Part shown: piece after piece, positions 1 through 64,000 of the stretch
Position numbering within the stretch: position 1 is the stretch's first letter
Layout: the number at the start of each line of letters is the position of its first letter
From: an uncultured Microthrixaceae bacterium
GTDB lineage: Bacteria > Actinomycetota > Acidimicrobiia > Acidimicrobiales > DATDAH01
Assembly: GCA_964470715.1 (NCBI GenBank)
Contig: CAYYDZ010000002.1
Coordinates: 591-64,590 of the forward strand
DNA: 64,000 nt
Reading direction: 5' to 3'
Translations under genes and position numbers: made by a program
Notes under the pieces: model-generated
What the model was told of the DNA's origin: nothing
Database searches by the model: none
Seen by the model: only the letters and a program-made list of their open reading frames with translations

Positions 1-588
1 CGCTCCCGGTTCGGCGGCCAGCGCGTCGCGGACCGCCTGGACCACGTCGTCCGGTGGAGCCGTCGAGGGTCGGCCGAAGTCCAGCTGCGTGCCCGCGGCA
101 AGGACCTCGGAGCCGCCGAGCGGCAGTCTGCCGCTGGCGAGCGTTGCGATCTCGAAGCTCGTCAGGATCCCTTGGGGGAACGACCCTGGATCGATCACGA
201 TCCTCGTGGTGGGGTCGGCCATGGCTATCTGAAACAGGGCGCTGGCGGCGAGCACCGCGAATCCGGTGCCCTGAGGTTGCCACGCGAGGAGTGTGTCGAC
301 ACTCGTGAACAGTGGCAGCAGAGTGCCTTCCTCGTCCTGTTGCATCACGACGGTCATTCGTTCGGAAGGGCCTGCCAGTCGGCGAACCGGGGCAGGTGGG
401 GGATCAGGGGTGGCCACGATCAGCCTCGCGTCGAGCAGCGACCGGAAGAGCGTCGCCCTGCTCTGCTCGCTGTCGTTCACTGCGACGGCCTGCATCGCCT
501 CGACCAGTGCCGTGTTGTCCAACGGGGCTAAGCCGGTCTCGGAAGGATCCGTCGCCGGGTGCTTCCTGCTACGCCGCCAGAACGCCAT
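1..588 (-). CDS. SseB-family protein, N-terminal part (gene continues past the left edge)
   Basis: I translated the minus strand by hand from the ATG at 588..586. The frame stays open to position 1 (196 codons); it is absent from the ORF track because no stop lies in the window. Sequence: MAFWRRSRKHPATDPSETGLAPLDNTALVEAMQAVAVNDSEQSRATLFRSLLDARLIVAT...EEGTLLPLFTSVDTLLAWQPQG. The pattern resembles SseB N-terminal-domain proteins. Third-position G/C is high. Confidence 0.5.
   Translation of the reverse strand, partial: MAFWRRSRKHPATDPSETGLAPLDNTALVEAMQAVAVNDSEQSRATLFRSLLDARLIVATPDPPPAPVRRLAGPSERMTVVMQQDEEGTLLPLFTSVDTLLAWQPQGTGFAVLAASALFQIAMADPTTRIVIDPGSFPQGILTSFEIATLASGRLPLGGSEVLAAGTQLDFGRPSTAPPDDVVQAVRDALAAEPGA
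496..547. repeat. Direct repeat copy A (52 nt), inside the 5' coding part of the SseB-like gene
   Basis: Sequence cgcctcgaccagtgccgtgttgtccaacggggctaagccggtctcggaagga. Hand alignment with 2715..2766 gives 43/52 identities, including collinear exact runs of 11, 10 and 11 nt in the same orientation. Confidence 0.75.
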
Positions 589-738
589 GGTCGAGCATCG
601 CGCGACCACGAGGGCTCTGCCGGATCCGCTGCGACGGGGCCGACGGCCGCCCCTGCCGCCGCCATCGCCGTGTGCTAGACCAAGCGGAGCGAGAGTGGGG
701 CGCGGGCGTGGCGCGAGAGCGGGGGACAGGGGTCGACC

Positions 739-2682
739 ATGGGCAGACGACGCTTCGTAGTGCGACGACGGGTGGCGGTCCTTGCCGCCGCGGCGGTCCT
801 CCTGGGTTCGTGCAGCAGCGGCGGGTCGGACGCCGGGGACGCGTCCGGTGACAGCGGAGGATCGGCCTCGGCCGATGCCGGGAGCTGGACCGTGCTCGTG
901 TACCAGATCGCCGACAACAACCTCGAGCCCTTCGCCCTCCAGGACCTGACGGAGATGGCCTCGGTGGGGTCGGGTGAGAACCTCGACGTGGTCGTGATGT
1001 CCGACCGCTCGGCCGGCGAGGCGCCGGGCGGGGTGCTCAACGTCGACGAGTGGGATACGGCGAAGACCTTCGAGGTGGGCCAGGGAGAGCTGACCGAGGT
1101 TTCCGACAGCGGTGAGGCGGACATGGCCGATCCGGCGACGCTCGCCGACTTCGTCGCCACGGGCTTCGAGGACCATCCGGCGGACAACCACGCCGTCGTG
1201 CTGTGGGACCACGGTGCGGGGTGGCCCGGCATGGGTCCTGACGACTCCTCGGGGGACCTGCTCACCTTGCCCGAGATCCAGCAGGGCCTGACCGAGGGGA
1301 TGGACGCCGCGGGCGTCGAGAAGCTCGATCTCGTGGGGTTCGACGCTTGTCTCATGGCCACCTATGAGGTGGGCCAAGCCATGGCGCCGCTGGCCGACTA
1401 CATGATCGCCTCGCAGGAGACCGAGCCCGGGATCGGGTGGGACTGGAGCGCCCTCGAGGTGCTCTCGGACGGTCAGGCCGACGCCGTCGAGCTCGGCGAG
1501 ACGATCCTGGCGGACTACCAGGCGTTCGCCGACAGCCAGGACCTCGGCGCGGACATCACGCTCTCGCTCACGGACCTCGGCGCACTCGACGACGTCGAGG
1601 CCGACCTCGCGGCCATGACCGAAACGGTCGCCGGCGACATCGACGCCTACGCCGGGCTGCTGGGCCAGGAACGCACGCAGAACCTGAGCTTCGGCCGCAG
1701 CCCGGACCCGACGCAGGACACCGGTCTCACCGACCTCGGGCAGCTGAGCGAGGGCCTCGGGAGCGCCGACGAGGAGATCGCGGCGGTCGCCGAGGGGGTC
1801 AACGCGTCACTCGACGCCGCCATCGTCGACAGCGTGGCCGGTCCGGCGACAGAGGGCGCCTCCGGCCTGTCGGTCTACTTCCCCCCGAGCGCCGAGCACT
1901 TCAGCCCGGACTACGCCGAGGTCGAAGACGACACGTGGGCGCCCCTTCTCGATGCGTTCTACACGGCTGGCGAGAACATCCCGGACGACGAGGTGGTCGC
2001 CTTCGACGAGTCGGCATCGTCGGGGTCAGACGCCACGGGCGAGTACTTCTTCGATGAGAACGGTCTCACCATCAGCGGGACCTTCGCCGCGGGCAACGCC
2101 GACAACCTGTCCGAGGCGGTCATCTACTACGGCCTCCCACAGGAAGACGGCTCGATCTTCTACATCGGCGAGGAGCCGGGCAACATCTACGACGACGGCA
2201 CCGCCGACGCCACGTTCGACCTGACCACGCTCACCATCTCGGACGGCCAGGACACGGTCGACGCCTACCTCGACCTCGGCTACGACGCCGACAGCGACAC
2301 GTACAGCATCGACGTGCCTCTCGTGTACGCGCCCCCAGGGGCGACCGCTGAGGAGGAGTTCCTGGACCTGAACCTCAGCCTCGTCCTCGACAGCGACTTC
2401 AACATCCTGTCCGAGACGTACTACGAGTTCCAGGAGGAGGGGACGCTGGGTGAGTTCACCGCTGATCCGGACGGGCTGATCTATCCCCTCGTGCAGCTCC
2501 AGGGCGCGGACGGCTCGATCGAGTACGTGGTGAACAGCGATGTGGGCCTCTTCGCCGACATCCCGAGCCTCGCCTACGACTTCGCACCGCTGCCCTCGGG
2601 AACGCCACTGCACGTGGATCTCACGGTGTACGACTACGGCGGGAACTCCAGCTCCATCTCCGCCGAGGACGTCGTGCCGTAG
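739..2682 (+). CDS. Clostripain-like cysteine peptidase (family C11), probable secreted lipoprotein with a long acidic C-terminal extension
   Basis: ORF 739..2682 with an ATG start. The N-terminus MGRRRFVVRRRVAVLAAAAVLLGSCSSGG is an Arg-rich signal peptide with a lipobox-like LLGSC. C11 hallmarks are VVLWDHGAGW (His-Gly) and LDLVGFDACLM (catalytic Cys). Confidence 0.8.
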   Translation: MGRRRFVVRRRVAVLAAAAVLLGSCSSGGSDAGDASGDSGGSASADAGSWTVLVYQIADNNLEPFALQDLTEMASVGSGENLDVVVMSDRSAGEAPGGVLNVDEWDTAKTFEVGQGELTEVSDSGEADMADPATLADFVATGFEDHPADNHAVVLWDHGAGWPGMGPDDSSGDLLTLPEIQQGLTEGMDAAGVEKLDLVGFDACLMATYEVGQAMAPLADYMIASQETEPGIGWDWSALEVLSDGQADAVELGETILADYQAFADSQDLGADITLSLTDLGALDDVEADLAAMTETVAGDIDAYAGLLGQERTQNLSFGRSPDPTQDTGLTDLGQLSEGLGSADEEIAAVAEGVNASLDAAIVDSVAGPATEGASGLSVYFPPSAEHFSPDYAEVEDDTWAPLLDAFYTAGENIPDDEVVAFDESASSGSDATGEYFFDENGLTISGTFAAGNADNLSEAVIYYGLPQEDGSIFYIGEEPGNIYDDGTADATFDLTTLTISDGQDTVDAYLDLGYDADSDTYSIDVPLVYAPPGATAEEEFLDLNLSLVLDSDFNILSETYYEFQEEGTLGEFTADPDGLIYPLVQLQGADGSIEYVVNSDVGLFADIPSLAYDFAPLPSGTPLHVDLTVYDYGGNSSSISAEDVVP

Positions 2683-2714
2683 CCCGTCACGGACCTACGG
2701 GTAGGGCGATCAGG

Positions 2715-2766
2715 CGCCCCGCCCGGTGCCGTGTTGCCCAACGGGGCCCCGCCGGTCTCGGTTGGA
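2715..2766. repeat. Direct repeat copy B (52 nt), in the convergent spacer between the C11 gene and amrA
   Basis: Sequence cgccccgcccggtgccgtgttgcccaacggggccccgccggtctcggttgga, 43/52 identical to 496..547. Read on the minus strand it gives TETGGAPLGNTA, against SETGLAPLDNTA in the SseB-like gene, but there is no start codon and an upstream in-frame stop. Confidence 0.75.
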
Positions 2767-2780
2767 CGATGGCGTAATCA

Positions 2781-3410
2781 TCAGAGACCCCGGGCCGCCG
2801 GGCCCCCGAGGCTGCTCTCCGCCGTCGTGTGGCGTTCGTGGCGCTGGGTGTGGAAGCGGGAGGCGACCAGGCCGTTCGGCCAGGTCCCCGGCCGGAGCCC
2901 TGCCTTGTGCCAGAGGTGCGCGAGGAAGGCGAGGCGATCGGGGAGTTGGTCCCAGACGTCGGGGAGGAACAGGCCGCGGCAGCGCCCGGCCCGCACGACC
3001 ACGCCGTCGCGGCCCGGGTGCAGCGCGGCGGCCAGTTCGTCGAGGGACCTCGCGGGGATCGGCGACCTCGGCGACAGGAGCGAGACCTCGATGGCGAGGT
3101 GGGTCCGGTCGACCGGACGGAGCGCCGGCAGGCGTGGGTCATCGAAGGCGGCGGCCAGGGCCAGGCGGACCACGGCATGACCCAGGGGCTCGCCGGTGTC
3201 CATGGCCCCGATGCAGCCGTTGAGCTCGCCGGCCACGTGCAGCGTGACGAAGGCGTCGCCGGCGTGCCGCAGTGCCGGAGGGAGCTCGGCCAGCGCGGGG
3301 AGATGCGGGCGGCCGCCGCTGAGCGCCCGGTCGAGGGTGCCCTCGGCCAGGTCGAGCAGCAGCTCGCCCTCGGCGGGCGAGACCAGCTCAGGTGAGGGCG
3401 AAGGTGCCAT
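2781..3410 (-). CDS. amrA: AmmeMemoRadiSam system protein A (AMMECR1 domain)
   Basis: This is the C-terminal 209 codons of ORF 2781..3701, starting at the ATG at 3410 (MAPSPSPELVSPAEGELLLDLAEGTL...). AMMECR1-type core: AFVTLHVAGELNGCIGAMDTGEPL...GLFLPDVW. It overlaps the amrB stop by 23 nt. Confidence 0.8.
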   Translation of the reverse strand: MAPSPSPELVSPAEGELLLDLAEGTLDRALSGGRPHLPALAELPPALRHAGDAFVTLHVAGELNGCIGAMDTGEPLGHAVVRLALAAAFDDPRLPALRPVDRTHLAIEVSLLSPRSPIPARSLDELAAALHPGRDGVVVRAGRCRGLFLPDVWDQLPDRLAFLAHLWHKAGLRPGTWPNGLVASRFHTQRHERHTTAESSLGGPAARGL

Positions 3411-4191
3411 AACCCACCACGGATCGGGTGTCGCCGGCGGTGTCGCCGGAGGTGCGGAGGTCCAGCGGTTCGACGGCGAGGTCGCGCTCGACGGCGGCCG
3501 CCAGTAGGCCGCGCAGCGGTCGGGCGCCGCAGGCGTCCCGGTCGCCGACGGCGGCGCGGTCGCAGGCCACGATGGCTGCCGCGGTCCGGGCGTCGAGCCG
3601 GACGGCGTCCTGGTGGGGGTGGTAGTGCGAGAGGTCCGTACTGATGACCACGAGGGTCTCGGGGCCACCCCAGAGAAGATCGAGCACCGACGCCACCTCA
3701 TGTGCGCTCGCGTCCCCCACGATCACCGGCACGAGGCGGAACTCGTCGAGCACGGACTGCAGGAACGGCACCTGCACCTCGAGGCTGTGTTCGGGCGCGT
3801 GGGCGGCATCGTCGACGACGACCGCCGAGAGGTCGAGGAGGGCCTGATCATCGTCGTGGTCGACCGTGACGTCGCCCAGGGGCGTGCGCCAGAGGTCGGC
3901 GCCGCTGAGGCCCAGGCCGCGCACAGGGACCCGGTGGCTCGGGCCGAGGAGCACGACGCGCCGGATCGTCCTGCGGCCGGGGAGCAGCCGGGCGAATCCG
4001 GTGGCCGCGACGGGGCCCGAGTAGACGTAGCCGGCGTGCGGGACCACCAGGGCCTTGGGGACGGGGGCGTCGGCATCGGCCGGGCGGGCGTCGGCGAACG
4101 AGCGCTCGATGGCCGACCGGAGCGCGGCGGCGTCACCGGGGTAGAAGGACCCGGCCACCGCGGGCGGGCGCAGACGGCGCAGCTCGCTCAC
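3388..4191 (-). CDS. amrB: AmmeMemoRadiSam system protein B (MEMO1-like)
   Basis: Part of ORF 3388..4356. Memo-type motifs: AVAGSFYPGD, LVVPHAGYVYSGPVAA, VISTDLSHYH. I place the start at the GTG at 4191..4189, which overlaps the amrS TGA (GTGA junction). The ATG at 4356 would overlap amrS by about 170 nt. Confidence 0.8.
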   Translation of the reverse strand: MSELRRLRPPAVAGSFYPGDAAALRSAIERSFADARPADADAPVPKALVVPHAGYVYSGPVAATGFARLLPGRRTIRRVVLLGPSHRVPVRGLGLSGADLWRTPLGDVTVDHDDDQALLDLSAVVVDDAAHAPEHSLEVQVPFLQSVLDEFRLVPVIVGDASAHEVASVLDLLWGGPETLVVISTDLSHYHPHQDAVRLDARTAAAIVACDRAAVGDRDACGARPLRGLLAAAVERDLAVEPLDLRTSGDTAGDTRSVVGYGTFALT

Positions 4192-5279
4192 CGACGCCGC
4201 CCGAGGGCCACGGGCACCCGACGGGTGCCCCAGTCGCCGGCCGGGCCGTCGAACACACCGGGCAGTTGTTCGCCGCAGGAACGGCAGGCGCCGGCGTCGT
4301 CGAGGCCGTACCGGCCGATCTCGTACCAGTCGCGTTCGATCACCACGACGCCACATCCGGGACAGCGCGTGCTCTGGCCGTCGCCGTCGTGGACGTTGCC
4401 GGTGTAGGCGAAGCGAACGCCGTTGCCCTGCGCGATGCGTCGCGCCCGGGTCAGCGTCTCGGGCGGCGTCGCCGGCCGATCGACCATCCGGTAGTCGGGG
4501 TGGAACGCGGTGAAGTGCATGGGCACGTCAGCGCCCAGGTGCTCCGCCACCCAGGTCGTCATGCGGTCGAGCTCCTCGTCGCTGTCGTTGAGCCCTGGGA
4601 TCAACAGCGTCGTGAGCTCGAGCCATGCATCGGTCTCGCGGTGGAGGTACTCGATGCTGTCGAGGACCGCCCCCAACTCGGCGCCGCACGTGTGGCGGTA
4701 GAACGGCTCGGAGAAGCCCTTCAGGTCGATGTTGGCGGCGTCGAGGCGGCCGTACAGCTCGGCCCGGGGAGCGGGGTTGATGTACCCGGCGGTCACGGCG
4801 ACGGTGGCGACCCCCACCTCGTGGCAGGCGTCGGCCACGTCGATCGCGTACTCCAGGAAGATCGTGGGGTCGTTGTAGGTGAAGGCGACGCTGCGACAGC
4901 CGAGCTCTCGGGCGGTGCGGGCGATGGCCTCGGGGGACGCCTCGTCGGCCAGGGTGTGGATCTCCTTGGACTTGGAGATGTCCCAGTTCTGGCAGAAGCG
5001 GCACGCCAGGTTGCAGCCCGCGGTGCCGAAGCTGAAGATCGGCGTCCCCGGCAGGAAGTGGTTGAGGGGCTTCTTCTCGACCGGGTCGACGCAGAACCCG
5101 CTGGAGCGGCCGTAGGTGGTGAGGACCACCTCGTCGCCCTCACGGCCTCGTACGAAGCACACGCCCTGTTGGCCGTCGCGCAGCTTGCAGGCACGTGGGC
5201 ACACGTCGCACTGCGCCCGGCCGTCGTCGAGGGTGTGCCAGTGGCGGGTCGGAACGGTGAATCGATCCATCACGGGCAA
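4188..5279 (-). CDS. amrS: AmmeMemoRadiSam system radical SAM enzyme
   Basis: ORF 4188..5279. It has the radical SAM CxxxCxxC motif GCNLACRFCQNW, an N-terminal Cys cluster CDVCPRAC, and a C-terminal CPGCG...CRSCG. Confidence 0.85.
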   Translation of the reverse strand: MPVMDRFTVPTRHWHTLDDGRAQCDVCPRACKLRDGQQGVCFVRGREGDEVVLTTYGRSSGFCVDPVEKKPLNHFLPGTPIFSFGTAGCNLACRFCQNWDISKSKEIHTLADEASPEAIARTARELGCRSVAFTYNDPTIFLEYAIDVADACHEVGVATVAVTAGYINPAPRAELYGRLDAANIDLKGFSEPFYRHTCGAELGAVLDSIEYLHRETDAWLELTTLLIPGLNDSDEELDRMTTWVAEHLGADVPMHFTAFHPDYRMVDRPATPPETLTRARRIAQGNGVRFAYTGNVHDGDGQSTRCPGCGVVVIERDWYEIGRYGLDDAGACRSCGEQLPGVFDGPAGDWGTRRVPVALGRRR

Positions 5280-5280
5280 G

Positions 5281-5340
5281 TCTAGCGTCTAACACTCAGA
5301 AAACCTAAGTGCTAGTGACGCAAGGTCTGTCAAGGTTGCC
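5281..5340. promoter_or_regulatory. Low-G+C divergent control region between amrS and the fused ETF gene
   Basis: Positions 5281..5330 are 23/50 G+C by hand count, against a visibly much higher background. The region contains CTAGC(5282)...GCTAG(5311) and GCGTC(5286)...GACGC(5317) inverted half-sites and a CAAGGT-N4-CAAGGT direct repeat (5321..5336). TANNNT-like hexamers occur on both strands. Confidence 0.35.
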
Positions 5341-5400
5341 CGAGGGCGATCCCGTCGTTGGACCCTGGCCCCACGGGCGCCAACGGGTGAGGATGGACCC

Positions 5401-7230
5401 GTGCGAGCGGTCGTCTTGGTCAAGCAGGTGCCGGACCTGCGCTCGGCGGCCGTCGGTGTGGCGGCCGACGGCACCATCGTGCGAGAGCACGCACCCGCCA
5501 TCACCAACCCCTCGGACCTCCATGCCCTCGAGGCCGCTCTGCGGCTGGCCGACGAGGTGTGGGCGATCAGCATGGGCCCGCCTCGCGCCGAGGAGGTCCT
5601 GCGCGACGCGGTCGCCCGCGGCGCCGACCGTGGCGTCCTGCTCTGCGACCGGGCCTTCGCCGGTTCCGACACCTGGGCGACCGCGAACGCCCTGGCGGCC
5701 GCCGTCACCTTCCTGGGTGGCGCCGACCTGGTCCTGACGGGTCTCACCGCCATCGACGGCGAGACCGGTCAGGTGGGCCCGGAGGTGGCCCAGCGCCTGG
5801 GCCTGCCCCAGGCGACGGCGTGCGAGGACCTGTGCCTCGAGGGCGATGGGTTGACCGCCCGGCGCATCGTCGAGGGCGGTTACGAGCGGCTCCGCCTGCC
5901 GCTGCCCGCGCTGTGCACCGTGGCCGAGACTGGGTTCCTCCCCCGGTACCCGACCCTTCCGGGCCGGCGGCGGGCCGAACGGGCCGGCATCGACGTGTTG
6001 ACCGCGGCCGATCTCGGGCTGGGCCGCGACCGGGTCGGGCTCGACGCCTCGCCGACGAAGGTCGCCCACATGGCCCCGGCGCCCCTGCCTGATCGCCACT
6101 GCCGCATGGTCGACGCCTCGTTCGACCTCGACGACCTCGTTGCCGAGTTGGCGGCGCTGGGGGCCCTCGCCGCGAGCGCTCGGCCCGTGGCCGAGGTGGC
6201 GGTGCCGTCCCCGCCGCGCGACCCGTTCCCCGACGATCCGGCCCTTTGGGTGGTGGCCGAGCTCACCGACGGGCACCTCGCCGAGGTCTCCGCCGAGTTG
6301 ATCTCCCAGTCGGTGGACCTGGCGCCCGGCCTCGGCGGTGGGGTGGGGGTCGTGGTTGCGGCCGACGATCCCGATCCGGCCGCCGAGGAGGCCGCCGGCT
6401 ACGGCGCCGACGTGGTGTACCGGGCCGCCGATCCCCGCCTCGCCCCGTATCGCTGCCTGCCCCATGCCCGGGTGGTCGTGGACGCGATCCGGTGCCACCG
6501 GCCGGCCGCCGTGCTCTTCGGCGCCACCACCACCGGGCGAGACCTCGCGCCCCGGGTGGCGGGTGCACTCGACGCCGGTCTGGCCGCAGACTGCACCGAT
6601 CTCGCGGTCGCACCGTGGGACCGACGCGACGTCCACTACGACGCGCTGCTCCACCAGATCCGCCCCGCGATGGGCGGTGGTGTGCTGGCCACCTGCCTGG
6701 CCCCCGAAGCCCGGCCCCAGGCGGCAACGGTGCGGCCCGGCGTCTTCCGCCCCCGCCTGCGGCCGTGTCGCAGCCGTCAGGTGGAGCTCGACGTCCGCCT
6801 CGAGCCGGCCGACCTGCTTGTCGAGGTCCTGGACCGCCAGGTGCAGCTCGGCGACACCCACCTCGCCGATGCGGACGTGATCATCGCCGGGGGCGCAGGT
6901 TGCGACGCCGGGTCCTGGTCGCTCGTGGAGGACCTCGCGGCCGCGGTGGGCGGGGAGGTCGCCGCCACCCGCGCCGCGGTCGAGGCCGGCCTGGCCCCAC
7001 GGTCGCGGCAGGTGGGCCAAACCGGTCGCACCGTCCACCCGCGCCTCTACATCGGCTGTGGCGTCTCGGGGGCCCTGCAGCACCTGGTCGGCATGCGCAC
7101 GGCCCGGACCGTCGTCGCCATCAACCGCGATCCCGACGCCTACCTGTTCCGCATGGCCCACTTCGGGATCGTCGGCGAGGTGGCCGACGTCCTGCCCCGC
7201 CTGACCGAGGCGCTCCGCCATCACCCGTGA
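5401..7230 (+). CDS. Electron transfer flavoprotein, beta and alpha subunits fused in one polypeptide (FixA-FixB-like)
   Basis: Single 609-aa ORF with a GTG start. The N-terminal half is EtfB-like (VRAVVLVKQVPD..., AIDGETGQVGPEVAQRLGLP). The C-terminal half is EtfA-like (LWVVAEL..., FGATTTGRDLAPRVA, PRLYIGCGVSGALQHLVGMRTARTVVAINRDPDA). No stop or frame change lies between the two halves. Confidence 0.8.
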   Translation: MRAVVLVKQVPDLRSAAVGVAADGTIVREHAPAITNPSDLHALEAALRLADEVWAISMGPPRAEEVLRDAVARGADRGVLLCDRAFAGSDTWATANALAAAVTFLGGADLVLTGLTAIDGETGQVGPEVAQRLGLPQATACEDLCLEGDGLTARRIVEGGYERLRLPLPALCTVAETGFLPRYPTLPGRRRAERAGIDVLTAADLGLGRDRVGLDASPTKVAHMAPAPLPDRHCRMVDASFDLDDLVAELAALGALAASARPVAEVAVPSPPRDPFPDDPALWVVAELTDGHLAEVSAELISQSVDLAPGLGGGVGVVVAADDPDPAAEEAAGYGADVVYRAADPRLAPYRCLPHARVVVDAIRCHRPAAVLFGATTTGRDLAPRVAGALDAGLAADCTDLAVAPWDRRDVHYDALLHQIRPAMGGGVLATCLAPEARPQAATVRPGVFRPRLRPCRSRQVELDVRLEPADLLVEVLDRQVQLGDTHLADADVIIAGGAGCDAGSWSLVEDLAAAVGGEVAATRAAVEAGLAPRSRQVGQTGRTVHPRLYIGCGVSGALQHLVGMRTARTVVAINRDPDAYLFRMAHFGIVGEVADVLPRLTEALRHHP

Positions 7231-7317
7231 TCCTGGTGGTCGGGTTCGCACCAGGCCGTCCAGGTCCCCCTGCTGCCACCGCGCACCGGCCGGAGGGCGG
7301 CCCACTACGGTGCCGAA

Positions 7318-8067
7318 ATGGCCAAGACCGTCGTCATCACCGGGGCAGGTTCGGGGTTCGGGAAGGGCGCCGCGGTGGAGCTCGCCGCCCGCGGCCACCG
7401 GGTGATCGCCACCACCGAGACCGTCGAGCAGGCCGAGACGCTCGCCGCCGAGCACCCCGAGCTGACCGTGCGGAAGCTGGACGTGACCGACGCCGACGAC
7501 GTGCGCGGCGTGGCCGGGCTCGAACCCGACGTGCTCATCAACAACGCCGGCCTGGGCGTGATGGCGCCATTGACGAGCGTGCCCCTCGACCGGATGAAGG
7601 CGGGGTTCGAGGTCAACGTGTTCGGCATGGTGGCCATGTGCCAGGCGGTGATCCCCGGGATGAAGGCCAAGGGTGCCGGCCGCATCATCAACATGTCCTC
7701 GATCGCCGGCGTCCTTTCGGGCCCGATGACGGCGCCCTACGCCATGACCAAGCACGCGGTGGAGGCGTTCACCAAGGCATTGAGGGACGAGTTGGCCCCG
7801 TACGGCATCGACGTGACGAAGCTGAACCCCGGGCCCTACGACACCGGCTTCAACGACGTCATGGTGAACGGCATCGCCGCCTACATCGACGAGGGTGACG
7901 CGCCGGCGGCCGAGGCCGAGGCGTTCGTGCGCGCCATCGTCCTCACCGGCCAACTCGACCCCGACGAGGTGGTGCAGGCCATGGCCGACCTCACCGAGGC
8001 GGACGAGACCCCGGTCGAGACCTTCCTGCCGGCCGGCATCCTCGAGCTCATCAACCCGCCGGGCTGA
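7318..8067 (+). CDS. Short-chain dehydrogenase/reductase (SDR)
   Basis: MAKTVVITGAGSGFGKGAA (TGxxxGxG Rossmann motif), NNAG, and a YxxxK-type motif (YAMTKHA). Confidence 0.85.
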   Translation: MAKTVVITGAGSGFGKGAAVELAARGHRVIATTETVEQAETLAAEHPELTVRKLDVTDADDVRGVAGLEPDVLINNAGLGVMAPLTSVPLDRMKAGFEVNVFGMVAMCQAVIPGMKAKGAGRIINMSSIAGVLSGPMTAPYAMTKHAVEAFTKALRDELAPYGIDVTKLNPGPYDTGFNDVMVNGIAAYIDEGDAPAAEAEAFVRAIVLTGQLDPDEVVQAMADLTEADETPVETFLPAGILELINPPG

Positions 8068-8210
8068 CGCCCGGAACCCACCACTGCCGCGGCGTCGGTC
8101 AGTCAGCCCCGCTGGAACACCCCACCGTGAGGTCAGAGACCTGCTCGCGGGCAGCGACGCGTTCACTCAGGAAGAAGTATGAGCGGAACGGGCTCCGTGC
8201 TCGAGCGCCG

Positions 8211-9140
8211 TCAACTCCCGGGCTGGCGGGCGTCGTCGACCAGGGCGGTGATCCCGTCTGTGACCGAGCGCAGGGGGACGTGCCAGCGGGACATCCTCGT
8301 CGGTGAACCGACGCGATGCGCGACCCCACCCGGCTTTGCGGTGTCACCACAGATGGTCGGGGCGTACCCCATCGCCTCGGCAGCGAGGCCGGCGATCTGG
8401 GCGAACGTGGTGCCGACCCCTGTGCAGACGTTGAGGGGGGCCGCGCCCTCGAGGTGTTCGTGGGACTCGACGATGGTGGCGACCGCGTCATCGACGTGGA
8501 TGAAGTCGCGGGTCTGCCCACCGCCGCCCCACACGACGAGCGGATCGAGGCGGTCGACGGCTCGGGAGACGATCGCCGGCACCGGGTAGTCCGCCGTCTG
8601 ACTCGGGCCGTACACCGTGAAGGGGCGGTAGAGCCCGATCGGCAGGTCGAACTGCTCGCTGACGGCGAGGGCGATCCGCTCGCCGGTGAGCTTCACCCAG
8701 CCGTAGACGCCGTCGGGCACACCGACGCGCGCGGTGGACAAGTCGACCACCGATTCCTCGAGCCCTCCCGGGGCGGGGTCGCCCGTGAACGGGTACACGG
8801 CCGACGACGACAGGTAGACGGCGGCCCGGGGCCGCGTGCGGGCGACGAACCGGAAGAAGGCGCTGTCGAGGGCGAGGTTGCCGACGACGCCCATCGGGTC
8901 GTCCTCGATGCGTTGACGGCCGCCGACGCTGGCCGCGAGATGGAAGACGGCGTCGTAACGGTCGAGGTGGGGGAGCAGGACGCACGCATCGCCGGTGTGC
9001 TCGGTGCCGGTGACCGTGAGGGGAGAGGGGAGGAGGTCGACGGTGTCGACCACGTCATAGCGATCGGCGAGGGCCGGCACGAGGTGTCGACCGATGAAGC
9101 CCGAGGCGCCGGTGACCAGCGCCCGGCGCACGGCGCTCAC
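8211..9140 (-). CDS. NAD-dependent sugar epimerase/dehydratase
   Basis: C-terminal 309 codons of ORF 8211..9662. I place the start at the GTG at 9140..9138, overlapping the GT4 TGA (GTGA). Motifs: VSAVRRALVTGASGFIGRHLV Rossmann and a YGWVK (YxxxK) motif. Confidence 0.8.
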   Translation of the reverse strand: MSAVRRALVTGASGFIGRHLVPALADRYDVVDTVDLLPSPLTVTGTEHTGDACVLLPHLDRYDAVFHLAASVGGRQRIEDDPMGVVGNLALDSAFFRFVARTRPRAAVYLSSSAVYPFTGDPAPGGLEESVVDLSTARVGVPDGVYGWVKLTGERIALAVSEQFDLPIGLYRPFTVYGPSQTADYPVPAIVSRAVDRLDPLVVWGGGGQTRDFIHVDDAVATIVESHEHLEGAAPLNVCTGVGTTFAQIAGLAAEAMGYAPTICGDTAKPGGVAHRVGSPTRMSRWHVPLRSVTDGITALVDDARQPGS

Positions 9141-10717
9141 GTTGCCGGCCCCGTGCCGGCCGGTAGGTCGGCATCGGCGAGGATGCGAAGGAGCGAGGCG
9201 CGGAAGTTCTCGTAGGAGAAGGTGCTGCTGCGCAGGATCGCGGCGTCCGCCATCATCGCCAATCGGTGCGGTTCGCCGATGAGGCGCAGGGTGGCCGCTA
9301 CCAACTCGTCGAGCGTCTCGAAGAGCACCCCCGAATGCCACTGCTCGATCACCTCGGGCTGACCGGCCCTCGCGTAGGAGAGCGGGACGCACCCTGCGGC
9401 CATGGCCTCGACGGTCGTCATGCCGAAGTGCTCGAAGCGGTCGGGCTCGACATCGGGGTCCTCGCCGTAGCCCGTGGCGTTCCAGTACAGGCGGCTCTCG
9501 CCGTAGAGACGGGCCAGGGTGGCGAGCGGTGCATCGGGATGGAACACGATCGGATAACCGACGGCCGCCGCGCGGCATCGCTCGAGGTAGCTCGCGGCGG
9601 CGGCGTCGTGGCGAGTGCCACCGACGAGGTGGTACTCCCAACCCTCGAGGCCGTCGTCGCACAGTCGCTTGAAGAGCTCGATCATGCGCAGCTGCTTCTT
9701 GCTGTGGCCCTCCACGAAGAACCGGCCGACGCTGATGATCTGTTGCTTCTTCGCTGCCGGGGCGAACTGGCCGACCTGCACCGGTGGATAGAGCAGCTCG
9801 CTCGCTCGCCCCAGCCGCCGGGCGATCCAGCGCTGCGTGAAGTGGGAGTTGGCGAGCAGCAGGTCGTAGGTGTCGACGGCGTCGTAGAACCGGCAGTGGT
9901 CCGTCCAGCGGTCGAGGCCCGCGGGCCCCGTGACGACCGGTCGGCGCCCGCCTTGGCTCGCTGCGATCGAGGCGATGCGCACGCCGAGGCGGGCACGGTC
10001 ATCGGTTCGGTTGCGGGTGGGTTCAAACGTCGAGCTGGTCACATCGACGAGCACTGGTCGGCCAGACGCGGTGACCGCGGTCGGGACGACCAGGTCGAGG
10101 GTCACGTACCCGTGGTCGGGGAGGGTGACGGCCGGGCCGAGAGCGACCCCGTCCGCACGGACCACGACCTCGGCCGGCGGCTCGTCGCGGTGGCGGATGC
10201 TGGCGAGGCAAAGGGTCAGCGCGACGGGCGCGGGGCGCGCGCCCGACAGGGCGAAGCGACCGCACCCGTCGGTCCAGGCGAAGGGGCCGTGGTAGTCGGA
10301 CTCGAGCCGGTAGAGCCCGCCGATCGCCTCGATCACCGGTCCGGGGGCATCGAGGCGACGGGGGACCGGCCGCACGACACCGGCGCTGGCGGGCGGTTCG
10401 GGCGGGAAGAAGACCTGCATCACGTTGAACCGGGCGTAGGCGCGGACGTGATCCAGGTAGGAGCAGTTGACGAAGAGGTCGTAGTCGCGGGTCGCCTCGG
10501 ACACCCCGCGGTAGTGCATGGGGTCCTCCGGCACGACCCGACAGCCGACCTCGGCGAGATCGAAGCCGAGGATCTCGCGGAATCGGTCCCAGTCGGGCGG
10601 CTCGTGGGTGATCACGTCGACTGGTCCGAACGCTGCGAGGGTGAGCGCGAACGCCCCGAGGGTCTGCTCGCCCCCGCCGAGCGTGGCCACCCACTGGTTG
10701 TAGATGAGCGACCTCAT
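9137..10717 (-). CDS. Glycosyltransferase family 4 (GT-B fold) with a central insertion
   Basis: Part of ORF 9137..10753. The preferred start is the ATG at 10717..10715 (MRSLIYNQWVATLGGGEQ), which overlaps the upstream stop (ATGA). The C-terminal EHFGMTTVEAMAAGCVP motif (E-x7-E) is typical of GT4. Confidence 0.8.
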   Translation of the reverse strand: MRSLIYNQWVATLGGGEQTLGAFALTLAAFGPVDVITHEPPDWDRFREILGFDLAEVGCRVVPEDPMHYRGVSEATRDYDLFVNCSYLDHVRAYARFNVMQVFFPPEPPASAGVVRPVPRRLDAPGPVIEAIGGLYRLESDYHGPFAWTDGCGRFALSGARPAPVALTLCLASIRHRDEPPAEVVVRADGVALGPAVTLPDHGYVTLDLVVPTAVTASGRPVLVDVTSSTFEPTRNRTDDRARLGVRIASIAASQGGRRPVVTGPAGLDRWTDHCRFYDAVDTYDLLLANSHFTQRWIARRLGRASELLYPPVQVGQFAPAAKKQQIISVGRFFVEGHSKKQLRMIELFKRLCDDGLEGWEYHLVGGTRHDAAAASYLERCRAAAVGYPIVFHPDAPLATLARLYGESRLYWNATGYGEDPDVEPDRFEHFGMTTVEAMAAGCVPLSYARAGQPEVIEQWHSGVLFETLDELVAATLRLIGEPHRLAMMADAAILRSSTFSYENFRASLLRILADADLPAGTGPAT

Positions 10718-11502
10718 CGGAACGACGCGACCCTCCGGCGATGCATCCGCCACGGGGGGTCGACCTGGCGGGCGAGCCCGACGACATCGGCGAACAGCGC
10801 CGCGGCGACCACATCGGGATCACCGGGTGGGCCCTCGAGCGTCATCGCCGAGCCGAGACGTGCCGTCCGGATGCGCGCGGCGCGAGATCTCGGGTGAGCC
10901 GAACGGGGGGACGGCGTGCCCGTGGTCATGGGCTCGACCACCGGGAAGGCGCCGTTGGCGATCGTCGCCGACCACTCGAGGGTTTCGCCGTCCGCTCCGG
11001 GGTCCTCGATCCGCACGTCTCCCAGGCCGAGCTCGATGCCGATGAGGCCCGACACGACCGCGGCCTCGCGAGCGAGCTGCGCTCGTCCGGCGCCGGTGAG
11101 GACGACCTCTTCGACCTGATCGCCGGCGTCGCGGAGCCGTGCCAGCGTGGGCACCAAGGCCGTTCCGGGCAGGAGGGCGGCGCCGAGCCCGACGCGTCGG
11201 TCGGCGATCGCCACCGCGAGGTCGACCGGATCCTCGGTGAAGCAGCTGAGGTCGGCGGTGACCGCCGCGTGTCCCTCACGAATTGCGGTCATGGCGGCGC
11301 GACGGCGAGGGGCGAGGGTGTCCGGGGTCGGCGCCGTCGTGGCGTCGACGACGATCGAGGGCTCGGGGCCGAGCTCGGACGAAGTGCCGAGGGAGAAGCC
11401 CTCGCGACCGGCGAGGTCGCCGCCGAGCGACTCGACGAGGGCACAGAACGCGAGCGCGGTCGGACTCGACGGTGCAAGGACCACCAGGGGTACCCGTCTC
11501 AT
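10714..11502 (-). CDS. Hypothetical protein (only a weak resemblance to the C-terminal part of homoserine dehydrogenases)
   Basis: ORF 10714..11502. Third-position G/C is very high throughout on hand inspection, and the gene is translationally coupled (ATGA) to the GT4 gene. No clear cofactor motif. The resemblance (TLEGPPGDPDVVAAALFADVVGLAR) is from memory only. Confidence 0.55.
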   Translation of the reverse strand: MRRVPLVVLAPSSPTALAFCALVESLGGDLAGREGFSLGTSSELGPEPSIVVDATTAPTPDTLAPRRRAAMTAIREGHAAVTADLSCFTEDPVDLAVAIADRRVGLGAALLPGTALVPTLARLRDAGDQVEEVVLTGAGRAQLAREAAVVSGLIGIELGLGDVRIEDPGADGETLEWSATIANGAFPVVEPMTTGTPSPRSAHPRSRAARIRTARLGSAMTLEGPPGDPDVVAAALFADVVGLARQVDPPWRMHRRRVASFR

Positions 11503-11523
11503 CGGTTCAGCGCGACCGCGGGC

Positions 11524-11859
11524 TCACGTGATGTCGAGCCGACGCACGACGCCGTGCTGCAGGGGATTCAGCACCCGGAGCGCGGCGATGAGCACGATGC
11601 GCTTGGGCGTCAGGGGTGGCTTCGCGTCCCGCGGCGCCTCGACCGTGGCGAACACCTCGGGGTTCGCCTCGGCGGCGAGGCAGCGTTCGCGCCACAGCTC
11701 GACGGAGCGCTCCAGGCCCGTGATCACCTCGCCTCGGGCTACGGTCGACGCGTGCCAGTAGTTGAACTCGTGCAGCGCCTGGATCACCCGTCCCCGTTGC
11801 TCGGCGAGGCTGCGCCAGTACGTCAGGTCGTCCTCGAGGTCGCCGGATGGGGTGGCCAC
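11524..11859 (-). CDS. Hypothetical small protein (111 aa, predicted helical)
   Basis: ORF 11524..11859 with an ATG start, ending 21 nt upstream of the next gene on the same strand. No recognisable family. Confidence 0.45.
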   Translation of the reverse strand: MATPSGDLEDDLTYWRSLAEQRGRVIQALHEFNYWHASTVARGEVITGLERSVELWRERCLAAEANPEVFATVEAPRDAKPPLTPKRIVLIAALRVLNPLQHGVVRRLDIT

Positions 11860-11900
11860 CTGGTCATGTCTACTACAGGGTCCCGGGGGTCAATCCTGCG

Positions 11901-13040
11901 GTGATCCCGGTCCACGAGCCCGTCCTCGGACGAGCCGAGGCCGAGGCCCTTCAGCGCTGCGTGACCGCCGGCGACGCCGGTGGACACAGCCCGACGGTGC
12001 GTGCGTTCGAGGGCGCCTTCGCGGCTCGAGTCGGCTCGCAGCATGGTGTCGCCGCCGCGAGCGGTACGGCGGCGCTGCACCTTGCGTTCGCGGGATTGGG
12101 CATCGGGCCGGGGGACGAGGTCATCGTCCCCTCCTTCACCTTCGCGCCCTGTGCCGACATGGTGAACCTCGTCGGTGCCACACCGGTACTGGTGGACGTC
12201 GACCCGGCCTCGTTCAACCTCACCCCACGGTCGGTGCTCGAGGCGGTGACGACCCACACACGCGCGGTGCTCGCCGTGCACCTCTACGGACACCCGTGCG
12301 ACCTGACGGGATTGGCCGAGGTGTGTGCCGCCGAGGACCTGTTGTTGATCGAGGACTGCGCCCAGGGCCTCGGCGCCCGCCACGCGCACCGACCCGTCGG
12401 ATCGGTGGGCGCCGCCGCCTGCTATTCGTTCTATGCCAACAAGGTGATCACCACCGGTGAGGGCGGCATGGTGACGACCGACGACGCCGACCTCGCCGGA
12501 CGGATCCGCTGGCTGCAACGCCACGCCCAGATTCCCGACGTCGGCGGCGCCTACGTGCACACCGCCGTCGGGTTCAACGACCGGATGTCGGCGTTCGCGG
12601 CCGCCGTGGGCATCGCCCAGCTCGACCGGCTCGACGAGTTCCTCGAGCGGAAGGCGGCCAATGCGCGGCGTTACACCGAAGCGCTGTCCTCAGTGGCCGG
12701 GATACGGCCACCCGCACCCGTTGGCGCGGCCGACCGCCATGCGCACTGGGCCTACGCCATCCTCGTCGACCCCGAGCTCGTCGCCGGTGGGGCCCGGGGC
12801 CTCGGGGATGCACTGCGGGCCTACGGCGTGGAGACACGCGGCTTCTACCAGCCGCTGCATCTCCACCCAGGCGCAACCGAGCGATCGAGGTTCGCGGCGC
12901 CGTTGCGCGTGTGCGAGACCTTCGCCCCCAACGGGTTGGTGCTGCCGTCGGGCAACGCACTTGCGGCTTCCGATGTCGACCACGTGATCACCGTCCTCGC
13001 CGCCTACGCCGCCGGCGCCGGCTCGGACCGGGTTCGATGA
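11901..13040 (+). CDS. DegT/DnrJ/EryC1/StrS-family PLP-dependent sugar aminotransferase
   Basis: Part of ORF 11847..13040. The family-typical N-terminus VIPVHEPVLGRAEAEAL begins at the GTG at 11901. Motifs: ASGTAALHLA, EDCAQGLGA, FYANKVITTGEGG (PLP Lys). The ATG at 11847 would overlap the divergent gene. Confidence 0.8.
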   Translation: MIPVHEPVLGRAEAEALQRCVTAGDAGGHSPTVRAFEGAFAARVGSQHGVAAASGTAALHLAFAGLGIGPGDEVIVPSFTFAPCADMVNLVGATPVLVDVDPASFNLTPRSVLEAVTTHTRAVLAVHLYGHPCDLTGLAEVCAAEDLLLIEDCAQGLGARHAHRPVGSVGAAACYSFYANKVITTGEGGMVTTDDADLAGRIRWLQRHAQIPDVGGAYVHTAVGFNDRMSAFAAAVGIAQLDRLDEFLERKAANARRYTEALSSVAGIRPPAPVGAADRHAHWAYAILVDPELVAGGARGLGDALRAYGVETRGFYQPLHLHPGATERSRFAAPLRVCETFAPNGLVLPSGNALAASDVDHVITVLAAYAAGAGSDRVR

Positions 13041-13110
13041 CTGGGTCTCCCGACTCATTTCGAGGCCTCGGCTGAAGTCGGGCCGAGCGTACGCCGACCC
13101 TCTCCGGAAC

Positions 13111-14382
13111 ATGGCGACCATCGATCTCCAGGCTCCACGGCACATCTCCGACCTCGGCGTCCCCGAGTCGATGACCCTCGACATCGTCCTGCGCCGGGCG
13201 TTGCTCGAGGGGCACACCTCCACGATGCAGCTGGCGACCGCCCTGGCCGTGACCCCGTACTTGATGGAGTCCGCGGTCGAGCACCTCCGGCGGCAGGGCA
13301 TGCTCGAGGTCACCGGGCTCGAGGGGCGGAACCACAAGCTCATGCTCAGCGAGACCGGACGGACGACCGCCGCCGACCGGATGCGTCTGAGCAGGTACGC
13401 CGGGCCGGTGCCGGTGAGCCTCGGCGACTACATGCAGGCGGTCCGGGGCCAGCACCGCCAGCCGAAGATCCACCACGACACCATCCGCCGGGCGTTCACC
13501 GACCTGGTCATCGGTGACCGTCTCCTCGACGAGTTGGGCCCGGCCATCCTGGCCAAGGGCGCCATCTTCTTGTACGGGCCGCCGGGAACGGGCAAGTCAT
13601 CCATCGCCGAGCGGCTGATACGGGTCCACGAGGACGCGGTGGTCGTGCCCCGGGCGGTCGAGGTGGACGGTCAGGTGATCACCGTGTTCGACCCCGTGCT
13701 CCACCGCCCGGTCGAGCCGCAGCCGAAAGGCCTCGACCCCCGATGGGTGCTGTGCGCGCGCCCGAGTGTGATCGTCGGCGGCGAGCTCCGGGCGTCACAG
13801 CTCGACCTCAGCTACGACGCCAACGCCGGCTTCTACGCCGCCCCGCTCCAGATGCAGGCCAACAACGGGATCCTCGTGATCGACGACTTCGGCCGTCAGT
13901 CGATGACCCCCGACGAGCTCCTGAACCGCTGGATCGTCCCCCTGGACCGGGGGGTCGACTACTTGACCCTCGAGAGCGGCCTCAAGTTCGAGTTGCCCTG
14001 CCTCACCAAGATCGTCTTCTCGACGAACATGGAGCCTTCGCACCTCGCCGACGAGGCCTTCTTCCGTCGCATCCGCAGCAAGGTCCTCATCCCGGCCATC
14101 GAGGACCAGGAGTTCGACCAGATCCTCCTCGCGGTGGCGGCATCGTCGGGTGTCACCGTCGCACCCGGCGCCGCCGAGCACCTTCGCGAGGTCAGCCGGG
14201 AGCAGGGCGACGGGGACCTTCGGCCGTACCTGCCCGCCGTGGTCTGCGAGTTGGTGTCGTCGATCAGCGACTACGAGGACATGGACCGCATCCTCGACGT
14301 GGCGATGGTCGACCGTGTGGCCGGCATCTTCTTCACCCATGCAACCTCGATGCGAGAGCCTGCCGCCCAGACCGCCGATTGA
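13111..14382 (+). CDS. AAA+ ATPase with an N-terminal winged-helix-like domain
   Basis: ORF 13111..14382. Walker A is LYGPPGTGKSS and Walker B is GILVIDDFGRQ. The N-terminal ~90 aa (LATALAVTPYLMESAVEHLRRQGMLEVTG) look like a wHTH. The subfamily was not recognised. Confidence 0.7.
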   Translation: MATIDLQAPRHISDLGVPESMTLDIVLRRALLEGHTSTMQLATALAVTPYLMESAVEHLRRQGMLEVTGLEGRNHKLMLSETGRTTAADRMRLSRYAGPVPVSLGDYMQAVRGQHRQPKIHHDTIRRAFTDLVIGDRLLDELGPAILAKGAIFLYGPPGTGKSSIAERLIRVHEDAVVVPRAVEVDGQVITVFDPVLHRPVEPQPKGLDPRWVLCARPSVIVGGELRASQLDLSYDANAGFYAAPLQMQANNGILVIDDFGRQSMTPDELLNRWIVPLDRGVDYLTLESGLKFELPCLTKIVFSTNMEPSHLADEAFFRRIRSKVLIPAIEDQEFDQILLAVAASSGVTVAPGAAEHLREVSREQGDGDLRPYLPAVVCELVSSISDYEDMDRILDVAMVDRVAGIFFTHATSMREPAAQTAD

Positions 14383-14448
14383 TGCCGTCCGGGTCGGTGT
14401 GACTGCGGCCGGGCGCGGCGCGGTGGCTCGGCGATCTAGCGTCGTGGC

Positions 14449-15483
14449 ATGAGCGAGCAGATGAAGGCGATCGTGGTCGAGGACGGCGTGGTGCGGGTCG
14501 GTGACCTCGACGTGCCCGAGCCGACCGCGGGCCAGGCCCTGGTCCGCATCACCACCGCCGGGGTGTGCCACTCCGACCTCCACCTGGCCAAGGGCGACTG
14601 GATGGGGGTGTCGACCCCGCAGCTCGGCCACGAGGCCATCGGTGTCGTCGAGGCGCTCGGCCCGGGCGCCGAGGCCGACGTGGCCGTGGGCCAGCGCGTC
14701 ATCCTCGGCCTCGGTGGTGCCGGCGGTGCCTTCTGGTGCGGCGCCTGTGAGTACTGCCTCGGCGGTCGGCCGCGGCACTGCGCCCAGGCCGGCACGGTGA
14801 TGGGCACCTTCGCCGAGCACTACGCCATCTGGGCCAAGGCGCTCGTGCCGCTGCCCGACAGCATCGGCGACGAGGAGGCGCCGCTCGCCTGTGGTGGTCT
14901 CACCGCCTACAGCGCGGTGCGCAAGCTCATGGCCCACGGCATCCCACCCGGGCGCACGGTGGGCGTCATCGGCGCCGCCGGAGGCCTGGGGCACTACGCC
15001 GTCCAGATCCTGCAAGCCTTCGGCTACCGGGTCCTCGGCGTGGACATCGGCGAGGACCGGCTCGACTTCGTCCGGTCGCTCGGTGCCGAGGAGGCGGTGG
15101 GCATCGACGAGGCGGCCGGGGCGGCGATGGCTCACGGCGGCATCGACGCCGTCCTCGTCTTCGCGGCGCGGGTCGCCGGCTTCCAGCTGGGCCTGTCGAT
15201 GCTGCGCCAGCAGGGGCTCTTCATCGGCGTGGGGCTGCCGCCCACCGAAGACGGCAACTTCGAGATCAGCCCGTTCGAGTTCTTCTGGCGGGACCCCACC
15301 CTCATCTTCTCCGCGGTCGGCACCGTCCAGGAGATGCGCGAACTGGTGGACCTTGCCGCCGCCGGCAAGGTCAAGACCCACGTGTCGCGCACCGGCAGCC
15401 TCTCCGAGGTGCCCCAGATCTTCGAGGAGCTCGAGGCCGGCGCCTACCTCGGCCGAGCGGTGCTGACCGACCTGACCCGGTAG
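14449..15483 (+). CDS. Zinc-dependent alcohol dehydrogenase
   Basis: MKAIVVED..., GVCHSDLH, GHEAIGVV, a structural-Zn Cys cluster CGACEYCLGGRPRHC, and GAAGGLGH. Confidence 0.85.
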   Translation: MSEQMKAIVVEDGVVRVGDLDVPEPTAGQALVRITTAGVCHSDLHLAKGDWMGVSTPQLGHEAIGVVEALGPGAEADVAVGQRVILGLGGAGGAFWCGACEYCLGGRPRHCAQAGTVMGTFAEHYAIWAKALVPLPDSIGDEEAPLACGGLTAYSAVRKLMAHGIPPGRTVGVIGAAGGLGHYAVQILQAFGYRVLGVDIGEDRLDFVRSLGAEEAVGIDEAAGAAMAHGGIDAVLVFAARVAGFQLGLSMLRQQGLFIGVGLPPTEDGNFEISPFEFFWRDPTLIFSAVGTVQEMRELVDLAAAGKVKTHVSRTGSLSEVPQIFEELEAGAYLGRAVLTDLTR

Positions 15484-15549
15484 CGATCAGCCGGTCCCGG
15501 CCGGGGCGCGCGGCAGACCCGACGACGCCAGGAGCCCCACGGTGACGAG

Positions 15550-16011
15550 GTGGCGGCCCGCTGCGTCGCCCTCGACGTGGACTACCACCTCCCCTCGGGT
15601 TCGGTGCCTGCCCTGCGCGGGGTCGACGCCGCCTTCGCCCGGGGCCGGCTGTCGGTGGTGACCGGTCCCTCCGGCTCGGGCAAGTCCTCACTGCTGCGCA
15701 CCCTCACGGGGCGCCAACGGCCGAGTGCCGGCTTCGTCGAGGTCGAGGGGCACGATCTCACTGCGCTGCGGGCGCGACGGCGACGATGGGTGCGGCGGCG
15801 CCACGTCGGCGTCGTCCTCCAGGACCCAGCCGACAACCTCGTGCCGTACCTCCGGGCCCGGGAGCAGGTCGAGCTGGCGGCCCGACTCCGAGGCGCCGAT
15901 CCCGGCGAAGCGGTGGCCCTGCTCGCGGCGGTGGGTCTGAGCGATCACCACGATCGCCTCCCGGCAGCCCTCTCGGGGGGCGAGCAGCCACGCGACGCCG
16001 AGTACACCTAG
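15550..16011 (+). pseudogene. Truncated ABC-transporter ATP-binding protein remnant
   Basis: The ORF encodes Walker A (GPSGSGKSS), the Q-loop region (VVLQD) and the ABC signature LSGGEQ. It then runs PRDAEYT-stop instead of QRVAIARAL, so Walker B and the H-loop are missing. Compare the intact paralogue at 60916..61626. I found no continuation in another frame. Confidence 0.6.
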
Positions 16012-16134
16012 GCCGCGGCGCGAAGGGTCGCCGGTGGGGAAGGATGCGGGGATGCCGTCGTGTCCTCCCGCCGAGCCTCCTGGCGCCGACGCCGCGTCGG
16101 TGGTCCCGGTGGGCCGCAGGGCGGCGAGATCGCG

Positions 16135-16731
16135 ATGAGCGAGACACCGCCACCCGACGCCTCGCGTGTCTCGCCGGGGGCCCGGGTCGAGGAGCTGGTC
16201 GGCCGGGTCAGCGTCCTCGCCCGCCGTCTCTCCCGGCCGATCGGGATCGCCGGCCGCATCGGCCTCGTCGCCGGCGCCGCGGTCTGGTTGCTCCTTCCCG
16301 CGCCGGTGTGGCCGGACCGGCCCCCGTGGTGGTCGAGCTTGGTGTCGCTCATCGTGCTGTGTGCCCCCGGGGCCTGGTTGGTGTTCCACCGTCGATGGCT
16401 GGACCGGGCCTTCGTGCGGGCCACCGAGCTGGCCCCGGCGGCGACGACGACCGCGCTCGAGACCTACGCCAAGGCGCGGACGTCGGCGTCGAGCAGATCC
16501 CGAGGCGCTGGCTCCGACGCGGCTGGTGGGGGCCGGATGCGTCGGGCGTGGCGCTTCTACCGGGGGACCATCTCGCCGCTCCAAGGCCATGTCTCCGACG
16601 CGCTCGGCATCACCGTCCCGTTCCGACCCTTCGCCCTGATCACCAGCGGCGTGGCCCTGCTGCTGACCCTCGTGCTCCTGGTGTGCATCCCGGTGGCCCT
16701 CGTCCTCCGGGTCGTCCTGCTGGCGACCTGA
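16135..16731 (+). CDS. Hypothetical membrane protein
   Basis: Part of ORF 16060..16731, starting at the ATG at 16135 (MSETPPP). It has at least three hydrophobic segments (IAGRIGLVAGAAVWLLL, SLVSLIVLCAPGAWLVF, ALITSGVALLLTLVLLVCIPVALVLRVVLLA). Third-position G/C is high. Confidence 0.55.
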   Translation: MSETPPPDASRVSPGARVEELVGRVSVLARRLSRPIGIAGRIGLVAGAAVWLLLPAPVWPDRPPWWSSLVSLIVLCAPGAWLVFHRRWLDRAFVRATELAPAATTTALETYAKARTSASSRSRGAGSDAAGGGRMRRAWRFYRGTISPLQGHVSDALGITVPFRPFALITSGVALLLTLVLLVCIPVALVLRVVLLAT

Positions 16732-16854
16732 CCGGGCGACCTGTTGACACCGGCCGTGGTGGCCGCGGCGGCGCCGGTTGACGCGGGTGCCCGGTCGCGG
16801 CTCGTCTACCGTGCCCCCAGCGGCCGTCGTGGCCGCCTGGACCGTGGGGGGACC

Positions 16855-18414
16855 ATGCCGAAGCTGTTGGACGCCTTCGTCGCTGATCGAGGGGGTGACC
16901 TCGCCCTCGCCGACGAGCGGGGGGAGTCGAGCTGGGACGAGCTGGCCGAGCGGGTCGTGCGCCTCATGCACGTGCTCACGGGCGCCGGCCTCGAGCCTGG
17001 TGACACCTTCGCGCTCATGGTGGGCAACCGGCGGGAGGCCTTCGAGGCGTTCTGGGCCGCAGCCCACCTCGGGACCACCTACGTGCCGGTGAACTGGCAC
17101 TGGACCGCCGACGAGCTGGCGTACGTGCTCGACGACGCCGGTTGCAGGGCCCTCGTGGTGGACGAGCTCTTCGCGGACGTCGCCGAAGTGGCCCTCGCCG
17201 ACGCCCGGTCGGCCACGGTAGGGCTCGCTCTCGTCACCGGTTCCGCGGACCGGGGCCGCTTGTCGAGCTACGAGTCTGCACTCGCCGCGGCGCCGACGGA
17301 CGAGCCCGAGACGGCGCTGTTCGGCGGGCCGATGTTCTACACATCGGGCACCACGGGTCGGCCCAAGGGCGTGCGCGGCATGCTCGCGGGCGGGGCGGAC
17401 GTGCCCAGCGACCTGCTCCCGCTGGTGGCCGGCGCGGTGTCCGAGTTCGTGCCCACCCCCGGACGCACGCTGCTCGCCGGACCCGTGTACCACTCGGCCC
17501 AGTGGGCCTTCAGCTTCCTGCCCATGGTCGCCGGCTCCGCGGTGGTCATGCGCCACAAGTTCGACCCCGCCGAGACCGTGCGCCTCTTCGACGAGTGGGC
17601 CGTCACCAACGTCCACCTCGTCCCGGTGCAGTTCAAGCGCCTGCTCGACCTGCCCGACGACGTCCGCAACGGCCTCGACGGGTCGAGCCTCGAGGCGGTC
17701 TGGCACGGCGCCGCCCCCTGCCCGGCGCCATGGAAGCAGGCGATGATCGACTGGCTGGGCCCGAAGGTGCACGAGTACTACGGCTCCACCGAAGGCGCCT
17801 TCATCTCGACCATCCGGGCCGAGGACTGGGTCCGCAAGGGCGGAAGCGTCGGTCCGCCGCTGCCCATCATGGAGGTGCTGGTCATCGGCCCCGACGACGA
17901 GCCGGTGCCCCAGGGCGAGTCGGGCACCCTCTACTTCCGCAGTGCCCTCGGGAGCGACTTCGTGTACCACAACGACCCCGACAAGACCGCTGCCGCGCAC
18001 CTGGCGCCGGGCGTGTTCACCACGGGTGACGTGGGCTACCTCGACGACGAGGGGTACCTGTGGCTGTCCGACCGCAGGATCGACATGATCATCTCCGGCG
18101 GGGTGAACATCTATCCGGCCGAGATCGAGACCGTCCTCGCCGAGCACCCGGCGGTGGCCGACGTCGCCGTCATCGGCGTCCCCGACGACGAGTACGGCGA
18201 GCAGGTGAAGGCGGTGGTCCAGACCGTTGATGGCGTCGAAGGCTCCGATGCGCTGGCCGGCGAGCTCGTTGCCCTCTGCCGGGAGAAGCTGGCGGGCTAC
18301 AAGCGGCCCAAGAGCATCGACTGGTCCGAGGCGCTGCCCCGTTCGGCGGCCGGCAAGCTGCTCAAGCGCGAGCTCCGCCAGCCCTACTGGGAGGGCAGCG
18401 GCCGGAACATCTGA
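16855..18414 (+). CDS. AMP-forming acyl-CoA synthetase / fatty-acid-CoA ligase
   Basis: Part of ORF 16744..18414, starting at the ATG at 16855 (MPKLLDAF). AMP-binding motif [13 protein letters not shown]; also [24 protein letters not shown], and GKLLKRELR at the C-terminus. Confidence 0.85.
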
Positions 18415-18473
18415 ACGCCACCGCCCGGACGCCATCCCCGGTGGGTGTCAGCGCGCCTGCGTAGGTTGGCCCC

Positions 18474-18830
18474 ATGGCGTTCGGACAGGCAGCAGGGCCG
18501 CCGGCCTCCCCCAAGCGGGTGGCCGAGCTGGCAGAGGCGCTCGAGGCCCGCGGCTTCGACAGCTTCCGAGAGGCGCGGCACCCCATCGGCCTGACCCAGC
18601 GCCAGGCGGCCGGGAAGTTCACCAACGCCGAGGTCGACGAGCTGCTGGCCCGCCTCGAAGCGGAGGCCGACGGCAGCGAGGCGCCCGGGGCGGCCCCGCC
18701 GGCGAAGACGTCGGTCGCCGTGGATCGCCGCCAACGAGCGCGCGACGAAGAACTGGTGGTCCGCCTCGACGCCGATCTCATGGCCACCGAGCTGGCCAAC
18801 CGAGGGTGGTGCTGCATCCCGCCTGAGTGA
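18474..18830 (+). CDS. Hypothetical small protein (118 aa)
   Basis: ORF 18474..18830 with an ATG start and uniformly high third-position G/C on hand inspection. No family recognised. Confidence 0.5.
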   Translation: MAFGQAAGPPASPKRVAELAEALEARGFDSFREARHPIGLTQRQAAGKFTNAEVDELLARLEAEADGSEAPGAAPPAKTSVAVDRRQRARDEELVVRLDADLMATELANRGWCCIPPE

Positions 18831-18843
18831 ACGTGGGGCCCGG

Positions 18844-20049
18844 TCACCCGCAGGGGCGCCCGGCGAGATCGGCGAGCTCGCACCACGGGACCGACACCAG
18901 TGCCACGTCGGCGGGACCCTCGTGACCGGCGTCGTGGAAGCCGAACGGCATCGAGGTGGCGTCCCCGAGCGATGGGTGCGGGGCGAAGTGATAGCAGTTG
19001 AACCCGCGGTCCACGGCCTCGGGGTCGCACTCGACGGGCACGTCACCGGGCTCGGACCACGGCCCCTCGGGTGCCTCGGCCACCCGGATGCGCAGGGTCG
19101 GGTCGCCGAAGGCGCGGGGCGCGGCGGACACGAACGCGTCCAGCCGCTCGCTCCACGAGACGGAGAACTGCTGCGGGGTGAACCCGTCCGTGCCCTCGCC
19201 GCCCGGGAGCGGCATGTCCATCGGCGCGGCGGCTTCCACGGCACGGCGGAACGACGCTTCGCTGCAGTCCGAGGCGCCGGGCTCGTCGACGGTGCACGCC
19301 TGCCACCCGTCCCCGGGCCCGCGCCACACCGCCCACGACGCGCGCACACCGACGGGCTGGCCGACGGCCGCTCGCGCCACGGCACACTGCTGCTCGCCGA
19401 CCCAGTCAGGGGTCTCGTCGGGATGGCAGCCGTAGGCGTACTGGTAGCCGTCGGAGTACACGGCGCCGGCGCCGAAGACGACGTTGCGCTCGCCCGACGA
19501 CCAGGCGCCGGGGAACAGGTCCCATCGGTGCACCTGCGCGGTCCAGGGGTCCGTCGATCCGTGCCGGTAGACGTACGTGGCGACGCCGAAGTCGCCGGCG
19601 TCGGCCCGGTCGAGGAGGGACGAGCGACACCCGTGCACGAAGAAGGCGGTCACGAGGGTGGTCCCTGCCGTCGGCCCCGGTGCCGCGGTCACCCCGTCGA
19701 TCCACGAGGCCGCGCCACCCCGGTCCGAGCAGCGGCCGATGTCCGGTGGTGCGGGGGCGACGAAGTTCGACAACTGGAACGCGGGGCGGCGGTCGTCGGG
19801 CTCGGCGACCGCGATGGAGTTGGTCAAGCCGCCGGGCAGCGCGGTCGGGTCGCACACGACCCAGAGCACCTTGCCGTCGCCGAGACGGACGGTCCAGCCG
19901 CAATCGCCGTTCTGCGAGTCGACCCGACCGTCGGGGCTCGCCTCGAGTCGACGGGCGTGCTCCGCCGAGCAGCCGGCGATGGCGCTGACCAGGAGGAGGG
20001 CTCCCAGGACCGCGCCACCGGCGCAGCGAGCGGTCGACGCCTTCAGGAT
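18844..20049 (-). CDS. Cys-rich secreted lipoprotein (possibly DUF4185-like) with a non-canonical start codon
   Basis: C-terminal ~400 codons of ORF 18844..20460. A textbook lipoprotein signal (I)LKASTARCAGGAVLGALLLVSAIAGCS begins at ATC 20049..20047 / CTG 20046..20044. A GGAGG Shine-Dalgarno sits 6 nt upstream of the ATC. No ATG/GTG/TTG is available in frame nearby, and the upstream in-frame part is Arg/Pro junk overlapping the PPOX gene. Confidence 0.65.
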   Translation of the reverse strand: MLKASTARCAGGAVLGALLLVSAIAGCSAEHARRLEASPDGRVDSQNGDCGWTVRLGDGKVLWVVCDPTALPGGLTNSIAVAEPDDRRPAFQLSNFVAPAPPDIGRCSDRGGAASWIDGVTAAPGPTAGTTLVTAFFVHGCRSSLLDRADAGDFGVATYVYRHGSTDPWTAQVHRWDLFPGAWSSGERNVVFGAGAVYSDGYQYAYGCHPDETPDWVGEQQCAVARAAVGQPVGVRASWAVWRGPGDGWQACTVDEPGASDCSEASFRRAVEAAAPMDMPLPGGEGTDGFTPQQFSVSWSERLDAFVSAAPRAFGDPTLRIRVAEAPEGPWSEPGDVPVECDPEAVDRGFNCYHFAPHPSLGDATSMPFGFHDAGHEGPADVALVSVPWCELADLAGRPCG

Positions 20050-20417
20050 GGCGGGCCTCCGTCGACCCCCACGCAGTTCGGGCCGTCGCCGTCGGCCCCG
20101 GCGACCCGGTGGAGGATGGCCGCGTGGGGGGTCAGGTGCAGCTCCTCCGAGCCTTCGTGGCCGGTGGCGAGGGCGTCCACGATGAGGCTGTACGCAGGAT
20201 CGGCGGCGGGCGGCCAGAGCAGCGCGACCGCCGGGCGATCGTCCACGTTCCTGCGGGTGCGGCGCCCTGCACCCGCGACGAGCGCGTCGCCGTCGAGGCG
20301 CACGGTCACCGAGGTCACGTGGGGCGTGCCGTCCTCGTTCACGGTTGCGAGGAAGGGGTGGGGGCCGAACTCGGCGAGGCGGTCGCGCAACGCGGCGAGG
20401 TCGACGGGCACACTCAT
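20043..20417 (-). CDS. Pyridoxamine 5'-phosphate oxidase-family (PPOX / F420-type) small flavoprotein
   Basis: ORF 20043..20417 (124 aa). MSVPVDLAALRDRLAEFGPHPFLATVNEDGTPHVTSVTV... is typical of the split-barrel PPOX family. Confidence 0.7.
   Translation of the reverse strand: MSVPVDLAALRDRLAEFGPHPFLATVNEDGTPHVTSVTVRLDGDALVAGAGRRTRRNVDDRPAVALLWPPAADPAYSLIVDALATGHEGSEELHLTPHAAILHRVAGADGDGPNCVGVDGGPPS
20056..20060 (-). promoter_or_regulatory. Shine-Dalgarno (GGAGG) serving the non-canonical lipoprotein start
   Basis: The minus strand reads tcgacGGAGGcccgccATCCTGAAG. The spacing is 6 nt to ATC and 9 nt to CTG. Confidence 0.5.
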
Positions 20418-20534
20418 CGTCCCATCCTGCCAGGGGCAACTCGCCCTGCCCGGATGACACCGCGGTGGCGCCGCTGCCCTTCGGTCGCGACCCGACCCGA
20501 GGTCATCCTCGCCGATGGCCTGAACCAGCGTGCG

Positions 20535-21467
20535 CTACGGCTGGAGGACGACCTTGATGGCGCCGCTGGCTCGGTCGGCGGCAACGCGGAAGGCCTCGGG
20601 GGCCTCGTCGATGCCGAAGCGGTGGGTGACCAGCGCAGGCGCCAGACCGGGAACCGCGGCGAGGAGCGCGGCGGCGTCCTCGACCTCGCGTCGGCCGCTG
20701 TGGTGGCCGTAGCCGTAGCAGGCGACGACGTCGAGCTCCTTGATGGTGAGGGGGATGCCTGGGGCCGTGAGGTCCTCCCAGTAGGTGCCGAGGAGTGCGA
20801 TCGTCCCCCGTGCCCTCGCCAGGTCGCAGGCGGTCGCGAAGGCGGAGGACGTGCCCGCGGCCTCGATGACGACGTCGTAGTGGCCCTCGGCGGGCCGACC
20901 ACCGACGGCCTCGGCCGCGGCACCCTGGTGGGGATGGCGGCTCACCACGCCGACCTCGCAGCCGAGGTGGGTGGCCGCGGCGACCGCGGCGACGCCGAGA
21001 GTGCCCCCGCCGACGACGGCCACGCGCATCCCCGGCTCGACCCGGGCGCGGGCCATGGCGTGCACGGCGCAGGCCACCGGCTCGACGAGGCCGGCGTCGA
21101 GCACGTCGAGTCCGGCCGGCAGGGGGACCACGCATTCGGGACCCACGAGGACCTCATCGGCCATGCCGCCATCACTGGAGATGCCGATGGTCGTCGCCGT
21201 CGGGCACAGCTGGGTGTCACCGGCGAGACAGCGGTCACAGGTGCCACACCAGCGCACCGGCTCGATGGCCACCGGCGTGCCGTCGGCCAGCCAACCGGAC
21301 ACCTCGTGGCCCAAGGTCACCGGCAGGGGACCCCAGCTGATCAGGTGGAGGTCCGAGCCGCAGATGCCGGCGGCCGCCACCTTCACCACCACGTCGTCAG
21401 GCCCGGGGTCCGGCGCTGGGAGGTCGGCCACCTGCACGCCGTCCTCGGTGACCCGCACCCCTCGCAT
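20535..21467 (-). CDS. Zinc-dependent alcohol / threonine dehydrogenase-like oxidoreductase
   Basis: Part of ORF 20535..21506, starting at the ATG at 21467 (MRGVRVTEDG). Motifs: GICGSDLH, GHEVSG, CGTCDRCLAGDTQLC, VVGGGTLG. Confidence 0.85.
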   Translation of the reverse strand: MRGVRVTEDGVQVADLPAPDPGPDDVVVKVAAAGICGSDLHLISWGPLPVTLGHEVSGWLADGTPVAIEPVRWCGTCDRCLAGDTQLCPTATTIGISSDGGMADEVLVGPECVVPLPAGLDVLDAGLVEPVACAVHAMARARVEPGMRVAVVGGGTLGVAAVAAATHLGCEVGVVSRHPHQGAAAEAVGGRPAEGHYDVVIEAAGTSSAFATACDLARARGTIALLGTYWEDLTAPGIPLTIKELDVVACYGYGHHSGRREVEDAAALLAAVPGLAPALVTHRFGIDEAPEAFRVAADRASGAIKVVLQP

Positions 21468-21547
21468 CAGCGCTGGTCCCAGTGGTCGCGGCGATCCATG
21501 CGCCATCGTCCCACGGCGACCGTCCCCGCGTCCGCCATGATCGTGGT

Positions 21548-22138
21548 GTGTCCGCCGGCCGTCCGCTGCCCCTCGAGTTCGTGACGTCGGCCCCGACGGC
21601 CGACGATCTGCCCGACAACGAGGCCGAGCTGGCGGTGGTGGGGCGCTCCAACGTGGGAAAATCGTCGCTGCTCAACGCGCTGGCCAACCGCAAGCGCCTG
21701 GCCCTCGTGTCGAAGACCCCGGGGCGCACCCAGCTGCTGAACTGCTTCGCCCTCGAGGACGGCACGGCGGTGATCGACTGTCCGGGCTACGGCTACGCCT
21801 CGGCGCCGGCCGCCACCCGCCAGCGGTGGCAGCAGATGATGGAGGACTACCTGCTCACCCGAGAGCAGCTGGTGATGATCCTGGTGCTGGTGGACGGCGA
21901 GATCGGGCCGACCAAGCTCGACCTCCAGATGCTGGAGTGGCTGCGCGCCAACGCCCTGCCCCACGTCATCATCGCCACCAAGCACGACAAGGTGAAGGCT
22001 GCGAAGCGCCAGAAGCGCAAGAAGGACCTGGCCGCGGCCTGTCAGCTCGAACCCGGCGACATCATCTGGGTGAGCGCCGCCAACGGCACCGGCATCGACC
22101 GCCTGCGCGGTCTCGTGTGGGAGTGGCTCCAGCCGTAG
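21548..22138 (+). CDS. engB: Ribosome-biogenesis GTPase EngB/YihA/YsxC
   Basis: Part of ORF 21482..22138. G1 motif GRSNVGKSSLLNAL; also TPGRTQ, DCPGYGYA, ATKHDK. The start is uncertain. The GTG at 21548 leaves the family-typical ~31 residues before G1 and a divergent spacer to the ADH gene. Confidence 0.8.
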   Translation: MSAGRPLPLEFVTSAPTADDLPDNEAELAVVGRSNVGKSSLLNALANRKRLALVSKTPGRTQLLNCFALEDGTAVIDCPGYGYASAPAATRQRWQQMMEDYLLTREQLVMILVLVDGEIGPTKLDLQMLEWLRANALPHVIIATKHDKVKAAKRQKRKKDLAAACQLEPGDIIWVSAANGTGIDRLRGLVWEWLQP

Positions 22139-22258
22139 GCGGCCGGTGCCGCCGTCGCCCGGTGCCATGACCGGGTCCGGAGGCCGGTTCCAGGAGCGGG
22201 CGGCGTCATGACGCGCCGCATCCGGCCGGTCGTCGCGTCGGGTCGTACGCTCCGGCGC

Positions 22259-23083
22259 ATGACCACCGTCGGATCCACAGGTGCCGTCGAGCCCGACCCG
22301 TTCACGCCGCCGGAGCCCGCCGAGGCGCTGGCTCGCCTCGGGATGCCCCTCGACGAGGCGATGCGCACGCAACGGGCGGTGCGCCGCCTGCACCTGGCCC
22401 CGGTGTCGCACGACGTGCTTCTGCCACTGCTCGAGCTGTCGCTCAAGGCGCCCACCAGCTCGAACACCCAGGACTGGTCGTACCTCGTCGTGGAGGACCC
22501 GGACCAGAAGGCCCGCCTCGCTCGGCTGTACCGCCGGCTGTACCGGCTGTTCAACCCGGTCGTCGAGCGCCAGGCCCGTGGGGACGAGGCGGCGCTGCGG
22601 GGCATGCGCCCAGGGCAGTGGCAGGCCGAGCACTTCGAGGAGCTCCCGGTGTTCGTGATCCCGTGCTACGCCCGGAACCTCAAGCACCGACCGGTGGGTC
22701 GCCCGCAGATCTCGGTGGCGTCGTTCTACGGCTCGGTCTACCCCGCCGTGCAGAACCTCCTCCTGGCGTGCCGGGCCGTCGGCCTGGGTGCATCCCTGCA
22801 GACCCTGCCCATCTGGCACGTGCGTTCGGCGCGCAAGATCCTCGGCCTTCCCCGCACCATGAACCCGGTCTGCATCATCCCCATCGGCTGGGCCAAGGGT
22901 CGCTACGGCACCACCACGCGCCGTCCCATCGGGGAGGTCGTGCACCTCGACCGCTACGGCAACCAGCCGTTCCTGTCCGTCGCGGGGACCAACCTGACGA
23001 AGGGCGGCGGGGCGTTGAACGGGTTCGCGTCCGGCGGCGCCGGCGGCACCAAGCGCGGCCGGTCGCTGCCGAAGGGCGACTAG
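22259..23083 (+). CDS. Nitroreductase-family protein
   Basis: Part of ORF 22208..23083, starting at the ATG at 22259. MRTQRAVRRLHLAPVSHDVLLPLLELSLKAPTSSNTQDWSYLVV is the typical nitroreductase N-terminal signature. Confidence 0.8.
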   Translation: MTTVGSTGAVEPDPFTPPEPAEALARLGMPLDEAMRTQRAVRRLHLAPVSHDVLLPLLELSLKAPTSSNTQDWSYLVVEDPDQKARLARLYRRLYRLFNPVVERQARGDEAALRGMRPGQWQAEHFEELPVFVIPCYARNLKHRPVGRPQISVASFYGSVYPAVQNLLLACRAVGLGASLQTLPIWHVRSARKILGLPRTMNPVCIIPIGWAKGRYGTTTRRPIGEVVHLDRYGNQPFLSVAGTNLTKGGGALNGFASGGAGGTKRGRSLPKGD

Positions 23084-24102
23084 ACCAACCGCACCTCGGC
23101 GACGGCGGCGGCGAACGCCTCGTCGTGCACGGGGTCCGCCGGCACCTGGAGGAGCACGCCGTCGACGAGGTCGCCGTAGCGTTCGCCGAGGGCCGACGCC
23201 AGCTGGTCGTAGCGGGCGGAGACGACCACGGTGTCGAGCACGTCATCGGTGACCTGGGCGCCCAGCTCGTCCCATCGACCCGCCCGGGTGAGGGAGCGCA
23301 GGTGGTCGCCCAGCTCGGCCCAGCCGTGGAGCTCGAGGGTGCGGCGGTAGGCCGGGGTGCTGAAGAGGAACCCGAGCCGACGCCGGCGCTCCTCGCGCGC
23401 CTCGGTGACCGCTCCGTCCTCAGGCCCGGTGGCGACCATGGCGCCGGCCACGATCATGGGCGCCCCCTCCGAGCGGCCCGCCCGCCGGCGGCCTTCCTCG
23501 AGGGCGGGCAGGCAGGCCTCTTGGAGGAACCGGCGGTCGGAGTTGGTCGGGTGGGTCACGAACCCGTCGGCGACCTCACCGCCGAGACGGCAGGAGCGCC
23601 GGTTGATGCCGCCGAGCCAGATCGGCGGCGCGGGCCCGTCGAGGGGCCCGGGGTTGAACTCCGGCTGGAGCCGGGTCAGCCGGTAGTGGGGGCCGACGTG
23701 GTGCAGCGGCGCCGTGCCGGCGAAGGCGGCGAAGCAGGCCTGCACTGCGGCGACGTAGTCGGCCATGCGATCGATCGGGTCGGTCCAGGGCACCCCGAAG
23801 CGATCCTCGATGTTGGCCTTGATCTGAGTGCCGAGTCCGAGCTCGAAGCGGCCCGGCGCCAGCCTCGCCAACGACCAGGCGGTGAGCGCGCCCTGCATCG
23901 GGCTGCGCACGAAGGCCAGCGCGAGTGAGGTGCGTACGACGAGGTGATCGGTGTGTTCGAGCGCGAGGGCGCTGACGACGAAGCCGTCGTTGACCATCTC
24001 GGCCACGTGCAGTGCGTCGAACCCGAGGGCCTCGACACGTCGAGCGTGGTGGCCCACTGCGGAGAGCGGGAGGTGGGGATCCATGCCGGCGGCGACGTGC
24101 AC
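23080..24102 (-). CDS. Luciferase-like monooxygenase (LLM) class, probable F420-dependent oxidoreductase
   Basis: Part of ORF 23080..24168. Motifs: EALGFDALHVAEMVNDGF, FELGLGTQIKANIEDRFG, PIWLGGINRRSCRLGGEVADGFVTHP. The GTG at 24102 (VHVAAGMDPHL) fits the usual family N-terminus, but the start is uncertain. Confidence 0.75.
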   Translation of the reverse strand: MHVAAGMDPHLPLSAVGHHARRVEALGFDALHVAEMVNDGFVVSALALEHTDHLVVRTSLALAFVRSPMQGALTAWSLARLAPGRFELGLGTQIKANIEDRFGVPWTDPIDRMADYVAAVQACFAAFAGTAPLHHVGPHYRLTRLQPEFNPGPLDGPAPPIWLGGINRRSCRLGGEVADGFVTHPTNSDRRFLQEACLPALEEGRRRAGRSEGAPMIVAGAMVATGPEDGAVTEAREERRRRLGFLFSTPAYRRTLELHGWAELGDHLRSLTRAGRWDELGAQVTDDVLDTVVVSARYDQLASALGERYGDLVDGVLLQVPADPVHDEAFAAAVAEVRLV

Positions 24103-24225
24103 GGCCAGATCTTGGCCGACCGGGCCTACTCCAGGGGCGGCGGGTCGACCGGGCCGACCGGGGCCCATGTGCGCGCCCCGGCCCGAGTAGCGTCATCGTG
24201 ACCACTTGACCGACGAGGGGGCACC

Positions 24226-24642
24226 ATGCGCCGACCGCCGATCGACGAACGTCTCAAAGCCATTCCTCTGTTCCAGCGCCTGACCGACCGGCAACTCGCG
24301 TGCGTCGGTACCCTCGCGACGTTGCTCGACATCGGCGCCGGGCGAGAGCTCATCCGCGAGGGGCAGGTCGGACGCGAGTTCTTCCTCGTGGTCGAAGGTG
24401 AGGCCGAGGTCACCCGAGAGGGCGAACATCTCGCCACCCTGGGGCCGGGCACGTTCTTCGGCGAGACGGCGCTGCTGCTCGATCAGCCCCGGAACGCCAC
24501 GGTCGCAGCCAAGACCGACATGGTGGTCGAGGTCATCGAGCGTCGGGACTTCAAGGGTCTGCTCGAGGAGTACCCGGACCTCTATGCCCCCTTGCTCGCC
24601 GCAACCGCGCAGCAGCTCGGCGACGAGCCGGGAATCACCTGA
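24226..24642 (+). CDS. Stand-alone cyclic-nucleotide-binding (CAP effector) domain protein, no DNA-binding domain
   Basis: ORF 24226..24642 (138 aa). Motifs: IPLFQRLTDRQL, GREFFLVVEGEAEV, FFGETALLLDQPRNATVAA. Confidence 0.8.
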   Translation: MRRPPIDERLKAIPLFQRLTDRQLACVGTLATLLDIGAGRELIREGQVGREFFLVVEGEAEVTREGEHLATLGPGTFFGETALLLDQPRNATVAAKTDMVVEVIERRDFKGLLEEYPDLYAPLLAATAQQLGDEPGIT

Positions 24643-24646
24643 TCGG

Positions 24647-25555
24647 TCAGACGACGCCGAGCGCCGGATCACCCTCGGGGATGGGCGTCACGTCCACCGA
24701 GACGGCGAGCTCGTGTGACTCGCTCTCGGTGAAGATCACCCCCTTCAGCGGAGGAACGTCGCTGTAGTCGCGACCCCAGGCCACGGTGACGTAGCGGTCG
24801 TCGACGAACTGGTCGTTGGTGGGGTCGAGGTCGATCCAGCCAGGGCCGGGCACGAACACACCCACCCACGCGTGTGAGACGTCGGCGCCCTGGAGCCGCT
24901 CCATGCCCTGAGGGGGCTCGGTCTCGAGGTAGCCGCTGACGTAGCGGGCGGAGAGGCCGAGCGCACGCAGACCCGTGATGGTGAGGTGGGCGAAGTCCTG
25001 GCAGACGCCGGCGCCGCGGGTGAGCAGCTCATCGACCGTGGTGTCGACGTCGGTGGACCCCGGCTGGTACTCGAAGTCGGCGCCGATGCGAGCGGTGAGA
25101 TCGGCCAGAGCCTCGAGGAGGGGCCGGCCAGGAGAGAAGGACTCGGCCACGTAGTCGGCCGCCCGGGGGGAAGGGCCGGCCGCTGGGGAGGGCAAGGTGA
25201 ACTGCCGGGCGTCGAGCACCTCGGGGTCGGTGGAGGTCCGCAGGTCGGCGCGGACGGTCTCCCACAGGTGGCCACCGGCCGACGGCAGGAGCATCTGACG
25301 GCCCCTCACGTCGACCACGCTGGTGGCGGTCACCACGAGCGCCGTGTGCGGTTCGAGCACGGCGTAGTGGGCGACCCGGTTGCCGAAGAAGTCCTTCCGG
25401 ACCCGGTACTCCTCGGGGAAGGGGTCCACGGACAACGTGGTCGAGTAGCACCGCTGACCGGTCAGCTCGCGCGGGTGCAGGCGCGCCTCTCCGTAGGTCG
25501 AGAAGACCTCGCGGTCATAGCGGTACTCCGTGCGGTGCACGACCTTGAAGGTCAC
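24647..25555 (-). CDS. Transglutaminase-like cysteine protease-fold protein (Bact_transglu_N plus transglutaminase core)
   Basis: C-terminal 302 codons of ORF 24647..27397. I place the start at the GTG at 25555..25553, overlapping the upstream TGA (GTGA). VTFKVVHRTEYRYDREV is the typical N-terminus. The catalytic-type core is GAGVCQDFAHL ... SHAWVGVF ... WIDLDPTN (Cys-His-Asp). Confidence 0.8.
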   Translation of the reverse strand: MTFKVVHRTEYRYDREVFSTYGEARLHPRELTGQRCYSTTLSVDPFPEEYRVRKDFFGNRVAHYAVLEPHTALVVTATSVVDVRGRQMLLPSAGGHLWETVRADLRTSTDPEVLDARQFTLPSPAAGPSPRAADYVAESFSPGRPLLEALADLTARIGADFEYQPGSTDVDTTVDELLTRGAGVCQDFAHLTITGLRALGLSARYVSGYLETEPPQGMERLQGADVSHAWVGVFVPGPGWIDLDPTNDQFVDDRYVTVAWGRDYSDVPPLKGVIFTESESHELAVSVDVTPIPEGDPALGVV

Positions 25556-28104
25556 ATCACGCGGGGGTTGTTGGGGGTGAACACGGTGCGCTGGGGCATC
25601 TGGTGGCTGAAGTGCTCCGCGTCGAGGGCATCCGCAGCCCGTATCAACAGCTCGTCGAGGCGTCCGAGGAAGGCGTTCAGCGCGGGCCGCCCACCGTCGG
25701 CGTGGATGGCGCCCAACTCGAAGGTGTCGGCGCGCCGCACCAGGTCGGCGGCCTCCTCTGCGAGCGCCTCGGCGGGGGAGTCGGCGCCCCCGAGGCGGCG
25801 AGGCAGGCCGACCGTGGCCTCGTGCAGCGCGGCCGTCTGGTGGGCCAGCGATCGGGGGTTGTCGAGGTCGAGCACGAGGAGGTCGAGCACGGTGTCGACC
25901 TGCGCACGGGACCGGTACCGGCGCCGGTAGGTGATGATGCTCTCGGCGGCGATGAGGGTGGACTCGAGTACGAGGCTGTCGGTGGCCGTCCCCGTGGCCT
26001 CGGTGACGGTCGCTCGGAGCAGGGCGCTCAGCAGCAGCGATCGCTCGATGCGTCGTCCGGCCTCCAGGAAGCGCCACCCGGCGTCGCGCACCGTGTTCTC
26101 GGCAGCGAGGCCCGAGAGCGCGAGGAGCGCCTGGAGCACCCGGCCGAGCGCCGTCGGATCGGGTCCGCTCGATGACCGCAGTCGCAGGTCGTCCAGGTCG
26201 CGGTCGAGGTGGCCCACCACCAGCCACGTGTCGCTGCTCAGCAGGTCGCGCACCTCGGCGGTGGCATCGAGCATGTGGCGCACGTCGAACGCCAGCGAAC
26301 CGGCTCGGTCCTCGTCGACCAGCACCGAGCGGAGTTCGGCGTCCGGCCAGGCAAGGGCATCGTCGGCGTGCTCGCCCACGAACCCCGGCCACGTGCCGGA
26401 GACCGCCGTGAGGGCTCGCAACAGGATGCGCACGCTGGTGACGCCCTCGGGTGTGGCCCCGGCGGCGAACTCGTTGCGCCGATCGGCGATGACGCGCAGC
26501 AGCCGTGCCAGCATCTCGGCACGCTCGGCGTAGCGGCTCATCCAGAACAGGTGCTCCGCCGCCCGGGGCGAGGTCGGCGGCCGCGGCGCGGGTTCGGCGT
26601 CGTCGTCCTCGGCGGTGGGTTGCAGCCAGAACCCGGTGAGTCGCTCCGGCTCGGCGGCGAGAACGCACGTGTCCTTGCTGAGGGCGCCGGTCTGGTTGGT
26701 GATGAGGTCGCCGTCGGCGTCGGGGGCCACCCGGCTGAGTCCCCCGGGCATCACCGCGTACTGGTCGCCCCGTGCCACCGCGAAGGTGCGCAGGATGGTG
26801 CGGCGCGGGGCGAGGCCGCCATCGGCCACGGTGGGTGTGGTGCCGATGCTCACGGGGCGCTGGCCGACCCAGGCGTGGGGTTGGGCTTCGAGGCGTCGTG
26901 CCAGTTCGTCCCGCTCGGCGGCGCTCAGGCGCCAACCCATCGAAGGGACCATCATGCTCTCCCGGGCGATCGGCTTGATCACCAATTCGTGCAGGTGCGC
27001 GAGCACGTGGGCCCGGGCGGTGGGGTCGCCGCACCACCAGGTGTCGGCCGAGGGAAGTGCCAGTGGCTCGTCGAGGAGCGCCTCGGCCAGCGAGGGCAGG
27101 AACGGGAGCAGGCCCGGGTTCTCGAGGACCCCGCTGCCCAGGGTGTTCACCACCGAGACCGTGCCCGTCCGGCAGGCCTCGAGCAGGCCTGGGACGCCGA
27201 GGTTGGAGTCGGGGCGGAGCTCGACCGGGTCGCAGAACGCCGCGTCGACGCGACGGACGATGACGTGGACCGGCTCGAGCCGCCCGATCGAGCGCATCCA
27301 CACCCTGCCGTCGCGGACGCGAAGGTCGGCGCCTTGGACGAGGGGCACGCCGAGCTGCGCGGCGAGGTAGCCGTGTTCGAAGGCGGTCTCGCTCCACTGC
27401 CCAGGGGTGAGCACGACGATGCGCGGCGTGTCGTCCGTGGGTGGCGCGATCTGGTGCAGCGAGGAGCGCAGGGACCGGAAGAAGGGGGCCAAGCGCTGCA
27501 CCTGGGCCGATCGGTGCAGGCCCGGCAGCACCCGCGAGATCACGACCCGGTTCTCCAGCGCGTACCCGACGCCGGAGGGGGCCTGGGTGCGGTCCGAGAG
27601 CACCACGTGGCGACCGTCGGCGTCGCGGGCCAGATCAGCGGCGGCCAGGAAGAGCTGGTGGGGGCCGGGGAGGCGGATCTGGTCACACGTGCGGAGGAAG
27701 CCGGGGTGCCCGTAGACGACCTCGGGCGGCAGGAGGCCCTCATCGATCAGGCGGCGCTCGCCGTAGAGGTCGTGAAGCACGCGGTCGAGGAGCAGGGCCC
27801 GTTGCGCCACCCCGCTCTCGAGGGTCGCCCACTCCTCGGCGCCCACCATGAGGGGGACGGGGTCCGTGACCCAGGGTCGCGGCCCGACGGCATCGCCGGC
27901 GGTGACGTGGTAGGTGACGCCGTCCTCGGCCAGCAGTCGGGCCGCCTCGGCGGCGCGCAGTGCGAGCTCGCCGTGGTCGCTCAGTGTGGTGGCGACGGTG
28001 GCCCAGTGGTCGCGAACGGAGCCGTCGGGTGCGACCATCTCGTCGACGGCGCCCTCGACCGAGGGATAGGGGGCCAGCAGGGGTGGCCCCGGGACGACGC
28101 TCAC
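25552..28104 (-). CDS. Fusion protein: circularly permuted type-2 ATP-grasp domain plus alpha-E domain
   Basis: Part of ORF 25552..28278. The N-terminal ~480 aa are paralogous to the ATP-grasp at 29209..30645 (LSDRTQAPSGVGYALENR, VVLTPGQWSETAFEHGYLA, VRRVDAAFCDP, SVVNTLGSGVLENPGLL, GGLSRV). The C-terminal part is alpha-E-like (AAEHLFWMSRYAERAE). The start is probably the GTG at 28104. Confidence 0.75.
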   Translation of the reverse strand: MSVVPGPPLLAPYPSVEGAVDEMVAPDGSVRDHWATVATTLSDHGELALRAAEAARLLAEDGVTYHVTAGDAVGPRPWVTDPVPLMVGAEEWATLESGVAQRALLLDRVLHDLYGERRLIDEGLLPPEVVYGHPGFLRTCDQIRLPGPHQLFLAAADLARDADGRHVVLSDRTQAPSGVGYALENRVVISRVLPGLHRSAQVQRLAPFFRSLRSSLHQIAPPTDDTPRIVVLTPGQWSETAFEHGYLAAQLGVPLVQGADLRVRDGRVWMRSIGRLEPVHVIVRRVDAAFCDPVELRPDSNLGVPGLLEACRTGTVSVVNTLGSGVLENPGLLPFLPSLAEALLDEPLALPSADTWWCGDPTARAHVLAHLHELVIKPIARESMMVPSMGWRLSAAERDELARRLEAQPHAWVGQRPVSIGTTPTVADGGLAPRRTILRTFAVARGDQYAVMPGGLSRVAPDADGDLITNQTGALSKDTCVLAAEPERLTGFWLQPTAEDDDAEPAPRPPTSPRAAEHLFWMSRYAERAEMLARLLRVIADRRNEFAAGATPEGVTSVRILLRALTAVSGTWPGFVGEHADDALAWPDAELRSVLVDEDRAGSLAFDVRHMLDATAEVRDLLSSDTWLVVGHLDRDLDDLRLRSSSGPDPTALGRVLQALLALSGLAAENTVRDAGWRFLEAGRRIERSLLLSALLRATVTEATGTATDSLVLESTLIAAESIITYRRRYRSRAQVDTVLDLLVLDLDNPRSLAHQTAALHEATVGLPRRLGGADSPAEALAEEAADLVRRADTFELGAIHADGGRPALNAFLGRLDELLIRAADALDAEHFSHQMPQRTVFTPNNPRVM

Positions 28105-28123
28105 GCCGACGAGTCTGGCGTGA

Positions 28124-29212
28124 TCATCCTGCCCCGGTGAGCGATGGTGCAGGGAGGAAGTAGGTGGCGCCCAGGGCGTCGTGCAGCTCGCCCAGACTCC
28201 GTTGGAGCTCGTCCACCATCTCCAGCAGTTCGTCGGCGCCCCCAGAGATCGGGTCGAACTCGCCGAGGCGGCGGGCAACCGCTGCGCACTCCGCCATGGG
28301 CACCTCCTGGCGGGGGAGCTCGAGCAGCCAACGCGACACGGCGATGAGGCAGTGCTCTACGGACCGGGGGAACGCCGGCTCGAAGAGCAGGAAGCGCACC
28401 GCGTCGGCGCCGTGCACGACGCCGCCGGTGGCGCGTCGGTACATCTGCTCGGCACCGAGCGAGCGCAGCGCCGCCAGCCACGTGACATCGACGAAGGGCC
28501 GCAGGCCTTGGTCGGACACGCCCATGAGGATGTCGGCCTCGACCTCGAGGACGCGGGTGGTCATGTCGGCGCGCTCGACGAAGCGACCGATCTCGAGGAA
28601 CGAGTAGGTGTCGTCCCGGTTCATCGTGGCGTAGATGGAGCCGGCCACGAGGTGGCAGCGGCGGATCACCTCCTCGCACCATGCCAATCGTGTGGGACGG
28701 GCGATGGCGCTGCGCCGCGTGTCCCGGACCCAGAGGTGCAGCTCGTTCAAGGTCTCCCAGGTGCGACGGGGGACCATCGTGCGCGTCACCCGCAGGTCCT
28801 CGCGTGCCTGGTCCACCGAGCTGACCACCGACCCGGGGTTGAGGGGATCGGACAAGAGAAACGAGACCACCTCCTCTTCGGCCGGGTGGTCGTGGGCGAG
28901 GTGGTAGTCGGCGTCGCTGCCGGTGACGGCCAGCAGCGGGGCCCACGTCAGACCTGCGGACTTCGGCAGGTCCACGAACAGCTCGGTGTGGGTCTTGACC
29001 AGACGGGCCGTGGCCTCGGCGCGCTCGAGGTAGCGACCCACCCAGTAGGCGTTCTCGGCCACCCGGGACAACAACATGCTGGGTACCTCCTCCAGGTCCG
29101 GCGCCTCGGCCGGGTCGGCGGTGTCGGTGTCGGTGTCGGTGTCGGTATCTGTGGCGGTGGCGGGCTCGGCGCGTCGACGGTCGCCGCCCCCGTCCGGTGA
29201 GGGCGAGGTCAT
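28124..29212 (-). CDS. Alpha-E domain protein
   Basis: Part of ORF 28124..29641. The ATG at 29212 overlaps the upstream stop (ATGA) and adds a 45-aa acidic extension with a (TD)5 tract. The family-typical N-terminus MLLSRVAENAYWVGRYLERAE starts at the ATG at 29077, which has GGAGGAGG 8 nt upstream. Either start is possible. Confidence 0.75.
   Translation of the reverse strand: MTSPSPDGGGDRRRAEPATATDTDTDTDTDTADPAEAPDLEEVPSMLLSRVAENAYWVGRYLERAEATARLVKTHTELFVDLPKSAGLTWAPLLAVTGSDADYHLAHDHPAEEEVVSFLLSDPLNPGSVVSSVDQAREDLRVTRTMVPRRTWETLNELHLWVRDTRRSAIARPTRLAWCEEVIRRCHLVAGSIYATMNRDDTYSFLEIGRFVERADMTTRVLEVEADILMGVSDQGLRPFVDVTWLAALRSLGAEQMYRRATGGVVHGADAVRFLLFEPAFPRSVEHCLIAVSRWLLELPRQEVPMAECAAVARRLGEFDPISGGADELLEMVDELQRSLGELHDALGATYFLPAPSLTGAG
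29115..29150. repeat. Hexanucleotide tandem repeat (GTGTCG)x4 with degenerate flanking units
   Basis: Positions 29121..29144 are four perfect GTGTCG units, flanked by ggcggt and gtatct variants. On the minus strand they encode TDTDTDTDTD, in frame if the alpha-E gene starts at 29212. Confidence 0.85.
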
Positions 29213-30645
29213 CGTTCGCGCACCTCGATGCTCAGCCCGGACCTGGGTGGTCGCAGGACATCGGGGTCGATGATCCAAGTGTCCTTGCTGCCGCCGCCCT
29301 GGGAGCTGTTCACGATCAGCGAACCTTCCTGGCGGGCGACGCGGGTCAGCCCTCCGGTGGTGACGTAGGGGTGCTCCCCCGAGAGCACGAACGGCCGCAG
29401 GTCGACGTGGCGTGGGGCCACGACGCCGTCGCACAGCGTCGGCGCGGTGGAGAGCCGCAGGATGGGCTGAGCCACATAGTTGCGGGGGTCGGCCTCGACG
29501 CGGCGGCGGATCTCCTCCTTGTCGGCGGCGCTGGCGTGCGAACCGACGAAGATGCCGTAGCCCCCTGACTCGTTGGCCGGCTTCACGACGAGGTGGTCGA
29601 GGTTGGCCAGGACGTGCTTGCGCTGGCGGTCGTCCAGGCACACGAAGGTCTCGACGTTGGGGACGAGCGGTTCCTCGCCCAGGTAGTAGTGGATGAGGGC
29701 AGGGACGTAGGCGTAGAGGACCTTGTCGTCGGCCACTCCCGCACCGGGCGCGTTGGCGATGGCCACGTTGCCCTGGCGCCAGGCCGCCATGAGGCCAGCC
29801 ACGCCGAGGGCAGAGTCGGGGCGGAACACCTCGGGGTCGAGGAACAGGTCGTCGACCCGGCGGTACACGACATCGACGCGCACCAGGCCACCGACGGTGC
29901 GCAGGTAGACGACGTCGTCATCGACCACCAGGTCGCGCCCTTCGACGAGGTGGGCGCCCATCTGCTGGGCCAGGAACGCGTGCTCGAAGTACGCGGAATT
30001 GTGCACCCCGGGGGTCAGGACCACGATCACCGGCACCTCGCCGGGGCGGGGCGACAGGGAGCCGAGCAGTTCCCGTAGGCGGGTCGGGTACGCGTCGACG
30101 GGGTGGATGTCGAGGTCGCGGAAGAGATCGGCGAACACCCGTTTGGTTATCTGGCGGTTCTCGAGCATGTACGAGACGCCCGACGGCACTCGCAGGTTGT
30201 CCTCGAGCACGTACATGGTCCCGTCGCCGTCACGGACGAGGTCGCTTCCGGAGATGTGGGCCCAGGTGCCCTGCGGCGGACGTGCGCCGCGGCATTGGAG
30301 CCGCAGGTTGGCCGACTCGCCCACGACCTCAGCGGGCACGACGCCGTTGCGGATGGCCCGCCCTTCGCCGTAGATGTCGTCGATGAAGAGGTTCAGCGCG
30401 ACCATGCGTTGCGTGAGCCCCGCCGAGATCCGGCTCCACTCGTGGGTGGACAGCACCCGGGGGATGACGTCGAAGGGCCAGGCCCGGTCGATGTTGGTGC
30501 CTTCGGAGTACACGGTGAACGAGATGCCCATGGCCCGGATGGCCAGCTCGGCGGCGGCCTGGCGTTCCCGCAGGTCGGCGCCGAGCGAGTGGAGGAGGTC
30601 GACGACTCCCTCGCAGGCTGGTCGGGGCCCGTCGGTGGCGAACAT
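29209..30645 (-). CDS. Circularly permuted type-2 ATP-grasp protein
   Basis: ORF 29209..30645. Motifs: MGISFTVYSE, LEDNLRVPSGVSYMLENR, VVLTPGVHNSAYFEHAFLAQQMG, YRRVDDLFLDPE, NAPGAGVADDK, GGLTRV. A coding-like open frame continues ~31 codons upstream of the ATG with no ATG/GTG/TTG, so the true start may be further upstream (see findings). Confidence 0.8.
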   Translation of the reverse strand: MFATDGPRPACEGVVDLLHSLGADLRERQAAAELAIRAMGISFTVYSEGTNIDRAWPFDVIPRVLSTHEWSRISAGLTQRMVALNLFIDDIYGEGRAIRNGVVPAEVVGESANLRLQCRGARPPQGTWAHISGSDLVRDGDGTMYVLEDNLRVPSGVSYMLENRQITKRVFADLFRDLDIHPVDAYPTRLRELLGSLSPRPGEVPVIVVLTPGVHNSAYFEHAFLAQQMGAHLVEGRDLVVDDDVVYLRTVGGLVRVDVVYRRVDDLFLDPEVFRPDSALGVAGLMAAWRQGNVAIANAPGAGVADDKVLYAYVPALIHYYLGEEPLVPNVETFVCLDDRQRKHVLANLDHLVVKPANESGGYGIFVGSHASAADKEEIRRRVEADPRNYVAQPILRLSTAPTLCDGVVAPRHVDLRPFVLSGEHPYVTTGGLTRVARQEGSLIVNSSQGGGSKDTWIIDPDVLRPPRSGLSIEVRER

Positions 30646-30872
30646 CTCGTCCCACGCCGTGCCGGGGTCGTAGGCGCGCCAGGGGTCGTCCGCATCGTCG
30701 GGCGGGGTCGGCTTGGTGGCGGTGGGAGCGGCAGCGATGGGACGAGGGTGTCGCCCGAAGGTGACGGGGGTGTTTCGGGTCCGTGAAATGCCTTCCCCCG
30801 GGCCGGGTGACGCGTCCTCGCCTCGCTCGTGTCCCGGTGGTTACCGTGGCGGCGATCGAGCCGCGACGAACC

Positions 30873-30877
30873 AGGAG
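30873..30877 (+). promoter_or_regulatory. Shine-Dalgarno (AGGAG) for the 24-codon micro-ORF
   Basis: The sequence reads ccAGGAGcttgtgATG, with a 6-nt spacer to the ATG at 30884. Confidence 0.5.
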
Positions 30878-30883
30878 CTTGTG

Positions 30884-30958
30884 ATGCCCGTCGACACCTT
30901 CTTCGCCTTCTTCGCGGCCGACGCCGAGGCGATCGAGCAGGACGCGTCCGCGGCGTGA
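30884..30958 (+). CDS. Micro-ORF (24 aa: MPVDTFFAFFAADAEAIEQDASAA), translationally coupled to the amidase
   Basis: ATG at 30884 with AGGAG 6 nt upstream. All 23 sense codons after the ATG end in G or C. By contrast, 18 of the 57 upstream codons of the longer track ORF 30713..30958 end in A/T. The TGA at 30956..30958 overlaps the amidase GTG at 30955 (GTGA). Confidence 0.45.
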   Translation: MPVDTFFAFFAADAEAIEQDASAA

Positions 30959-32409
30959 CCACGACGGACGCCGGCGCGTCGGCGGGCATCCGCAGGTCGC
31001 ACGCCTACGGCGACGAGCTCGCCGGCTTCGACGGCGTCGCCACCGCCCAGGCCGTGCGGTCGGGTGCGTTGTCCGCGTCCGAGGTGGTGCGGGCCGCCAT
31101 CGCACGAGCGCGTGCCGTCGAGCCCGCCGTGCACGCGATGGTCGTCGACGACTTCGATCGGGCCCAGGCGGCCGGCGATGCGGGCCGGACGGGCGCGTTT
31201 GCCGGCGTCCCCACCGTCATCAAGGACATGACCGATGTGGCCGGACTGCCCACCCGAAACGGATCAGCCGCCTTCTCGAGGGCGGGACCGGCCGAGGAGA
31301 CCGGCGCCCTCGCTGCCCAGCTCTTCGACATGGGAATGGTCGGGCTGGGCAAGAGCACCATGCCCGAGTTCGGCTTCATCCCGTGCGCGGAGTTCCCCGA
31401 CCTGGAGGCCACGCGCAACCCCTGGAACCTGAACCGCTCCACCGGTGGCTCGTCCGGTGGCTCGGCTGCACTCGTCGCGGCGGGTGTGGTGCCCATCGCC
31501 CACGGCGCCGACGGGGGTGGGTCGATCCGCATCCCTGCGGCCTGCTGTGGCCTGGTCGGCCTCAAGGCCACCCGGGGGCGCTTGGCGAAGCCACCCGAGT
31601 CTCGCCTGATGCCTGTGGACGTCGAGGTCGAGGGAGTCCTGAGTCGCACGGTTCGGGACACGGCGCTGTTCTTCGCCGAGGCCGAGAGACGTCACCGCAG
31701 TCGCCGTCTCCCACCCGTCGGTCACGTCACGCGGCCGTTGGTGCGGCGGCTCCGCGTCGGCACGGTCCTCGAATCGCCCAACGGTGCCCTGGTCGACGCC
31801 CCGACGCGGGCGGCCTTCGAGCGAGCGGTGACACTGCTCGAGTCGTTGGGCCACGAGGTGCGGCCGGTCGACTTCCCCGCCGGTCGACAGTTCGCCGACG
31901 ACTTCATCCAGTACTGGTCGACGCTGGCCTACGCGGTGAGCGTGCAGGGCCACCGCCTGTTCGACCCGACCTTCGACCGTTCGCAGCTCACCCAGCTCAC
32001 GCGGGGCCTGGCCGAACGGTGCCGTCGCAACCTGGCGCGGACCCCTGGAGCGGTCTACCGGTTGCGGCGCTCCGCCGCGGACTACGCGAAGGCCATCGCC
32101 GGTGTCGACGTCGTCCTGTCGCCGGTGGTGAACACGATCGCTCCCGAGATCGGCCACTTGGCCATGGACCTGCCTTTCGACGAGGTGTTCCCCCGTGCGG
32201 AGGCCTGGGTCGGGTACACCCCGCTGGCCAACGCCACCGGCGCCCCGGCCATCAGCCTCCCGCTGCACCACGACGAGGCCAGCGGCCTGCCCGTGGGGAT
32301 GATGTTCAGCGCCGCCCATGGCCAGGACGCCCTGTTGTTGGGTCTGGCCTTGGCCCTCGAGGAGGCCGCGCCCTGGCCGACCCTTGGCGGGTCCCTCGCG
32401 CCGAGGTGA
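30955..32409 (+). CDS. Amidase-signature (GatA-like) amidase
   Basis: Part of ORF 30829..32409. The GTG at 30955 is the only canonical start just upstream of the family-typical N-terminus (ATAQAVRSGALSASEVVRAAIARA). The amidase signature is GGSSGGSAALVAAGVVPIAHGADGGGSIRIPAACCGLVGLKATRGR. Confidence 0.85.
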   Translation: MTTTDAGASAGIRRSHAYGDELAGFDGVATAQAVRSGALSASEVVRAAIARARAVEPAVHAMVVDDFDRAQAAGDAGRTGAFAGVPTVIKDMTDVAGLPTRNGSAAFSRAGPAEETGALAAQLFDMGMVGLGKSTMPEFGFIPCAEFPDLEATRNPWNLNRSTGGSSGGSAALVAAGVVPIAHGADGGGSIRIPAACCGLVGLKATRGRLAKPPESRLMPVDVEVEGVLSRTVRDTALFFAEAERRHRSRRLPPVGHVTRPLVRRLRVGTVLESPNGALVDAPTRAAFERAVTLLESLGHEVRPVDFPAGRQFADDFIQYWSTLAYAVSVQGHRLFDPTFDRSQLTQLTRGLAERCRRNLARTPGAVYRLRRSAADYAKAIAGVDVVLSPVVNTIAPEIGHLAMDLPFDEVFPRAEAWVGYTPLANATGAPAISLPLHHDEASGLPVGMMFSAAHGQDALLLGLALALEEAAPWPTLGGSLAPR

Positions 32410-32451
32410 GGTCGCCCGCTCGAGCCGGGGGACTCCCGGTACCGTCTTCGC

Positions 32452-33129
32452 ATGGCTGAGACCACGGGCCCGCTCATCAGCGTGCGGGGCGAGGCAGCCG
32501 CTGAGGTCGAACCCGAGTTGGCGCACGTCGTCGTCACGGTCGTGGCGCGGGACCGAGATCGCGACCGGGTGCTGCGCGATCTGGACGAGCGCGCCCGTAG
32601 CGTCGATGCCCTGCTCGACCGGTTCTCCACGGCCATCGAACGGGTCGACACCGAGGCCGTCCGCGTGGCGCCGCAGTTCGCCACCAACAAACCCAGGGAG
32701 AAGGTGGCCGGCTATGAGGCGTCCGTGCGCCGTACCGTGGTGCTCCACGAGTTCTCGCCGCTGGGGGATCTTCTCGCCCAACTGGCGGTGATCGATCTGG
32801 CCGCCGTGACCGGCCCGACGTGGACGTTGCGGCCCGCGAGCGAGGTGACACGGGACGTCCGGGTGGCTGCGGTCCGAGATGCGGTGCACCGTGCCCAGGA
32901 GTACGCCGAAGCGCTGGGCTGCTCGCTGACCGAGCTCGTCGACCTTGCCGACGTCGGGCTGATGACCTCACCGGAGGCGAGGGCCATGGCAGTGAGCGGC
33001 GTGGCGGCAACGGCCTTTCGTGGCGCACCGGCGCCCGAGACGTTCTCCTTCGACGTCACCCCGACGCGCCAAGTCGTCGAGGCCAGCGTCGAAGCTCGGT
33101 TCCGTGCCACCCCGCCCGATCTGAGTTGA
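32452..33129 (+). CDS. SIMPL-domain (DUF541) protein
   Basis: ORF 32452..33129. LISVRGEAAAEVEPELAHVVVTV ... AVRDAVHRAQEYAEALG is typical of the SIMPL / 26-kDa periplasmic immunogenic protein family. No obvious signal peptide. Confidence 0.65.
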   Translation: MAETTGPLISVRGEAAAEVEPELAHVVVTVVARDRDRDRVLRDLDERARSVDALLDRFSTAIERVDTEAVRVAPQFATNKPREKVAGYEASVRRTVVLHEFSPLGDLLAQLAVIDLAAVTGPTWTLRPASEVTRDVRVAAVRDAVHRAQEYAEALGCSLTELVDLADVGLMTSPEARAMAVSGVAATAFRGAPAPETFSFDVTPTRQVVEASVEARFRATPPDLS

Positions 33130-33175
33130 GCGGATCGGGCGACGTCGGAGCCCGCCCGCCCCGCTCGAGCTGGAT

Positions 33176-33448
33176 CTACGCGGGTTGGCCCTCGAGGGCG
33201 TCCGTGGCCACCTGCCCGGTGCGCACCCACTCGCGGGCGAGGGCGGCTTTGACCTGGACGAGGCGGCGGACGTCGCGAGCGTCGACGTCGTAGCGGTCGC
33301 GCCGATAGCTGGCGTGGGCGCCGGTCGTCCAGAGCTCGGCTCGGTGGGATTCGAGGGCGAGGTAGGCCTCGCGGAGCTCGTCTTCGCGGGGCTGGGCCTC
33401 GAGCCATTCGAGGAAGGACTGGTCGTTCCAGTCCGGGTGGAAGGTCAT
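33176..33448 (-). CDS. Hypothetical small protein (90 aa)
   Basis: C-terminal part of ORF 33176..33928. The ATG at 33448 is preceded by GGAGAG (cggtcacGGAGAGacgaATG). Sequence: MTFHPDWNDQSFLEWLEAQPREDELREAYLALESHRAEL... Third-position G/C is high. Confidence 0.55.
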   Translation of the reverse strand: MTFHPDWNDQSFLEWLEAQPREDELREAYLALESHRAELWTTGAHASYRRDRYDVDARDVRRLVQVKAALAREWVRTGQVATDALEGQPA

Positions 33449-33583
33449 TCGTCTCTCCGTGACCGTCGTTGGTCGTTGTGTCCCTCTGAGAGTACCGACC
33501 CTCGGTTGCGGCGCACCGCTGGTTTCGTGGATACGCGGTGAATTCCATTCATCGGGGCTGCGTAGGGGGCCGGGACCGTTGCA

Positions 33584-34603
33584 GTGGGACACTCCGACAT
33601 GGCCCGCCGCCTGCTCACGGTCCCGGCGCTGTTCTCGGCATGGGGGGCGAGTCTCGTCATCGCGCTTCCCGCTGCCATGGCGGCGGCGATCCTCGATGTG
33701 GTGCGCCGGTCCCGTGGTTGGCCCACCCCGCGACTCGTCGCGTTCGCGGTCGCGTACCTCACGTACGAGGTCCTCGGCGTGGCCGGCGCGACCTGGCTGT
33801 GGTGCACGCGGGCCGTTCGGCCGGAGCGCTGGGAAGAGCGCAACCGCCGCCTCCAGTTGTGGTGGACGGCGAGCCTCATCCGGGCCGCCCGACCGGTGCT
33901 GGGGCTGCGCCTCGAGGTCGAACACCACGGTGAGCCCTCAGCGGGGCCGCTCGTGGTCGCGAGCCGCCACGTGAGCATCGTCGACTCGCTCCTGCCCGCC
34001 CATGTCCTGGGGGTGCGAGGCGGAATGCGCCTCCGGTACGTCCTCACGAGCGGCCTGCGCCTCGACCCTTGCCTCGACATCGTGGGTCACCGGCTCCCCA
34101 ACCACTTCGTGGATCGGGGGACGGCCGACTCGGGCGCAGAGATCACCGCCCTCGAGCACCTGGCGGAGGACATGGTGCCGGGCGACGCCGTCGTGATCTT
34201 CCCGGAGGGCGGTCTCTTCTCGCCGGCACGCCGAGATCGGGCCGAGGCCCGCCTCGCTGAGCGTGGGTCTTCTCGCGTGGAGGTGGCCAGGGCGCTGCAG
34301 CGGCTCCTGCCTCCTCGCCCGGCCGGGACGCTCGCCCTCCTGCGGGCGGCACCCACGGCAGACGTCGTGGTCGTCGGCCACCGCGGTTTCGAGCCGCTGG
34401 CGTCGATCGTGGGCCTGTGGCGGGCACTGCCGCTCGCCGATCCGGTGCAGCTGCGGGTGGTTCACCATCCGCGTGCGTCTGTTCCTCTCGACGAGGTCTC
34501 CCAGGTGGCGTGGCTGGATGAGCAGTGGCTGGCGATGGACCGGTGGCTGTGCGCGGTGGCAGACGCCCGGGTTGCGTGCGCCGCCCAACCGACGGCGGCG
34601 TGA
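33584..34603 (+). CDS. Lysophospholipid / 1-acyl-glycerol-3-phosphate acyltransferase-family protein (PlsC-like)
   Basis: ORF 33584..34603. N-terminal TM segments, an HX4D acyltransferase motif (SRHVSIVDS) and VVIFPEGG. The start could be the GTG at 33584 or the ATG at 33599. Confidence 0.75.
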   Translation: MGHSDMARRLLTVPALFSAWGASLVIALPAAMAAAILDVVRRSRGWPTPRLVAFAVAYLTYEVLGVAGATWLWCTRAVRPERWEERNRRLQLWWTASLIRAARPVLGLRLEVEHHGEPSAGPLVVASRHVSIVDSLLPAHVLGVRGGMRLRYVLTSGLRLDPCLDIVGHRLPNHFVDRGTADSGAEITALEHLAEDMVPGDAVVIFPEGGLFSPARRDRAEARLAERGSSRVEVARALQRLLPPRPAGTLALLRAAPTADVVVVGHRGFEPLASIVGLWRALPLADPVQLRVVHHPRASVPLDEVSQVAWLDEQWLAMDRWLCAVADARVACAAQPTAA

Positions 34604-34653
34604 CGAGACCGCCCGCGGAGTACCGTCGCGATCGTTCCGGCACGGGAGGCGAC

Positions 34654-35082
34654 ATGAACGGACCGATCATCGTGGGTACCGACGGTTCGGCGCGGGCGCG
34701 CCAGGCGGTCGATGCGGCCATCGAGATGGCCGTCGCCTTCGGCGCCGACCTGGTGATCGTGGAGGCGTACCAGCCCACCACCCGGCTGCCGAAGGACCTG
34801 CCGGCCGAGCTCGCCGACGTCGTGACACCGATGAGCAGCATCGAGCACACGCTCGACGAAGCGCTGGCGAACGCTCAGGAGGCGGGCGCCCGGGCCACCG
34901 TCCGCTCCATCGCGGGGGACCCGGCCGACGTGTTGTTGGGTGTCGCCGAGGAGCTCGATGCGGCCGTCATCGTCGTGGGCAACAAGGGCATCGGATCACT
35001 CAAGCGCTTCGTGCTGGGCAACGTCCCGTCGAAGGTCGTGCACCACGCACCCTGCTCGATCTTCATCGTCCACACCACCTGA
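34654..35082 (+). CDS. Universal stress protein (UspA family)
   Basis: Part of ORF 34525..35082. The ATG at 34654 is preceded by GGGAGG. Motifs: MNGPIIVGTDGSARARQAVD..., VIVVGNKGIGSLKRFVLGNVPSKVVHHAPCSIFIV. Confidence 0.85.
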   Translation: MNGPIIVGTDGSARARQAVDAAIEMAVAFGADLVIVEAYQPTTRLPKDLPAELADVVTPMSSIEHTLDEALANAQEAGARATVRSIAGDPADVLLGVAEELDAAVIVVGNKGIGSLKRFVLGNVPSKVVHHAPCSIFIVHTT

Positions 35083-35131
35083 CGCCCCGCCACGGCCACC
35101 GGGTGGGGCGGGGCCGGCGCGCGACACTCGG

Positions 35132-36226
35132 GTGGTGGATCCCCCGGAGGACGAGGCTGCCGCGCTCGATCGCATCAACGCCTTCCGACGTCGGCGGCCG
35201 CGATTCGACGACGTGGTCATCACGTCCTCCCATGGTGCCGGAGGTCGGGCGTCCGCGGCGCTGATCGACGCGGTCTTCCTCGAGGCGTTGGGTCGAGGTG
35301 TCGACGGCGCAGACGTCGCACTCACCGACGCCGCGGTGATCGACCTGCCGCCGGGTGAGCGAGTTGCCTTCACCACCGACTCCTACGTGGTGACCCCGCG
35401 ACGCTTCCCCGGCGGCTCCATCGGTCACCTCGCGGTGCACGGGACGGTGAACGACCTGGCGATGGTCGGCGCCAGGCCTCTCGCGTTGTCGCTCGCCGTC
35501 GTACTCGAGGAGGGCTTCCCCGTCGATGAACTCCGCGCCATCGTGGCCGACATCGCCGGGGCTGCCGCCGAGGCCGGCGTGCGCGTCGTCACGGGCGACA
35601 CCAAGGTGGTGGAGCGCGGCGCGGCCGATGGCATCTGGCTCACGACCGCTGGCGTGGGCGCGGTCCCGGCCGGCCGCGAGGTCGGTGCCGGCCGGGTGCG
35701 GCCGGGTGACCGCCTCCTGTTGTCGGGCACGTTGGCGGACCACGGCATGGCAGTGATGTTGGCCCGTGGGGACCTGGCCCTCGACGCCGACATCGCCTCA
35801 GACACCGCCGCCGTGCACGGCGTCGCCGAGGCCTTGTGGACTGCTGCGCCCGGGTTGCGCTGGTTGCGCGATCCGACCCGTGGCGGCCTGGCCGCGCTGG
35901 CCAACGATCTCGCCGCCGACGCCGGCGTCGCCGTGGTGCTGGACGAGGGGGCGCTGCCGGTACGCCCTGCAGTGGCGGGCGCTTGTGATCTCCTCGGCAT
36001 CGACCCGCTCTACGTGGCCAACGAGGGCAAGCTCGTCGCCGTGGTCCCGCCGGACGAGGCGGAGGCTGCCCTGGCTGCGGTCCGGGCGCACCCGCTGGGG
36101 GGCGACGCCGCACTGGTGGGGGAGGTCCACGCCGAGCCCGCCGGCCTCGTGGTCCTGGCCACCACCTTCGGCAGCACCCGCATCGTCGATGTCCTCGTGG
36201 GCGATCCGCTCCCGAGGATCTGCTGA
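35132..36226 (+). CDS. hypE: Hydrogenase maturation protein HypE (carbamoyl dehydratase)
   Basis: Part of ORF 34940..36226. Motifs: SHGAGG, FTTDSYVV, GTVNDLAMVGARP, VTGDTKVV, and the diagnostic C-terminus DPLPRIC. The start is the GTG at 35132 or 35135. Confidence 0.9.
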   Translation: MVDPPEDEAAALDRINAFRRRRPRFDDVVITSSHGAGGRASAALIDAVFLEALGRGVDGADVALTDAAVIDLPPGERVAFTTDSYVVTPRRFPGGSIGHLAVHGTVNDLAMVGARPLALSLAVVLEEGFPVDELRAIVADIAGAAAEAGVRVVTGDTKVVERGAADGIWLTTAGVGAVPAGREVGAGRVRPGDRLLLSGTLADHGMAVMLARGDLALDADIASDTAAVHGVAEALWTAAPGLRWLRDPTRGGLAALANDLAADAGVAVVLDEGALPVRPAVAGACDLLGIDPLYVANEGKLVAVVPPDEAEAALAAVRAHPLGGDAALVGEVHAEPAGLVVLATTFGSTRIVDVLVGDPLPRIC

Positions 36227-36227
36227 C

Positions 36228-38570
36228 GTGCCGGCCGGCCCTGCGGAAGAGCGCCGCCAGATCCGGGTCGGCGGCATCGTCCAAGGGGTGGGCCTGCGGC
36301 CCTTCGTGCACCGCAAGGCCACCGCGCTCGGCCTGAGCGGCGCGGTCGCCAACGACGAGCACGGCGTCGTCATCGACGTGCAGGGATCGGTGCCGGCCCT
36401 CGACGAGTTGCAGCGTTGTCTCACCGTGGCGCCACCGCCCCGGGCCCGGGTCATCTCGGTGGTGGTGACCACGCTCGTCCCTCGGTCAGAGGTGGCCGGG
36501 TTCACCATCGAGGCATCCCGTGCCGGGTCGCCGGGGTCGGCACCGGTCCGGGTGGGAGCCGACCTCGGGGTCTGCGACCCGTGCCTGGTGGAGGTGTTCG
36601 ACCCGGCCGACCGCCGGTATCGCTACCCGTTCACCAACTGCACCAACTGCGGTCCGAGGTACTCGATCGTGCGCCGGGTCCCCTACGACCGGGCCCGCAC
36701 GACCATGGCGGGGTTCACGATGTGCTCCGCCTGCCAGCAGGAGTACGACGATCCCACGGACCGTCGCTTCCACGCGCAGCCCAACGCCTGCCCGGCCTGC
36801 GGCCCGACGCTCGCGTACGAGCGTCCCGGGGTGGGGGCACCGGCGCTCGGCGACGAGGCGTTGGTGCTCGCCGCCGCCGCGCTGCGGGGCGGCGGCATCG
36901 TCGCGGTCAAGGGCATCGGCGGCTACCACCTGGCCGTCCTCGCCGACGACGACGAGGCCGTGGCGACCCTCCGTCGGCGCAAGCACCGGGACGAAAAGCC
37001 CTTCGCGGTCCTGGTGCGCGACGAAGAGGAGGCCGGCGGGTTCGCCGAGGTCGACGAGGCGGCGGCCGACGCGCTGGCGTCGTGGCGCGCGCCGGTCGTG
37101 CTCTGCCCGCGTCGGCGCGAGGCGAAGGTGGCCGCGGCCGTGGCGCCTGACCTTCCCGAGTTGGGGCTCGTGCTGGCGTACACACCGCTGCACCACCTGC
37201 TGCTCGCCGAGGTGGGACGACCCCTGGTGCTGACCAGCGCCAACGTCACCGATGAACCCATCGCGCACCGCGACGACGACGCCCGTGCCCGCCTGGCGCC
37301 GCTGGCGGACGGTCTGCTCACCCACGACCGTGGCATCCACGTGGCCTGCGAGGACTCGGTGGTGCGCTCGACCGGTGGTGGCCTGCAGGTCCTCCGTCGC
37401 GGTCGGGGGTACGCCCCCGAGCCCCTGCGCCTGCCCCTCGCCGCCGACCCGCACCCGCCCGTCCTGGCCGTCGGCGCCGAGCTCAAGAGCACGATCTCGG
37501 TGGCGCGCCGGGGCGAGGTGGTCACCAGCCCCCACCTGGGGGACCTCGAGCACCCGGCGGCGTACACCGCTTTCGTGGCGACGGCGACCCACCTCTGCGA
37601 CCTGTTCGCGGTGCGGCCCGCCGTGCTGGTGCACGACGCCCATCCGGAGTACCTGAGCACGAAGTGGGCCCGCGACACCGAGCTGCCCACCCTGGCCGTC
37701 CAGCACCACCACGCCCACGTCGCGTCCTGCCTCGTGGACCACGGGCGCGCCGGGCCGGTCATCGGCCTGGCCTTCGACGGCCTCGGCTACGGGGACGATG
37801 GCACCTTGTGGGGCGGCGAGGTCCTCGTGGCCGATCTGGTCGACTCGCAGCGCCTCGCCCACCTGCGACCGGTGGTGCTGCCCGGCGGCGCGGCGGCCAT
37901 CCGCGAGCCGTGGCGCATGGCGGTGGCGTGGGCGGCGGCGGCCGTCGATGCCCCGACCGCCCGCGCCGTCGCCCAGGCGCTCGACCCCCGGGGTGCGTCC
38001 CTGCTCGGCCTCGTCGAGCGCGCCGATCCACCTGGCGGGCCCGTCACCACCAGCGTCGGCCGTCTTCTCGACGCCGTGGCCGCCCTCGTCGGCGGCCGGC
38101 GCGCGGTCACCTACGAGGGACAGGCCGCCGTCGAGCTCGAGGCGATGGCGCGCCGTGTCCCCCGGTCCGGCGCACCCCGGTACCCCGTGGTCGTCGACGA
38201 TCCGGGGGAGGGGCGACCCCTCGTGCTCGACCCGCGTCCGATGGTGGCCGAGGTGGTCGCCGCCCGTGCTGCAGGGGTGGACGCGGCCGTGATCGCCGCC
38301 GGCGTGCACGAGGGACTGGGGCGCGCCGCGGGCCGGCTCGCCGCCGACCTCGCGGCCCGCCATGGGGTATCGGCCGTCGCCCTGACCGGTGGGGTGTTCC
38401 AGAACGTCCGTCTCACCGAGGTCGTCGCCGACCAGGTCGCGGCCGCCGGCCTCGAGGTTCTGTGCCACCGGAGCATCCCCCCGAACGACGGCGGCATCAG
38501 CGTGGGGCAGGCGGCCGTCGCCGTGGCGCGCTCCGGGCCGCTACCGTCGGCCACGAGCGTCGCGAGGTGA
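36228..38570 (+). CDS. hypF: Carbamoyltransferase HypF
   Basis: Part of ORF 35766..38570, with the GTG at 36228 one nt after the hypE TGA. It has an acylphosphatase-like N-terminus (VQGVGLRPFV), two Zn-finger pairs (CDPCL...CTNCGPRYSI; CSACQQEY...CPACGP), and YrdC-like and Kae1-like domains. Confidence 0.9.
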   Translation: MPAGPAEERRQIRVGGIVQGVGLRPFVHRKATALGLSGAVANDEHGVVIDVQGSVPALDELQRCLTVAPPPRARVISVVVTTLVPRSEVAGFTIEASRAGSPGSAPVRVGADLGVCDPCLVEVFDPADRRYRYPFTNCTNCGPRYSIVRRVPYDRARTTMAGFTMCSACQQEYDDPTDRRFHAQPNACPACGPTLAYERPGVGAPALGDEALVLAAAALRGGGIVAVKGIGGYHLAVLADDDEAVATLRRRKHRDEKPFAVLVRDEEEAGGFAEVDEAAADALASWRAPVVLCPRRREAKVAAAVAPDLPELGLVLAYTPLHHLLLAEVGRPLVLTSANVTDEPIAHRDDDARARLAPLADGLLTHDRGIHVACEDSVVRSTGGGLQVLRRGRGYAPEPLRLPLAADPHPPVLAVGAELKSTISVARRGEVVTSPHLGDLEHPAAYTAFVATATHLCDLFAVRPAVLVHDAHPEYLSTKWARDTELPTLAVQHHHAHVASCLVDHGRAGPVIGLAFDGLGYGDDGTLWGGEVLVADLVDSQRLAHLRPVVLPGGAAAIREPWRMAVAWAAAAVDAPTARAVAQALDPRGASLLGLVERADPPGGPVTTSVGRLLDAVAALVGGRRAVTYEGQAAVELEAMARRVPRSGAPRYPVVVDDPGEGRPLVLDPRPMVAEVVAARAAGVDAAVIAAGVHEGLGRAAGRLAADLAARHGVSAVALTGGVFQNVRLTEVVADQVAAAGLEVLCHRSIPPNDGGISVGQAAVAVARSGPLPSATSVAR

Positions 38571-38577
38571 ACCCAGC

Positions 38578-38871
38578 ATGTGTCTCGGAATCCCCGGCCA
38601 GATCGTAGAGGTCGGCGCGGACCGGCCCGACCTGGCCACGGTCGACATCGCCGGCGTGCGCCGCGAGATCGACGTGAGCCTGCTCCTCGACGAGCCCGTG
38701 GCGGCGGGGGACTGGGTGCTCGTCCACGTCGGGTTCGCGCTCTCCCGCATCGACGCCGAGGAGGCGGTACGCGAGCGCGAGCGGGTGGCGGGCTTGGGCG
38801 CCGCCTACGACGACGAGGTGGCGGTCCTCCGCCAGTCGGCCGGCGCGCCCGGCGAGCAGGGGCCGACGTGA
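38578..38871 (+). CDS. hypC: Hydrogenase assembly chaperone HypC/HupF
   Basis: The ATG at 38578 gives the diagnostic N-terminus MCLGIPGQIVEV. 97 aa. Confidence 0.9.
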   Translation: MCLGIPGQIVEVGADRPDLATVDIAGVRREIDVSLLLDEPVAAGDWVLVHVGFALSRIDAEEAVRERERVAGLGAAYDDEVAVLRQSAGAPGEQGPT

Positions 38872-39998
38872 CCTTCGTCGACGAGTACCGCGACCCCGCA
38901 GCGGCCCGTGCCGTGGTGGCGACCATCGAGGAGCTGGCCGGCGAGGAGCGGGTGCGGTTCATGGAGGTGTGCGGTGGCCACACCCACACCATCTACCGCC
39001 ACGGCATCGAGCACCTGTTGCCGGATACCGTCGAGCTGGTGCACGGGCCGGGCTGCCCGGTGTGCGTGATCCCGATGGGACGCGTGGACGATGCCGTGGC
39101 CCTGGCCGAGACGCCCGGCGTGCTGTTCACGAGCTTCGGGGACATGCTGCGCGTCCCGGGCTCGACGGGGAGCCTCCTCGAAGCGAGGGCCCGTGGTGCC
39201 GACGTGCGCATGGTGTACTCGCCCCTGGACGCCCTCCAGCTGGCGGTCGACCACCCCGATCGGGAGGTGGTGTTCTTCGCCGTCGGCTTCGAGACGACCG
39301 CGCCGTCGACGGCCCGGACGGTGGTGCGGGCGCGCGACGAGGGCGTGGCCAACTTCTCGGTGTTCTGCAACCACGTGACCATCGTCCCGCCGCTGCGGGC
39401 CATCCTGGACAGCCCCGACCTCGACCTCGACGGGTTCCTGGGACCGGGCCACGTGTCGACCGTCGTGGGGACCGACCTGTACCGCTTCGTGGCCGAGGAG
39501 TACCACCTGCCCCTCGTGGTCGCCGGCTTCGAGCCCCTCGACGTCTTGAGTGCCATCGCCCTGTTGCTCGCCCAGCGCCGGGAGGGCCGTTGCGAGGTCG
39601 AGAACGAGTACGGGCGGGTCGTGCGCGCCGGCGGCAACCCGGTGGCGCTCGCGCTCCTCGACGAGGTCTTCACCCTGCGCCCCTCGTTCGAGTGGCGGGG
39701 CCTGGGTTCCCTCGCCGACAGCGCCCTGACCCTGCGACCCGAGCTGGCGGCGTGGGACGCCGAGGCGCGCTTCGCGCTGCCCGGCGCCCGCGCGGCCGAT
39801 CCGCGGGCCTGCCAGTGCGGCGAGGTCCTGCGGGGGGCGTTGAAGCCCTGGGAGTGCAAGGTGTTCGGCACCGCCTGCACCCCGGAGACCCCGATCGGCA
39901 CGTGCATGGTGTCGTCCGAAGGCGCCTGCGCCGCCTACTACAACTACGGCCGCCTCCACCGTGACGTCGCCATCAGCCTGGGGCGCCGGGGTGCATGA
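38868..39998 (+). CDS. hypD: Hydrogenase maturation protein HypD
   Basis: The GTG at 38868 overlaps the hypC TGA (GTGA). Motifs: VTFVDEYRD, MEVCGGHTH, GPGCPVCV, FETTAP, and a C-terminal Cys cluster. Confidence 0.9.
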   Translation: MTFVDEYRDPAAARAVVATIEELAGEERVRFMEVCGGHTHTIYRHGIEHLLPDTVELVHGPGCPVCVIPMGRVDDAVALAETPGVLFTSFGDMLRVPGSTGSLLEARARGADVRMVYSPLDALQLAVDHPDREVVFFAVGFETTAPSTARTVVRARDEGVANFSVFCNHVTIVPPLRAILDSPDLDLDGFLGPGHVSTVVGTDLYRFVAEEYHLPLVVAGFEPLDVLSAIALLLAQRREGRCEVENEYGRVVRAGGNPVALALLDEVFTLRPSFEWRGLGSLADSALTLRPELAAWDAEARFALPGARAADPRACQCGEVLRGALKPWECKVFGTACTPETPIGTCMVSSEGACAAYYNYGRLHRDVAISLGRRGA

Positions 39999-40335
39999 AC
40001 TGGCCCTCTGCCGGTCGGTCGTCGCCGCGGCGCGTCGCCACGCCGAAGGTCGGCCGGTGACGCAGGTGGCCCTGCGGGTGGGGCACCTCCGTCAGGTCGT
40101 GCCCGAGGCCATGGACCTCGCCTGGACGGCCCTCACCGACGGCACCGAGCTCGAGGGCGCGACCCTGGTCGTCGAGGCGGTCCCTGCCGTCGTCCACTGC
40201 AGGGACTGTGGCGCCGACACCGAACTGGAGTGGCCCGTGCTCGCCTGTGGGGCCTGTGGCGGCCGCGGCGTCGATCTCGTCTCCGGCGAGGAGTTGCTGG
40301 TGGCCTCGATCGACGTGCGCGACGGGGCGGCGTGA
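39991..40335 (+). CDS. hypA: Hydrogenase nickel-insertion protein HypA
   Basis: Part of ORF 39961..40335. The GTG at 39991 gives VHELALCRSVV (family N-terminus MHE-type) and an 8-nt overlap with hypD. Zn site: CRDCG...CGACGG. Confidence 0.85.
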   Translation: MHELALCRSVVAAARRHAEGRPVTQVALRVGHLRQVVPEAMDLAWTALTDGTELEGATLVVEAVPAVVHCRDCGADTELEWPVLACGACGGRGVDLVSGEELLVASIDVRDGAA

Positions 40336-41129
40336 TGGGCCGCTTCCACCACCACGGCGACGGCACCGTGCACGACCACGACCACGACCACGATGGCCAC
40401 GATCACGACCACGGGGCTCGTGACGTCGGCGACCACACCGGCTACGGCGCCGGCGCCACGGTGCGGGTCGAGGTGCTCGAGGACCTCCTCGCCGAGAACG
40501 ACCGGGTCGCGGCGGCCAACCGGGCGGCCTTCGCCGCTGCCGGGGTCCGCGTCGTCAACCTGATGTCGTCGCCCGGGGCGGGCAAGACCACGTTGTTGAA
40601 GCGCACGCTCGAGCACCTCGCCGAACGCACGCGCATCGGCATCCTCGAAGGCGACATCGCCACCAGCCTCGATGCCGACGACCTCGGCGGTCGAGGCGCG
40701 GCGGTCGCACTGGTGAACACCAGCGCCGGCTTCGGTGGTGAGTGCCACCTCGACGCGGTGATGGTGCGCTCGGGGCTCGCCCGTCTACCCCTCGACGAGC
40801 TCGATCTGCTCGTGATCGAGAACGTCGGCAACCTCGTGTGCCCCGCCGAGTTCGACGTCGGCGAGCACGTCAAGGCGATGGTGTACTCCTTGACCGAGGG
40901 CGAGGAGAAGCCGCTCAAGTACCCGGTCATGTTCCGAGCCGTCGACCTCGTCGTCATGAACAAGGTGGACCTCCTGCCGCACCTGGACGTGGACGTCGAT
41001 GCCTTCCTGGCCAACCTGCACGACGTGAACCCCCAGGTCGAGGTCATCGAGGTCTCCGCCCGGACCGGCGAGGGCGTGGCGGCGTGGTGCGACTGGCTCG
41101 TGGGTGTCGGTGACCCCTCGCGCCCATGA
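40335..41129 (+). CDS. hypB: Hydrogenase nickel-incorporation GTPase HypB with a His/Asp-rich N-terminus
   Basis: Part of ORF 40230..41129. The ATG at 40335 shares one nt with the hypA TGA (TGATG). Motifs: MGRFHHHGDGTVHDHDHDHDGHDHDHG, P-loop SSPGAGKTTLL, ENVGNLVCP, NKVDLL. Confidence 0.9.
   Translation: MGRFHHHGDGTVHDHDHDHDGHDHDHGARDVGDHTGYGAGATVRVEVLEDLLAENDRVAAANRAAFAAAGVRVVNLMSSPGAGKTTLLKRTLEHLAERTRIGILEGDIATSLDADDLGGRGAAVALVNTSAGFGGECHLDAVMVRSGLARLPLDELDLLVIENVGNLVCPAEFDVGEHVKAMVYSLTEGEEKPLKYPVMFRAVDLVVMNKVDLLPHLDVDVDAFLANLHDVNPQVEVIEVSARTGEGVAAWCDWLVGVGDPSRP
40344..40412 (+). repeat. His/Asp-coding short tandem repeats (CACGAC-type units) in hypB
   Basis: The sequence ttccaccaccac...cacgaccacgaccacgaccacgatggccacgatcacgaccac encodes HHH...HDHDHDHDGHDHDH. 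This is a metal-binding tract, not a CRISPR-like array. Confidence 0.85.
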
Positions 41130-41133
41130 TCTG

Positions 41134-41158
41134 GCAGAGCTGCTGACAGCTTCTGCCC
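41134..41158 (+). terminator. Possible intrinsic terminator hairpin after hypB (no U-tract)
   Basis: GGCAGAGCTG-ctga-CAGCtTCTGCC forms a 10-bp stem with a one-nt bulge and a 4-nt loop, 5 nt after the hypB stop. It lies in a convergent spacer. Confidence 0.3.
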
Positions 41159-41290
41159 TCCGTCTGGAGCGGCGATGAAAGGAGCTGATCCTGCGGCCCC
41201 TCATCGATCGCCTGCAGGCCTCCTTCGGCGGCTGACGCCGCGACGACCAGCCGCCCACCGGTGCTTCCTTCGTCTCGACCCGAACACGGG

Positions 41291-41788
41291 TCAGGGACCA
41301 GGCAGCGACGCGATGTGGTGCTCGATCAGGCGTCCCGCCTCGATGACGAGCAAACCGTAGCTCCGGTGCGGCGCCCGCCGGCGCTCGGTGCAGCTGCCGG
41401 GGTTGAAGAGGCGTTGGCCCTCGAGCCCCTCCTCGTCGAGAGGCTGGTGGGAGTGGCCGAACACGACCACGTCGGCGTCCGGAAAGCGCCGTCGCATCCG
41501 AGCGGCGCGTCCCTTGGTCGGACCGGAGTCGTGCACGAGCCCGATGCGCACACCGGCCAGCTCCACCTGGTCGATCTCGGGCAGTCGGGCTTCGAGGCCG
41601 GCGTCGTTGTTGCCGAGGACCGCTCGGAGCGGGGCCCGGTCGGCCAGGTCGTCGAGCAGGGAGGCCGTCATCACGTCGCCGGCGTGGAGGATGAGGTGGG
41701 CCCGGTCGGCGACATCCCACACCTCGGCGGGCAGGTCGCGTCGGCGATCCGCGCGCACGTGGGTGTCGGCGAGGACGAGGACCTCCAC
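41291..41788 (-). CDS. Metallophosphoesterase (YfcE/MJ0936-like)
   Basis: C-terminal 165 codons of ORF 41291..42040, starting at the GTG at 41788. Motifs: VEVLVLADTHV, ILHAGD, GNND, GHSH, NPGS. Confidence 0.8.
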   Translation of the reverse strand: MEVLVLADTHVRADRRRDLPAEVWDVADRAHLILHAGDVMTASLLDDLADRAPLRAVLGNNDAGLEARLPEIDQVELAGVRIGLVHDSGPTKGRAARMRRRFPDADVVVFGHSHQPLDEEGLEGQRLFNPGSCTERRRAPHRSYGLLVIEAGRLIEHHIASLPGP

Positions 41789-41799
41789 GAGCGTCCCGG

Positions 41800-42285
41800 T
41801 CAGGCCGGCGTCAGTGCACCGCTGTGCACGTCGAAGATGAACCCACCGACCTCGAGGTCGGACGGCAGCAGCGGGCACCCACGGATGCGGGCGAGGTCGT
41901 CGGACAGGGTGGTGCGCTGATCGGTGCTGGCCAGGAACTCCCAGTCGGAGGCGTCGGATTCGCGCAGGCCTCCGATGGTCTCCCGCAGCTGCTCGTCGGT
42001 CGACCCGACCATGGCGCACTCGGTGTGGGCCACCACGCACACCCGCCGCACGCCGAGCAGGTTGGCCGCCAGCACGAGCGACCGCAGCGCGTCGTCGGTC
42101 ACCCGGGCGCCGGCGTTGCGGATGATCTTGGCGTCGCCGGCCTGCAGTCCGAGCATGCGCAGCGGGTCGATGCGCGAGTCGATGCAGGTGATCACGGCGA
42201 GCTCCCGGGCGGCCCGCCCGGCCATGCCCGTGTCTCGGAACTCTTCCTGGTACCGGCGGTTGGCCTCGAGCAGGTCATCGAACAT
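41800..42285 (-). CDS. Beta-class carbonic anhydrase
   Basis: ORF 41800..42285. Motifs: VITCIDSRIDP (Cys-x-Asp-x-Arg) and VVAHTECAM (His-x-x-Cys). Confidence 0.85.
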   Translation of the reverse strand: MFDDLLEANRRYQEEFRDTGMAGRAARELAVITCIDSRIDPLRMLGLQAGDAKIIRNAGARVTDDALRSLVLAANLLGVRRVCVVAHTECAMVGSTDEQLRETIGGLRESDASDWEFLASTDQRTTLSDDLARIRGCPLLPSDLEVGGFIFDVHSGALTPA

Positions 42286-42336
42286 TGACGAAGAACATAT
42301 CGTGTGTTCGGCGCGGTGCAGGAACGCAGCTGCTCC

Positions 42337-44274
42337 TCAGCCCTCGGCGATCCAACCACTGATGGGTGAGGGAGCGGTGCTGGTCCCGCCGAAGTAGAAG
42401 CCCGAGGCCCACTTGAGGGCGGTCGTCGAGCCCGTGGGGCACTGGCGGGGGAGCGTCGACGAGGCCGAGCGGCTTCCCGGGCCGGCGACTCGGAACTCGT
42501 AACGCTGGCGATCGGCGGAGACGGCGAGCTCGAACCAGAGCGGTACGGGTTGGTCGAGCTGGGCCTGCGTGAGGGTGACCAGCGGGGTGGGAGGCGTGAG
42601 GTGCGCGCCGTCGTTGTTGGCGTAGGCCGTTATCTCGAGACGGCGGGGGGAGAGGTCGGTACGCCACCGCCACCCGAACATCCAGCCGTTCTGGGAGAGG
42701 TCGAGTGCGCCGCAGTCGGAGAGTCCGGGCAGCTTGTTCCAGTCGAACTGGTCCTCGGGTTGGGTGGGGTTGGTGAGCACGTAGGCCGCGCTCGCGTCGA
42801 ACAGGAAGTGGTAGCGACGGCCCGACGCGGTGCTGAATCCGGCGAGCGGGTTGGTGGCCTGGCTCCCACGGGTGACCGTCGCCGAGTGTGCACCGGTGGC
42901 GATGGAGTACCGGCTCCACCCGGGGCCGGCGAGAGGGGTCGGGAAGGTGGGGAGGCAGGGAGTGGGGGCAAGGGGGGCGCCGCAGCGCAGCGGCGCGAGG
43001 GACGTGTCCGCAAGGGCCGTGGCGCCCGCGGACACGGCGACGGGGGCGGCGCCGGCGTAGTCGGGGCTGTCGCCGGAGTACTCGAGACCTCGTCCGCCGG
43101 ACGCGTCCACCACCGCGGTCCGGTAGGTGCTCGGGGTCAACCCGTCGATGCGATACGCACCGTTCGTGCCCGTGGTGGTGGCACGCACACCGGTGGGACC
43201 GATGGCGAAGACCCAGGCGCCGGTGACCGGGTCCGTGCTCTCGTCCTCGCGCACCGTGCCCGCCACCGTCCCGGTCGTCACTGCCAGGTCCTCATCAAGG
43301 CCCACGGTGCCCTCCACCTGGACCGGGGTGGCGCTGGCGAGGCCGGAAGGATCGCGCTCGTCGTACCACTCCACGGCGTGCGCGCCGGTGGGATCGACGA
43401 TCTCGACCAGGTAGCGCCCGGTCGGCAGCGGCAGCGTGTAGGCGCCGTCGGCGAGGGCGCGGGCGCCACCGGCGAGGGCCAGCGTGCCCGAGTCGAGCGC
43501 GACGACCCAGGCGCCGGCGATCGGGGTGCCCGTTTCGGATTCGGTGACGTGGCCGGTCAACGAGCTCGTCGACGCGCCCGGCGGGGTCACCGGCGCCAGC
43601 GCCGGCGTGATCCGGGTCGTGGAGCCGGGGGTGACCTCGATGGTGGTCGCGGTCGTGATGCTCGCGGCATCGTCGTGGAACTCGGGGCGATGCCCACCGG
43701 CGGGGTCGACCACGACGACGAGGTGGCGCCCCACGGCGACGTCATCGAGGTGGAAGCCGCCGTCGGCGCCGGCGACCGCGCCCGCTTCGGGCCGTCCGGT
43801 GGCCGCGGAGAGCAGCGCCACCCATGCGCCGGGGATCGGCGTCCCGGTGCCGTCGCTGGTGACGGTGCCGGTGAGCGCACCGATGCGGCGGTTCATCAGT
43901 GGCTCCACCGCGGTACGACCGGTCGCGGTGGTCGCCACTGCGGTCGGGGCGCCGTGGAATCCGGCGGCGTGCACCCCGCTCGGGTCGACCAGGTAGAGGA
44001 AGTAGCTGCCGACAGGCAGCCCGCGGACGGTGAAGGCGCCGTCCGGTCCGGCCAACGCGCCGGCGACCAGCCCGAAGTCGGTGGTCCTCAGCACCGCCAC
44101 ATGGGCGCCCACCACAGGGTCACCGCTGGCGGCGTCTCGCACGGTGCCCTCGAGCACGGGCGCGGACTGCGCCCAGGTGGCGGGCCCTGGGCACAGGAGC
44201 GCACCGACGAGCGCGACGGCGACCGCCGCCGTGACCAGACGCGTCCCTCGACCCACCGCCGTCCCCTTCCGCAC
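42337..44274 (-). CDS. Secreted protein with four tandem carboxypeptidase-regulatory-like (Ig-like) repeats and an uncharacterised ~215-aa C-terminal domain
   Basis: Part of ORF 42337..44514, starting at the GTG at 44274 (VRKGTAVGRGTRLVTAAVAVALVGALLCPGPATWAQS signal peptide). The four ~92-105-aa repeats each have L(T/E)G(T/H)V...G.P..GAWV...DG.(F/Y)....(L/V)..G.Y.(V/L)..VD. Confidence 0.7.
   Translation of the reverse strand: MRKGTAVGRGTRLVTAAVAVALVGALLCPGPATWAQSAPVLEGTVRDAASGDPVVGAHVAVLRTTDFGLVAGALAGPDGAFTVRGLPVGSYFLYLVDPSGVHAAGFHGAPTAVATTATGRTAVEPLMNRRIGALTGTVTSDGTGTPIPGAWVALLSAATGRPEAGAVAGADGGFHLDDVAVGRHLVVVVDPAGGHRPEFHDDAASITTATTIEVTPGSTTRITPALAPVTPPGASTSSLTGHVTESETGTPIAGAWVVALDSGTLALAGGARALADGAYTLPLPTGRYLVEIVDPTGAHAVEWYDERDPSGLASATPVQVEGTVGLDEDLAVTTGTVAGTVREDESTDPVTGAWVFAIGPTGVRATTTGTNGAYRIDGLTPSTYRTAVVDASGGRGLEYSGDSPDYAGAAPVAVSAGATALADTSLAPLRCGAPLAPTPCLPTFPTPLAGPGWSRYSIATGAHSATVTRGSQATNPLAGFSTASGRRYHFLFDASAAYVLTNPTQPEDQFDWNKLPGLSDCGALDLSQNGWMFGWRWRTDLSPRRLEITAYANNDGAHLTPPTPLVTLTQAQLDQPVPLWFELAVSADRQRYEFRVAGPGSRSASSTLPRQCPTGSTTALKWASGFYFGGTSTAPSPISGWIAEG
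42991..44154 (-). repeat. Four tandem protein-domain repeats (coding) within the secreted protein gene
   Basis: Repeat boundaries counted by hand are residues 121-213, 214-318, 319-416 and 417-508 of the track ORF. They are diverged at the DNA level. Confidence 0.6.
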
Positions 44275-44371
44275 GTCGCCAGTATCCCCCGCGCGCCCGC
44301 CGGCAGGGCCATCGGTGCACGGCGGCCGGTGACTCGGTGTCGGCGCCCGTCCCCGCCGTACCATCCGTTGC

Positions 44372-44800
44372 ATGCGTGATGGCGCCGATCCGGCCACGAG
44401 CGCCGATGCACTGATCGAGGGGCTCGGCCTCGAGCGCCACCCCGAGGGCGGGTGGTTCCGGGAGACCTGGCGGGACCCGGACGTCGATGGGGCGCGAGGG
44501 AGCGGCACCGCCATCTACTTCCTGCTCCGCGCCGGGGAGCGCTCGCACTGGCACCGCGTCGACGCCGTCGAGATCTGGCACCACTACGACGGCGACCCCC
44601 TCGAGCTCGCCGTCGAGGGGGCGTCGCCGATCGTCCTCGGCCCCGCGGTCGCCGCCGGCCAGGTCCCCCAGGCCATCGTTCCCGCCGGGGCGTGGCAGTC
44701 CGCGCGGTCCCTGGGCGCCTGGACCCTGGTCGGCTGCACGGTGTCGCCGGCGTTCCGCTTCGAGGGCTTCGAGCTCGCCCCGGACGGCTGGTCGCCCTGA
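44372..44800 (+). CDS. Cupin-fold protein (DUF985-like)
   Basis: ORF 44372..44800. LGLERHPEGGWFRETWR ... IYFLL...SHWHRV.A.EIWHHY.G.PL is typical of the DUF985 cupin family. Confidence 0.7.
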   Translation: MRDGADPATSADALIEGLGLERHPEGGWFRETWRDPDVDGARGSGTAIYFLLRAGERSHWHRVDAVEIWHHYDGDPLELAVEGASPIVLGPAVAAGQVPQAIVPAGAWQSARSLGAWTLVGCTVSPAFRFEGFELAPDGWSP

Positions 44801-44820
44801 GCCTCCGCCTCGCGTAGCGT

Positions 44821-44841
44821 GCCCGTTCGGCGCCGACGGGC
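44821..44841 (+). terminator. Weak hairpin downstream of the cupin gene
   Basis: GCCCGT-tcggcgccg-ACGGGC forms a 6-bp stem, 21 nt after the stop. There is no U-tract. Confidence 0.2.
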
Positions 44842-44880
44842 CCGCGACGGCCGCGGGTGGCGCACACGGAGGGAACGGGC

Positions 44881-46113
44881 ATGGGAGCGATCGTGGTGCT
44901 GGGCGGAGCGGGCGGTGTGGGCCGGGTGGCCGCGGAGGCCCTCGCCCACGTGGCCGAGTTGGAGGAGGTCGTGGTGGCCGACGTCCGCCTGGAGTCGGTG
45001 ACCGCGGTGGTGGCAGAGCTGGAGGACGAGCGGTTCCGTCCGCTGGCGGTCGACGTCACCGACACGGTGGCCTTGGCCGACGCCATCGCCGGGGCGGACG
45101 TCGTGTTGAACTGCGTCGGCCCGTTCTACCGGTTCGGACCGCCCACCCTCGCGGCCGCCATCGCCGCAGGCGTGGGCTACGTCGACATCTGCGACGACCT
45201 GTCGGCCACCCGGGCGATGCTCGAGCTCGACGGCGCCGCCCGGGAGGCCGGCGTGACCGCGCTCATCGGCATGGGCAACTCGCCGGGCCTCGCCAACATC
45301 TTCGTGAAGCTCTGCGCAGAGCAGATGCTCGATGACGTCACCGGCGTCGACATCATGCACATCCACGGCGGTGAGCCCGAGGAGGGCCCGGCGGTCATCA
45401 AGCACCGCGTCCACGCCATGGTGAACGACGTCCCCCTGTTCGTGGACGGCGAGTTCGTCAACGTGCGCCAGCTCGGCGAGGACGGCGCCGCCTTCGTGCG
45501 CCACGAGGACTTCCCCGGCCTCGGCACCTTCCCCGTCTTCCCGTATCCCCACCCCGAGACCATCACCCTGCCGACCACGTTCCCGAGCCTGCGCCGGGCC
45601 ACCAACCTCGGGGTGGTGTTCCCTCTGGCGTACTTCACCATGACCCAGGACCTCGTCCGCTCGGGCATGGGCGGGGAGGAGCCGGTCGACGTGCTCGGTC
45701 ATGCGCTGGCTCCCATCGACATGATGGTGGCGGTGCTGCGCCACGAACGACCCCGTTTGCTGGCCGAAGCGGGCGTCACCGGCCCCGCCGGCGCCCTGCG
45801 GGTGGTGGTCGACGGACGCAAGGACGGAGCGGACCACCGCTACGTGTGCACGCTCGCGTCCACCGACGAGGGCGCGGGGGAGGGCACCGGCATCCCGGCG
45901 GCGCTGGGCGCGGTCCTGCACCGACGCGGGGCACTCGAGGGCGGTCCTGGTGTCCACGCGCCCGAGGCCATCGTGCCCGTGGCCCCCTTGCTCGACCTCG
46001 CCGGCGTGGTCGTGCGCTCGATGGGCGTGGGCGGCGGCGAGGGCATGCCGTTGCTGATCGAGCACACCGGCCCGGACGGCGCGGTGGAGCAGGTCCCGAT
46101 GACGCTCGGGTGA
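44881..46113 (+). CDS. Saccharopine dehydrogenase-family NAD(P)-binding oxidoreductase
   Basis: Part of ORF 44857..46113, starting at the ATG at 44881. MGAIVVLGGAGGVGRVAAEAL..., VVLNCVGPFYRFG, YVDICDD. Confidence 0.8.
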   Translation: MGAIVVLGGAGGVGRVAAEALAHVAELEEVVVADVRLESVTAVVAELEDERFRPLAVDVTDTVALADAIAGADVVLNCVGPFYRFGPPTLAAAIAAGVGYVDICDDLSATRAMLELDGAAREAGVTALIGMGNSPGLANIFVKLCAEQMLDDVTGVDIMHIHGGEPEEGPAVIKHRVHAMVNDVPLFVDGEFVNVRQLGEDGAAFVRHEDFPGLGTFPVFPYPHPETITLPTTFPSLRRATNLGVVFPLAYFTMTQDLVRSGMGGEEPVDVLGHALAPIDMMVAVLRHERPRLLAEAGVTGPAGALRVVVDGRKDGADHRYVCTLASTDEGAGEGTGIPAALGAVLHRRGALEGGPGVHAPEAIVPVAPLLDLAGVVVRSMGVGGGEGMPLLIEHTGPDGAVEQVPMTLG

Positions 46114-46165
46114 ACGTCCCGTTTCGGGCGGCGGGGCCCGACGAGACCGCCGTTAGGGTGCCGCG

Positions 46166-48862
46166 GTGGCCTCCGGGGACTATCCCGCCGAATGGGAGAC
46201 CGACGTGGTGCTGGCCGACGGTGCGACGCTGCACCTCCGGCCCATCCGTCCCGAGGACCGTGAGGCGCTGAACGCGCTCTTCGGGCGGCTCTCCGAGGAG
46301 ACCATCCAGTTCCGCTTCTTCACGCCGCTCCGGGAGCTGAGCGATGCGTGGCTGACCCGGCTCACCAACGTCGACTACGTCGATCGCATGGCGCTCGTCG
46401 GGGTGCTGGGCGACGATCTCGTGGCCGTCGGCCGCTACGACCGCCTGGACGACCCCACCCGGGCCGAGGCGGCCTTCACCGTCGAGGACGCCCACCAGGG
46501 TCGCGGCATCGGCACCCTGCTGCTGGAGCACCTGGCCCTCGCCGCCGGCGAGCGGGGCATCGACACGTTCACCGCCGAGGTGCTCACCGGCAACCGGCGC
46601 ATGCTCGACGTGTTCCACGACACCGCGTTCCCGGTGAGCCAGCACTTCGAGGGCGGCGCCATCCACGTGGAGTTCCCGATCACGCCGACCGAGGCCGCGC
46701 TGGTCGCCCAGGACCGACGCGAACGCCTCGCCGAGGCCCGCTCCATGGAGCGGCTGCTCGCGCCCCGGTCGATCGCCGTGGTGGGCGCCGGGCGCACCCC
46801 CGGCACCATCGGCCACGAGATCTTCCGCAACCTGGTGACGGGCGACTTCACCGGACCCGTGTACCCCGTCAACGCCACCGCCACCTCGGTGGCCGCGGTG
46901 CGGGCCTACCCGTCGGTGGTGGACATCCCCGGTGACGTCGATCTCGCGGTCATCGCCGTCCCCGCCGAGGCCGTGGCCGAGGTCGTGACCGACTGCGCCC
47001 GCCGCCAGGTGCACGGCCTGGTCATCATCACTGCCGGCTTCGCCGAGTTCGACGGAGGGAGCGATCGCCAGCGCGAGGTGGTCGAGCTCGCCCGCCGCAG
47101 CGGGATGCGCCTGATCGGCCCCAACTGCATGGGTCTGGTCAACACCAGCCCATCGATCCGTATGAACGCCACGTTCGCCCCGTTCGCCCCTGCGGCGGGA
47201 CGGGTGGCCTTCGCGTCGCAGTCCGGAGCGCTCGGCATCGAGCTCCTGCACCGTGCGGGGAGCCTCGGTCTGGGCGTCTCCAGCTTCGTCTCGCTGGGCA
47301 ACAAGGCCGACGTGAGCAGCAACGACCTCCTGCCGTACTGGCAGGAGGACCCCGAGACCGACGTGATCCTGCTGTACCTCGAGTCGTTCGGGAATCCCCG
47401 CAAGTTCGGCCGCCTCGCCCGTGAGATCGCCCGCACCAAGCCCATCGTCGCCGTGAAGGGAGGCCGCACGCCCACCGGGGTCCGGGCCGCTTCCTCCCAC
47501 ACGGCGGCGCTCTCGAGCCCCGACGCGACCGTCGGGGCGCTGTTCCGCCAGGCCGGCGTGATCCGGGTCGACACCCTCGAGCAGCTCTTCGACACCGCCC
47601 AGGTGCTCTCCCACCAGCCGCTGCCCGCGGGCCGGCGGTTGGCCATCGTCAGCAACGGTGGTGGCCCCGCCATCCTGGCCGCCGATGCCTGCGAGAGCTT
47701 CGGGCTCGAGGTGCCCGAGCTGAGCGACGCCCTCCAGGGTGAGCTCCGTGCGCTGAGCTCGCCCGAGGCCACGGTGCGCAACCCGATCGACCTGGTGGCC
47801 TCGGCCAGCGCCCACCACTTCGATGCTGCCCTGCGCACCTTGCTGGCCTCCGACGAGGTCGACGCCGTGCTGGCCATCTTCGTGCCGCCCATGGTCACCA
47901 ACACCGACGACGTGGCCCGTGCCATCGTGGGCGCGGCCGACGGCTCGAAGCCGGTCGTAGCCTGCTTCCTCGGCCAGGAGGGGGTGCCCGAGTCCCTGCG
48001 CGACGACGATCGGGCCATCCCGTCCTTCGCCTTCCCCGAGTCTGCGGTGCGGGCCATCGGCCGGGTGGCCGACCACGCCGCCTGGCTGCGCCGGCAGCCC
48101 GGCACGGTGCCGGACCTCCCGGGCATCGACCCGGAGGCCGGACGGGCGGTGGTGGACGGCTTCCTCGCCAGCCGGCCCGAGGGCGGGTGGCTGGACGCGG
48201 ACGACGCGCTGGCCCTCGTGCGGGCCTTCGGGGTGCGGGTGGTGGCCTCCCGCCAGGTGCACTCCGCCGACGAGGCGGTCGCCGCCGCTCGTGCCCTCGG
48301 GCTCCCCGTGGCCCTCAAGGCCGCCAGCGGCGCCCTCGTGCACAAGACCGACGTCGGTGCCGTGCGCCTCGGGCTCGCGTCCGACGACGCGGTGCTCGAC
48401 GCCTACGAGGCCATGGAGCGCCGCCTCGGCGCGGCCATGGGGGGTGGGATCGTCCAGCCGATGGCGGGCGACGGCATCGAGGTGATCGTGGGGATCCTCC
48501 ACGACCGCTCGTTCGGGCCGACCGTTGCCTTCGGCATGGGGGGCGTGCAGGCCGAGCTGCTCCGGGACACGGCGCTGCAACTGGTGCCGGTCACCGACGC
48601 AGACGCCCACGACCTCGTCCGCTCGCTGCGCCTCTCGCCGCTCTTCTTCGGGTACCGGGGCTCCGAGCCGGTCGATGTGGATGCCCTCGAGGACCTGCTG
48701 TTGCGGGTCAGCCTGATCGCCGACCACCTGCCCGAGGTGGTCGAGCTCGACGCCAACCCGGTCGTCGTCTCCACCGCCGGCGTGGCCGCCCTGGACGTGA
48801 AGGTGCGCCTCGAGGCGGCACCACCGTCGTACGACGCCCGCCGCGCCCTCAGCCCCGCCTAG
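46166..48862 (+). CDS. GNAT acetyltransferase fused to an ADP-forming acetyl-CoA synthetase-like module (Pat-type protein acetyltransferase, GNAT-first order)
   Basis: ORF 46166..48862 with a GTG start. N-terminal GNAT (HQGRGIGTLLLEHLA), then a CoA-binding domain (IAVVGAGRTPGTIGHEIFRNL), succinyl-CoA-synthetase-like flavodoxin domains and a C-terminal ATP-grasp (LPVALKAASGALVHKTDVGAVRL). Confidence 0.8.
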   Translation: MASGDYPAEWETDVVLADGATLHLRPIRPEDREALNALFGRLSEETIQFRFFTPLRELSDAWLTRLTNVDYVDRMALVGVLGDDLVAVGRYDRLDDPTRAEAAFTVEDAHQGRGIGTLLLEHLALAAGERGIDTFTAEVLTGNRRMLDVFHDTAFPVSQHFEGGAIHVEFPITPTEAALVAQDRRERLAEARSMERLLAPRSIAVVGAGRTPGTIGHEIFRNLVTGDFTGPVYPVNATATSVAAVRAYPSVVDIPGDVDLAVIAVPAEAVAEVVTDCARRQVHGLVIITAGFAEFDGGSDRQREVVELARRSGMRLIGPNCMGLVNTSPSIRMNATFAPFAPAAGRVAFASQSGALGIELLHRAGSLGLGVSSFVSLGNKADVSSNDLLPYWQEDPETDVILLYLESFGNPRKFGRLAREIARTKPIVAVKGGRTPTGVRAASSHTAALSSPDATVGALFRQAGVIRVDTLEQLFDTAQVLSHQPLPAGRRLAIVSNGGGPAILAADACESFGLEVPELSDALQGELRALSSPEATVRNPIDLVASASAHHFDAALRTLLASDEVDAVLAIFVPPMVTNTDDVARAIVGAADGSKPVVACFLGQEGVPESLRDDDRAIPSFAFPESAVRAIGRVADHAAWLRRQPGTVPDLPGIDPEAGRAVVDGFLASRPEGGWLDADDALALVRAFGVRVVASRQVHSADEAVAAARALGLPVALKAASGALVHKTDVGAVRLGLASDDAVLDAYEAMERRLGAAMGGGIVQPMAGDGIEVIVGILHDRSFGPTVAFGMGGVQAELLRDTALQLVPVTDADAHDLVRSLRLSPLFFGYRGSEPVDVDALEDLLLRVSLIADHLPEVVELDANPVVVSTAGVAALDVKVRLEAAPPSYDARRALSPA

Positions 48863-48869
48863 GCAGGGC

Positions 48870-49799
48870 TCAGGTGCCGCCTGGGAGGTCGTGGCCGGCG
48901 CGCTCCCAGGCCTTCCAGTAGGCACGGAGGCGGCGGGCGAAGGCCTTGGGCTTCTCGGCGTACACCTGCACCCCGAGGCCCGCGGCGTGGTGCTGGAGAG
49001 CGACCCTGCGTTCGGCGGCGAGGGTGGCGGCGGCCTCCGCGGCCGCGGCGCCCCCGAAGGCCTCGGGGTCGACGCCCACCAGATCGGTCAGGACGGCGAG
49101 GTCGTGGTCGTCGCCGAGGTCCTCGGAGAGCACGTGCAGCAGCTTGGCCGTCGGGTCGAGCACGGCGGGCGCCGCTGGGCTGATCAGGCGTACGGCGTAC
49201 CAGAGGTCCTTCTCGCGCTTGCGCCACTCGTGGAAGGCCTCGTCGTCCTCGCCGCCGACCGCGGCGTGCATGGCGGCGCCTCCCAGCCGGTAGGTGGTGG
49301 TCACGCCGTCGATGAGGACGTCGAGGTCGTCCTCGACGTCGGCCTCGGCCACGGTGGCGCGCAGCGCATCCAGGCCCTCGAGGGCGCGCTGCACCTGGTC
49401 GTGCTGGCCCGCCACCGCCTGGGTGGCCTCGTGGGCCCGGCGTGACAGCTCGGCGCGAACGGCGAAGATCCCGCTGATGGGCACCCCGTCGGCGTCGTTG
49501 GCCAGTAGGCGGTCGAACGAGGCGAGCAGGGCGTGGGCGTCGCGGATGGAGGAGATCTCCGCGGCGGCGTCGCGGGCGGCCTGGTTGATCTCACGGAAGG
49601 TGGCCTTGGCCAGGCCGGGGCGCACCAGGCGGGCGAGGCCGCGGACCTTCTTGCAGCGCTTGCGGACGTCGTGGACGGTGGCCTCGACGCCGCGCACCTC
49701 GGGGTGCGCCAGGCCGTCGACCGCGCTGTCCAGCTCTTCGCCGGCGATGCGCCGGAACCCGTCGGCGATGCCCTCGCCGGCCTTCCACTGGTAGCTCAC
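48870..49799 (-). CDS. CHAD-domain protein
   Basis: ORF 48870..49799. TVHDVRKRCKKVRGLARLVRP ... AIRDAHALL ... WHEWRKREKDLWY is a typical CHAD helical-repeat pattern. Confidence 0.75.
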   Translation of the reverse strand: MSYQWKAGEGIADGFRRIAGEELDSAVDGLAHPEVRGVEATVHDVRKRCKKVRGLARLVRPGLAKATFREINQAARDAAAEISSIRDAHALLASFDRLLANDADGVPISGIFAVRAELSRRAHEATQAVAGQHDQVQRALEGLDALRATVAEADVEDDLDVLIDGVTTTYRLGGAAMHAAVGGEDDEAFHEWRKREKDLWYAVRLISPAAPAVLDPTAKLLHVLSEDLGDDHDLAVLTDLVGVDPEAFGGAAAAEAAATLAAERRVALQHHAAGLGVQVYAEKPKAFARRLRAYWKAWERAGHDLPGGT

Positions 49800-49847
49800 G
49801 GCTGGTCGCCCTCGCGGTCGGTGCTGGTGTCGGGGTACGTGGGAGCC

Positions 49848-51086
49848 TCAGCCTCGGCCGACGACGAAGGTGGCCACGGTGGTGAGGCTGCCCCCCAAGT
49901 TAAGGGTCGCGACCCGCCGTGCACCCTCGACCTGGCCGTCGCCCGCGCTCCCGGTGACCTGGCGGGAGGCGTCCCAGAGCATGCGCACCCCCGTGGCGCC
50001 CACGGGGTGGCCGGCCGCCAGCAGGCCGCCTGAGGGGTTCACGGGGAGTTCGCCGCCGAGCTCGGTGCGCCCGTCCTCGATGGCCTTCCAGCTCTCGCCG
50101 GGAGCGGTGAGCCCGAGGTGGTCGAGGGCCGCGTATTCGCTGATGGTGAAGCAGTCGTGGGTCTCCACGGCGTCGAGCTCGTCGACCGACGCCAGGCCGG
50201 CCCGCGAGAAGGCGTCGAGGGCGGCGGCCCGCAGCTGCGGGAACACGTACGGCTCGCCGTGGCTGGCCGCGAACTTGTCGGCCATGGTCATGCGGGCCGT
50301 GCGGTGGCCCCAGCCCTCGATGCGGGCCACGTCGGCGAGGTCGACGCCGCGCGCCGTGGCCCAGGCCTCGGCGTAACGCGGGGTGGCCAGGACGACCGCG
50401 GCGGCGCCGTCGGTGACCTGCGAGCAGTCCGAGCGGCGGAGGCGGCCGGCGACCACGGGGTTGGTCTCGTCGTCGGCGGCGAAGGTGGCGTCGCCCACGG
50501 CCCACGTGCGGGTCTGGGCGAGGGGGTTGCCTTTGGCGTTGGTGAACGCCTTGCGGGCGATTGCCGCGAGGTGCACGTCGTCCAGGCCGTAGCGGCGGTC
50601 GTACTCGTCGGCCACGTCGCTGAACAGCTTCGGCCACGGGTACTCGAGGCCGACGACCTCGTCGTGCGCCCGTCCGGCGGCGCTGAGGGCGGCTTGGGCG
50701 GCGAAGCCGCCATCGGCCCGCATCAGCTCGACGCCCACGACGAGGGCGACGTCGGCCCGTCCCGCCGCCAGGTCGGCGGTGGCGGCGAGCACGGCCATGC
50801 TCCCGGAGGCGCAGGCCGCCTCGTGGCGGCTGATGGCGATGCCCTCGAGCTCGGGCACGGCGTCGACGAGCAGGCCGCCCAGGTGACCTTGGCCGGAGTA
50901 GATCTCGGCGGCGAAGTTGCCGACGTGGGCGACGCCGACCTCGGAGGCATCCAGTCGGGCAGCGGCGAGGGCGCCCCGGGCGGCTTCGCCAAGGAGGTCG
51001 GTGAGGCCGAGGCCCTCGCGCGTGGCGTTGCGGGCGAAGTCGCTCTGATGGCCCCCGAGGACGTACGGGGTCGGCTCGTCGCTCAC
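49848..51086 (-). CDS. Thiolase-fold protein (SCP-x / non-specific lipid-transfer-type thiolase)
   Basis: C-terminal 412 codons of ORF 49848..51839. The GTG at 51086 overlaps the upstream TGA (GTGA). Motifs: RHEAACASGSMAV (active-site Cys), ETHDCFT, NPSGGLLAAGHPVGATG. Confidence 0.8.
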   Translation of the reverse strand: MSDEPTPYVLGGHQSDFARNATREGLGLTDLLGEAARGALAAARLDASEVGVAHVGNFAAEIYSGQGHLGGLLVDAVPELEGIAISRHEAACASGSMAVLAATADLAAGRADVALVVGVELMRADGGFAAQAALSAAGRAHDEVVGLEYPWPKLFSDVADEYDRRYGLDDVHLAAIARKAFTNAKGNPLAQTRTWAVGDATFAADDETNPVVAGRLRRSDCSQVTDGAAAVVLATPRYAEAWATARGVDLADVARIEGWGHRTARMTMADKFAASHGEPYVFPQLRAAALDAFSRAGLASVDELDAVETHDCFTISEYAALDHLGLTAPGESWKAIEDGRTELGGELPVNPSGGLLAAGHPVGATGVRMLWDASRQVTGSAGDGQVEGARRVATLNLGGSLTTVATFVVGRG

Positions 51087-52537
51087 GGCGCCTGCTGGCC
51101 GGCGAGCTCGTCGGCCCCCACCCACCAGGAGTGGTAGCCCGCCGGCACCCGGCCGGGGACCGCCAGGCGGCACACCGGCCCGTCCTCGAGGCGCTCGGCG
51201 TCCAGGACGTGCACCTCCGACGCGCCGGTCGTCTCCTCGACCACGAAGGTGACCAGGTAGCCGGCGGCCTCGTCGGTGGCCCCCGCCTTCGGGCAGAACG
51301 ACGTCTCGCCGCCGAACCAGCCCTCGGGCCACGCGTGGGTGACCGTCTCGCCAGTGGCGCGGTCGTGGCGGATCACCCCGTCGAAGGCGAGGGCGGAGCG
51401 GTCGGCGAAGCGCATCAGGTACGAGTACCGGAACTCGCGGCCGAAGCGGCGCACGTCGATCTTCGGGAACTCGGCGATGTGGTCGTCGATGCGGCGCTTG
51501 GTGATGGCCCCGGTGGCCAGGTGGAACGTCCACTCGGTGAGGTACGGCTCCAGGCGCAGCATCGCGATCTGCGGGGCGTCGATGAGGTCGGGGGCGTTGC
51601 CCGGGTCCGACGCCAGCGGGTCGGCGATCTCGCAGCCGACCAGGCGCACCACGGCGTTGCCGTCGTCGTCGGCCTCTTCCCAGGCGTTGCACACGTGGTA
51701 CATGAAGCACGGGTCCGTCTCGAACCAGCGCACGTCGGCCGTGGGCGCGGTGGTGTCGCTGTCTCGGCCGACGAGTCCGAAGCGCGACGGGCGGTGGCGG
51801 TGGAAGGCGAGGCGGCTGCGGCCGTCCTGCTGCTCCCACATGAAGGGGAAGTCGAACACGACGATCCAGTCGTCGGTGAAGGCCAGGTCGTGCTGGAGAC
51901 GGGGGCCGCCGACCTCCACGGTCTGGCTGCGCACCACCTTCCCCTCGGGGGAGACGACGCCGAGGGTGAGGTACGGCGGCACCGGGTCGTAGTCGATGTA
52001 GAGCAGCTCGCCGGTGCGGGGGTCGACCTTGGGGTGGGCGGCGATGTGGGTCTGGAGCGTCCCGCCGAAGTCCTCACGGCCGAGGGTCTCGAGGTCGGGG
52101 AGCGAGAGGCGGTAGGCCTCGCCGCCGAGCCACCAGAGGGCGAGCAGCTCGCCGTTGAACCACACGAGGTCGGTGTTGGCGGTGTCCTTGAACACGTCCG
52201 GGAACTTCGAGAAGTCGGGCGGCTCGAGGATGCCGGTCCACAGCGCGTGGCCCGCCTCTTCCTCGGCGGCGAGGGCGCGGGTGCGCACGTAGCGGTTGGC
52301 GTAGTGGGCGCCGGCGTCGTCGAAGTGCACGGCGTGGACCATGCCGTCGCCGTCGAACCAGTGGTAGCGGCCCTCGGGCTCGAAGCGCGGGTTGCTCCCG
52401 TTGCGCACGTACGCACCCCGGAGATCGGCGGGAAGCCGGCCCGCGACGACCTCGAGGTCGGCGGAGCGCTCATCGTCGATCGGGGCGAAGATGCCCTCGA
52501 GGTACGGAGAGCGCTGCCCGATGCTGGTCATGGTCAT
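51083..52537 (-). CDS. Carotenoid / lignostilbene cleavage oxygenase (RPE65/CCD family)
   Basis: C-terminal 484 codons of ORF 51083..54175, starting at the ATG at 52537 (MTMTSIGQRSPYLEGIFAPI). Candidate Fe-ligand His residues: HWFDGDGMVH, AAHPKVD, LQHDLAFT, MYHVCNAW, GYHSWW. Confidence 0.85.
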   Translation of the reverse strand: MTMTSIGQRSPYLEGIFAPIDDERSADLEVVAGRLPADLRGAYVRNGSNPRFEPEGRYHWFDGDGMVHAVHFDDAGAHYANRYVRTRALAAEEEAGHALWTGILEPPDFSKFPDVFKDTANTDLVWFNGELLALWWLGGEAYRLSLPDLETLGREDFGGTLQTHIAAHPKVDPRTGELLYIDYDPVPPYLTLGVVSPEGKVVRSQTVEVGGPRLQHDLAFTDDWIVVFDFPFMWEQQDGRSRLAFHRHRPSRFGLVGRDSDTTAPTADVRWFETDPCFMYHVCNAWEEADDDGNAVVRLVGCEIADPLASDPGNAPDLIDAPQIAMLRLEPYLTEWTFHLATGAITKRRIDDHIAEFPKIDVRRFGREFRYSYLMRFADRSALAFDGVIRHDRATGETVTHAWPEGWFGGETSFCPKAGATDEAAGYLVTFVVEETTGASEVHVLDAERLEDGPVCRLAVPGRVPAGYHSWWVGADELAGQQAP

Positions 52538-52618
52538 GCGGGAACCCCCTGGCCCGACGCCCTTCGCCGGCACACGTCCCCATTCTGCCCCACACCGACG
52601 CGTGCCTACGCTGGATCG

Positions 52619-54316
52619 ATGTCCCTGCTCCTGCACCCCGGCCGGTTGGCCCGGCCCTATCCCGACGAGCGCAGCCGCGAGGTGATGGCCAAGACGGTGG
52701 CCTGGTTCGAGGCCCGCGGCAAGGAACGGCTCAAGGCCGACGACCACGCCGCGGTCTGGTACCAGGACTTCCTCGACTTCGTCGCCGCCGAAGGCATCTT
52801 CGCCACGATGTGCACACCCGCCGGCCTGGGTGCCGAGGACAGCCGCTGGGACACCTGGCGCATCTGTGAGTTCGCCGAGATCCTCGGCTTCTACGGCCTG
52901 CAGTACTGGTACACGTGGCAGGTCACGGTGCTCGGCCTCGGTCCGCTGTGGATGTCGAAGAACGAGGCGCTGCGGGAGCGGACCGCCGTCCTGCTCGCCG
53001 ACGGCGGGATCTTCGGCTTCGGCCTCTCGGAGAAGGCCCACGGCGCCGACCTCTACTCGACCGACATGGTGCTCGAGCCCCAGGGCGACGGGACCTACCT
53101 CGCCAACGGCTCGAAGTACTACATCGGCAACGGCAACCAGGCCGCGCTGGTCTCGGTGTTCGGCAAGCTCCCCGACGGCAACCCGGTGGCCTTCGCCGTC
53201 AGCTCGCAGCACCCCAGCTACGAGCTGGTCAAGAACGTGGTGTGGAGCCAGAACTACGTCTCGGAGTTCCGCCTGCACGACTACCCGATCACCGAGGCGG
53301 ACCTCATCGCCGTCGGCGCCGACGCGTGGAACGCCGGCCTCAACACCGTGAACATCGGCAAGTACAACCTGGGGTGGGCGTCGATCGGCATCTGCACCCA
53401 CGCCCTGTACGAGGCGGTGACCCACGCCCACCACCGGGTCCTCTACGGGCACCCCGTCACCGACTTCGCCCACGTGCGCCAGCTGTTCACCGACGCCTAC
53501 TGCCGGCTCGTGGCCATGAAGCTCGTCGCCCTGCGGGCCAGCGACTACTTCCGGTCGGCGTCGCTCGCCGACCGCCGCTACCTGCTGTTCAACCCGGTGG
53601 TGAAGATGAAGGTCACCACCCAGGGCGAGGACGTCATCAACCACCTGTGGGACGTCATCGCGGCCAAGGGCTTCGAGAAGGACATGTACTTCGAGGCTGC
53701 CGCCCGTGACATCCGGGCCCTGCCCAAGCTCGAGGGCACGGTGCACGTGAACATCTCGCTGATCGTGAAGTTCATGCACAACTACTTCTTCGAGCCCGCC
53801 GACGTGCCCGACGTTCCCCAGCGGGCCGACGCCGCCAACGACGACTTCCTGTTCGACCAGGGCCCGACCGGCGGGCTCTCGAAGGTGCGCTTCGGCCCGT
53901 GGCGGCGGCCCTTCGAGGCGAGCGCCCTGCCCAACGTGGCCGTGTTCCGCGAGCAGGCGGACGTGCTGGTCCGCTTCCTCGCCGAGACGCCCCTCGACGA
54001 GGCGCAGGCCCGCGACATCGACGTGCTGCTGGCGGTGGGGGAGATCTTCACCCTCGTGGTGTACGCCCAGCTGGTGCTGGAGAACGCCGCCATCTACGAC
54101 ATCGCCGACGACCTGATCGACCAGACCTTCGACGTGTTCGTGCGGGACCTGTCCCGCTTCGCGGTGCAGCTCCACGGCAAGCCCAGCACCACCCAGGCCC
54201 AGCAGGACCTCTGCCTCGCCATGATCCGCAAGCCCGTGGTCGACCCCGACCGGACCAACCGGGTGTGGGAAGGCGACGTGCTGGCGGTCTCCGGCGCCTA
54301 CGAGATGGCGCCCTGA
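52619..54316 (+). CDS. Acyl-CoA dehydrogenase-family protein (long, ~565 aa form)
   Basis: C-terminal part of ORF 51131..54316, starting at the ATG at 52619. Motifs: GFGLSEKAHGADLYSTDM, YLANGSKYYIGNGN, EGTVHVN. Confidence 0.75.
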   Translation: MSLLLHPGRLARPYPDERSREVMAKTVAWFEARGKERLKADDHAAVWYQDFLDFVAAEGIFATMCTPAGLGAEDSRWDTWRICEFAEILGFYGLQYWYTWQVTVLGLGPLWMSKNEALRERTAVLLADGGIFGFGLSEKAHGADLYSTDMVLEPQGDGTYLANGSKYYIGNGNQAALVSVFGKLPDGNPVAFAVSSQHPSYELVKNVVWSQNYVSEFRLHDYPITEADLIAVGADAWNAGLNTVNIGKYNLGWASIGICTHALYEAVTHAHHRVLYGHPVTDFAHVRQLFTDAYCRLVAMKLVALRASDYFRSASLADRRYLLFNPVVKMKVTTQGEDVINHLWDVIAAKGFEKDMYFEAAARDIRALPKLEGTVHVNISLIVKFMHNYFFEPADVPDVPQRADAANDDFLFDQGPTGGLSKVRFGPWRRPFEASALPNVAVFREQADVLVRFLAETPLDEAQARDIDVLLAVGEIFTLVVYAQLVLENAAIYDIADDLIDQTFDVFVRDLSRFAVQLHGKPSTTQAQQDLCLAMIRKPVVDPDRTNRVWEGDVLAVSGAYEMAP

Positions 54317-54332
54317 CGCCGGCGCCGCCGGC

Positions 54333-54968
54333 TCAGTCCTCGGGGGCGATGGAGGCGAAGGCGCGGGCCTTGTCGAGCGCCGCCATGCGCTCGTCGCTGG
54401 TGGCGGCGCCGACCAGCACGTAGTCGTCGGCGTACTCGGGACGGAGCTCGCCGTCGTCGTCGAGCAGCCAGGCCATGGCGAGGCGGCGGGGGACCCGCAC
54501 CCGGTCGGGGCGCTCGAGGGTGCCGAAGGCCCGGTCCCACCAGGGCACGCTCACGCCGTGGTTGGCCATGGGGTGGCCGAAGTGGTGGTGGAAGTGGTGG
54601 ATCCGCAGCCAGCGGGAGTAGGTGCCCGACGGCCCGCGCAGGTGGGCCTGGGCGTGGCAGTACTCGTAGACGCCGTAGCCGACCGCCCAGCCGAGCGCGA
54701 CCCCGAGGCCCACCGCCGACGAGCCGGTCAGGTACCAGAAGAGGGGCGTCCAGATGAGCCCACCCACGAGGCCGACGCCGATCCAGCTGAGGACGTTCGT
54801 GTAGGCGAGGCGCCAGTCGGCACGCACGTGGTGGAGCAGGTGCTCGCGGCTCATGATCCCCTTGCCGTGCAACTCGTGCATGGCGAAGCGGTGCAGGATG
54901 TACTCGCCGAGGGTCCAGAGCAGCCAGCCGCCGACGAAGGCGACGAGGAGAGCGAGGGGGAGGGGCAC
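54333..54968 (-). CDS. Fatty-acid hydroxylase / sterol desaturase-family membrane di-iron enzyme
   Basis: C-terminal 211 codons of ORF 54333..55430. The GTG at 54968 is preceded by AAGGA. TM segments plus His boxes HRFAMH, HLLHH and HHFHHH. Confidence 0.75.
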   Translation of the reverse strand: MPLPLALLVAFVGGWLLWTLGEYILHRFAMHELHGKGIMSREHLLHHVRADWRLAYTNVLSWIGVGLVGGLIWTPLFWYLTGSSAVGLGVALGWAVGYGVYEYCHAQAHLRGPSGTYSRWLRIHHFHHHFGHPMANHGVSVPWWDRAFGTLERPDRVRVPRRLAMAWLLDDDGELRPEYADDYVLVGAATSDERMAALDKARAFASIAPED

Positions 54969-54991
54969 GTGGGTGTCCTTTCGTGCAGCGT

Positions 54992-55765
54992 TCAGAGGTG
55001 GGCGGCGACCCAGCCGGCGGTGGCGGCCCGGGCGTCGGCGAGGTGGTGGGGGTCGGCGCCCCAGCCGCGGAGGAGGGCGGCGGTGAGCTCGTGGCCGAGG
55101 GTGGCGCCGGTGGTGGGGACGCCGGTGCCCAGGCCGTCGAGGAGCATCCCGCCGTTGAGGGCGGTGACCCAGGCGAGGGTGCGCAGGAGGTCGCCGTCGA
55201 GGGGGGACTCGGTCGGGTCCGTGGTGGTTGCCGGCGCCTGGAGGGCGCCGGCGGTGACGGCGTCGGCGAGCAGGCGGCGGGGGCGGTCGAGCACGCTCAT
55301 GGCCGCAGGCACGACGGTCGCGGCGTCGCCCGCCTCCTGGACGTTCGGGGTCGCCAACAGCTGCTGTTGGAGGCGGAACTCCCGGGGGTGGCTCTCGGGG
55401 GCGACGAGGAAGAGGTCGCTGAACACCCACAGGCGGGCGAGGGCGGCGACCTCGGGGCCGGGCGCCGGGTCGCCGGCGCCGTGCTCGAGGTCCCAGGCCT
55501 GGAGGGTGGACTCGGCCACGCCGCCCAGCGTGTGAAGCGCCCGCTGCTGCATCGCGGCGACGAGGGCGCTGCGCGACGGGAAGTACGTGTAGAGCGAGGC
55601 GGGGGCGTAGTCCGCCGCCTCGGCCAGCGCGGCCATGGTCACGCCTTCGACTCCGAGCCGCTCGCTCAGCTCGAGGGCCAGGTCCAGGAGGTCGTCACGT
55701 CGGGCGGCGCGCTTCCGGGCCCTGCGGTCGGGTTCAACCGATCGTTCTACGGTTTCCGAAGGCAC
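54992..55765 (-). CDS. TetR/AcrR-family transcriptional regulator
   Basis: ORF 54992..55765. N-terminal HTH: LLDLALELSERLGVEGVTMAALAEAADYAPASLYTYFPSRSAL. Confidence 0.85.
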   Translation of the reverse strand: MPSETVERSVEPDRRARKRAARRDDLLDLALELSERLGVEGVTMAALAEAADYAPASLYTYFPSRSALVAAMQQRALHTLGGVAESTLQAWDLEHGAGDPAPGPEVAALARLWVFSDLFLVAPESHPREFRLQQQLLATPNVQEAGDAATVVPAAMSVLDRPRRLLADAVTAGALQAPATTTDPTESPLDGDLLRTLAWVTALNGGMLLDGLGTGVPTTGATLGHELTAALLRGWGADPHHLADARAATAGWVAAHL

Positions 55766-55824
55766 GTCGGAAATCGTAGGTCATTCGCTTCCCGTGGTCA
55801 AGGCTCGGGCGGCGGTCGGCCGAC

Positions 55825-56943
55825 TCACGCCCACAGGGGGACGAGTTGGCGCCCGTCGACCCAGGCCTCCCAGTCGTTGCTGCAGCGGACGCGGGCCCAA
55901 TCGCCGGACCACTCGAGCACCTCGACGTCGAGGTCCGGATCGAGGGTGGCCACGGGCTCTGGGCCCGCGTTGGTCGTCGGCCACGCGGGGAGCCCGGTCC
56001 AGGGGATGTGGTGGGTGGCTCGGTAGGGGGTGGGAGTGGGCTCGGTGGCCGCCGGCTCGCTCGGCGCCGTCGCCGACGGCTCGGCTTCTGGCCACCGGCG
56101 GCCGTCGGTGAGGTCGAGCAGGTGGGTGCGGCAGAGCGCGTGGAGCTCGCGGCCCAACGCGGCGGCCGAGGCCGGGCGGGCGGCGGGGTCGCGGGTCATC
56201 GCCCGCGCCAGGAGGGCAGTGACGTCGTCCGGCGTGTCCGCGTTCAACGGGGCCGGTTCGGCCATCGTGATCCGGCGCACGACGCTGTCGACCGAATCGC
56301 CCTCAGCGACCAGGTGGGGCGGGTCCCCGGCGATCAGCTCGTGGAGAAGGGCGCCAAGTGCATAGATGTCGGCCGCCACGGACGGCTCGGCCCCGTCGAG
56401 CACTTCCGGGGCGATCCCCACGACCGAGCGAGGGGTCCTGGCCGCCCGTTCGGCCTCGCCGCCGACGACCCGCGCCACCCGGAAGACGGCGAGGAGGGGT
56501 GTTCCGTCGGCGGCGACCAGGACGGTCCCGGGACGGACATCGCCGTGCACGACACCGGTTCGGTGCGTGGCGGCGAGGGCGTGGGCGACGTGCAGTCCGA
56601 CGCGCACCGCTTCCTGCCACCCGAGCGCGCCCTGGCGCTGGAGGACGTCGGCGAGCGAACCCTCGGTCAGGAGTTCCATGACCACATGGGCGAAGCCCGC
56701 CTCGTCGACGGCGGCATCGTGGAGGGTGACGACGGCCGGGTGCTCCGAGAGCACACCCGCGGCGCGGGACTCCTCGGTGAAGCGAAGCCGGGCGTCCTCG
56801 TCGAGCGGCTCGCGCAGCACCTTGACCGCGACGGGCCGGCCGAAGGCGCTCTGGGTGGCCCGGTAGACGATGGCGAACGGGTCCTCGGCGAGGACCGTGG
56901 CGCCGTCGAGGCCGGGCACGGTCAGGGGCGGGTGGTCGGTCAT
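55825..56943 (-). CDS. Hanks-type Ser/Thr kinase-fold protein, predicted pseudokinase, with a C-terminal SH3-like domain
   Basis: ORF 55825..56943. VAVK Lys, alphaC Glu and APE are retained. The Gly-rich loop is LAEDPFAIVYRA (no Gly), HRDLKPxN is HGDVRPGT, and DFG is VFR. C-terminus: LEWSGDWARVRCSNDWEAWVDGRQLV. Confidence 0.7.
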   Translation of the reverse strand: MTDHPPLTVPGLDGATVLAEDPFAIVYRATQSAFGRPVAVKVLREPLDEDARLRFTEESRAAGVLSEHPAVVTLHDAAVDEAGFAHVVMELLTEGSLADVLQRQGALGWQEAVRVGLHVAHALAATHRTGVVHGDVRPGTVLVAADGTPLLAVFRVARVVGGEAERAARTPRSVVGIAPEVLDGAEPSVAADIYALGALLHELIAGDPPHLVAEGDSVDSVVRRITMAEPAPLNADTPDDVTALLARAMTRDPAARPASAAALGRELHALCRTHLLDLTDGRRWPEAEPSATAPSEPAATEPTPTPYRATHHIPWTGLPAWPTTNAGPEPVATLDPDLDVEVLEWSGDWARVRCSNDWEAWVDGRQLVPLWA

Positions 56944-56952
56944 CTCGCCGGC

Positions 56953-58356
56953 TCAGTCGGGGACTTCGAAGGTGATGGTGGCCGAGTCGGTTCCCGGGGT
57001 GAGGACCCCGGTGTCGCCGGCGACGAATTCGCCGTTCACCGAGACCTGGAGGTCGTAGTTGGCGCCGTCCTCGTCGCAGGCCCCGAAGTTCCGGACGAAG
57101 AGCTGGTAGGTGCCGGGAAGGGCCTGGCCCGGTCCCCAGAACGCCTCCTCGCCGTGGCTCCCGGTGTCCTCGCAGCCGGGGATGTCGTCGCCACCCACGA
57201 GCGTGCCCCCCGTCGACGTCGTCGGCGAGCTGAAGGACAGCTCCTCGCCACTCGGCTCGATGACGTGGAGGTCGAGGTCGTCGTTGCCACCCCAGGTGAG
57301 GATGACGTCGACATCGTTCTCACCCCCGAGGTCGTCGGGCGGCAGCGTGTCCGGGGGTGCGGTGCCCGGCGGAAGCGTGTTGTCCGGCGGGAGGGTCGTC
57401 GGGAGGGTCGTGTCGGTGTCCGTGCCGTCGCCTGGCTGGTCGTCGCCGCCGTCGGTGCCCGGGGGACGCGTGAAGGGGTCGCCGGTGTCGATGTCGGTGA
57501 TGACGAAGATCTGGATGGTCACGTTGATCTGGATCACGGTCAGGCTGGACGGGCTGAACCCCGTCCACCGGGGTCCGCGGAAGCGAGGTCGGGAGGAGAC
57601 GGCGGTGGGCGGGGTCAGCGGGTTGCCGCAGGCGCAGCGGGCACGGGGGATGCCCTGGCGATCGACCAGCACCGCGGTGCCTGCCTGCAGCACGGTCTGG
57701 ATCGTGGTGGCGCGCCCGTTCCGGAACCCATGATTGGTGACCCGGGTGTCCGTCCGGAGCTGCATCGAGGTGAGGCCGAGGATGTAGTCCTCGAGCTGGT
57801 TGAACCCGATGCCCTGCACGCCGGCCCACGCCCGACCCTTGTCGGGGTTGGCCTGGAGGAAGTCGATCATCTGACGTCGATCGCACTGGGACTGGTTCAG
57901 CGTCCCGCCGTAGAGGCCCGGCTGCGAGCCGTTGGCGCTGCGCACCTCGACCGGTCCGCCCGCCGAGGTACCCGTCGTGCCCTGCGCGGCCACTGGCCGG
58001 TTCGCGGTATTCGCCACGCTCTGGGTGAACGGATCGTCGCCGACGTCGGTGGCGGGGGCCAGGAAGATCTCGCCGGCCTCGGCGTCGTCCGAGGTCAAGA
58101 CGAGCACGCCGACCGTGGCGGCGACGAGCAGCACGACCACGCCGATCGCGATGCCCACGATCAGGCCGGTGTTCGATCGAGCGGGCGGTGGCGGCCCTGG
58201 CGGAGGTCCGGGCGGCCCGGGTGGGTTGCCGCCGTACCCGGCGCCGTAGTTGCCCGGCGGGGGTCCCGACGGCCCCCGCGGCGGACCGCTCGGAGGGGCG
58301 AAGGGGGGTGGTCCGGCAGGGGGCCCACCAGGTACCGGGGGTACGGGAGCGGTCAT
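56953..58356 (-). CDS. Single-pass membrane protein: Pro/Gly-rich cytoplasmic N-terminus and extracytoplasmic domains (the last resembles DUF2135/YfaP-type)
   Basis: ORF 56953..58356. Sequence: MTAPVPPVPGGPPAGPPPFAPPSGPP...; TM segment LIVGIAIGVVVLLVAATVGVLVL; C-terminus VDVILTWGGNDDLDLHVIEPSGEE...GTYQLFVRNFG. It ends 9 nt upstream of the pseudokinase start. Confidence 0.65.
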   Translation of the reverse strand: MTAPVPPVPGGPPAGPPPFAPPSGPPRGPSGPPPGNYGAGYGGNPPGPPGPPPGPPPPARSNTGLIVGIAIGVVVLLVAATVGVLVLTSDDAEAGEIFLAPATDVGDDPFTQSVANTANRPVAAQGTTGTSAGGPVEVRSANGSQPGLYGGTLNQSQCDRRQMIDFLQANPDKGRAWAGVQGIGFNQLEDYILGLTSMQLRTDTRVTNHGFRNGRATTIQTVLQAGTAVLVDRQGIPRARCACGNPLTPPTAVSSRPRFRGPRWTGFSPSSLTVIQINVTIQIFVITDIDTGDPFTRPPGTDGGDDQPGDGTDTDTTLPTTLPPDNTLPPGTAPPDTLPPDDLGGENDVDVILTWGGNDDLDLHVIEPSGEELSFSSPTTSTGGTLVGGDDIPGCEDTGSHGEEAFWGPGQALPGTYQLFVRNFGACDEDGANYDLQVSVNGEFVAGDTGVLTPGTDSATITFEVPD

Positions 58357-58444
58357 GGTTGCAGTGAACGCCCCGTGGCGACGCGCACCAAGGGTCCAAC
58401 GTCACCTGTCGGGGGTGACGGTCGTCACCGGTCACGGCGCCCGG

Positions 58445-60919
58445 TCATTCGACGACCCGCAGCGTCGACGGGATGTCCATGCGGCGTAGGCGCCGGACCG
58501 TCAGGAGCGGTGCCACGGCGACGGCGAGCACTCCGAGCAGCACCGCGGTGGCCACGGTGCGGCCCGACAGATAGGTCACCACCCCGATGTCGGGCAGCGA
58601 GTCGGGCACGATCACGTTGATGAGCCACTCGAGCAGCAGCCGCCCGGCGATGACCCCGGTCACGGTCCCCAGCAGGCCGATCACGATGCTCTCGGTCACC
58701 GCCACGAGCACCACCCGGTGCACGGGCAGGCCGAACGCGAACAGGGTGGCGTTCTCGCGCGCCCGCTCGTCCATGTTGATGGAGGTGGCGTTGAAGGCGA
58801 TGAGCAGGGCCATCATCAGCACCGCGGCCTCGATGACGTTGAAGATCCCGAGCACCTCGTCGATCTGGTCCCGAACGCTGGCGGCCAGGTCGCGGACGGG
58901 CTGGACGGAGGCAACGCCCTCCTGGCCGAAGAAGGCGCGCTGGACGTCTTCGACGCTCGTGCCCGGGGCCGGCGCGACCCGCACGGTGTTGATGATGCCA
59001 TCGAGGTCGAACAGCGAGGCCCACTGGTCGTCGAGGTACACCACGAACCGGTAGGGGTTGGGGTGCAGGGCGATCACCGGCAGATCGGTCTCGACCCAGC
59101 GGTAGCCGGTGCCCTGGCGGAGTGGGTGGCGCAGCGTCACCGTGTCGCCCACGCCGACGCCGAGGTCTGCGGCAGCCTTCTCCGACAGCACGAGGCCCGG
59201 CTCGTCGCTGTCGAGGTCACCGTCGACCGGGGTCGGGGTCCACAGGTCGCTCTGGAGGTCGAGGGTGTACAAGGCGACGTCGATCTCGTCGGGTCCGGGA
59301 TCGAGGGTGCCACCGAGCGTGAGCCCGGGCTCGGCCGCTCGCAACAGGGGGCTGGTGGTGATGGCCTGCACCTCCGGGGAATCGGCCAGGGCGAATCCGT
59401 CGAGGTCGACGGTCAGGCGGTCCGGGGTGTCGCCGACGATCTCCTGGTCGCCGGCGTCGATGGTGGCCACGAACGAGTCGATCATGCCGATCACGCCGAC
59501 CAGGGTGGTGATGGCGGCGGCGATGCCGAGGGCGGTGAGCAGCGTGCGCCGTGGCTCACGCAGCACGTTGCGGAACGGCATCTGCGCCACGCTCGACCCG
59601 GGCAGTGGGATCCGGCTGACGAGCGGCGCCAACCCGCTGCTCGACGCCCGGTGGGTGGTGCTCACCGCCTCGACCGGGGTGATGCGCACCGCCCGCCACA
59701 CGGGGATGGCGGTGGCCACGAGGGGCAGGAGCAACCCCAGCGCCGCCCCTCGCAGGAAGATCCCGGGGTGGAAGGCGAACTGCCAGTCGGGCAAGGGGAA
59801 GAACCCGGAGAGGAGGTCGGCCATCAGCCGGTCGATGAGCAGCCCCACGCCGACACCGAAGGCCACGCCGAGCAGGGCGACCTGCCCGCCCACGAGCAGG
59901 GGACGCACCGCGATGGTCCGAGGAGGGACGCCGAGGGCCATGCCGATGCCGATCTCGCGCCGCTGGGCCTCGACGATGCGCACCGTGAGGTTGAACGCCG
60001 CGAAGGTCGCCCCGGCGAGGATCAGCAGGGCGAAGATGTCGTAGAAGCGCTGGTCGCCCTCGATGTCGTCGTAGAGCAGGCGCAGGACGAGGTCGTCTTC
60101 CTGGCGGGTGATGGACGTGCCCAGGTCGCCCAGCTCGGCGGCGAGGGCGTCCTCGAGCTCGCGCTCGACCACGTCGCGGTCGGCCCCAGGGCGGAGGGTG
60201 AGGACGAGGCCATTGGCTTGGCCGGGGTGCTGGGTGAGGCGCTGCACCGTGCGCAGCGGCGCGTAGAGCACCGCGAAGTCGGCGAACACGCTGCCGCGGT
60301 TGTCCACGGGGAAGAAGTTCTCGGGGGACAGGCCCGTCCCGACGTACTGCAGCTCCCGGCCCCCGCTGAGGCGCAGGGTCCCCGTAGGAGGCAGGTCGTG
60401 CTTGCGGGCCAGGTGCTCGTCCACCACCACGATGTCCCGGCCATCGTCGTCGGGGCGCAGGCCGCGCCCGTCCACCGTGGCGATGCCGCTCACCTTCGGG
60501 CCGCCATCCCGCACGTCCACGCCGACGAGGCGACCAGGGACCAGCACCAGCTCGTCGGCGGTCGACGCGTCGACCTGGATGGGCTCTTGGAGGCGGGCTT
60601 CGACGTGCTCGATGTCGGCGGCGTGGGGGATGGAGCGGGCCACCTCGACGAGTTGGTGGGCGCCGGCGTAGCTCCCCGTGGTCAGGTCGACGCGCAGGTC
60701 GTACATGTTCAGCGCGGCGTAGCTGGCGTCGTAGGAGGCCTGGCGCCACGCCGACACGCTGGTGAGGCCGGAGTAGGTGCCCGAGCCGATGGCGATGATC
60801 AGCGCGATCGCGGCCACCTGCAGCCAGCGGGCGCGGAGGTCGCGCCACGACCAGCGCAGCCAGAGCAGTGCTCGGGCGCCGCGGACCGGCGGACCCACGG
60901 AGGCGGCGGGCGCGGTCAC
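58445..60919 (-). CDS. ABC-transporter permease with two FtsX-type domains (MacB/DevC-like)
   Basis: ORF 58445..60919 (824 aa). The GTG start overlaps the ATPase TGA (GTGA). There are two 4-TM FtsX modules, each preceded by a large extracytoplasmic domain. Confidence 0.85.
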   Translation of the reverse strand: MTAPAASVGPPVRGARALLWLRWSWRDLRARWLQVAAIALIIAIGSGTYSGLTSVSAWRQASYDASYAALNMYDLRVDLTTGSYAGAHQLVEVARSIPHAADIEHVEARLQEPIQVDASTADELVLVPGRLVGVDVRDGGPKVSGIATVDGRGLRPDDDGRDIVVVDEHLARKHDLPPTGTLRLSGGRELQYVGTGLSPENFFPVDNRGSVFADFAVLYAPLRTVQRLTQHPGQANGLVLTLRPGADRDVVERELEDALAAELGDLGTSITRQEDDLVLRLLYDDIEGDQRFYDIFALLILAGATFAAFNLTVRIVEAQRREIGIGMALGVPPRTIAVRPLLVGGQVALLGVAFGVGVGLLIDRLMADLLSGFFPLPDWQFAFHPGIFLRGAALGLLLPLVATAIPVWRAVRITPVEAVSTTHRASSSGLAPLVSRIPLPGSSVAQMPFRNVLREPRRTLLTALGIAAAITTLVGVIGMIDSFVATIDAGDQEIVGDTPDRLTVDLDGFALADSPEVQAITTSPLLRAAEPGLTLGGTLDPGPDEIDVALYTLDLQSDLWTPTPVDGDLDSDEPGLVLSEKAAADLGVGVGDTVTLRHPLRQGTGYRWVETDLPVIALHPNPYRFVVYLDDQWASLFDLDGIINTVRVAPAPGTSVEDVQRAFFGQEGVASVQPVRDLAASVRDQIDEVLGIFNVIEAAVLMMALLIAFNATSINMDERARENATLFAFGLPVHRVVLVAVTESIVIGLLGTVTGVIAGRLLLEWLINVIVPDSLPDIGVVTYLSGRTVATAVLLGVLAVAVAPLLTVRRLRRMDIPSTLRVVE

Positions 60920-61626
60920 CAGTGGAGGCTGGCGATCTCGGCGGTGCCCCCGGGCGGCGGCCCGTCCCCCACGATGGTGCCGCTGGACAGCTCGACGACG
61001 CGGTCGGCCACCCGGCTGATCTCACGGTTGTGGGTGACGATGACGACGGTGACGCCGGCGTGGGACTGCTGGTGCAGCAGTTCGAGGATGGAGATCCCGG
61101 TGTGGAAGTCGAGCTCGCCGGTGGGCTCGTCGGCCAGGAGGACGGGGTTCCCGGTGGCCAGGGCTCGGGCGATGGCCACCCGCTGCTGCTCGCCCCCGGA
61201 GAGCTGGTGGCTGAAGTGGTCGAGGCGCCCGGCGAGGCCGACCTGGTCGAGCACCTCCGCGGCGGTCGGTCCCGGCCGATCGCCCCGGGCGACGTCGATG
61301 GCGAACTGGACGTTCTCGCGGGCGGTCAGCGCCGGGAAGAGGTTGAAGGACTGGAACACGAAGCTCACCGTCTCGCGACGGAAGCGGAAGAGGTCCTTGC
61401 GGCTGGCGCCTTCCAGGGTGTGGCCGGCGACGCGCACCGAGCCCTCGCTCGGGGTGTCGAGGGCCCCGATCAGGTTCAACAACGTGGTCTTGCCGCAACC
61501 CGACGGCCCCAGCACCACCAGGAACTCACCTTCGTCGACCGTGAGGTCGACGTCGTGCAGTGCGGTCACCCGGCTGTCGCCCACCTCGTAGTGGCGGCCG
61601 ACTGCGGCCAACTCGATGACGGACAT
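60916..61626 (-). CDS. ABC-transporter ATP-binding protein (MacB/LolD-type)
   Basis: C-terminal 236 codons of ORF 60916..61833, starting at the ATG at 61626 (MSVIELAAVGRHY). Walker A GPSGCGKTT, signature LSGGEQQRVAIARAL, Walker B LLADEPTGELD. Confidence 0.9.
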   Translation of the reverse strand: MSVIELAAVGRHYEVGDSRVTALHDVDLTVDEGEFLVVLGPSGCGKTTLLNLIGALDTPSEGSVRVAGHTLEGASRKDLFRFRRETVSFVFQSFNLFPALTARENVQFAIDVARGDRPGPTAAEVLDQVGLAGRLDHFSHQLSGGEQQRVAIARALATGNPVLLADEPTGELDFHTGISILELLHQQSHAGVTVVIVTHNREISRVADRVVELSSGTIVGDGPPPGGTAEIASLHW

Positions 61627-61729
61627 GGGCCTCCTCGTCGCTCCGGGCCATCCTGATCGACCCGCCGGGGCACCGCCAGGGACCTTCGGCTCTCCCCAGG
61701 GGGCCCTTCGATCGGGGAGACTGGGCGCA

Positions 61730-62863
61730 GTGACCGACGCGCTGCTCACCACCGACGGGTTCGAGGCGCTGTTGGGCGCCCTCGCCCGCGAAGGCCGGAC
61801 CCTGATCGGGCCGGTGGTGCGAGACGGCGCCATCGCGCTCGACGAGGTGTCCGGCGTGGCCGACCTACCCGTCGGCTGGGCCGACGACCAGGGCCCCGGC
61901 CGCTACCGGCTGCGCCGGCGTGACGACGACGCCCACTTCGGGTTCACCACGCCGTCCACGTCGTGGCGGCCCTTCCTGCACCCGGCCCGGGAGACCGTCT
62001 TCCGGGCCCGTCTCGACGGCGGTGGCTTCGAGATCGAGCCTCCGGCCCCGCCGCCGCCGATGGCCTTCGTGGGGGTGCGGGCGTGTGACCTCCGAGGCAT
62101 CGCGGTGCAGGACCGGGTCCTGCGCGACGGCGCCTTCCCGGACGCCGGCTACGCCGCCCGGCGCGCCGACGTGTTCGTCATCGCCGCCGACTGCGGTGAG
62201 GCCGGCCCCACGTGCTTCTGCGCGTCGATGGGGACCGGCCCCGCGGCGGAGGCGGGCTTCGACCTCGCGGTCTCGGAGCGCCTCGACGACGCCCGGGCGC
62301 GGTTCTATGTGCGGGTGGGCAGCAAGCGGGGCGCCGACGTCCTGGCGCGGGTTCCCCACGAGCCGGCCGGTGACGGCGATCGCGCCGAGGCGGCCGCAGC
62401 GACGGCGCGGGCCGCGGCCAGCCAGGTTCGGTCCGTTCCGGCGACGACGGTGGCCGGCCTGCTGGCCCGCAACCTCGAGCACCCCCGGTGGGACGAGGTC
62501 GCCGTGCGCTGCCTCGCCTGCACCAACTGCACCATGGTCTGCCCGACCTGCTTCTGCACGACCGTCGAGGACACCGTCGACCTCGGGGGCACCCTCGCCG
62601 AGCGCTCACAACGCTGGGACTCCTGCTTCACCCTCGACTTCTCCTTCCTCGGCGGGTCGCCCGTGCGTCACAGCGTCCGCGCCCGCTACCGCCAGTGGCT
62701 CACCCACAAGCTCTCGACGTGGGTCGACCAGTTCGACGAGCTCGGCTGCGTCGGCTGCGGACGCTGCGTCACGTGGTGCCCCGTCGGCATCGACCTGACC
62801 GAGGAGGTCGCCGCCATCGCCGCCACCGACGGGGCCGAGCGCCCGGAACGGAGCACGCCGTGA
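61730..62863 (+). CDS. 4Fe-4S dicluster protein, AsrA-like / NiFe-hydrogenase (group 3b-type) beta diaphorase subunit
   Basis: Part of ORF 61616..62863. The GTG at 61730 is preceded by GGGGAGA. Cys motifs: CFCASMG, CLACTNCTMVCPTCFC, CVGCGRCVTWCP. Confidence 0.75.
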   Translation: MTDALLTTDGFEALLGALAREGRTLIGPVVRDGAIALDEVSGVADLPVGWADDQGPGRYRLRRRDDDAHFGFTTPSTSWRPFLHPARETVFRARLDGGGFEIEPPAPPPPMAFVGVRACDLRGIAVQDRVLRDGAFPDAGYAARRADVFVIAADCGEAGPTCFCASMGTGPAAEAGFDLAVSERLDDARARFYVRVGSKRGADVLARVPHEPAGDGDRAEAAAATARAAASQVRSVPATTVAGLLARNLEHPRWDEVAVRCLACTNCTMVCPTCFCTTVEDTVDLGGTLAERSQRWDSCFTLDFSFLGGSPVRHSVRARYRQWLTHKLSTWVDQFDELGCVGCGRCVTWCPVGIDLTEEVAAIAATDGAERPERSTP

Positions 62864-63318
62864 AGCCCATCCAGGACCTGCTCGCCGAGCACCCCTTCTT
62901 CGAGGGCCTCGCATCCGACGACCTCGCCGCCCTCGCGGCCTACGGCACCGACGTGCGCTTCGCCCCCGATGAGGTGATCTTCCGCGAGGGCGAGCGGGCC
63001 GACCGCGTCTTCGTCCTGCGCACCGGGCGCGTCGGCCTCGAGATCCACGCCCTCGGCCGCCCGCCCCACCTGGTGACCACGCTGTCGTCGGGCGACGTGC
63101 TGGGTGCGTCGTGGCTGTTCCCGCCCTACCAGTGGCAATTCGAGGCGGTGGCGCTCGACGAGACCTCGGCGGTGGCCCTCGACGCCGATGCCCTCCGCAG
63201 TCACCTCGATGCCGATCCCGCCCTGGGCTACCTGCTCGTCCAGCGCTTCGCGGGGCTGCTCGTGAAACGCCTGCAGGCCGCCCGGTTCCGCCTCCTGGAC
63301 GTGTACGGCGATGTCTGA
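62860..63318 (+). CDS. Stand-alone cyclic-nucleotide-binding domain protein embedded in the diaphorase operon
   Basis: Part of ORF 62488..63318. The GTG at 62860 overlaps the upstream TGA (GTGA). Motifs: HPFFEGLASDDLAAL, IFREGERADRVFVLRTGRVGLE, GDVLGASWLF. 152 aa, no HTH. Confidence 0.75.
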   Translation: MKPIQDLLAEHPFFEGLASDDLAALAAYGTDVRFAPDEVIFREGERADRVFVLRTGRVGLEIHALGRPPHLVTTLSSGDVLGASWLFPPYQWQFEAVALDETSAVALDADALRSHLDADPALGYLLVQRFAGLLVKRLQAARFRLLDVYGDV

Positions 63319-64000
63319 GGCCGTCCTCACCCCTGCGGGGAGCGCCGTGTCCGGATCCGATCCCATGGTCCCCGTGCCCTACAGGGTCATGGCGCGTCGC
63401 GAGGACGGCACCGACACCGTCACGTTGACGCTGGCCCCGGCCAGCGCCGCCCTGCCCGCCGCTCGGCCCGGTCAGTTCTTCATGCTGTGGGCGCCGGGTG
63501 TGGGCGAGGTGCCCATCTCCCTCGGGGGCCTCGGCCCCGAGGGCACCATCGAGGAGACCATCCGGGTCGTCGGCGCCGTGAGTCGGGCCCTCGCGGGCGC
63601 CGAGGTCGCGGCCACCATCGGTGTCCGAGGTCCGTTCGGCACCGCATGGGACCTCGACGCCGCGGTCGGTCGCCACCTCTTGTTCGTCGCCGGCGGCGTC
63701 GGCCTCGTACCCCTGCGACCGTCCGTGGTCGAGGCCATCGCCCGCGCCGGCGAATTCGAGACCATCGCCGTCGTCGTCGGTGCCCGCACCCCCGCCGACC
63801 TGCTCTTCGTCGACACCCTCGACGCCTGGGGGAGCGCCGGCGTCCAGGTGATCACCACCGTCGACCGCGGAGATCGGGCCTGGCACGGCCACATCGGAGT
63901 CGTGACCGAGGTGCTCGACCTGGTCGAGTGTGCGCCGGCGAGAACATCCGCCCTGGTGTGCGGACCAGAGGTGATGATGCGCTTCACGGCCCAGGCGCTC
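63311..64000 (+). CDS. FAD/NAD(P)-binding oxidoreductase, AsrB/PyrK-like hydrogenase gamma diaphorase subunit (N-terminal part; runs off the right edge)
   Basis: I translated this by hand from the ATG at 63311, which overlaps the upstream gene by 8 nt. The frame is open to 64000 (230 codons) and is absent from the track because no stop lies in the window. Motifs: PVPYRVM, RPGQFFML, PISL, GVRGPFG, LLFVAGGVGLVPLR, LVCGPEVMM. Confidence 0.75.
   Translation, partial: MSEAVLTPAGSAVSGSDPMVPVPYRVMARREDGTDTVTLTLAPASAALPAARPGQFFMLWAPGVGEVPISLGGLGPEGTIEETIRVVGAVSRALAGAEVAATIGVRGPFGTAWDLDAAVGRHLLFVAGGVGLVPLRPSVVEAIARAGEFETIAVVVGARTPADLLFVDTLDAWGSAGVQVITTVDRGDRAWHGHIGVVTEVLDLVECAPARTSALVCGPEVMMRFTAQAL

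Follow-up and report, generated by a model that had tools for sequence, protein, structure and literature searches.

The window analyzed here, a 64,000-nucleotide stretch of DNA from an uncultured Microthrixaceae bacterium, carries four co-directional genes on the minus strand (in the order G1, G2, G3, and G4) that encode a split ("type I") circularly permuted ATP-grasp (cpATP-grasp) protein, a split Alpha-E protein, a "type II" fusion of cpATP-grasp and Alpha-E modules, and a protein with predicted transglutaminase fold. An ORF check of the window and Pfam profile searches gave the following layout:

29209..30645, minus strand: G1, split type I cpATP-grasp (CP_ATPgrasp_2, 3e-160)
29209-29212, minus strand: ATGA overlap at the G1-G2 junction
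28124..29212, minus strand: G2, split Alpha-E protein (Alpha-E, 3e-75)
28105-28123, minus strand: spacer of 19 nt between G2 and G3, TCACGCCAGACTCGTCGGC, the site of a ~1100-aa transglutaminase+DUF2126 gene in relatives
25552..28104, minus strand: G3, type II fusion of 850 aa (CP_ATPgrasp_2, 1e-147; Alpha-E, 4e-63)
26725-27855, minus strand: ATP-grasp-like domain of G3, residues 84-460
25609-26568, minus strand: Alpha-E domain of G3, residues 513-832, with ER motifs RYAERAE and GRRIERS
25552-25555, minus strand: GTGA overlap at the G3-G4 junction
24647..25555, minus strand: G4, predicted transglutaminase-fold thiol enzyme (Bact_transglu_N, 3e-24; Transglut_core, 5e-19)

Both overlaps and the spacer were read directly from the sequence, which confirms the arrangement given in an earlier note on this DNA (overlapping start and stop codons with one 19-nt gap), and the profile matches agree with the domains that it had assigned to all four proteins. 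The overlaps and short spacer also bear out the operon-like coupling proposed there, and we take G1 to G4 to be one operon of a widespread bacterial system. All four genes are under purifying selection (dN/dS 0.19-0.32, with 0.19-0.21 for G1 and 0.28-0.32 for G3). An NCBIfam search assigned no family to any of the four, PADLOC found no match to any defense-system protein model among them, Rfam gave no match in 24000-31500, and scans for sigma-70 promoters and intrinsic terminators found neither. Directly 5' of G1, 17 in-frame codons (DDPWRAYDPGTAWDE, 30646-30696) are conserved at the protein level in relatives, have a GC3 of 0.95, and are not preceded by an ATG, GTG, or TTG start; the true start of G1 probably lies upstream of 30645.

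The cpATP-grasp/Alpha-E/transglutaminase(-Anbu) operon (COG2308-COG2307-COG1305) was reportedly described by Valas & Bourne in 2008 and Iyer et al. in 2009. Its split pair is clearly orthologous to G1 and G2, it likewise includes a translationally coupled gene for a transglutaminase-fold protein with a Cys-His-Asp triad, and its homologues are induced by nitrogen limitation. The locus differs from it by the lack of Anbu (a frequent yet non-obligatory fourth gene), by an extra fused paralogue between Alpha-E and transglutaminase, and by a sole transglutaminase that comes from the lineage following the fused gene. In the type II module, the second and third genes are the orthologous counterparts of G3 and G4; they have the same order and overlap and share 36-61% and 38-44% identity, respectively, with them across phyla. 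Unlike in that module, the ~1100-aa Bact_transglu_N+Transglut_core+DUF2126 gene is absent here and in relatives of 70-75% identity. Mycobacterium tuberculosis Rv2566-Rv2567 with Rv2569c is presumably an example of the type II module. A paper on Rv2569c as a "serine protease" discusses neither the transglutaminase fold nor the operon.

Across about 100 related loci, the canonical module reads [transglutaminase+DUF2126] -> [fusion] -> [transglutaminase]. In 55 of 67 loci, the fusion is immediately preceded by the DUF2126 gene, which is annotated as a putative amidoligase, and in 75 of 79 it is immediately followed by the transglutaminase. Orthologues in the surveyed loci span several phyla, in line with the earlier view of a widely conserved trio of cpATP-grasp, Alpha-E, and transglutaminase. 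The adjacency of split and fused sets that the earlier note pointed out is not peculiar to this window and recurs across phyla: A split pair lies within 10 kb of the fused set in 20 of the 89 loci; among the 23 with long flanks, the count is 10. Where at least 3.5 kb upstream of the fusion were available (45 loci), the partner was DUF2126 only in 24, both DUF2126 and the split pair in 17, the split pair only in two, and neither in two, so that the fusion almost always sits beside a candidate true ligase. The split pair without DUF2126, as found here, is thus a rare variant (2/45). Relatives with 56-61% identity (L095, L097, and L098) have five genes with transglutaminase+DUF2126 between Alpha-E and the fusion, while those with 70-75% identity have four and lack it, and the 64-kb window contains neither a DUF2126 gene nor a remnant of one. 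By this comparison, the locus is a reduced five-gene cluster from which the DUF2126 gene has disappeared cleanly in this Acidimicrobiales clade. Gene calls in two Nanopore-derived relatives (L093 and L094) are fragmented, which we attribute to indel errors and not to biology.

The single polypeptide of ~850 aa with both modules that the earlier note described is real. Gene calls on three independent metagenome contigs give an identical 850-aa G3 protein, an alignment of eight orthologues drawn from four phyla spans the full length including the linker, and there are 142 full-length fused representatives that each come from a different 50%-identity cluster, which together rule out a frameshift artefact as the origin of the fusion. 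The NCBI name of this family is still just "circularly permuted type 2 ATP-grasp protein". Both modules are indeed present twice as the term "tandem double set" had implied, but not through a recent tandem duplication, which is ruled out by identities of only 36% between G1 and the N-terminal half of G3 and ca. 26% between G2 and its C-terminal half. Split and fused sets are instead ancient paralogues, and each has its orthologues in a separate lineage that crosses phyla. In other phyla, the split orthologues of G1 are 50-65% identical to it, and that of the clade relative L004 reaches 83%.

The split protein carries the catalytic motifs expected of an ATP-grasp enzyme:

30190..30204, minus strand: G1 E148-D-N150-L-R152, the canonical ATP-grasp Mg-binding E-x-N and catalytic Arg
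29554..29583, minus strand: G1 K355-PANES-GGYG364, ATP-binding Lys and Gly-rich loop, invariant in type I

G1 has the full catalytic set (D135, E148, N150, R152, K308, K355, and GGYG), which is invariant in type I proteins, with the Mg-binding D135 located 13 residues upstream of E148 and with the E-x-N-x-R motif retained in all 18 type I sequences taken from the loci and in 120/120 from databases. Order and spacing of these residues agree with the R/D...E-x-N...K...K...R pattern of trypanothione and glutathionylspermidine synthetases, for which the residue roles have been described (PMC2427367). This mapping draws on sequence pattern, residue spacing, and literature, not on residue-level structural superposition; a PDB profile search with type I sequences matched 3n6x alone (1.4e-149 for G1) and therefore offers no residue-level alignment to a liganded ATP-grasp. 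Residues 338-367 give a weak match to Pfam ATPgrasp_YheCD. Foldseek placed the AF2 model of G1 closest to 3n6x, followed by permuted glutathione synthetases and Escherichia coli GspS (2io7), which we count as supportive only because the model is poor (pLDDT 58); Pfam GSP_synth did not match even at E=10, and the likeness to 2io7 is one of fold only. Phosphate release from ATP has been shown for a type I ATP-grasp encoded in an Anbu operon of Yersinia (PMC6376114). From its residue set, we infer that G1 is an active carboxylate-amine ligase.

The ATP-grasp-like half of G3 also matches 3n6x (2.8e-75), but the catalytic positions differ:

27583..27597, minus strand: G3 S170-D-R172-T-Q174, degenerate counterpart of E-x-N-x-R by ungapped pairwise alignment

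At this motif, YVLEDNLRVPSG of G1 aligns without gaps to VVLSDRTQAPSG of G3, which has S170, R172, Q174, and P330 in place of Glu, Asn, Arg, and Lys and a deletion of the Gly-rich loop. Among the 142 fused representatives, the Asn column holds Arg in 125 and His in seven but never Asn, the Arg column holds Gln in 124, and the Glu column is occupied by Ala, Ser, Gly, or Asn; similarly, E-x-N is present in 0/120 close database homologues. The loss of Glu, Asn, Arg, one Lys (at the position of G1 K308), and the Gly-rich loop extends to every fused homologue examined, and this apparent family-wide loss of ATP-grasp Mg/ATP residues in the fused copy is what is new in our analysis. The family has invariant polar residues of its own (R172, Q174, E239, R264, and E328) and still carries D157, K/R377, Q415, R439, and K477-D478, which might form a non-canonical active site.

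These residues bear directly on the idea that both ATP-grasp copies are active and carry out two ligations on one substrate, either in sequence or as alternatives, with a single transglutaminase-fold protein serving both, as the earlier note had suggested. Full length of both copies, their strong cpATP-grasp Pfam matches, purifying selection, the frequent co-occurrence of split and fused sets, and the conserved polar residues of the fused family would all fit this idea, yet G3 lacks Asn, Arg, one of the two phosphate-binding Lys, and the Gly loop, and the fusion mostly lies beside DUF2126, whose putative amidoligase could supply the ligase activity. Because fused homologues are devoid of the Mg-binding Glu/Asn, the catalytic Arg, a Lys, and the Gly-rich loop, two ligation steps seem doubtful to us and a second active ligase unlikely, and one active ligase together with a pseudo-ligase scaffold and a thiol amidase would be the more likely composition.

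G2 shows the ER motifs YWVGRYLERAE and GRFVERAD, and its N-terminal tail is disordered and contains a TD repeat. Its AF2 model is all-alpha (pLDDT 85, pTM 0.81) and has no relative among PDB folds (best E 0.47), and the sequence finds none in the PDB either; we predict that G2 would act as a non-catalytic partner of G1.

Anbu adjoins split and fused sets in six of the related loci (L005-7, L009, L037, and L080) and Peptidase_Mx adjoins the cluster in about 13. A pathway of protein tagging and degradation has been hypothesized for Anbu operons, with the ligase attaching tags (amino acids or peptides) to target proteins and the transglutaminase-fold protein cross-linking the tags or taking them off (PMC6376114, PMC5666114). 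The locus described here would then be a peptidase-less derivative, but genes for Anbu, Peptidase_Mx, and DUF2126 are all missing from the 64-kb window, no tag or target gene is linked to the operon, and Anbu displayed neither peptidase activity nor interaction with the operon proteins in vitro (PMC6376114), which makes this scenario quite improbable. Pull-downs in Yersinia similarly revealed no stable complex among the operon proteins (PMC6376114). On the other side of the intergenic region, a divergent amidase gene and a micro-ORF are syntenic in very close relatives only and have decayed in a relative of 70% identity (L096, where a remnant is left), so that we do not consider them part of the system. 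The earlier proposal to look for their co-conservation came out negative: Only 2/89 surveyed loci have amidase matches, at a large distance from the cluster, and a functional link to the operon is ruled out. Neighboring genes for cNMP-binding and luciferase-like proteins show clade-level synteny only.

G4 is 38-44% identical to the transglutaminase found 3' of the fusion in other phyla and matches 3isr and 6g49 in the PDB. Its predicted catalytic triad is invariant across 82 orthologues:

25001-25003, minus strand: C185 of G4
24872-24874, minus strand: H228 of G4
24824-24826, minus strand: D244 of G4

The region upstream of G1 contains a candidate regulatory element:

30750..30787, minus strand: GlnR-box-like TTCAC-n6-GAAAC-n6-GTCAC-n6-GCGAC in the divergent intergenic region upstream of G1

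With up to one mismatch, GTNAC-N6-GAAAC-N6-GTNAC has a single match in the 64 kb (30761-30787) against 0.01 expected, and a similar element is found upstream of the G1 orthologue in four relatives (L004, L096, L095, and L098). To our knowledge, GlnR is not known in Acidimicrobiia. The a-n6-b box consensus (gTnAc-n6-GaAAc) is that of actinomycete GlnR (PMC10704036, PMC3662644), and the cluster is absent from all published GlnR regulons that we checked. In lower-GC, proteobacteria-like loci, the split genes are preceded by sigma-54 promoters, and homologues in Burkholderia and Pseudomonas are induced by nitrogen limitation via NtrC/sigma-54. The GlnR-like box here and the sigma-54 promoters elsewhere both point to control by nitrogen limitation. 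The operon thus seems to be turned on when nitrogen is scarce, with the motif suggesting GlnR as the regulator.

This regulation would suit a small-molecule pathway in which G1 makes a glutathionylspermidine-like or gamma-glutamyl-amine-like amide for nitrogen storage or scavenging, G4 acts as an amidase that frees the amine or ammonia, and Alpha-E and G3 tune the balance. The solved structure closest to G1, 3n6x, was deposited as a "putative glutathionylspermidine synthase", the modelled fold of G1 has glutathione and glutathionylspermidine synthetases as likely neighbors, and the operon includes no precursor-peptide gene. There is also a precedent in E. coli GspS (EcGspS, a structural neighbor of the G1 model) and LmTSA, where a permuted ATP-grasp C:N ligase with the residue order D...E-x-N...K...K...R, like that of G1, makes a bond that a papain-like Cys-His amidase paired with it can hydrolyze (PMC2427367). 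Unlike these enzymes, the locus proteins do not match GSP_synth, the hydrolase is a separate protein of transglutaminase fold and not a fused CHAP domain, and Alpha-E and the pseudo-ligase have no counterpart there. The recurrent peptidase neighbors Anbu and Peptidase_Mx rather suggest peptide or protein substrates. A 2026 preprint tested M. tuberculosis Rv2411c and Rv2567 for GABA-trehalose synthesis only, with a negative result that has little bearing on other metabolites. On balance, we regard a small-molecule pathway as unlikely. By analogy only, in the tubulin tyrosine ligase/vasohibin cycle, the residue that an ATP-grasp ligase attaches to a carboxylate of a protein is taken off again by a cysteine peptidase of transglutaminase-like fold (vasohibin fold: PMC4866520); that system is eukaryotic, unrelated in sequence, and not operonic.

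Our main reading, to which we give a probability of about 0.5, is a reduced operon with G1 as sole canonical ligase, a non-catalytic G3, G4 as an amide hydrolase or transamidase, and a GlnR-type nitrogen response. G1, with its glutathionylspermidine-synthetase-like residue order, would be the only canonical ATP-dependent carboxylate-amine ligase and work via an acyl-phosphate intermediate, while G3, having lost the Mg/ATP residues, would serve as a scaffold, substrate-presenting, or regulatory subunit and not as a second ligase. The Cys-His-Asp thiol enzyme G4 would hydrolyze or transamidate the amide bond made by G1, so that G1 and G4 might pair as ligase and amidase in the manner of glutathionylspermidine or trypanothione synthetase-amidase, and expression of G1 to G4 would respond to nitrogen limitation through the GlnR-type box. 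Since the ORFs of the locus include no precursor-peptide gene, we infer that the substrate is either a carboxylate of a cellular protein or peptide, or a metabolite whose genes lie elsewhere. As the earlier note had stated, no substrate or product of the system has been published in the literature that we searched.

Beyond this locus, we tentatively propose that the whole fused family could be a conserved pseudo-ligase, with an invariant R-T-Q in place of Mg/ATP residues, that presents substrates to, or regulates, a true ligase (a split cpATP-grasp or DUF2126). The partners would ligate amides and remove them again in a cycle induced by nitrogen starvation (under GlnR in Actinomycetota and NtrC/sigma-54 in Proteobacteria). 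This proposal is based on at least 142 clusters at 50% identity from a family with members in the thousands.

The cpATP-grasp/Alpha-E/transglutaminase system has been a recognized unknown since 2008-2009 and is not solved by the locus described here. It is found in thousands of bacteria, among them mycobacteria and pseudomonads, and also in Anbu operons, which are relevant to proteasome evolution. Our analysis narrows the problem by singling out the split ATP-grasp as the sole ligase to assay, with the fusion as its likely non-catalytic partner, and nitrogen limitation as the condition under which to study the system. If the pseudo-ligase prediction were wrong, the fused family would have built an ATP-grasp active site without the supposedly universal Glu. 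If it is true, the four-gene operon of this clade, free of DUF2126, Anbu, and Peptidase_Mx, would be a minimal natural version of the system and the simplest one to reconstitute.

Four consecutive open reading frames occupy the minus strand at 24647-30645, in a window of 70-75% G+C content. The earlier note had described them as joined genes of a three-component system, and both the junctions (ATGA between G1 and G2, a 19-nt gap between G2 and G3, GTGA between G3 and G4) and the domains agree with its description, with Pfam models matching all four translations.

G1, 29209-30645, minus strand: split circularly permuted (cp) ATP-grasp protein, 478 aa; CP_ATPgrasp_2 (3e-160), CP_ATPgrasp_1 (2e-135)
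G2, 28124-29212, minus strand: split Alpha-E protein, 362 aa; Alpha-E (3e-75)
G3, 25552-28104, minus strand: fusion of both modules, 850 aa; CP_ATPgrasp_2 (1e-147, residues 84-460), Alpha-E (4e-63, residues 513-832)
G4, 24647-25555, minus strand: transglutaminase-fold protein, 302 aa; Bact_transglu_N (3e-24), Transglut_core (5e-19)

None of the four has a model in NCBIfam. Among genomes, the best matches come from MAGs of Microthrixaceae and Acidimicrobiales, and all four genes are under purifying selection (dN/dS 0.19-0.32 against the relative loci L004 and L096). The G3 fusion is a real gene and not a frameshift artefact, as three independent contigs from metagenomes carry the identical 850-aa protein and fused orthologues of Actinomycetota, Gammaproteobacteria, Betaproteobacteria and Acidobacteriota align across the linker. 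G4 belongs to the transglutaminase lineage that follows the fusion (38-44% identity across phyla), and its triad C185/H228/D244 is invariant across 82 orthologues. The AF2 model of G2 is all-alpha and confident (pLDDT 85, pTM 0.81) and finds no significant fold match (best E 0.47) and no sequence match in the PDB, so that this Alpha-E protein has no solved relative there; ER motifs are present in both Alpha-E copies. A hexanucleotide repeat of 7.5 copies in G2 (29119-29163) gives the disordered N-terminal tail its TDTDTDTDTD run, and the repeat length differs among near-identical contigs (362 aa in the window, 354-356 aa elsewhere).

The split and fused sets do lie back to back, but the "tandem double set" did not arise by duplication. 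G1 shares 36% identity with the N-terminal half of G3 and G2 about 26% with its C-terminal half, less than the 61-64% between G1 and gammaproteobacterial split ATP-grasp proteins and the 44% between the G3 N-half and a gammaproteobacterial fused protein. This argues that the split (type I) and fused (type II) sets are ancient paralogous lineages that were brought together.

We compared 9 genome loci, 80 metagenome loci and 6 from an exact-protein look-up, classified by tblastn with the window proteins, one DUF2126 protein and one Anbu-like protein as queries. The canonical type II module runs from a Bact_transglu_N+Transglut_core+DUF2126 protein (ca. 1100 aa) over the fusion (ca. 850 aa) to a transglutaminase (ca. 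300 aa), with the DUF2126 gene immediately 5' of the fusion in 55 of 67 loci and the transglutaminase immediately 3' in 75 of 79. A type I pair lies within 10 kb of the fusion in 20 of 89 loci (10 of the 23 with long flanks), mostly right before the DUF2126 gene and sometimes together with Anbu (L005-7, L009, L037, L080). Another recurrent neighbor of the fused-gene module, in about 13 loci, is a Zn-ribbon + Peptidase_Mx protein (PF10005+PF15887, ca. 330-350 aa), usually placed right after the small transglutaminase; Peptidase_Mx loci are L008, L011, L029, L036, L038-L042, L044, L046, L090, L094, L095, L097 and L098. None of DUF2126, Anbu and Peptidase_Mx is encoded within the 64-kb window. 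Actinomycetota relatives of 56-61% identity, including L095, L097 and L098 (Pseudonocardia genome), have the five-gene order cpATP-grasp, Alpha-E, transglutaminase+DUF2126, fusion, transglutaminase, and L004 and L096 (70-75% identity) show exactly the four-gene order of the window. Type I sets without DUF2126 are rare (2 of the 45 loci that have 3.5 kb or more upstream). Given the DUF2126 gene of the five-gene relatives, the 19-nt gap between G2 and G3 is the scar of its clean loss in the window's clade, and what the window carries is a trimmed form of a known, still unsolved system. In locus L010 (26-5332), from a Solibacteraceae MAG, one open frame of 1768 aa runs from the last part of the DUF2126 gene through the fused gene; this may be a triple fusion, or else an artefact of assembly or frame.

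The earlier note had suggested two sequential or alternative ligation steps on one substrate. We placed 80 type II N-halves and 18 type I sequences in one alignment and found D135, V-L-E148-D-N150-L-R152-V-P-S-G, K308 (in GVADDK), K355 followed by S-G-G-Y-G, Q393 and R417 (G1 numbering) to be invariant in type I. Their order and spacing match those of trypanothione synthetase-amidase (LmTSA), with an Asp-to-Glu distance of +13 in G1 and +14 in LmTSA, a common Glu-x-Asn, and two Lys at +173 and +220 from the Asp in G1 as compared to +183 and +218 in LmTSA (PMC2427367). A weak Pfam match to ATPgrasp_YheCD (G1 338-367) spans the Lys and Gly-loop region. Though the AF2 model of G1 is poor (pLDDT 58), its top Foldseek match is still 3n6x, the closest solved structure (4e-39); the permuted glutathione synthetases of eukaryotes rank next, followed by E. 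coli GspS (2io7) and, lower down, GshB, RimK, PsnB and DdlB. In G3, the ungapped counterpart of the E-x-N-x-R stretch reads V-L-S170-D-R172-T-Q174-A-P-S-G, Pro occupies the K308 column and the Gly loop is absent; E-x-N is found in 0 of 120 close fused homologs, as against EDNLR in 120 of 120 type I proteins.

Residues at G1 columns in 142 full-length fused representatives, each from a different 50%-identity cluster
E148: A/S/G/N
N150: Arg in 125, never Asn
R152: Gln in 124
K308: Pro in 109
GGYG loop: deleted in about 136

Fused proteins still carry D157, K/R377, Q415, R439 and K477-D478, and the family has newly gained invariant residues of its own. With catalytic residues lost family-wide and others kept or gained, the fusion is a conserved but non-canonical ATP-grasp, most simply a pseudo-ligase. 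In most loci its neighbor is DUF2126, a "putative amidoligase" in the Pfam description, and G1 is the sole canonical predicted ligase in the window. A 2009 study by Iyer et al. may already cover fused and DUF2126 architectures, and possibly inactive forms as well.

Several further features flank the operon:

30884-30958, plus strand: micro-ORF MPVDTFFAFFAADAEAIEQDASAA, 24 aa, GC3 1.0
30955-32409, plus strand: amidase, 484 aa from GTG 30955, as called in L093
24226-24642, plus strand: stand-alone cNMP-binding protein, 138 aa, converging on G4 with 4 nt between stop codons
23080-24168: luciferase-like monooxygenase, following the cNMP-binding gene
30750-30787, minus strand (that of G1): GlnR-box-like element TTCAC-n6-GAAAC-n6-GTCAC-n6-GCGAC, conserved in L004 and L096

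Judged by the neighborhoods of relatives, the divergent amidase and micro-ORF do not belong to the system. The micro-ORF recurs only in the near-identical L093 and overlaps, via GTGA, the GTG at 30955 that is probably the true amidase start; GC3 is only 0.4-0.6 in the 40 initial codons of a longer frame from 30829, whose extra part seems spurious. In L096, the amidase that is intact in the window seems to persist only as a decayed remnant upstream of the G1 ortholog, namely short stretches of amidase similarity at 5201-5394 (59 aa at 59% identity, and a further 18 aa). The convergent cNMP-binding gene and the luciferase-like gene lie beside the operon in all four-gene relatives (downstream in L004 and L096 as in the window, and in L093) and are absent there in the five-gene relatives from the exact-protein look-up (L095, L097, L098); PADLOC Pycsar/TIR effector models match the former via its cNMP domain only. 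An acyltransferase and the hydrogenase maturation genes HypE and HypF (33584-38570, plus strand), ca. 3-8 kb away, show no evident link to the operon, and in the syntenic L093 HypC and HypD lie beyond them.

G1 lacks a canonical start codon at the expected place (30646-30843, minus strand): reading from the stop at 30841-30843, the ATG at 30645 is the first ATG, GTG or TTG. The in-frame codons upstream of this Met, DDPWRAYDPGTAWDE (30646-30696, GC3 0.95), are kept as protein in L004, L096 and the relatives P0242 and P0243, differing there by synonymous changes at the third position. Residues 7-12 of 3n6x are homologous to this stretch, and the 92% identical P0243 starts 22 codons 5' of the G1 Met. 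A non-canonical start, a sequence error and a truly shortened N-terminus are all possible.

The GlnR-box-like element, detected by alignment with L004 and L096, has the a-n6-b-n6-a-n6-b layout of the actinomycete GlnR box, gTnAc-n6-GaAAc-n6-GtnAC-n6-GAAAc (PMC10704036; in M. smegmatis, Gn2AC-n6-GnAACA, PMC3662644). A three-site GlnR pattern with at most one mismatch occurs once in the window, with 0.01 expected, and [GT]TNA[CT]-N6-GNAAC (background 0.018 per kb) lies 81-182 nt 5' of the type I gene, on its strand, in five of six actinobacterial clusters, with a near match in the sixth. Lying within the 238-bp divergent region, the element could serve both G1 and the micro-ORF/amidase unit; it is kept in L096, whose amidase appears to have decayed. 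In L051, L070 and L080, lower-GC loci that are probably proteobacterial, the type I gene is preceded at 95-106 nt by a perfect -24/-12 element for sigma-54 (TGGCAC-N5-TTGC). Both elements agree with the published nitrogen-linked induction of homologs, namely the 6- to 9-fold NtrC/sigma-54-dependent induction of B. cenocepacia I35_5080-83 (PMC5491218) and the induction of P. putida PP_2685 and PP_2688 on nitrate versus ammonium (PMC8050072). As the published GlnR regulons checked do not mention the cluster, GlnR control of the operon is something that we only infer.

The literature searched still describes the system as uncharacterised. Work on Anbu calls functional hypotheses unconfirmed, and all it reports is that a type I ATP-grasp frees phosphate from ATP, that Anbu showed no activity as a peptidase and that stable complexes were not detected (PMC6376114, PMC5666114, PMC3235984); in a 2026 preprint, M. 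tuberculosis Rv2411c and Rv2567 were expressed as candidate ATP-binding enzymes and neither made GABA-trehalose. Candidate substrate classes are a peptide or protein carboxylate, with peptides favored by the peptidases associated in other loci, and a small amine or acid, favored by the fold neighbors and by the absence of any precursor gene.

The earlier note was thus right in its observation and only partly in its interpretation. The best-supported reading is one active ligase, a pseudo-ligase scaffold and a thiol amidase or transamidase under nitrogen-limitation control: G1 would be the active ligase with the Alpha-E protein G2 as its partner, G3 the pseudo-ligase+Alpha-E scaffold, and G4 the thiol amidase or transamidase. 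The operon would resemble glutathionylspermidine/trypanothione synthetase-amidases in logic without belonging to their family, and together G1-G4 may form a ligation and removal couple controlled by nitrogen limitation.

Follow-up and report, generated by a model that had tools for sequence, protein, structure and literature searches.

Results

The locus and its genes

The stretch of DNA analysed here, 64 kb in length and referred to below as the window, has a G+C content of 72%. On its forward strand it carries a 24-codon micro-ORF whose stop codon overlaps the start of an amidase gene, and on the other side of the micro-ORF lies a divergent operon of circularly permuted (cp) ATP-grasp, Alpha-E and transglutaminase-like genes (Table 1). 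The amidase matches Pfam family PF01425 with E = 2e-86 and scores 592.7 bits against the NCBIfam model NF005899, for which the cut-off is 418. In the reverse-strand operon, two cp-ATP-grasp/Alpha-E modules stand in tandem (24647-30645), one as separate genes and the other fused, a duplication somewhat unusual for this type of operon. The distance between the start of the micro-ORF and that of the nearest ATP-grasp gene is 238 nt, as the initial annotation had it.

Table 1 Features of the micro-ORF locus, in window coordinates
Feature	Position (strand)	Remarks
Transglutaminase-like gene	24647-25549 (-)	Bact_transglu_N + Transglut_core
cp-ATP-grasp/Alpha-E fusion	25552-28278 (-)	908-aa protein
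Alpha-E gene	end near 28124 (-)	
cp-ATP-grasp gene	29209-30645 (-)	478 aa; called from ATG 30645 in public assemblies
Conserved GGTTACCGTG motif	30839-30848 (+)	about 35 nt upstream of the micro-ORF start codon; TACCGT is a candidate actinobacterial -10 element (TANNNT)
Shine-Dalgarno sequence AGGAG	30873-30877 (+)	from the former DUF1269 gene; aligned with GGGAG/AGGAG preceding the full-length gene in two relatives, L007 and L008
Micro-ORF	30884-30958 (+)	24 codons, ATG to TGA; product MPVDTFFAFFAADAEAIEQDASAA, then stop
5' remnant of DUF1269 gene	30884-30916 (+)	codons 1-11 (MPVDTFFAFFA)
Deletion junction	30916/30917 (+)	450 nt (150 codons) of the ancestral gene absent; placed by base-by-base comparison
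3' remnant of DUF1269 gene	30917-30958 (+)	last 13 codons (ADAEAIEQDASAA) + TGA
Amidase gene	30955-32409 (+)	PF01425; NCBIfam NF005899; GTG start overlaps the relic TGA (30956-30958) as GTGA

An AGGAG lying 6 nt ahead of the ATG at 30884, and the peptide encoded from there, had been read correctly from the letters. The duplex of this AGGAG with the anti-Shine-Dalgarno (anti-SD) sequence amounts to -6.6 kcal/mol, and its spacer to the ATG measures about 5-6 nt. The codon counts also proved accurate: G or C occupies the third position in all 23 sense codons past the ATG, and 18 of the 57 codons upstream in the same frame end in A or T. Such a run of G/C third positions (GC3) is weak evidence when taken alone, since off-phase runs of 23 or more period-3 G/C positions number about 12 within 41 kb of coding sequence; what distinguishes the site is that the run is combined with an SD, an ATG and a stop that overlaps the next start. 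Elsewhere in the window, very long G/C third-position runs are found at 51086-54759 (251 at 52945-53695, 151 at 53818-54268 and several of 50-107 between 51086 and 52412); they fall outside our rough gene list and look like genes with near-100% GC3.

The GTG at 30955 had been proposed as the amidase start, with the TGA of the micro-ORF overlapping it as GTGA, and both proposals hold. GC3 in the amidase frame is about 1.0 from 30955 on and 0.33-0.5 just upstream, an N-terminal alignment of 7 homologues agrees with this start, and public gene calls likewise begin there (484 aa). The micro-ORF and the amidase are therefore co-directional ORFs with a 4-nt stop/start overlap, and the SD is well placed on the upstream ORF and badly placed on the downstream start, both of which are characteristic of coupled gene pairs. 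The SD-like motif of the amidase itself, AGGA at 30939-30942, gives -4.2 kcal/mol with a 12-nt spacer.

Farther upstream, the GGTTACCGTG motif is the sole block kept in all six aligned loci, in which the amidase stands behind a DUF1269 gene, behind the micro-ORF or alone (see below). In the form GGTTAC(C/G)GTG it is common to all loci compared, about 35 nt upstream, as a candidate -10 region, and its conservation suggests a role as promoter. A consensus scan of the locus for promoters and terminators, which uses an E. coli-type consensus, returned no promoter match.

The micro-ORF joins the two ends of a DUF1269 gene

When the amidase was searched at the protein level, close relatives came up in metagenome assemblies only, the closest being L007 (89% identity) and L008/L009 (83%). 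The amidases closest to that of the window, P0002 (89%) and P0003 (83%), are each preceded by a 174-aa PF06897 (DUF1269) gene that ends in a GTGA overlap. The product of this gene matches PF06897 above the gathering score over residues 68-161; it begins MPIDTFFAFFATYDD, also given as MPIDTFFAFFATYDDVEDAK, and ends KQVEADAEAIERDATES followed by the stop. The peptide of the window, MPVDTFFAFFA joined to ADAEAIEQDASAA, corresponds to residues 1-11 plus the last 13 residues of that protein. At the N-terminus it agrees with L008 in 10 of 11 residues, and at the C-terminus both have the motif ADAEAIE.DA.

The same picture emerges at the nucleotide level. In blastn comparisons, window 30871-30927, with the ribosome-binding site (RBS) and the 5' end of the gene, aligns with L007 2893-2948 (84% over 57 nt), and window 30916-31100, from the 3' end of the gene into the amidase, aligns with L007 3387-3571 (83% over 185 nt); the two alignments abut in the window at 30916/30917. 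The DUF1269 gene measures 525 nt in both L007 and L008 and the relic measures 75 nt, a difference of exactly 450 nt and thus an in-frame loss of 150 codons. In the relatives the breakpoints fall at an imperfect repeat, ACCTACGACGACGT versus GCCGA(C/T)GCCGAGGC, with 8-9 of 14 bases equal; ACCTACGACGACGT opens the segment that was deleted and GCCGACGCCGAGGC opens the 3' segment that was retained. This repeat is compatible with an origin of the deletion by illegitimate recombination or slippage.

More than 7000 DUF1269 homologues were found, nearly all of 173-176 aa, and the best 120 of these are 75-96% identical; those with a name come from Acidimicrobiales, Acidimicrobiia or Microthrixaceae MAGs. 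The existence of so many homologues of about 174 aa means that the full-length form is ancestral. The hallmarks of the family, an N-terminal M[PA][IV]DTFFAF and a C-terminal AD..(A/E)IE.DA, recur throughout these homologues and match the two ends of the relic. The description of the peptide as having an aromatic N-terminal and an acidic C-terminal half thus stands, but as marks of a special peptide these halves fail, both being conserved termini of the DUF1269 family. The relic retains only residues 1-11 and 162-174; the DUF1269 domain (68-161, a Gly-rich membrane region) is gone, and with it any function as a PF06897 member. A tblastn search of the 64-kb window revealed no second DUF1269 copy.

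Judged from these alignments, the micro-ORF is by descent a remnant of a PF06897 gene, the two ends of which were joined by the deletion, and the idea of a dedicated short peptide gene has to be abandoned. RBS, codon bias and stop/start overlap are inherited and are no sign of a new peptide gene. The coding signal is real nonetheless, because the DNA descends from coding sequence, and the genuine coding signature, RBS and start noted initially are borne out by this derivation from a full-length gene.

Two other sources of the codon bias were considered and rejected. A minus-strand ORF (30841-31134) has the same third-codon positions, but its phase is unbiased past 30958, where the amidase frame replaces it; an antisense origin is rejected also because homology to DUF1269 accounts for the signal. 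A longer ORF in the same frame, from a TTG at 30713 to 30958, is a spurious extension, its upstream part being devoid of codon bias and of homology to the relatives. Some public assemblies call the relic as a 73-aa or 51-aa ORF (L047:783-1004, L049:584-805, L038:3-158), and these entries are probably spurious.

One deletion allele in a widely sampled species

At 90% identity the amidase falls into a cluster of 31 proteins; apart from P0001, the 14 members listed reach at least 99% identity to P0001. Exact-protein look-ups of three amidase variants led to 22 further contigs, which differ in sample, assembler and archive (ENA, Logan and NCBI). All 22 have an identical deletion junction, and in each of them 309 nt separate the ATP-grasp gene from the amidase. 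The window is apparently metagenomic, and an identical amidase comes only from metagenome-type sources, which could raise the suspicion of a collapsed or mis-joined DUF1269 gene produced in assembly or sequencing. Recurrence of an identical junction and spacing in 22 independently assembled contigs makes the chance of such an artefact next to negligible, and instead means that the deletion is fixed in a widely sampled species.

Variation among these alleles was compared between the micro-ORF and the amidase in 22 full-length alleles (the window and 21 loci). Polymorphic sites in the micro-ORF comprise 3 non-synonymous changes (P2S, F7C and E23A) and 0 synonymous ones, as against 5 non-synonymous and 17 synonymous in the amidase (Fisher exact p = 0.024, a test that rests on three micro-ORF sites and on loci retrieved by exact amidase protein sequence, so that non-synonymous amidase variants are under-sampled). 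The Ala23 of the window is a singleton, and all other alleles have Glu, the ancestral residue. The comparison of synonymous and amino-acid conservation that had been suggested as a check therefore goes against a functional peptide: in this small sample all three polymorphisms change residues, with no purifying selection seen, and the peptide sequence appears unconstrained. The pattern agrees with a peptide for which the exact sequence has become unimportant.

This test has no power on the maintenance of the ORF as such. The ORF is intact in all 23 alleles, with 3 mutations in 75 nt, which is compatible with selective maintenance and equally with too little time for decay.

The ATP-grasp neighbourhood is specific to one lineage

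In L007 and L008, a divergent ABC-transporter operon (binding protein and permeases) lies upstream of the DUF1269 gene and a PLD-like gene lies downstream, between the amidase and a SIMPL gene; the window has no counterpart of the PLD-like gene there. A tblastn search of the 64-kb window found neither the ABC-transporter genes nor the PLD-like gene of the relatives. The amidase and SIMPL genes are the only ones syntenic between the window and these two loci. Differences at window positions 30646-30835 and 32410-32451 point to a rearrangement that brought the amidase-SIMPL block beside the ATP-grasp locus in this lineage. Since the intact-gene relatives have the ABC transporter upstream and the window does not, the ATP-grasp adjacency is recent, and it is seen solely in the one species that has the deletion. 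It probably reflects a separate lineage-specific rearrangement of no functional meaning.

These results bear on the proposal that the peptide is a precursor or substrate, ligated or trimmed by the cp-ATP-grasp, Alpha-E and transglutaminase enzymes or by the amidase. Its appeal lies in the divergent ATP-grasp operon 238 nt away and in the acidic C-terminal half, which might in principle supply carboxylates. However, the sequence consists of fused DUF1269 gene ends, the relatives with an intact gene lack an adjoining ATP-grasp locus, and the three residue changes found in the population include one in the aromatic motif (F7C) and one in the acidic tail (E23A). A search with the degenerate junction pattern FFAFFAADAE gave no match in JGI metagenome contigs. 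The neighbouring enzymes are PF14403/PF04174 cp-ATP-grasp proteins, which we take not to be of the ATP-grasp type known from ribosomal-peptide maturation. The proposal thus fails both on co-occurrence with the ATP-grasp locus and on sequence constraint, and we regard it as extremely improbable.

The surroundings of the amidase change with distance. At 70-73% amidase identity (L010-L015 and L018), the relatives have the same ABC-transporter neighbour and no upstream ORF, and amidases of at most 65% identity are found in unrelated contexts. The search for a similarly placed short ORF in relatives thus came out negative, the orthologues having either the full 174-aa gene or no upstream ORF. The beginning of the amidase in L018 (620-660), GTG GAC ACC GTG ACG, resembles the V-D-T codons of DUF1269 fused straight to the amidase GTG AC. 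The relatives that lack DUF1269 (L018:620-660, L010:3270-3300) may represent a second, more complete and independent deletion rather than primary absence. Scanning genome contigs with the amidase yielded distant amidases only (26-32% identity and one 59% fragment), with no useful synteny.

Elsewhere in Acidimicrobiales the DUF1269 gene stands alone. In L024 (3001-5078), and also in L025-L027, from other Acidimicrobiales MAGs, a DUF1269 gene is followed by a convergent gene for a 511-aa amidase, which in L024 is 44% identical to the amidase of the window over 184 aa. This recurring DUF1269-amidase neighbourhood in a different orientation may be coincidental or may reflect a link in function.

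Translation of the relic and of the amidase

The initial annotation also offered a regulatory leader peptide for the amidase. One form of it would be an attenuator of the pheL kind that senses Phe, in which ribosomes stall on FFAFF and thereby control the amidase. Four Phe codons within five positions near the start, and an ORF directly upstream of and overlapping the gene to be regulated, would suit such a role, and the micro-ORF bears a superficial resemblance to pheL (a sequence of 15 residues). However, thousands of full-length DUF1269 proteins have a conserved FFAF at the N-terminus, which implies that the Phe run was not selected for sensing. One population allele has Cys in place of Phe, and the relatives at 70-73% identity have the same amidase without an upstream ORF. 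A terminator scan of the locus found no terminator-like hairpin, an Rfam search gave a best E of 0.45 with all matches far below gathering scores, and the RNA folding energy is no better than that of shuffled sequence (z = 0.38). With neither RNA features of this kind nor conservation of the ORF upstream of orthologues, a regulatory leader is very unlikely.

The reading of the GTGA as a translational-coupling arrangement fares better, in that the same junction joins a full-length gene to the amidase in the relatives. The overlap at 30955-30958 is identical in the window, L007 and L008, and in these three loci, whether the relic or the full DUF1269 gene precedes it, the GTG of the amidase has only a weak SD (-4.2 to -5.9 kcal/mol) with a spacer of 11-12 nt. 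In the relatives without an upstream gene the amidase lies 4-6 nt behind a good SD (-6.6 to -8.6 kcal/mol), homologous to that of the relic.

It is conceivable that the relic, translated or not, contributes nothing, and that the amidase initiates independently from its own weak AGGA. In the window and L007 the amidase GTG is indeed preceded by an AGGA or AAGGA, the contribution of the SD to reinitiation differs widely among genes (Huber et al. 2019, PMC6728339), and no unusual RNA structure hides the amidase start, as the folding z-score indicates. The spacer of 11-12 nt, on the other hand, is outside the usual optimum, the duplex reaches only -4.2 kcal/mol in the window and L008, and the motif decays to GGGA in L008 while the GTGA overlap stays in all three loci. 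The position of the amidase directly behind a strong SD in the relatives that lack DUF1269 suggests that the amidase needs that SD either way. We therefore consider an inert relic unlikely.

Discussion

Our preferred reading, to which we assign a probability of roughly 85%, is that the micro-ORF is a pseudogene relic of a 450-nt in-frame deletion that is most likely still translated and delivers ribosomes to the amidase, with a functionless peptide as the by-product. The ancestor, probably a bacterium of the Acidimicrobiia, had a two-gene unit composed of the 174-aa DUF1269 membrane-protein gene and the amidase, joined by the GTGA overlap. One deletion, possibly between the imperfect short repeats, then took out codons 12-161 with the whole DUF1269 domain, leaving the promoter, the SD, the start codon, 11 N-terminal and 13 C-terminal codons and the stop/start overlap. 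Because the initiation signals and the reading frame all survive, the relic is most likely still translated. Ribosomes that terminate on it would reinitiate at the amidase GTG, so that the relic would serve as a short ribosome-delivery ORF only and its 24-aa product would be functionless. Translation of the relic and its coupling to the amidase are suggested by the geometry of the junction. For pairs with a 4-nt overlap, strict coupling by termination-reinitiation was observed in 13 of 14 pairs tested experimentally (PMC6728339). For actinobacteria and mycobacteria, short ORFs have been proposed that have no other role than to supply a coupled gene with ribosomes (review PMC12548453, citing Shell et al. 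2015).

Whether selection has kept the relic is a separate matter. If the amidase depends on coupling to DUF1269 and lacks an adequate SD, only a deletion that preserves the start, the frame and the GTGA spares amidase expression. Of the other two deletion frames, one runs ribosomes out of frame through the amidase to a first stop at 32457 and the other gives an N-terminal fusion to the amidase. With a 1-in-3 chance of being in frame and a tolerable fusion in a second frame, the preserved frame is weak evidence for selection. That selection maintains the relic as a minimal ORF for the delivery of ribosomes to a coupling-dependent amidase is a tentative idea, possible but doubtful. If true, a deletion would here have created a natural counterpart of the synthetic "bicistronic design" element, and this counterpart would be fixed in a soil actinobacterial species of wide distribution.

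The case is one of ordinary gene decay that has left a textbook-looking micro-ORF, which works like a short coupled upstream ORF. It carries a caution for high-G+C genomes, where a perfect RBS, codon bias and a coupled stop/start may together be the fused ends of a deleted gene, and pipelines for small-ORF discovery should check for such ends before a new peptide is proposed. The locus is also a clean natural example of an operon that has lost its first gene yet retains the translational entry point for the second. The deletion allele is fixed in a species represented in dozens of metagenomes, and the locus offers a possible test case for the dependence of a downstream gene on termination-reinitiation.

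Comparison with known systems

A first comparison is with the DUF1269 (PF06897) genes of Acidimicrobiia, which encode a 174-aa "uncharacterized membrane protein". The relic is homologous to them at both gene ends and has the same RBS, the same position before the same amidase and the same GTGA overlap, but lacks 150 of 174 codons, including everything that matches the Pfam domain. With the coupled overlapping pairs (ATGA/GTGA, -4 overlap) studied by Huber et al. (2019, PMC6728339) it shares the 4-nt overlap, the good upstream SD and the poor downstream SD; it differs in that the upstream partner has 24 codons and probably encodes nothing useful, and in that coupling is here predicted from the sequence.

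Among leader ORFs, pheL of E. coli, an amino-acid-sensing leader, is likewise a short Phe-rich ORF ahead of an enzyme gene; the relic lacks an attenuator structure, its Phe residues are inherited from a membrane-protein N-terminus, and the short ORF is not conserved in relatives. The precursors of graspetides, which are modified by ATP-grasp ligases, are similar in being short ORFs near ATP-grasp genes. At the present locus, however, the ATP-grasp is of the circularly permuted COG2308 type, accompanied by Alpha-E and transglutaminase, the adjacency is confined to one lineage and the peptide appears to be under no constraint.

In function the relic resembles the ribosome-delivering short upstream ORFs (uORFs) described in the review cited above (PMC12548453): a short ORF in a high-G+C, actinobacterial-type genome whose only plausible role is the hand-over of ribosomes at -4. 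According to the same review, citing Supply et al. (1997), mycobacterial MIRU elements insert an ORF that is coupled at -4 nt. Compared with these elements and with dedicated uORFs, the relic was born by internal deletion of a resident gene instead of mobile insertion, and was apparently not selected as a uORF.
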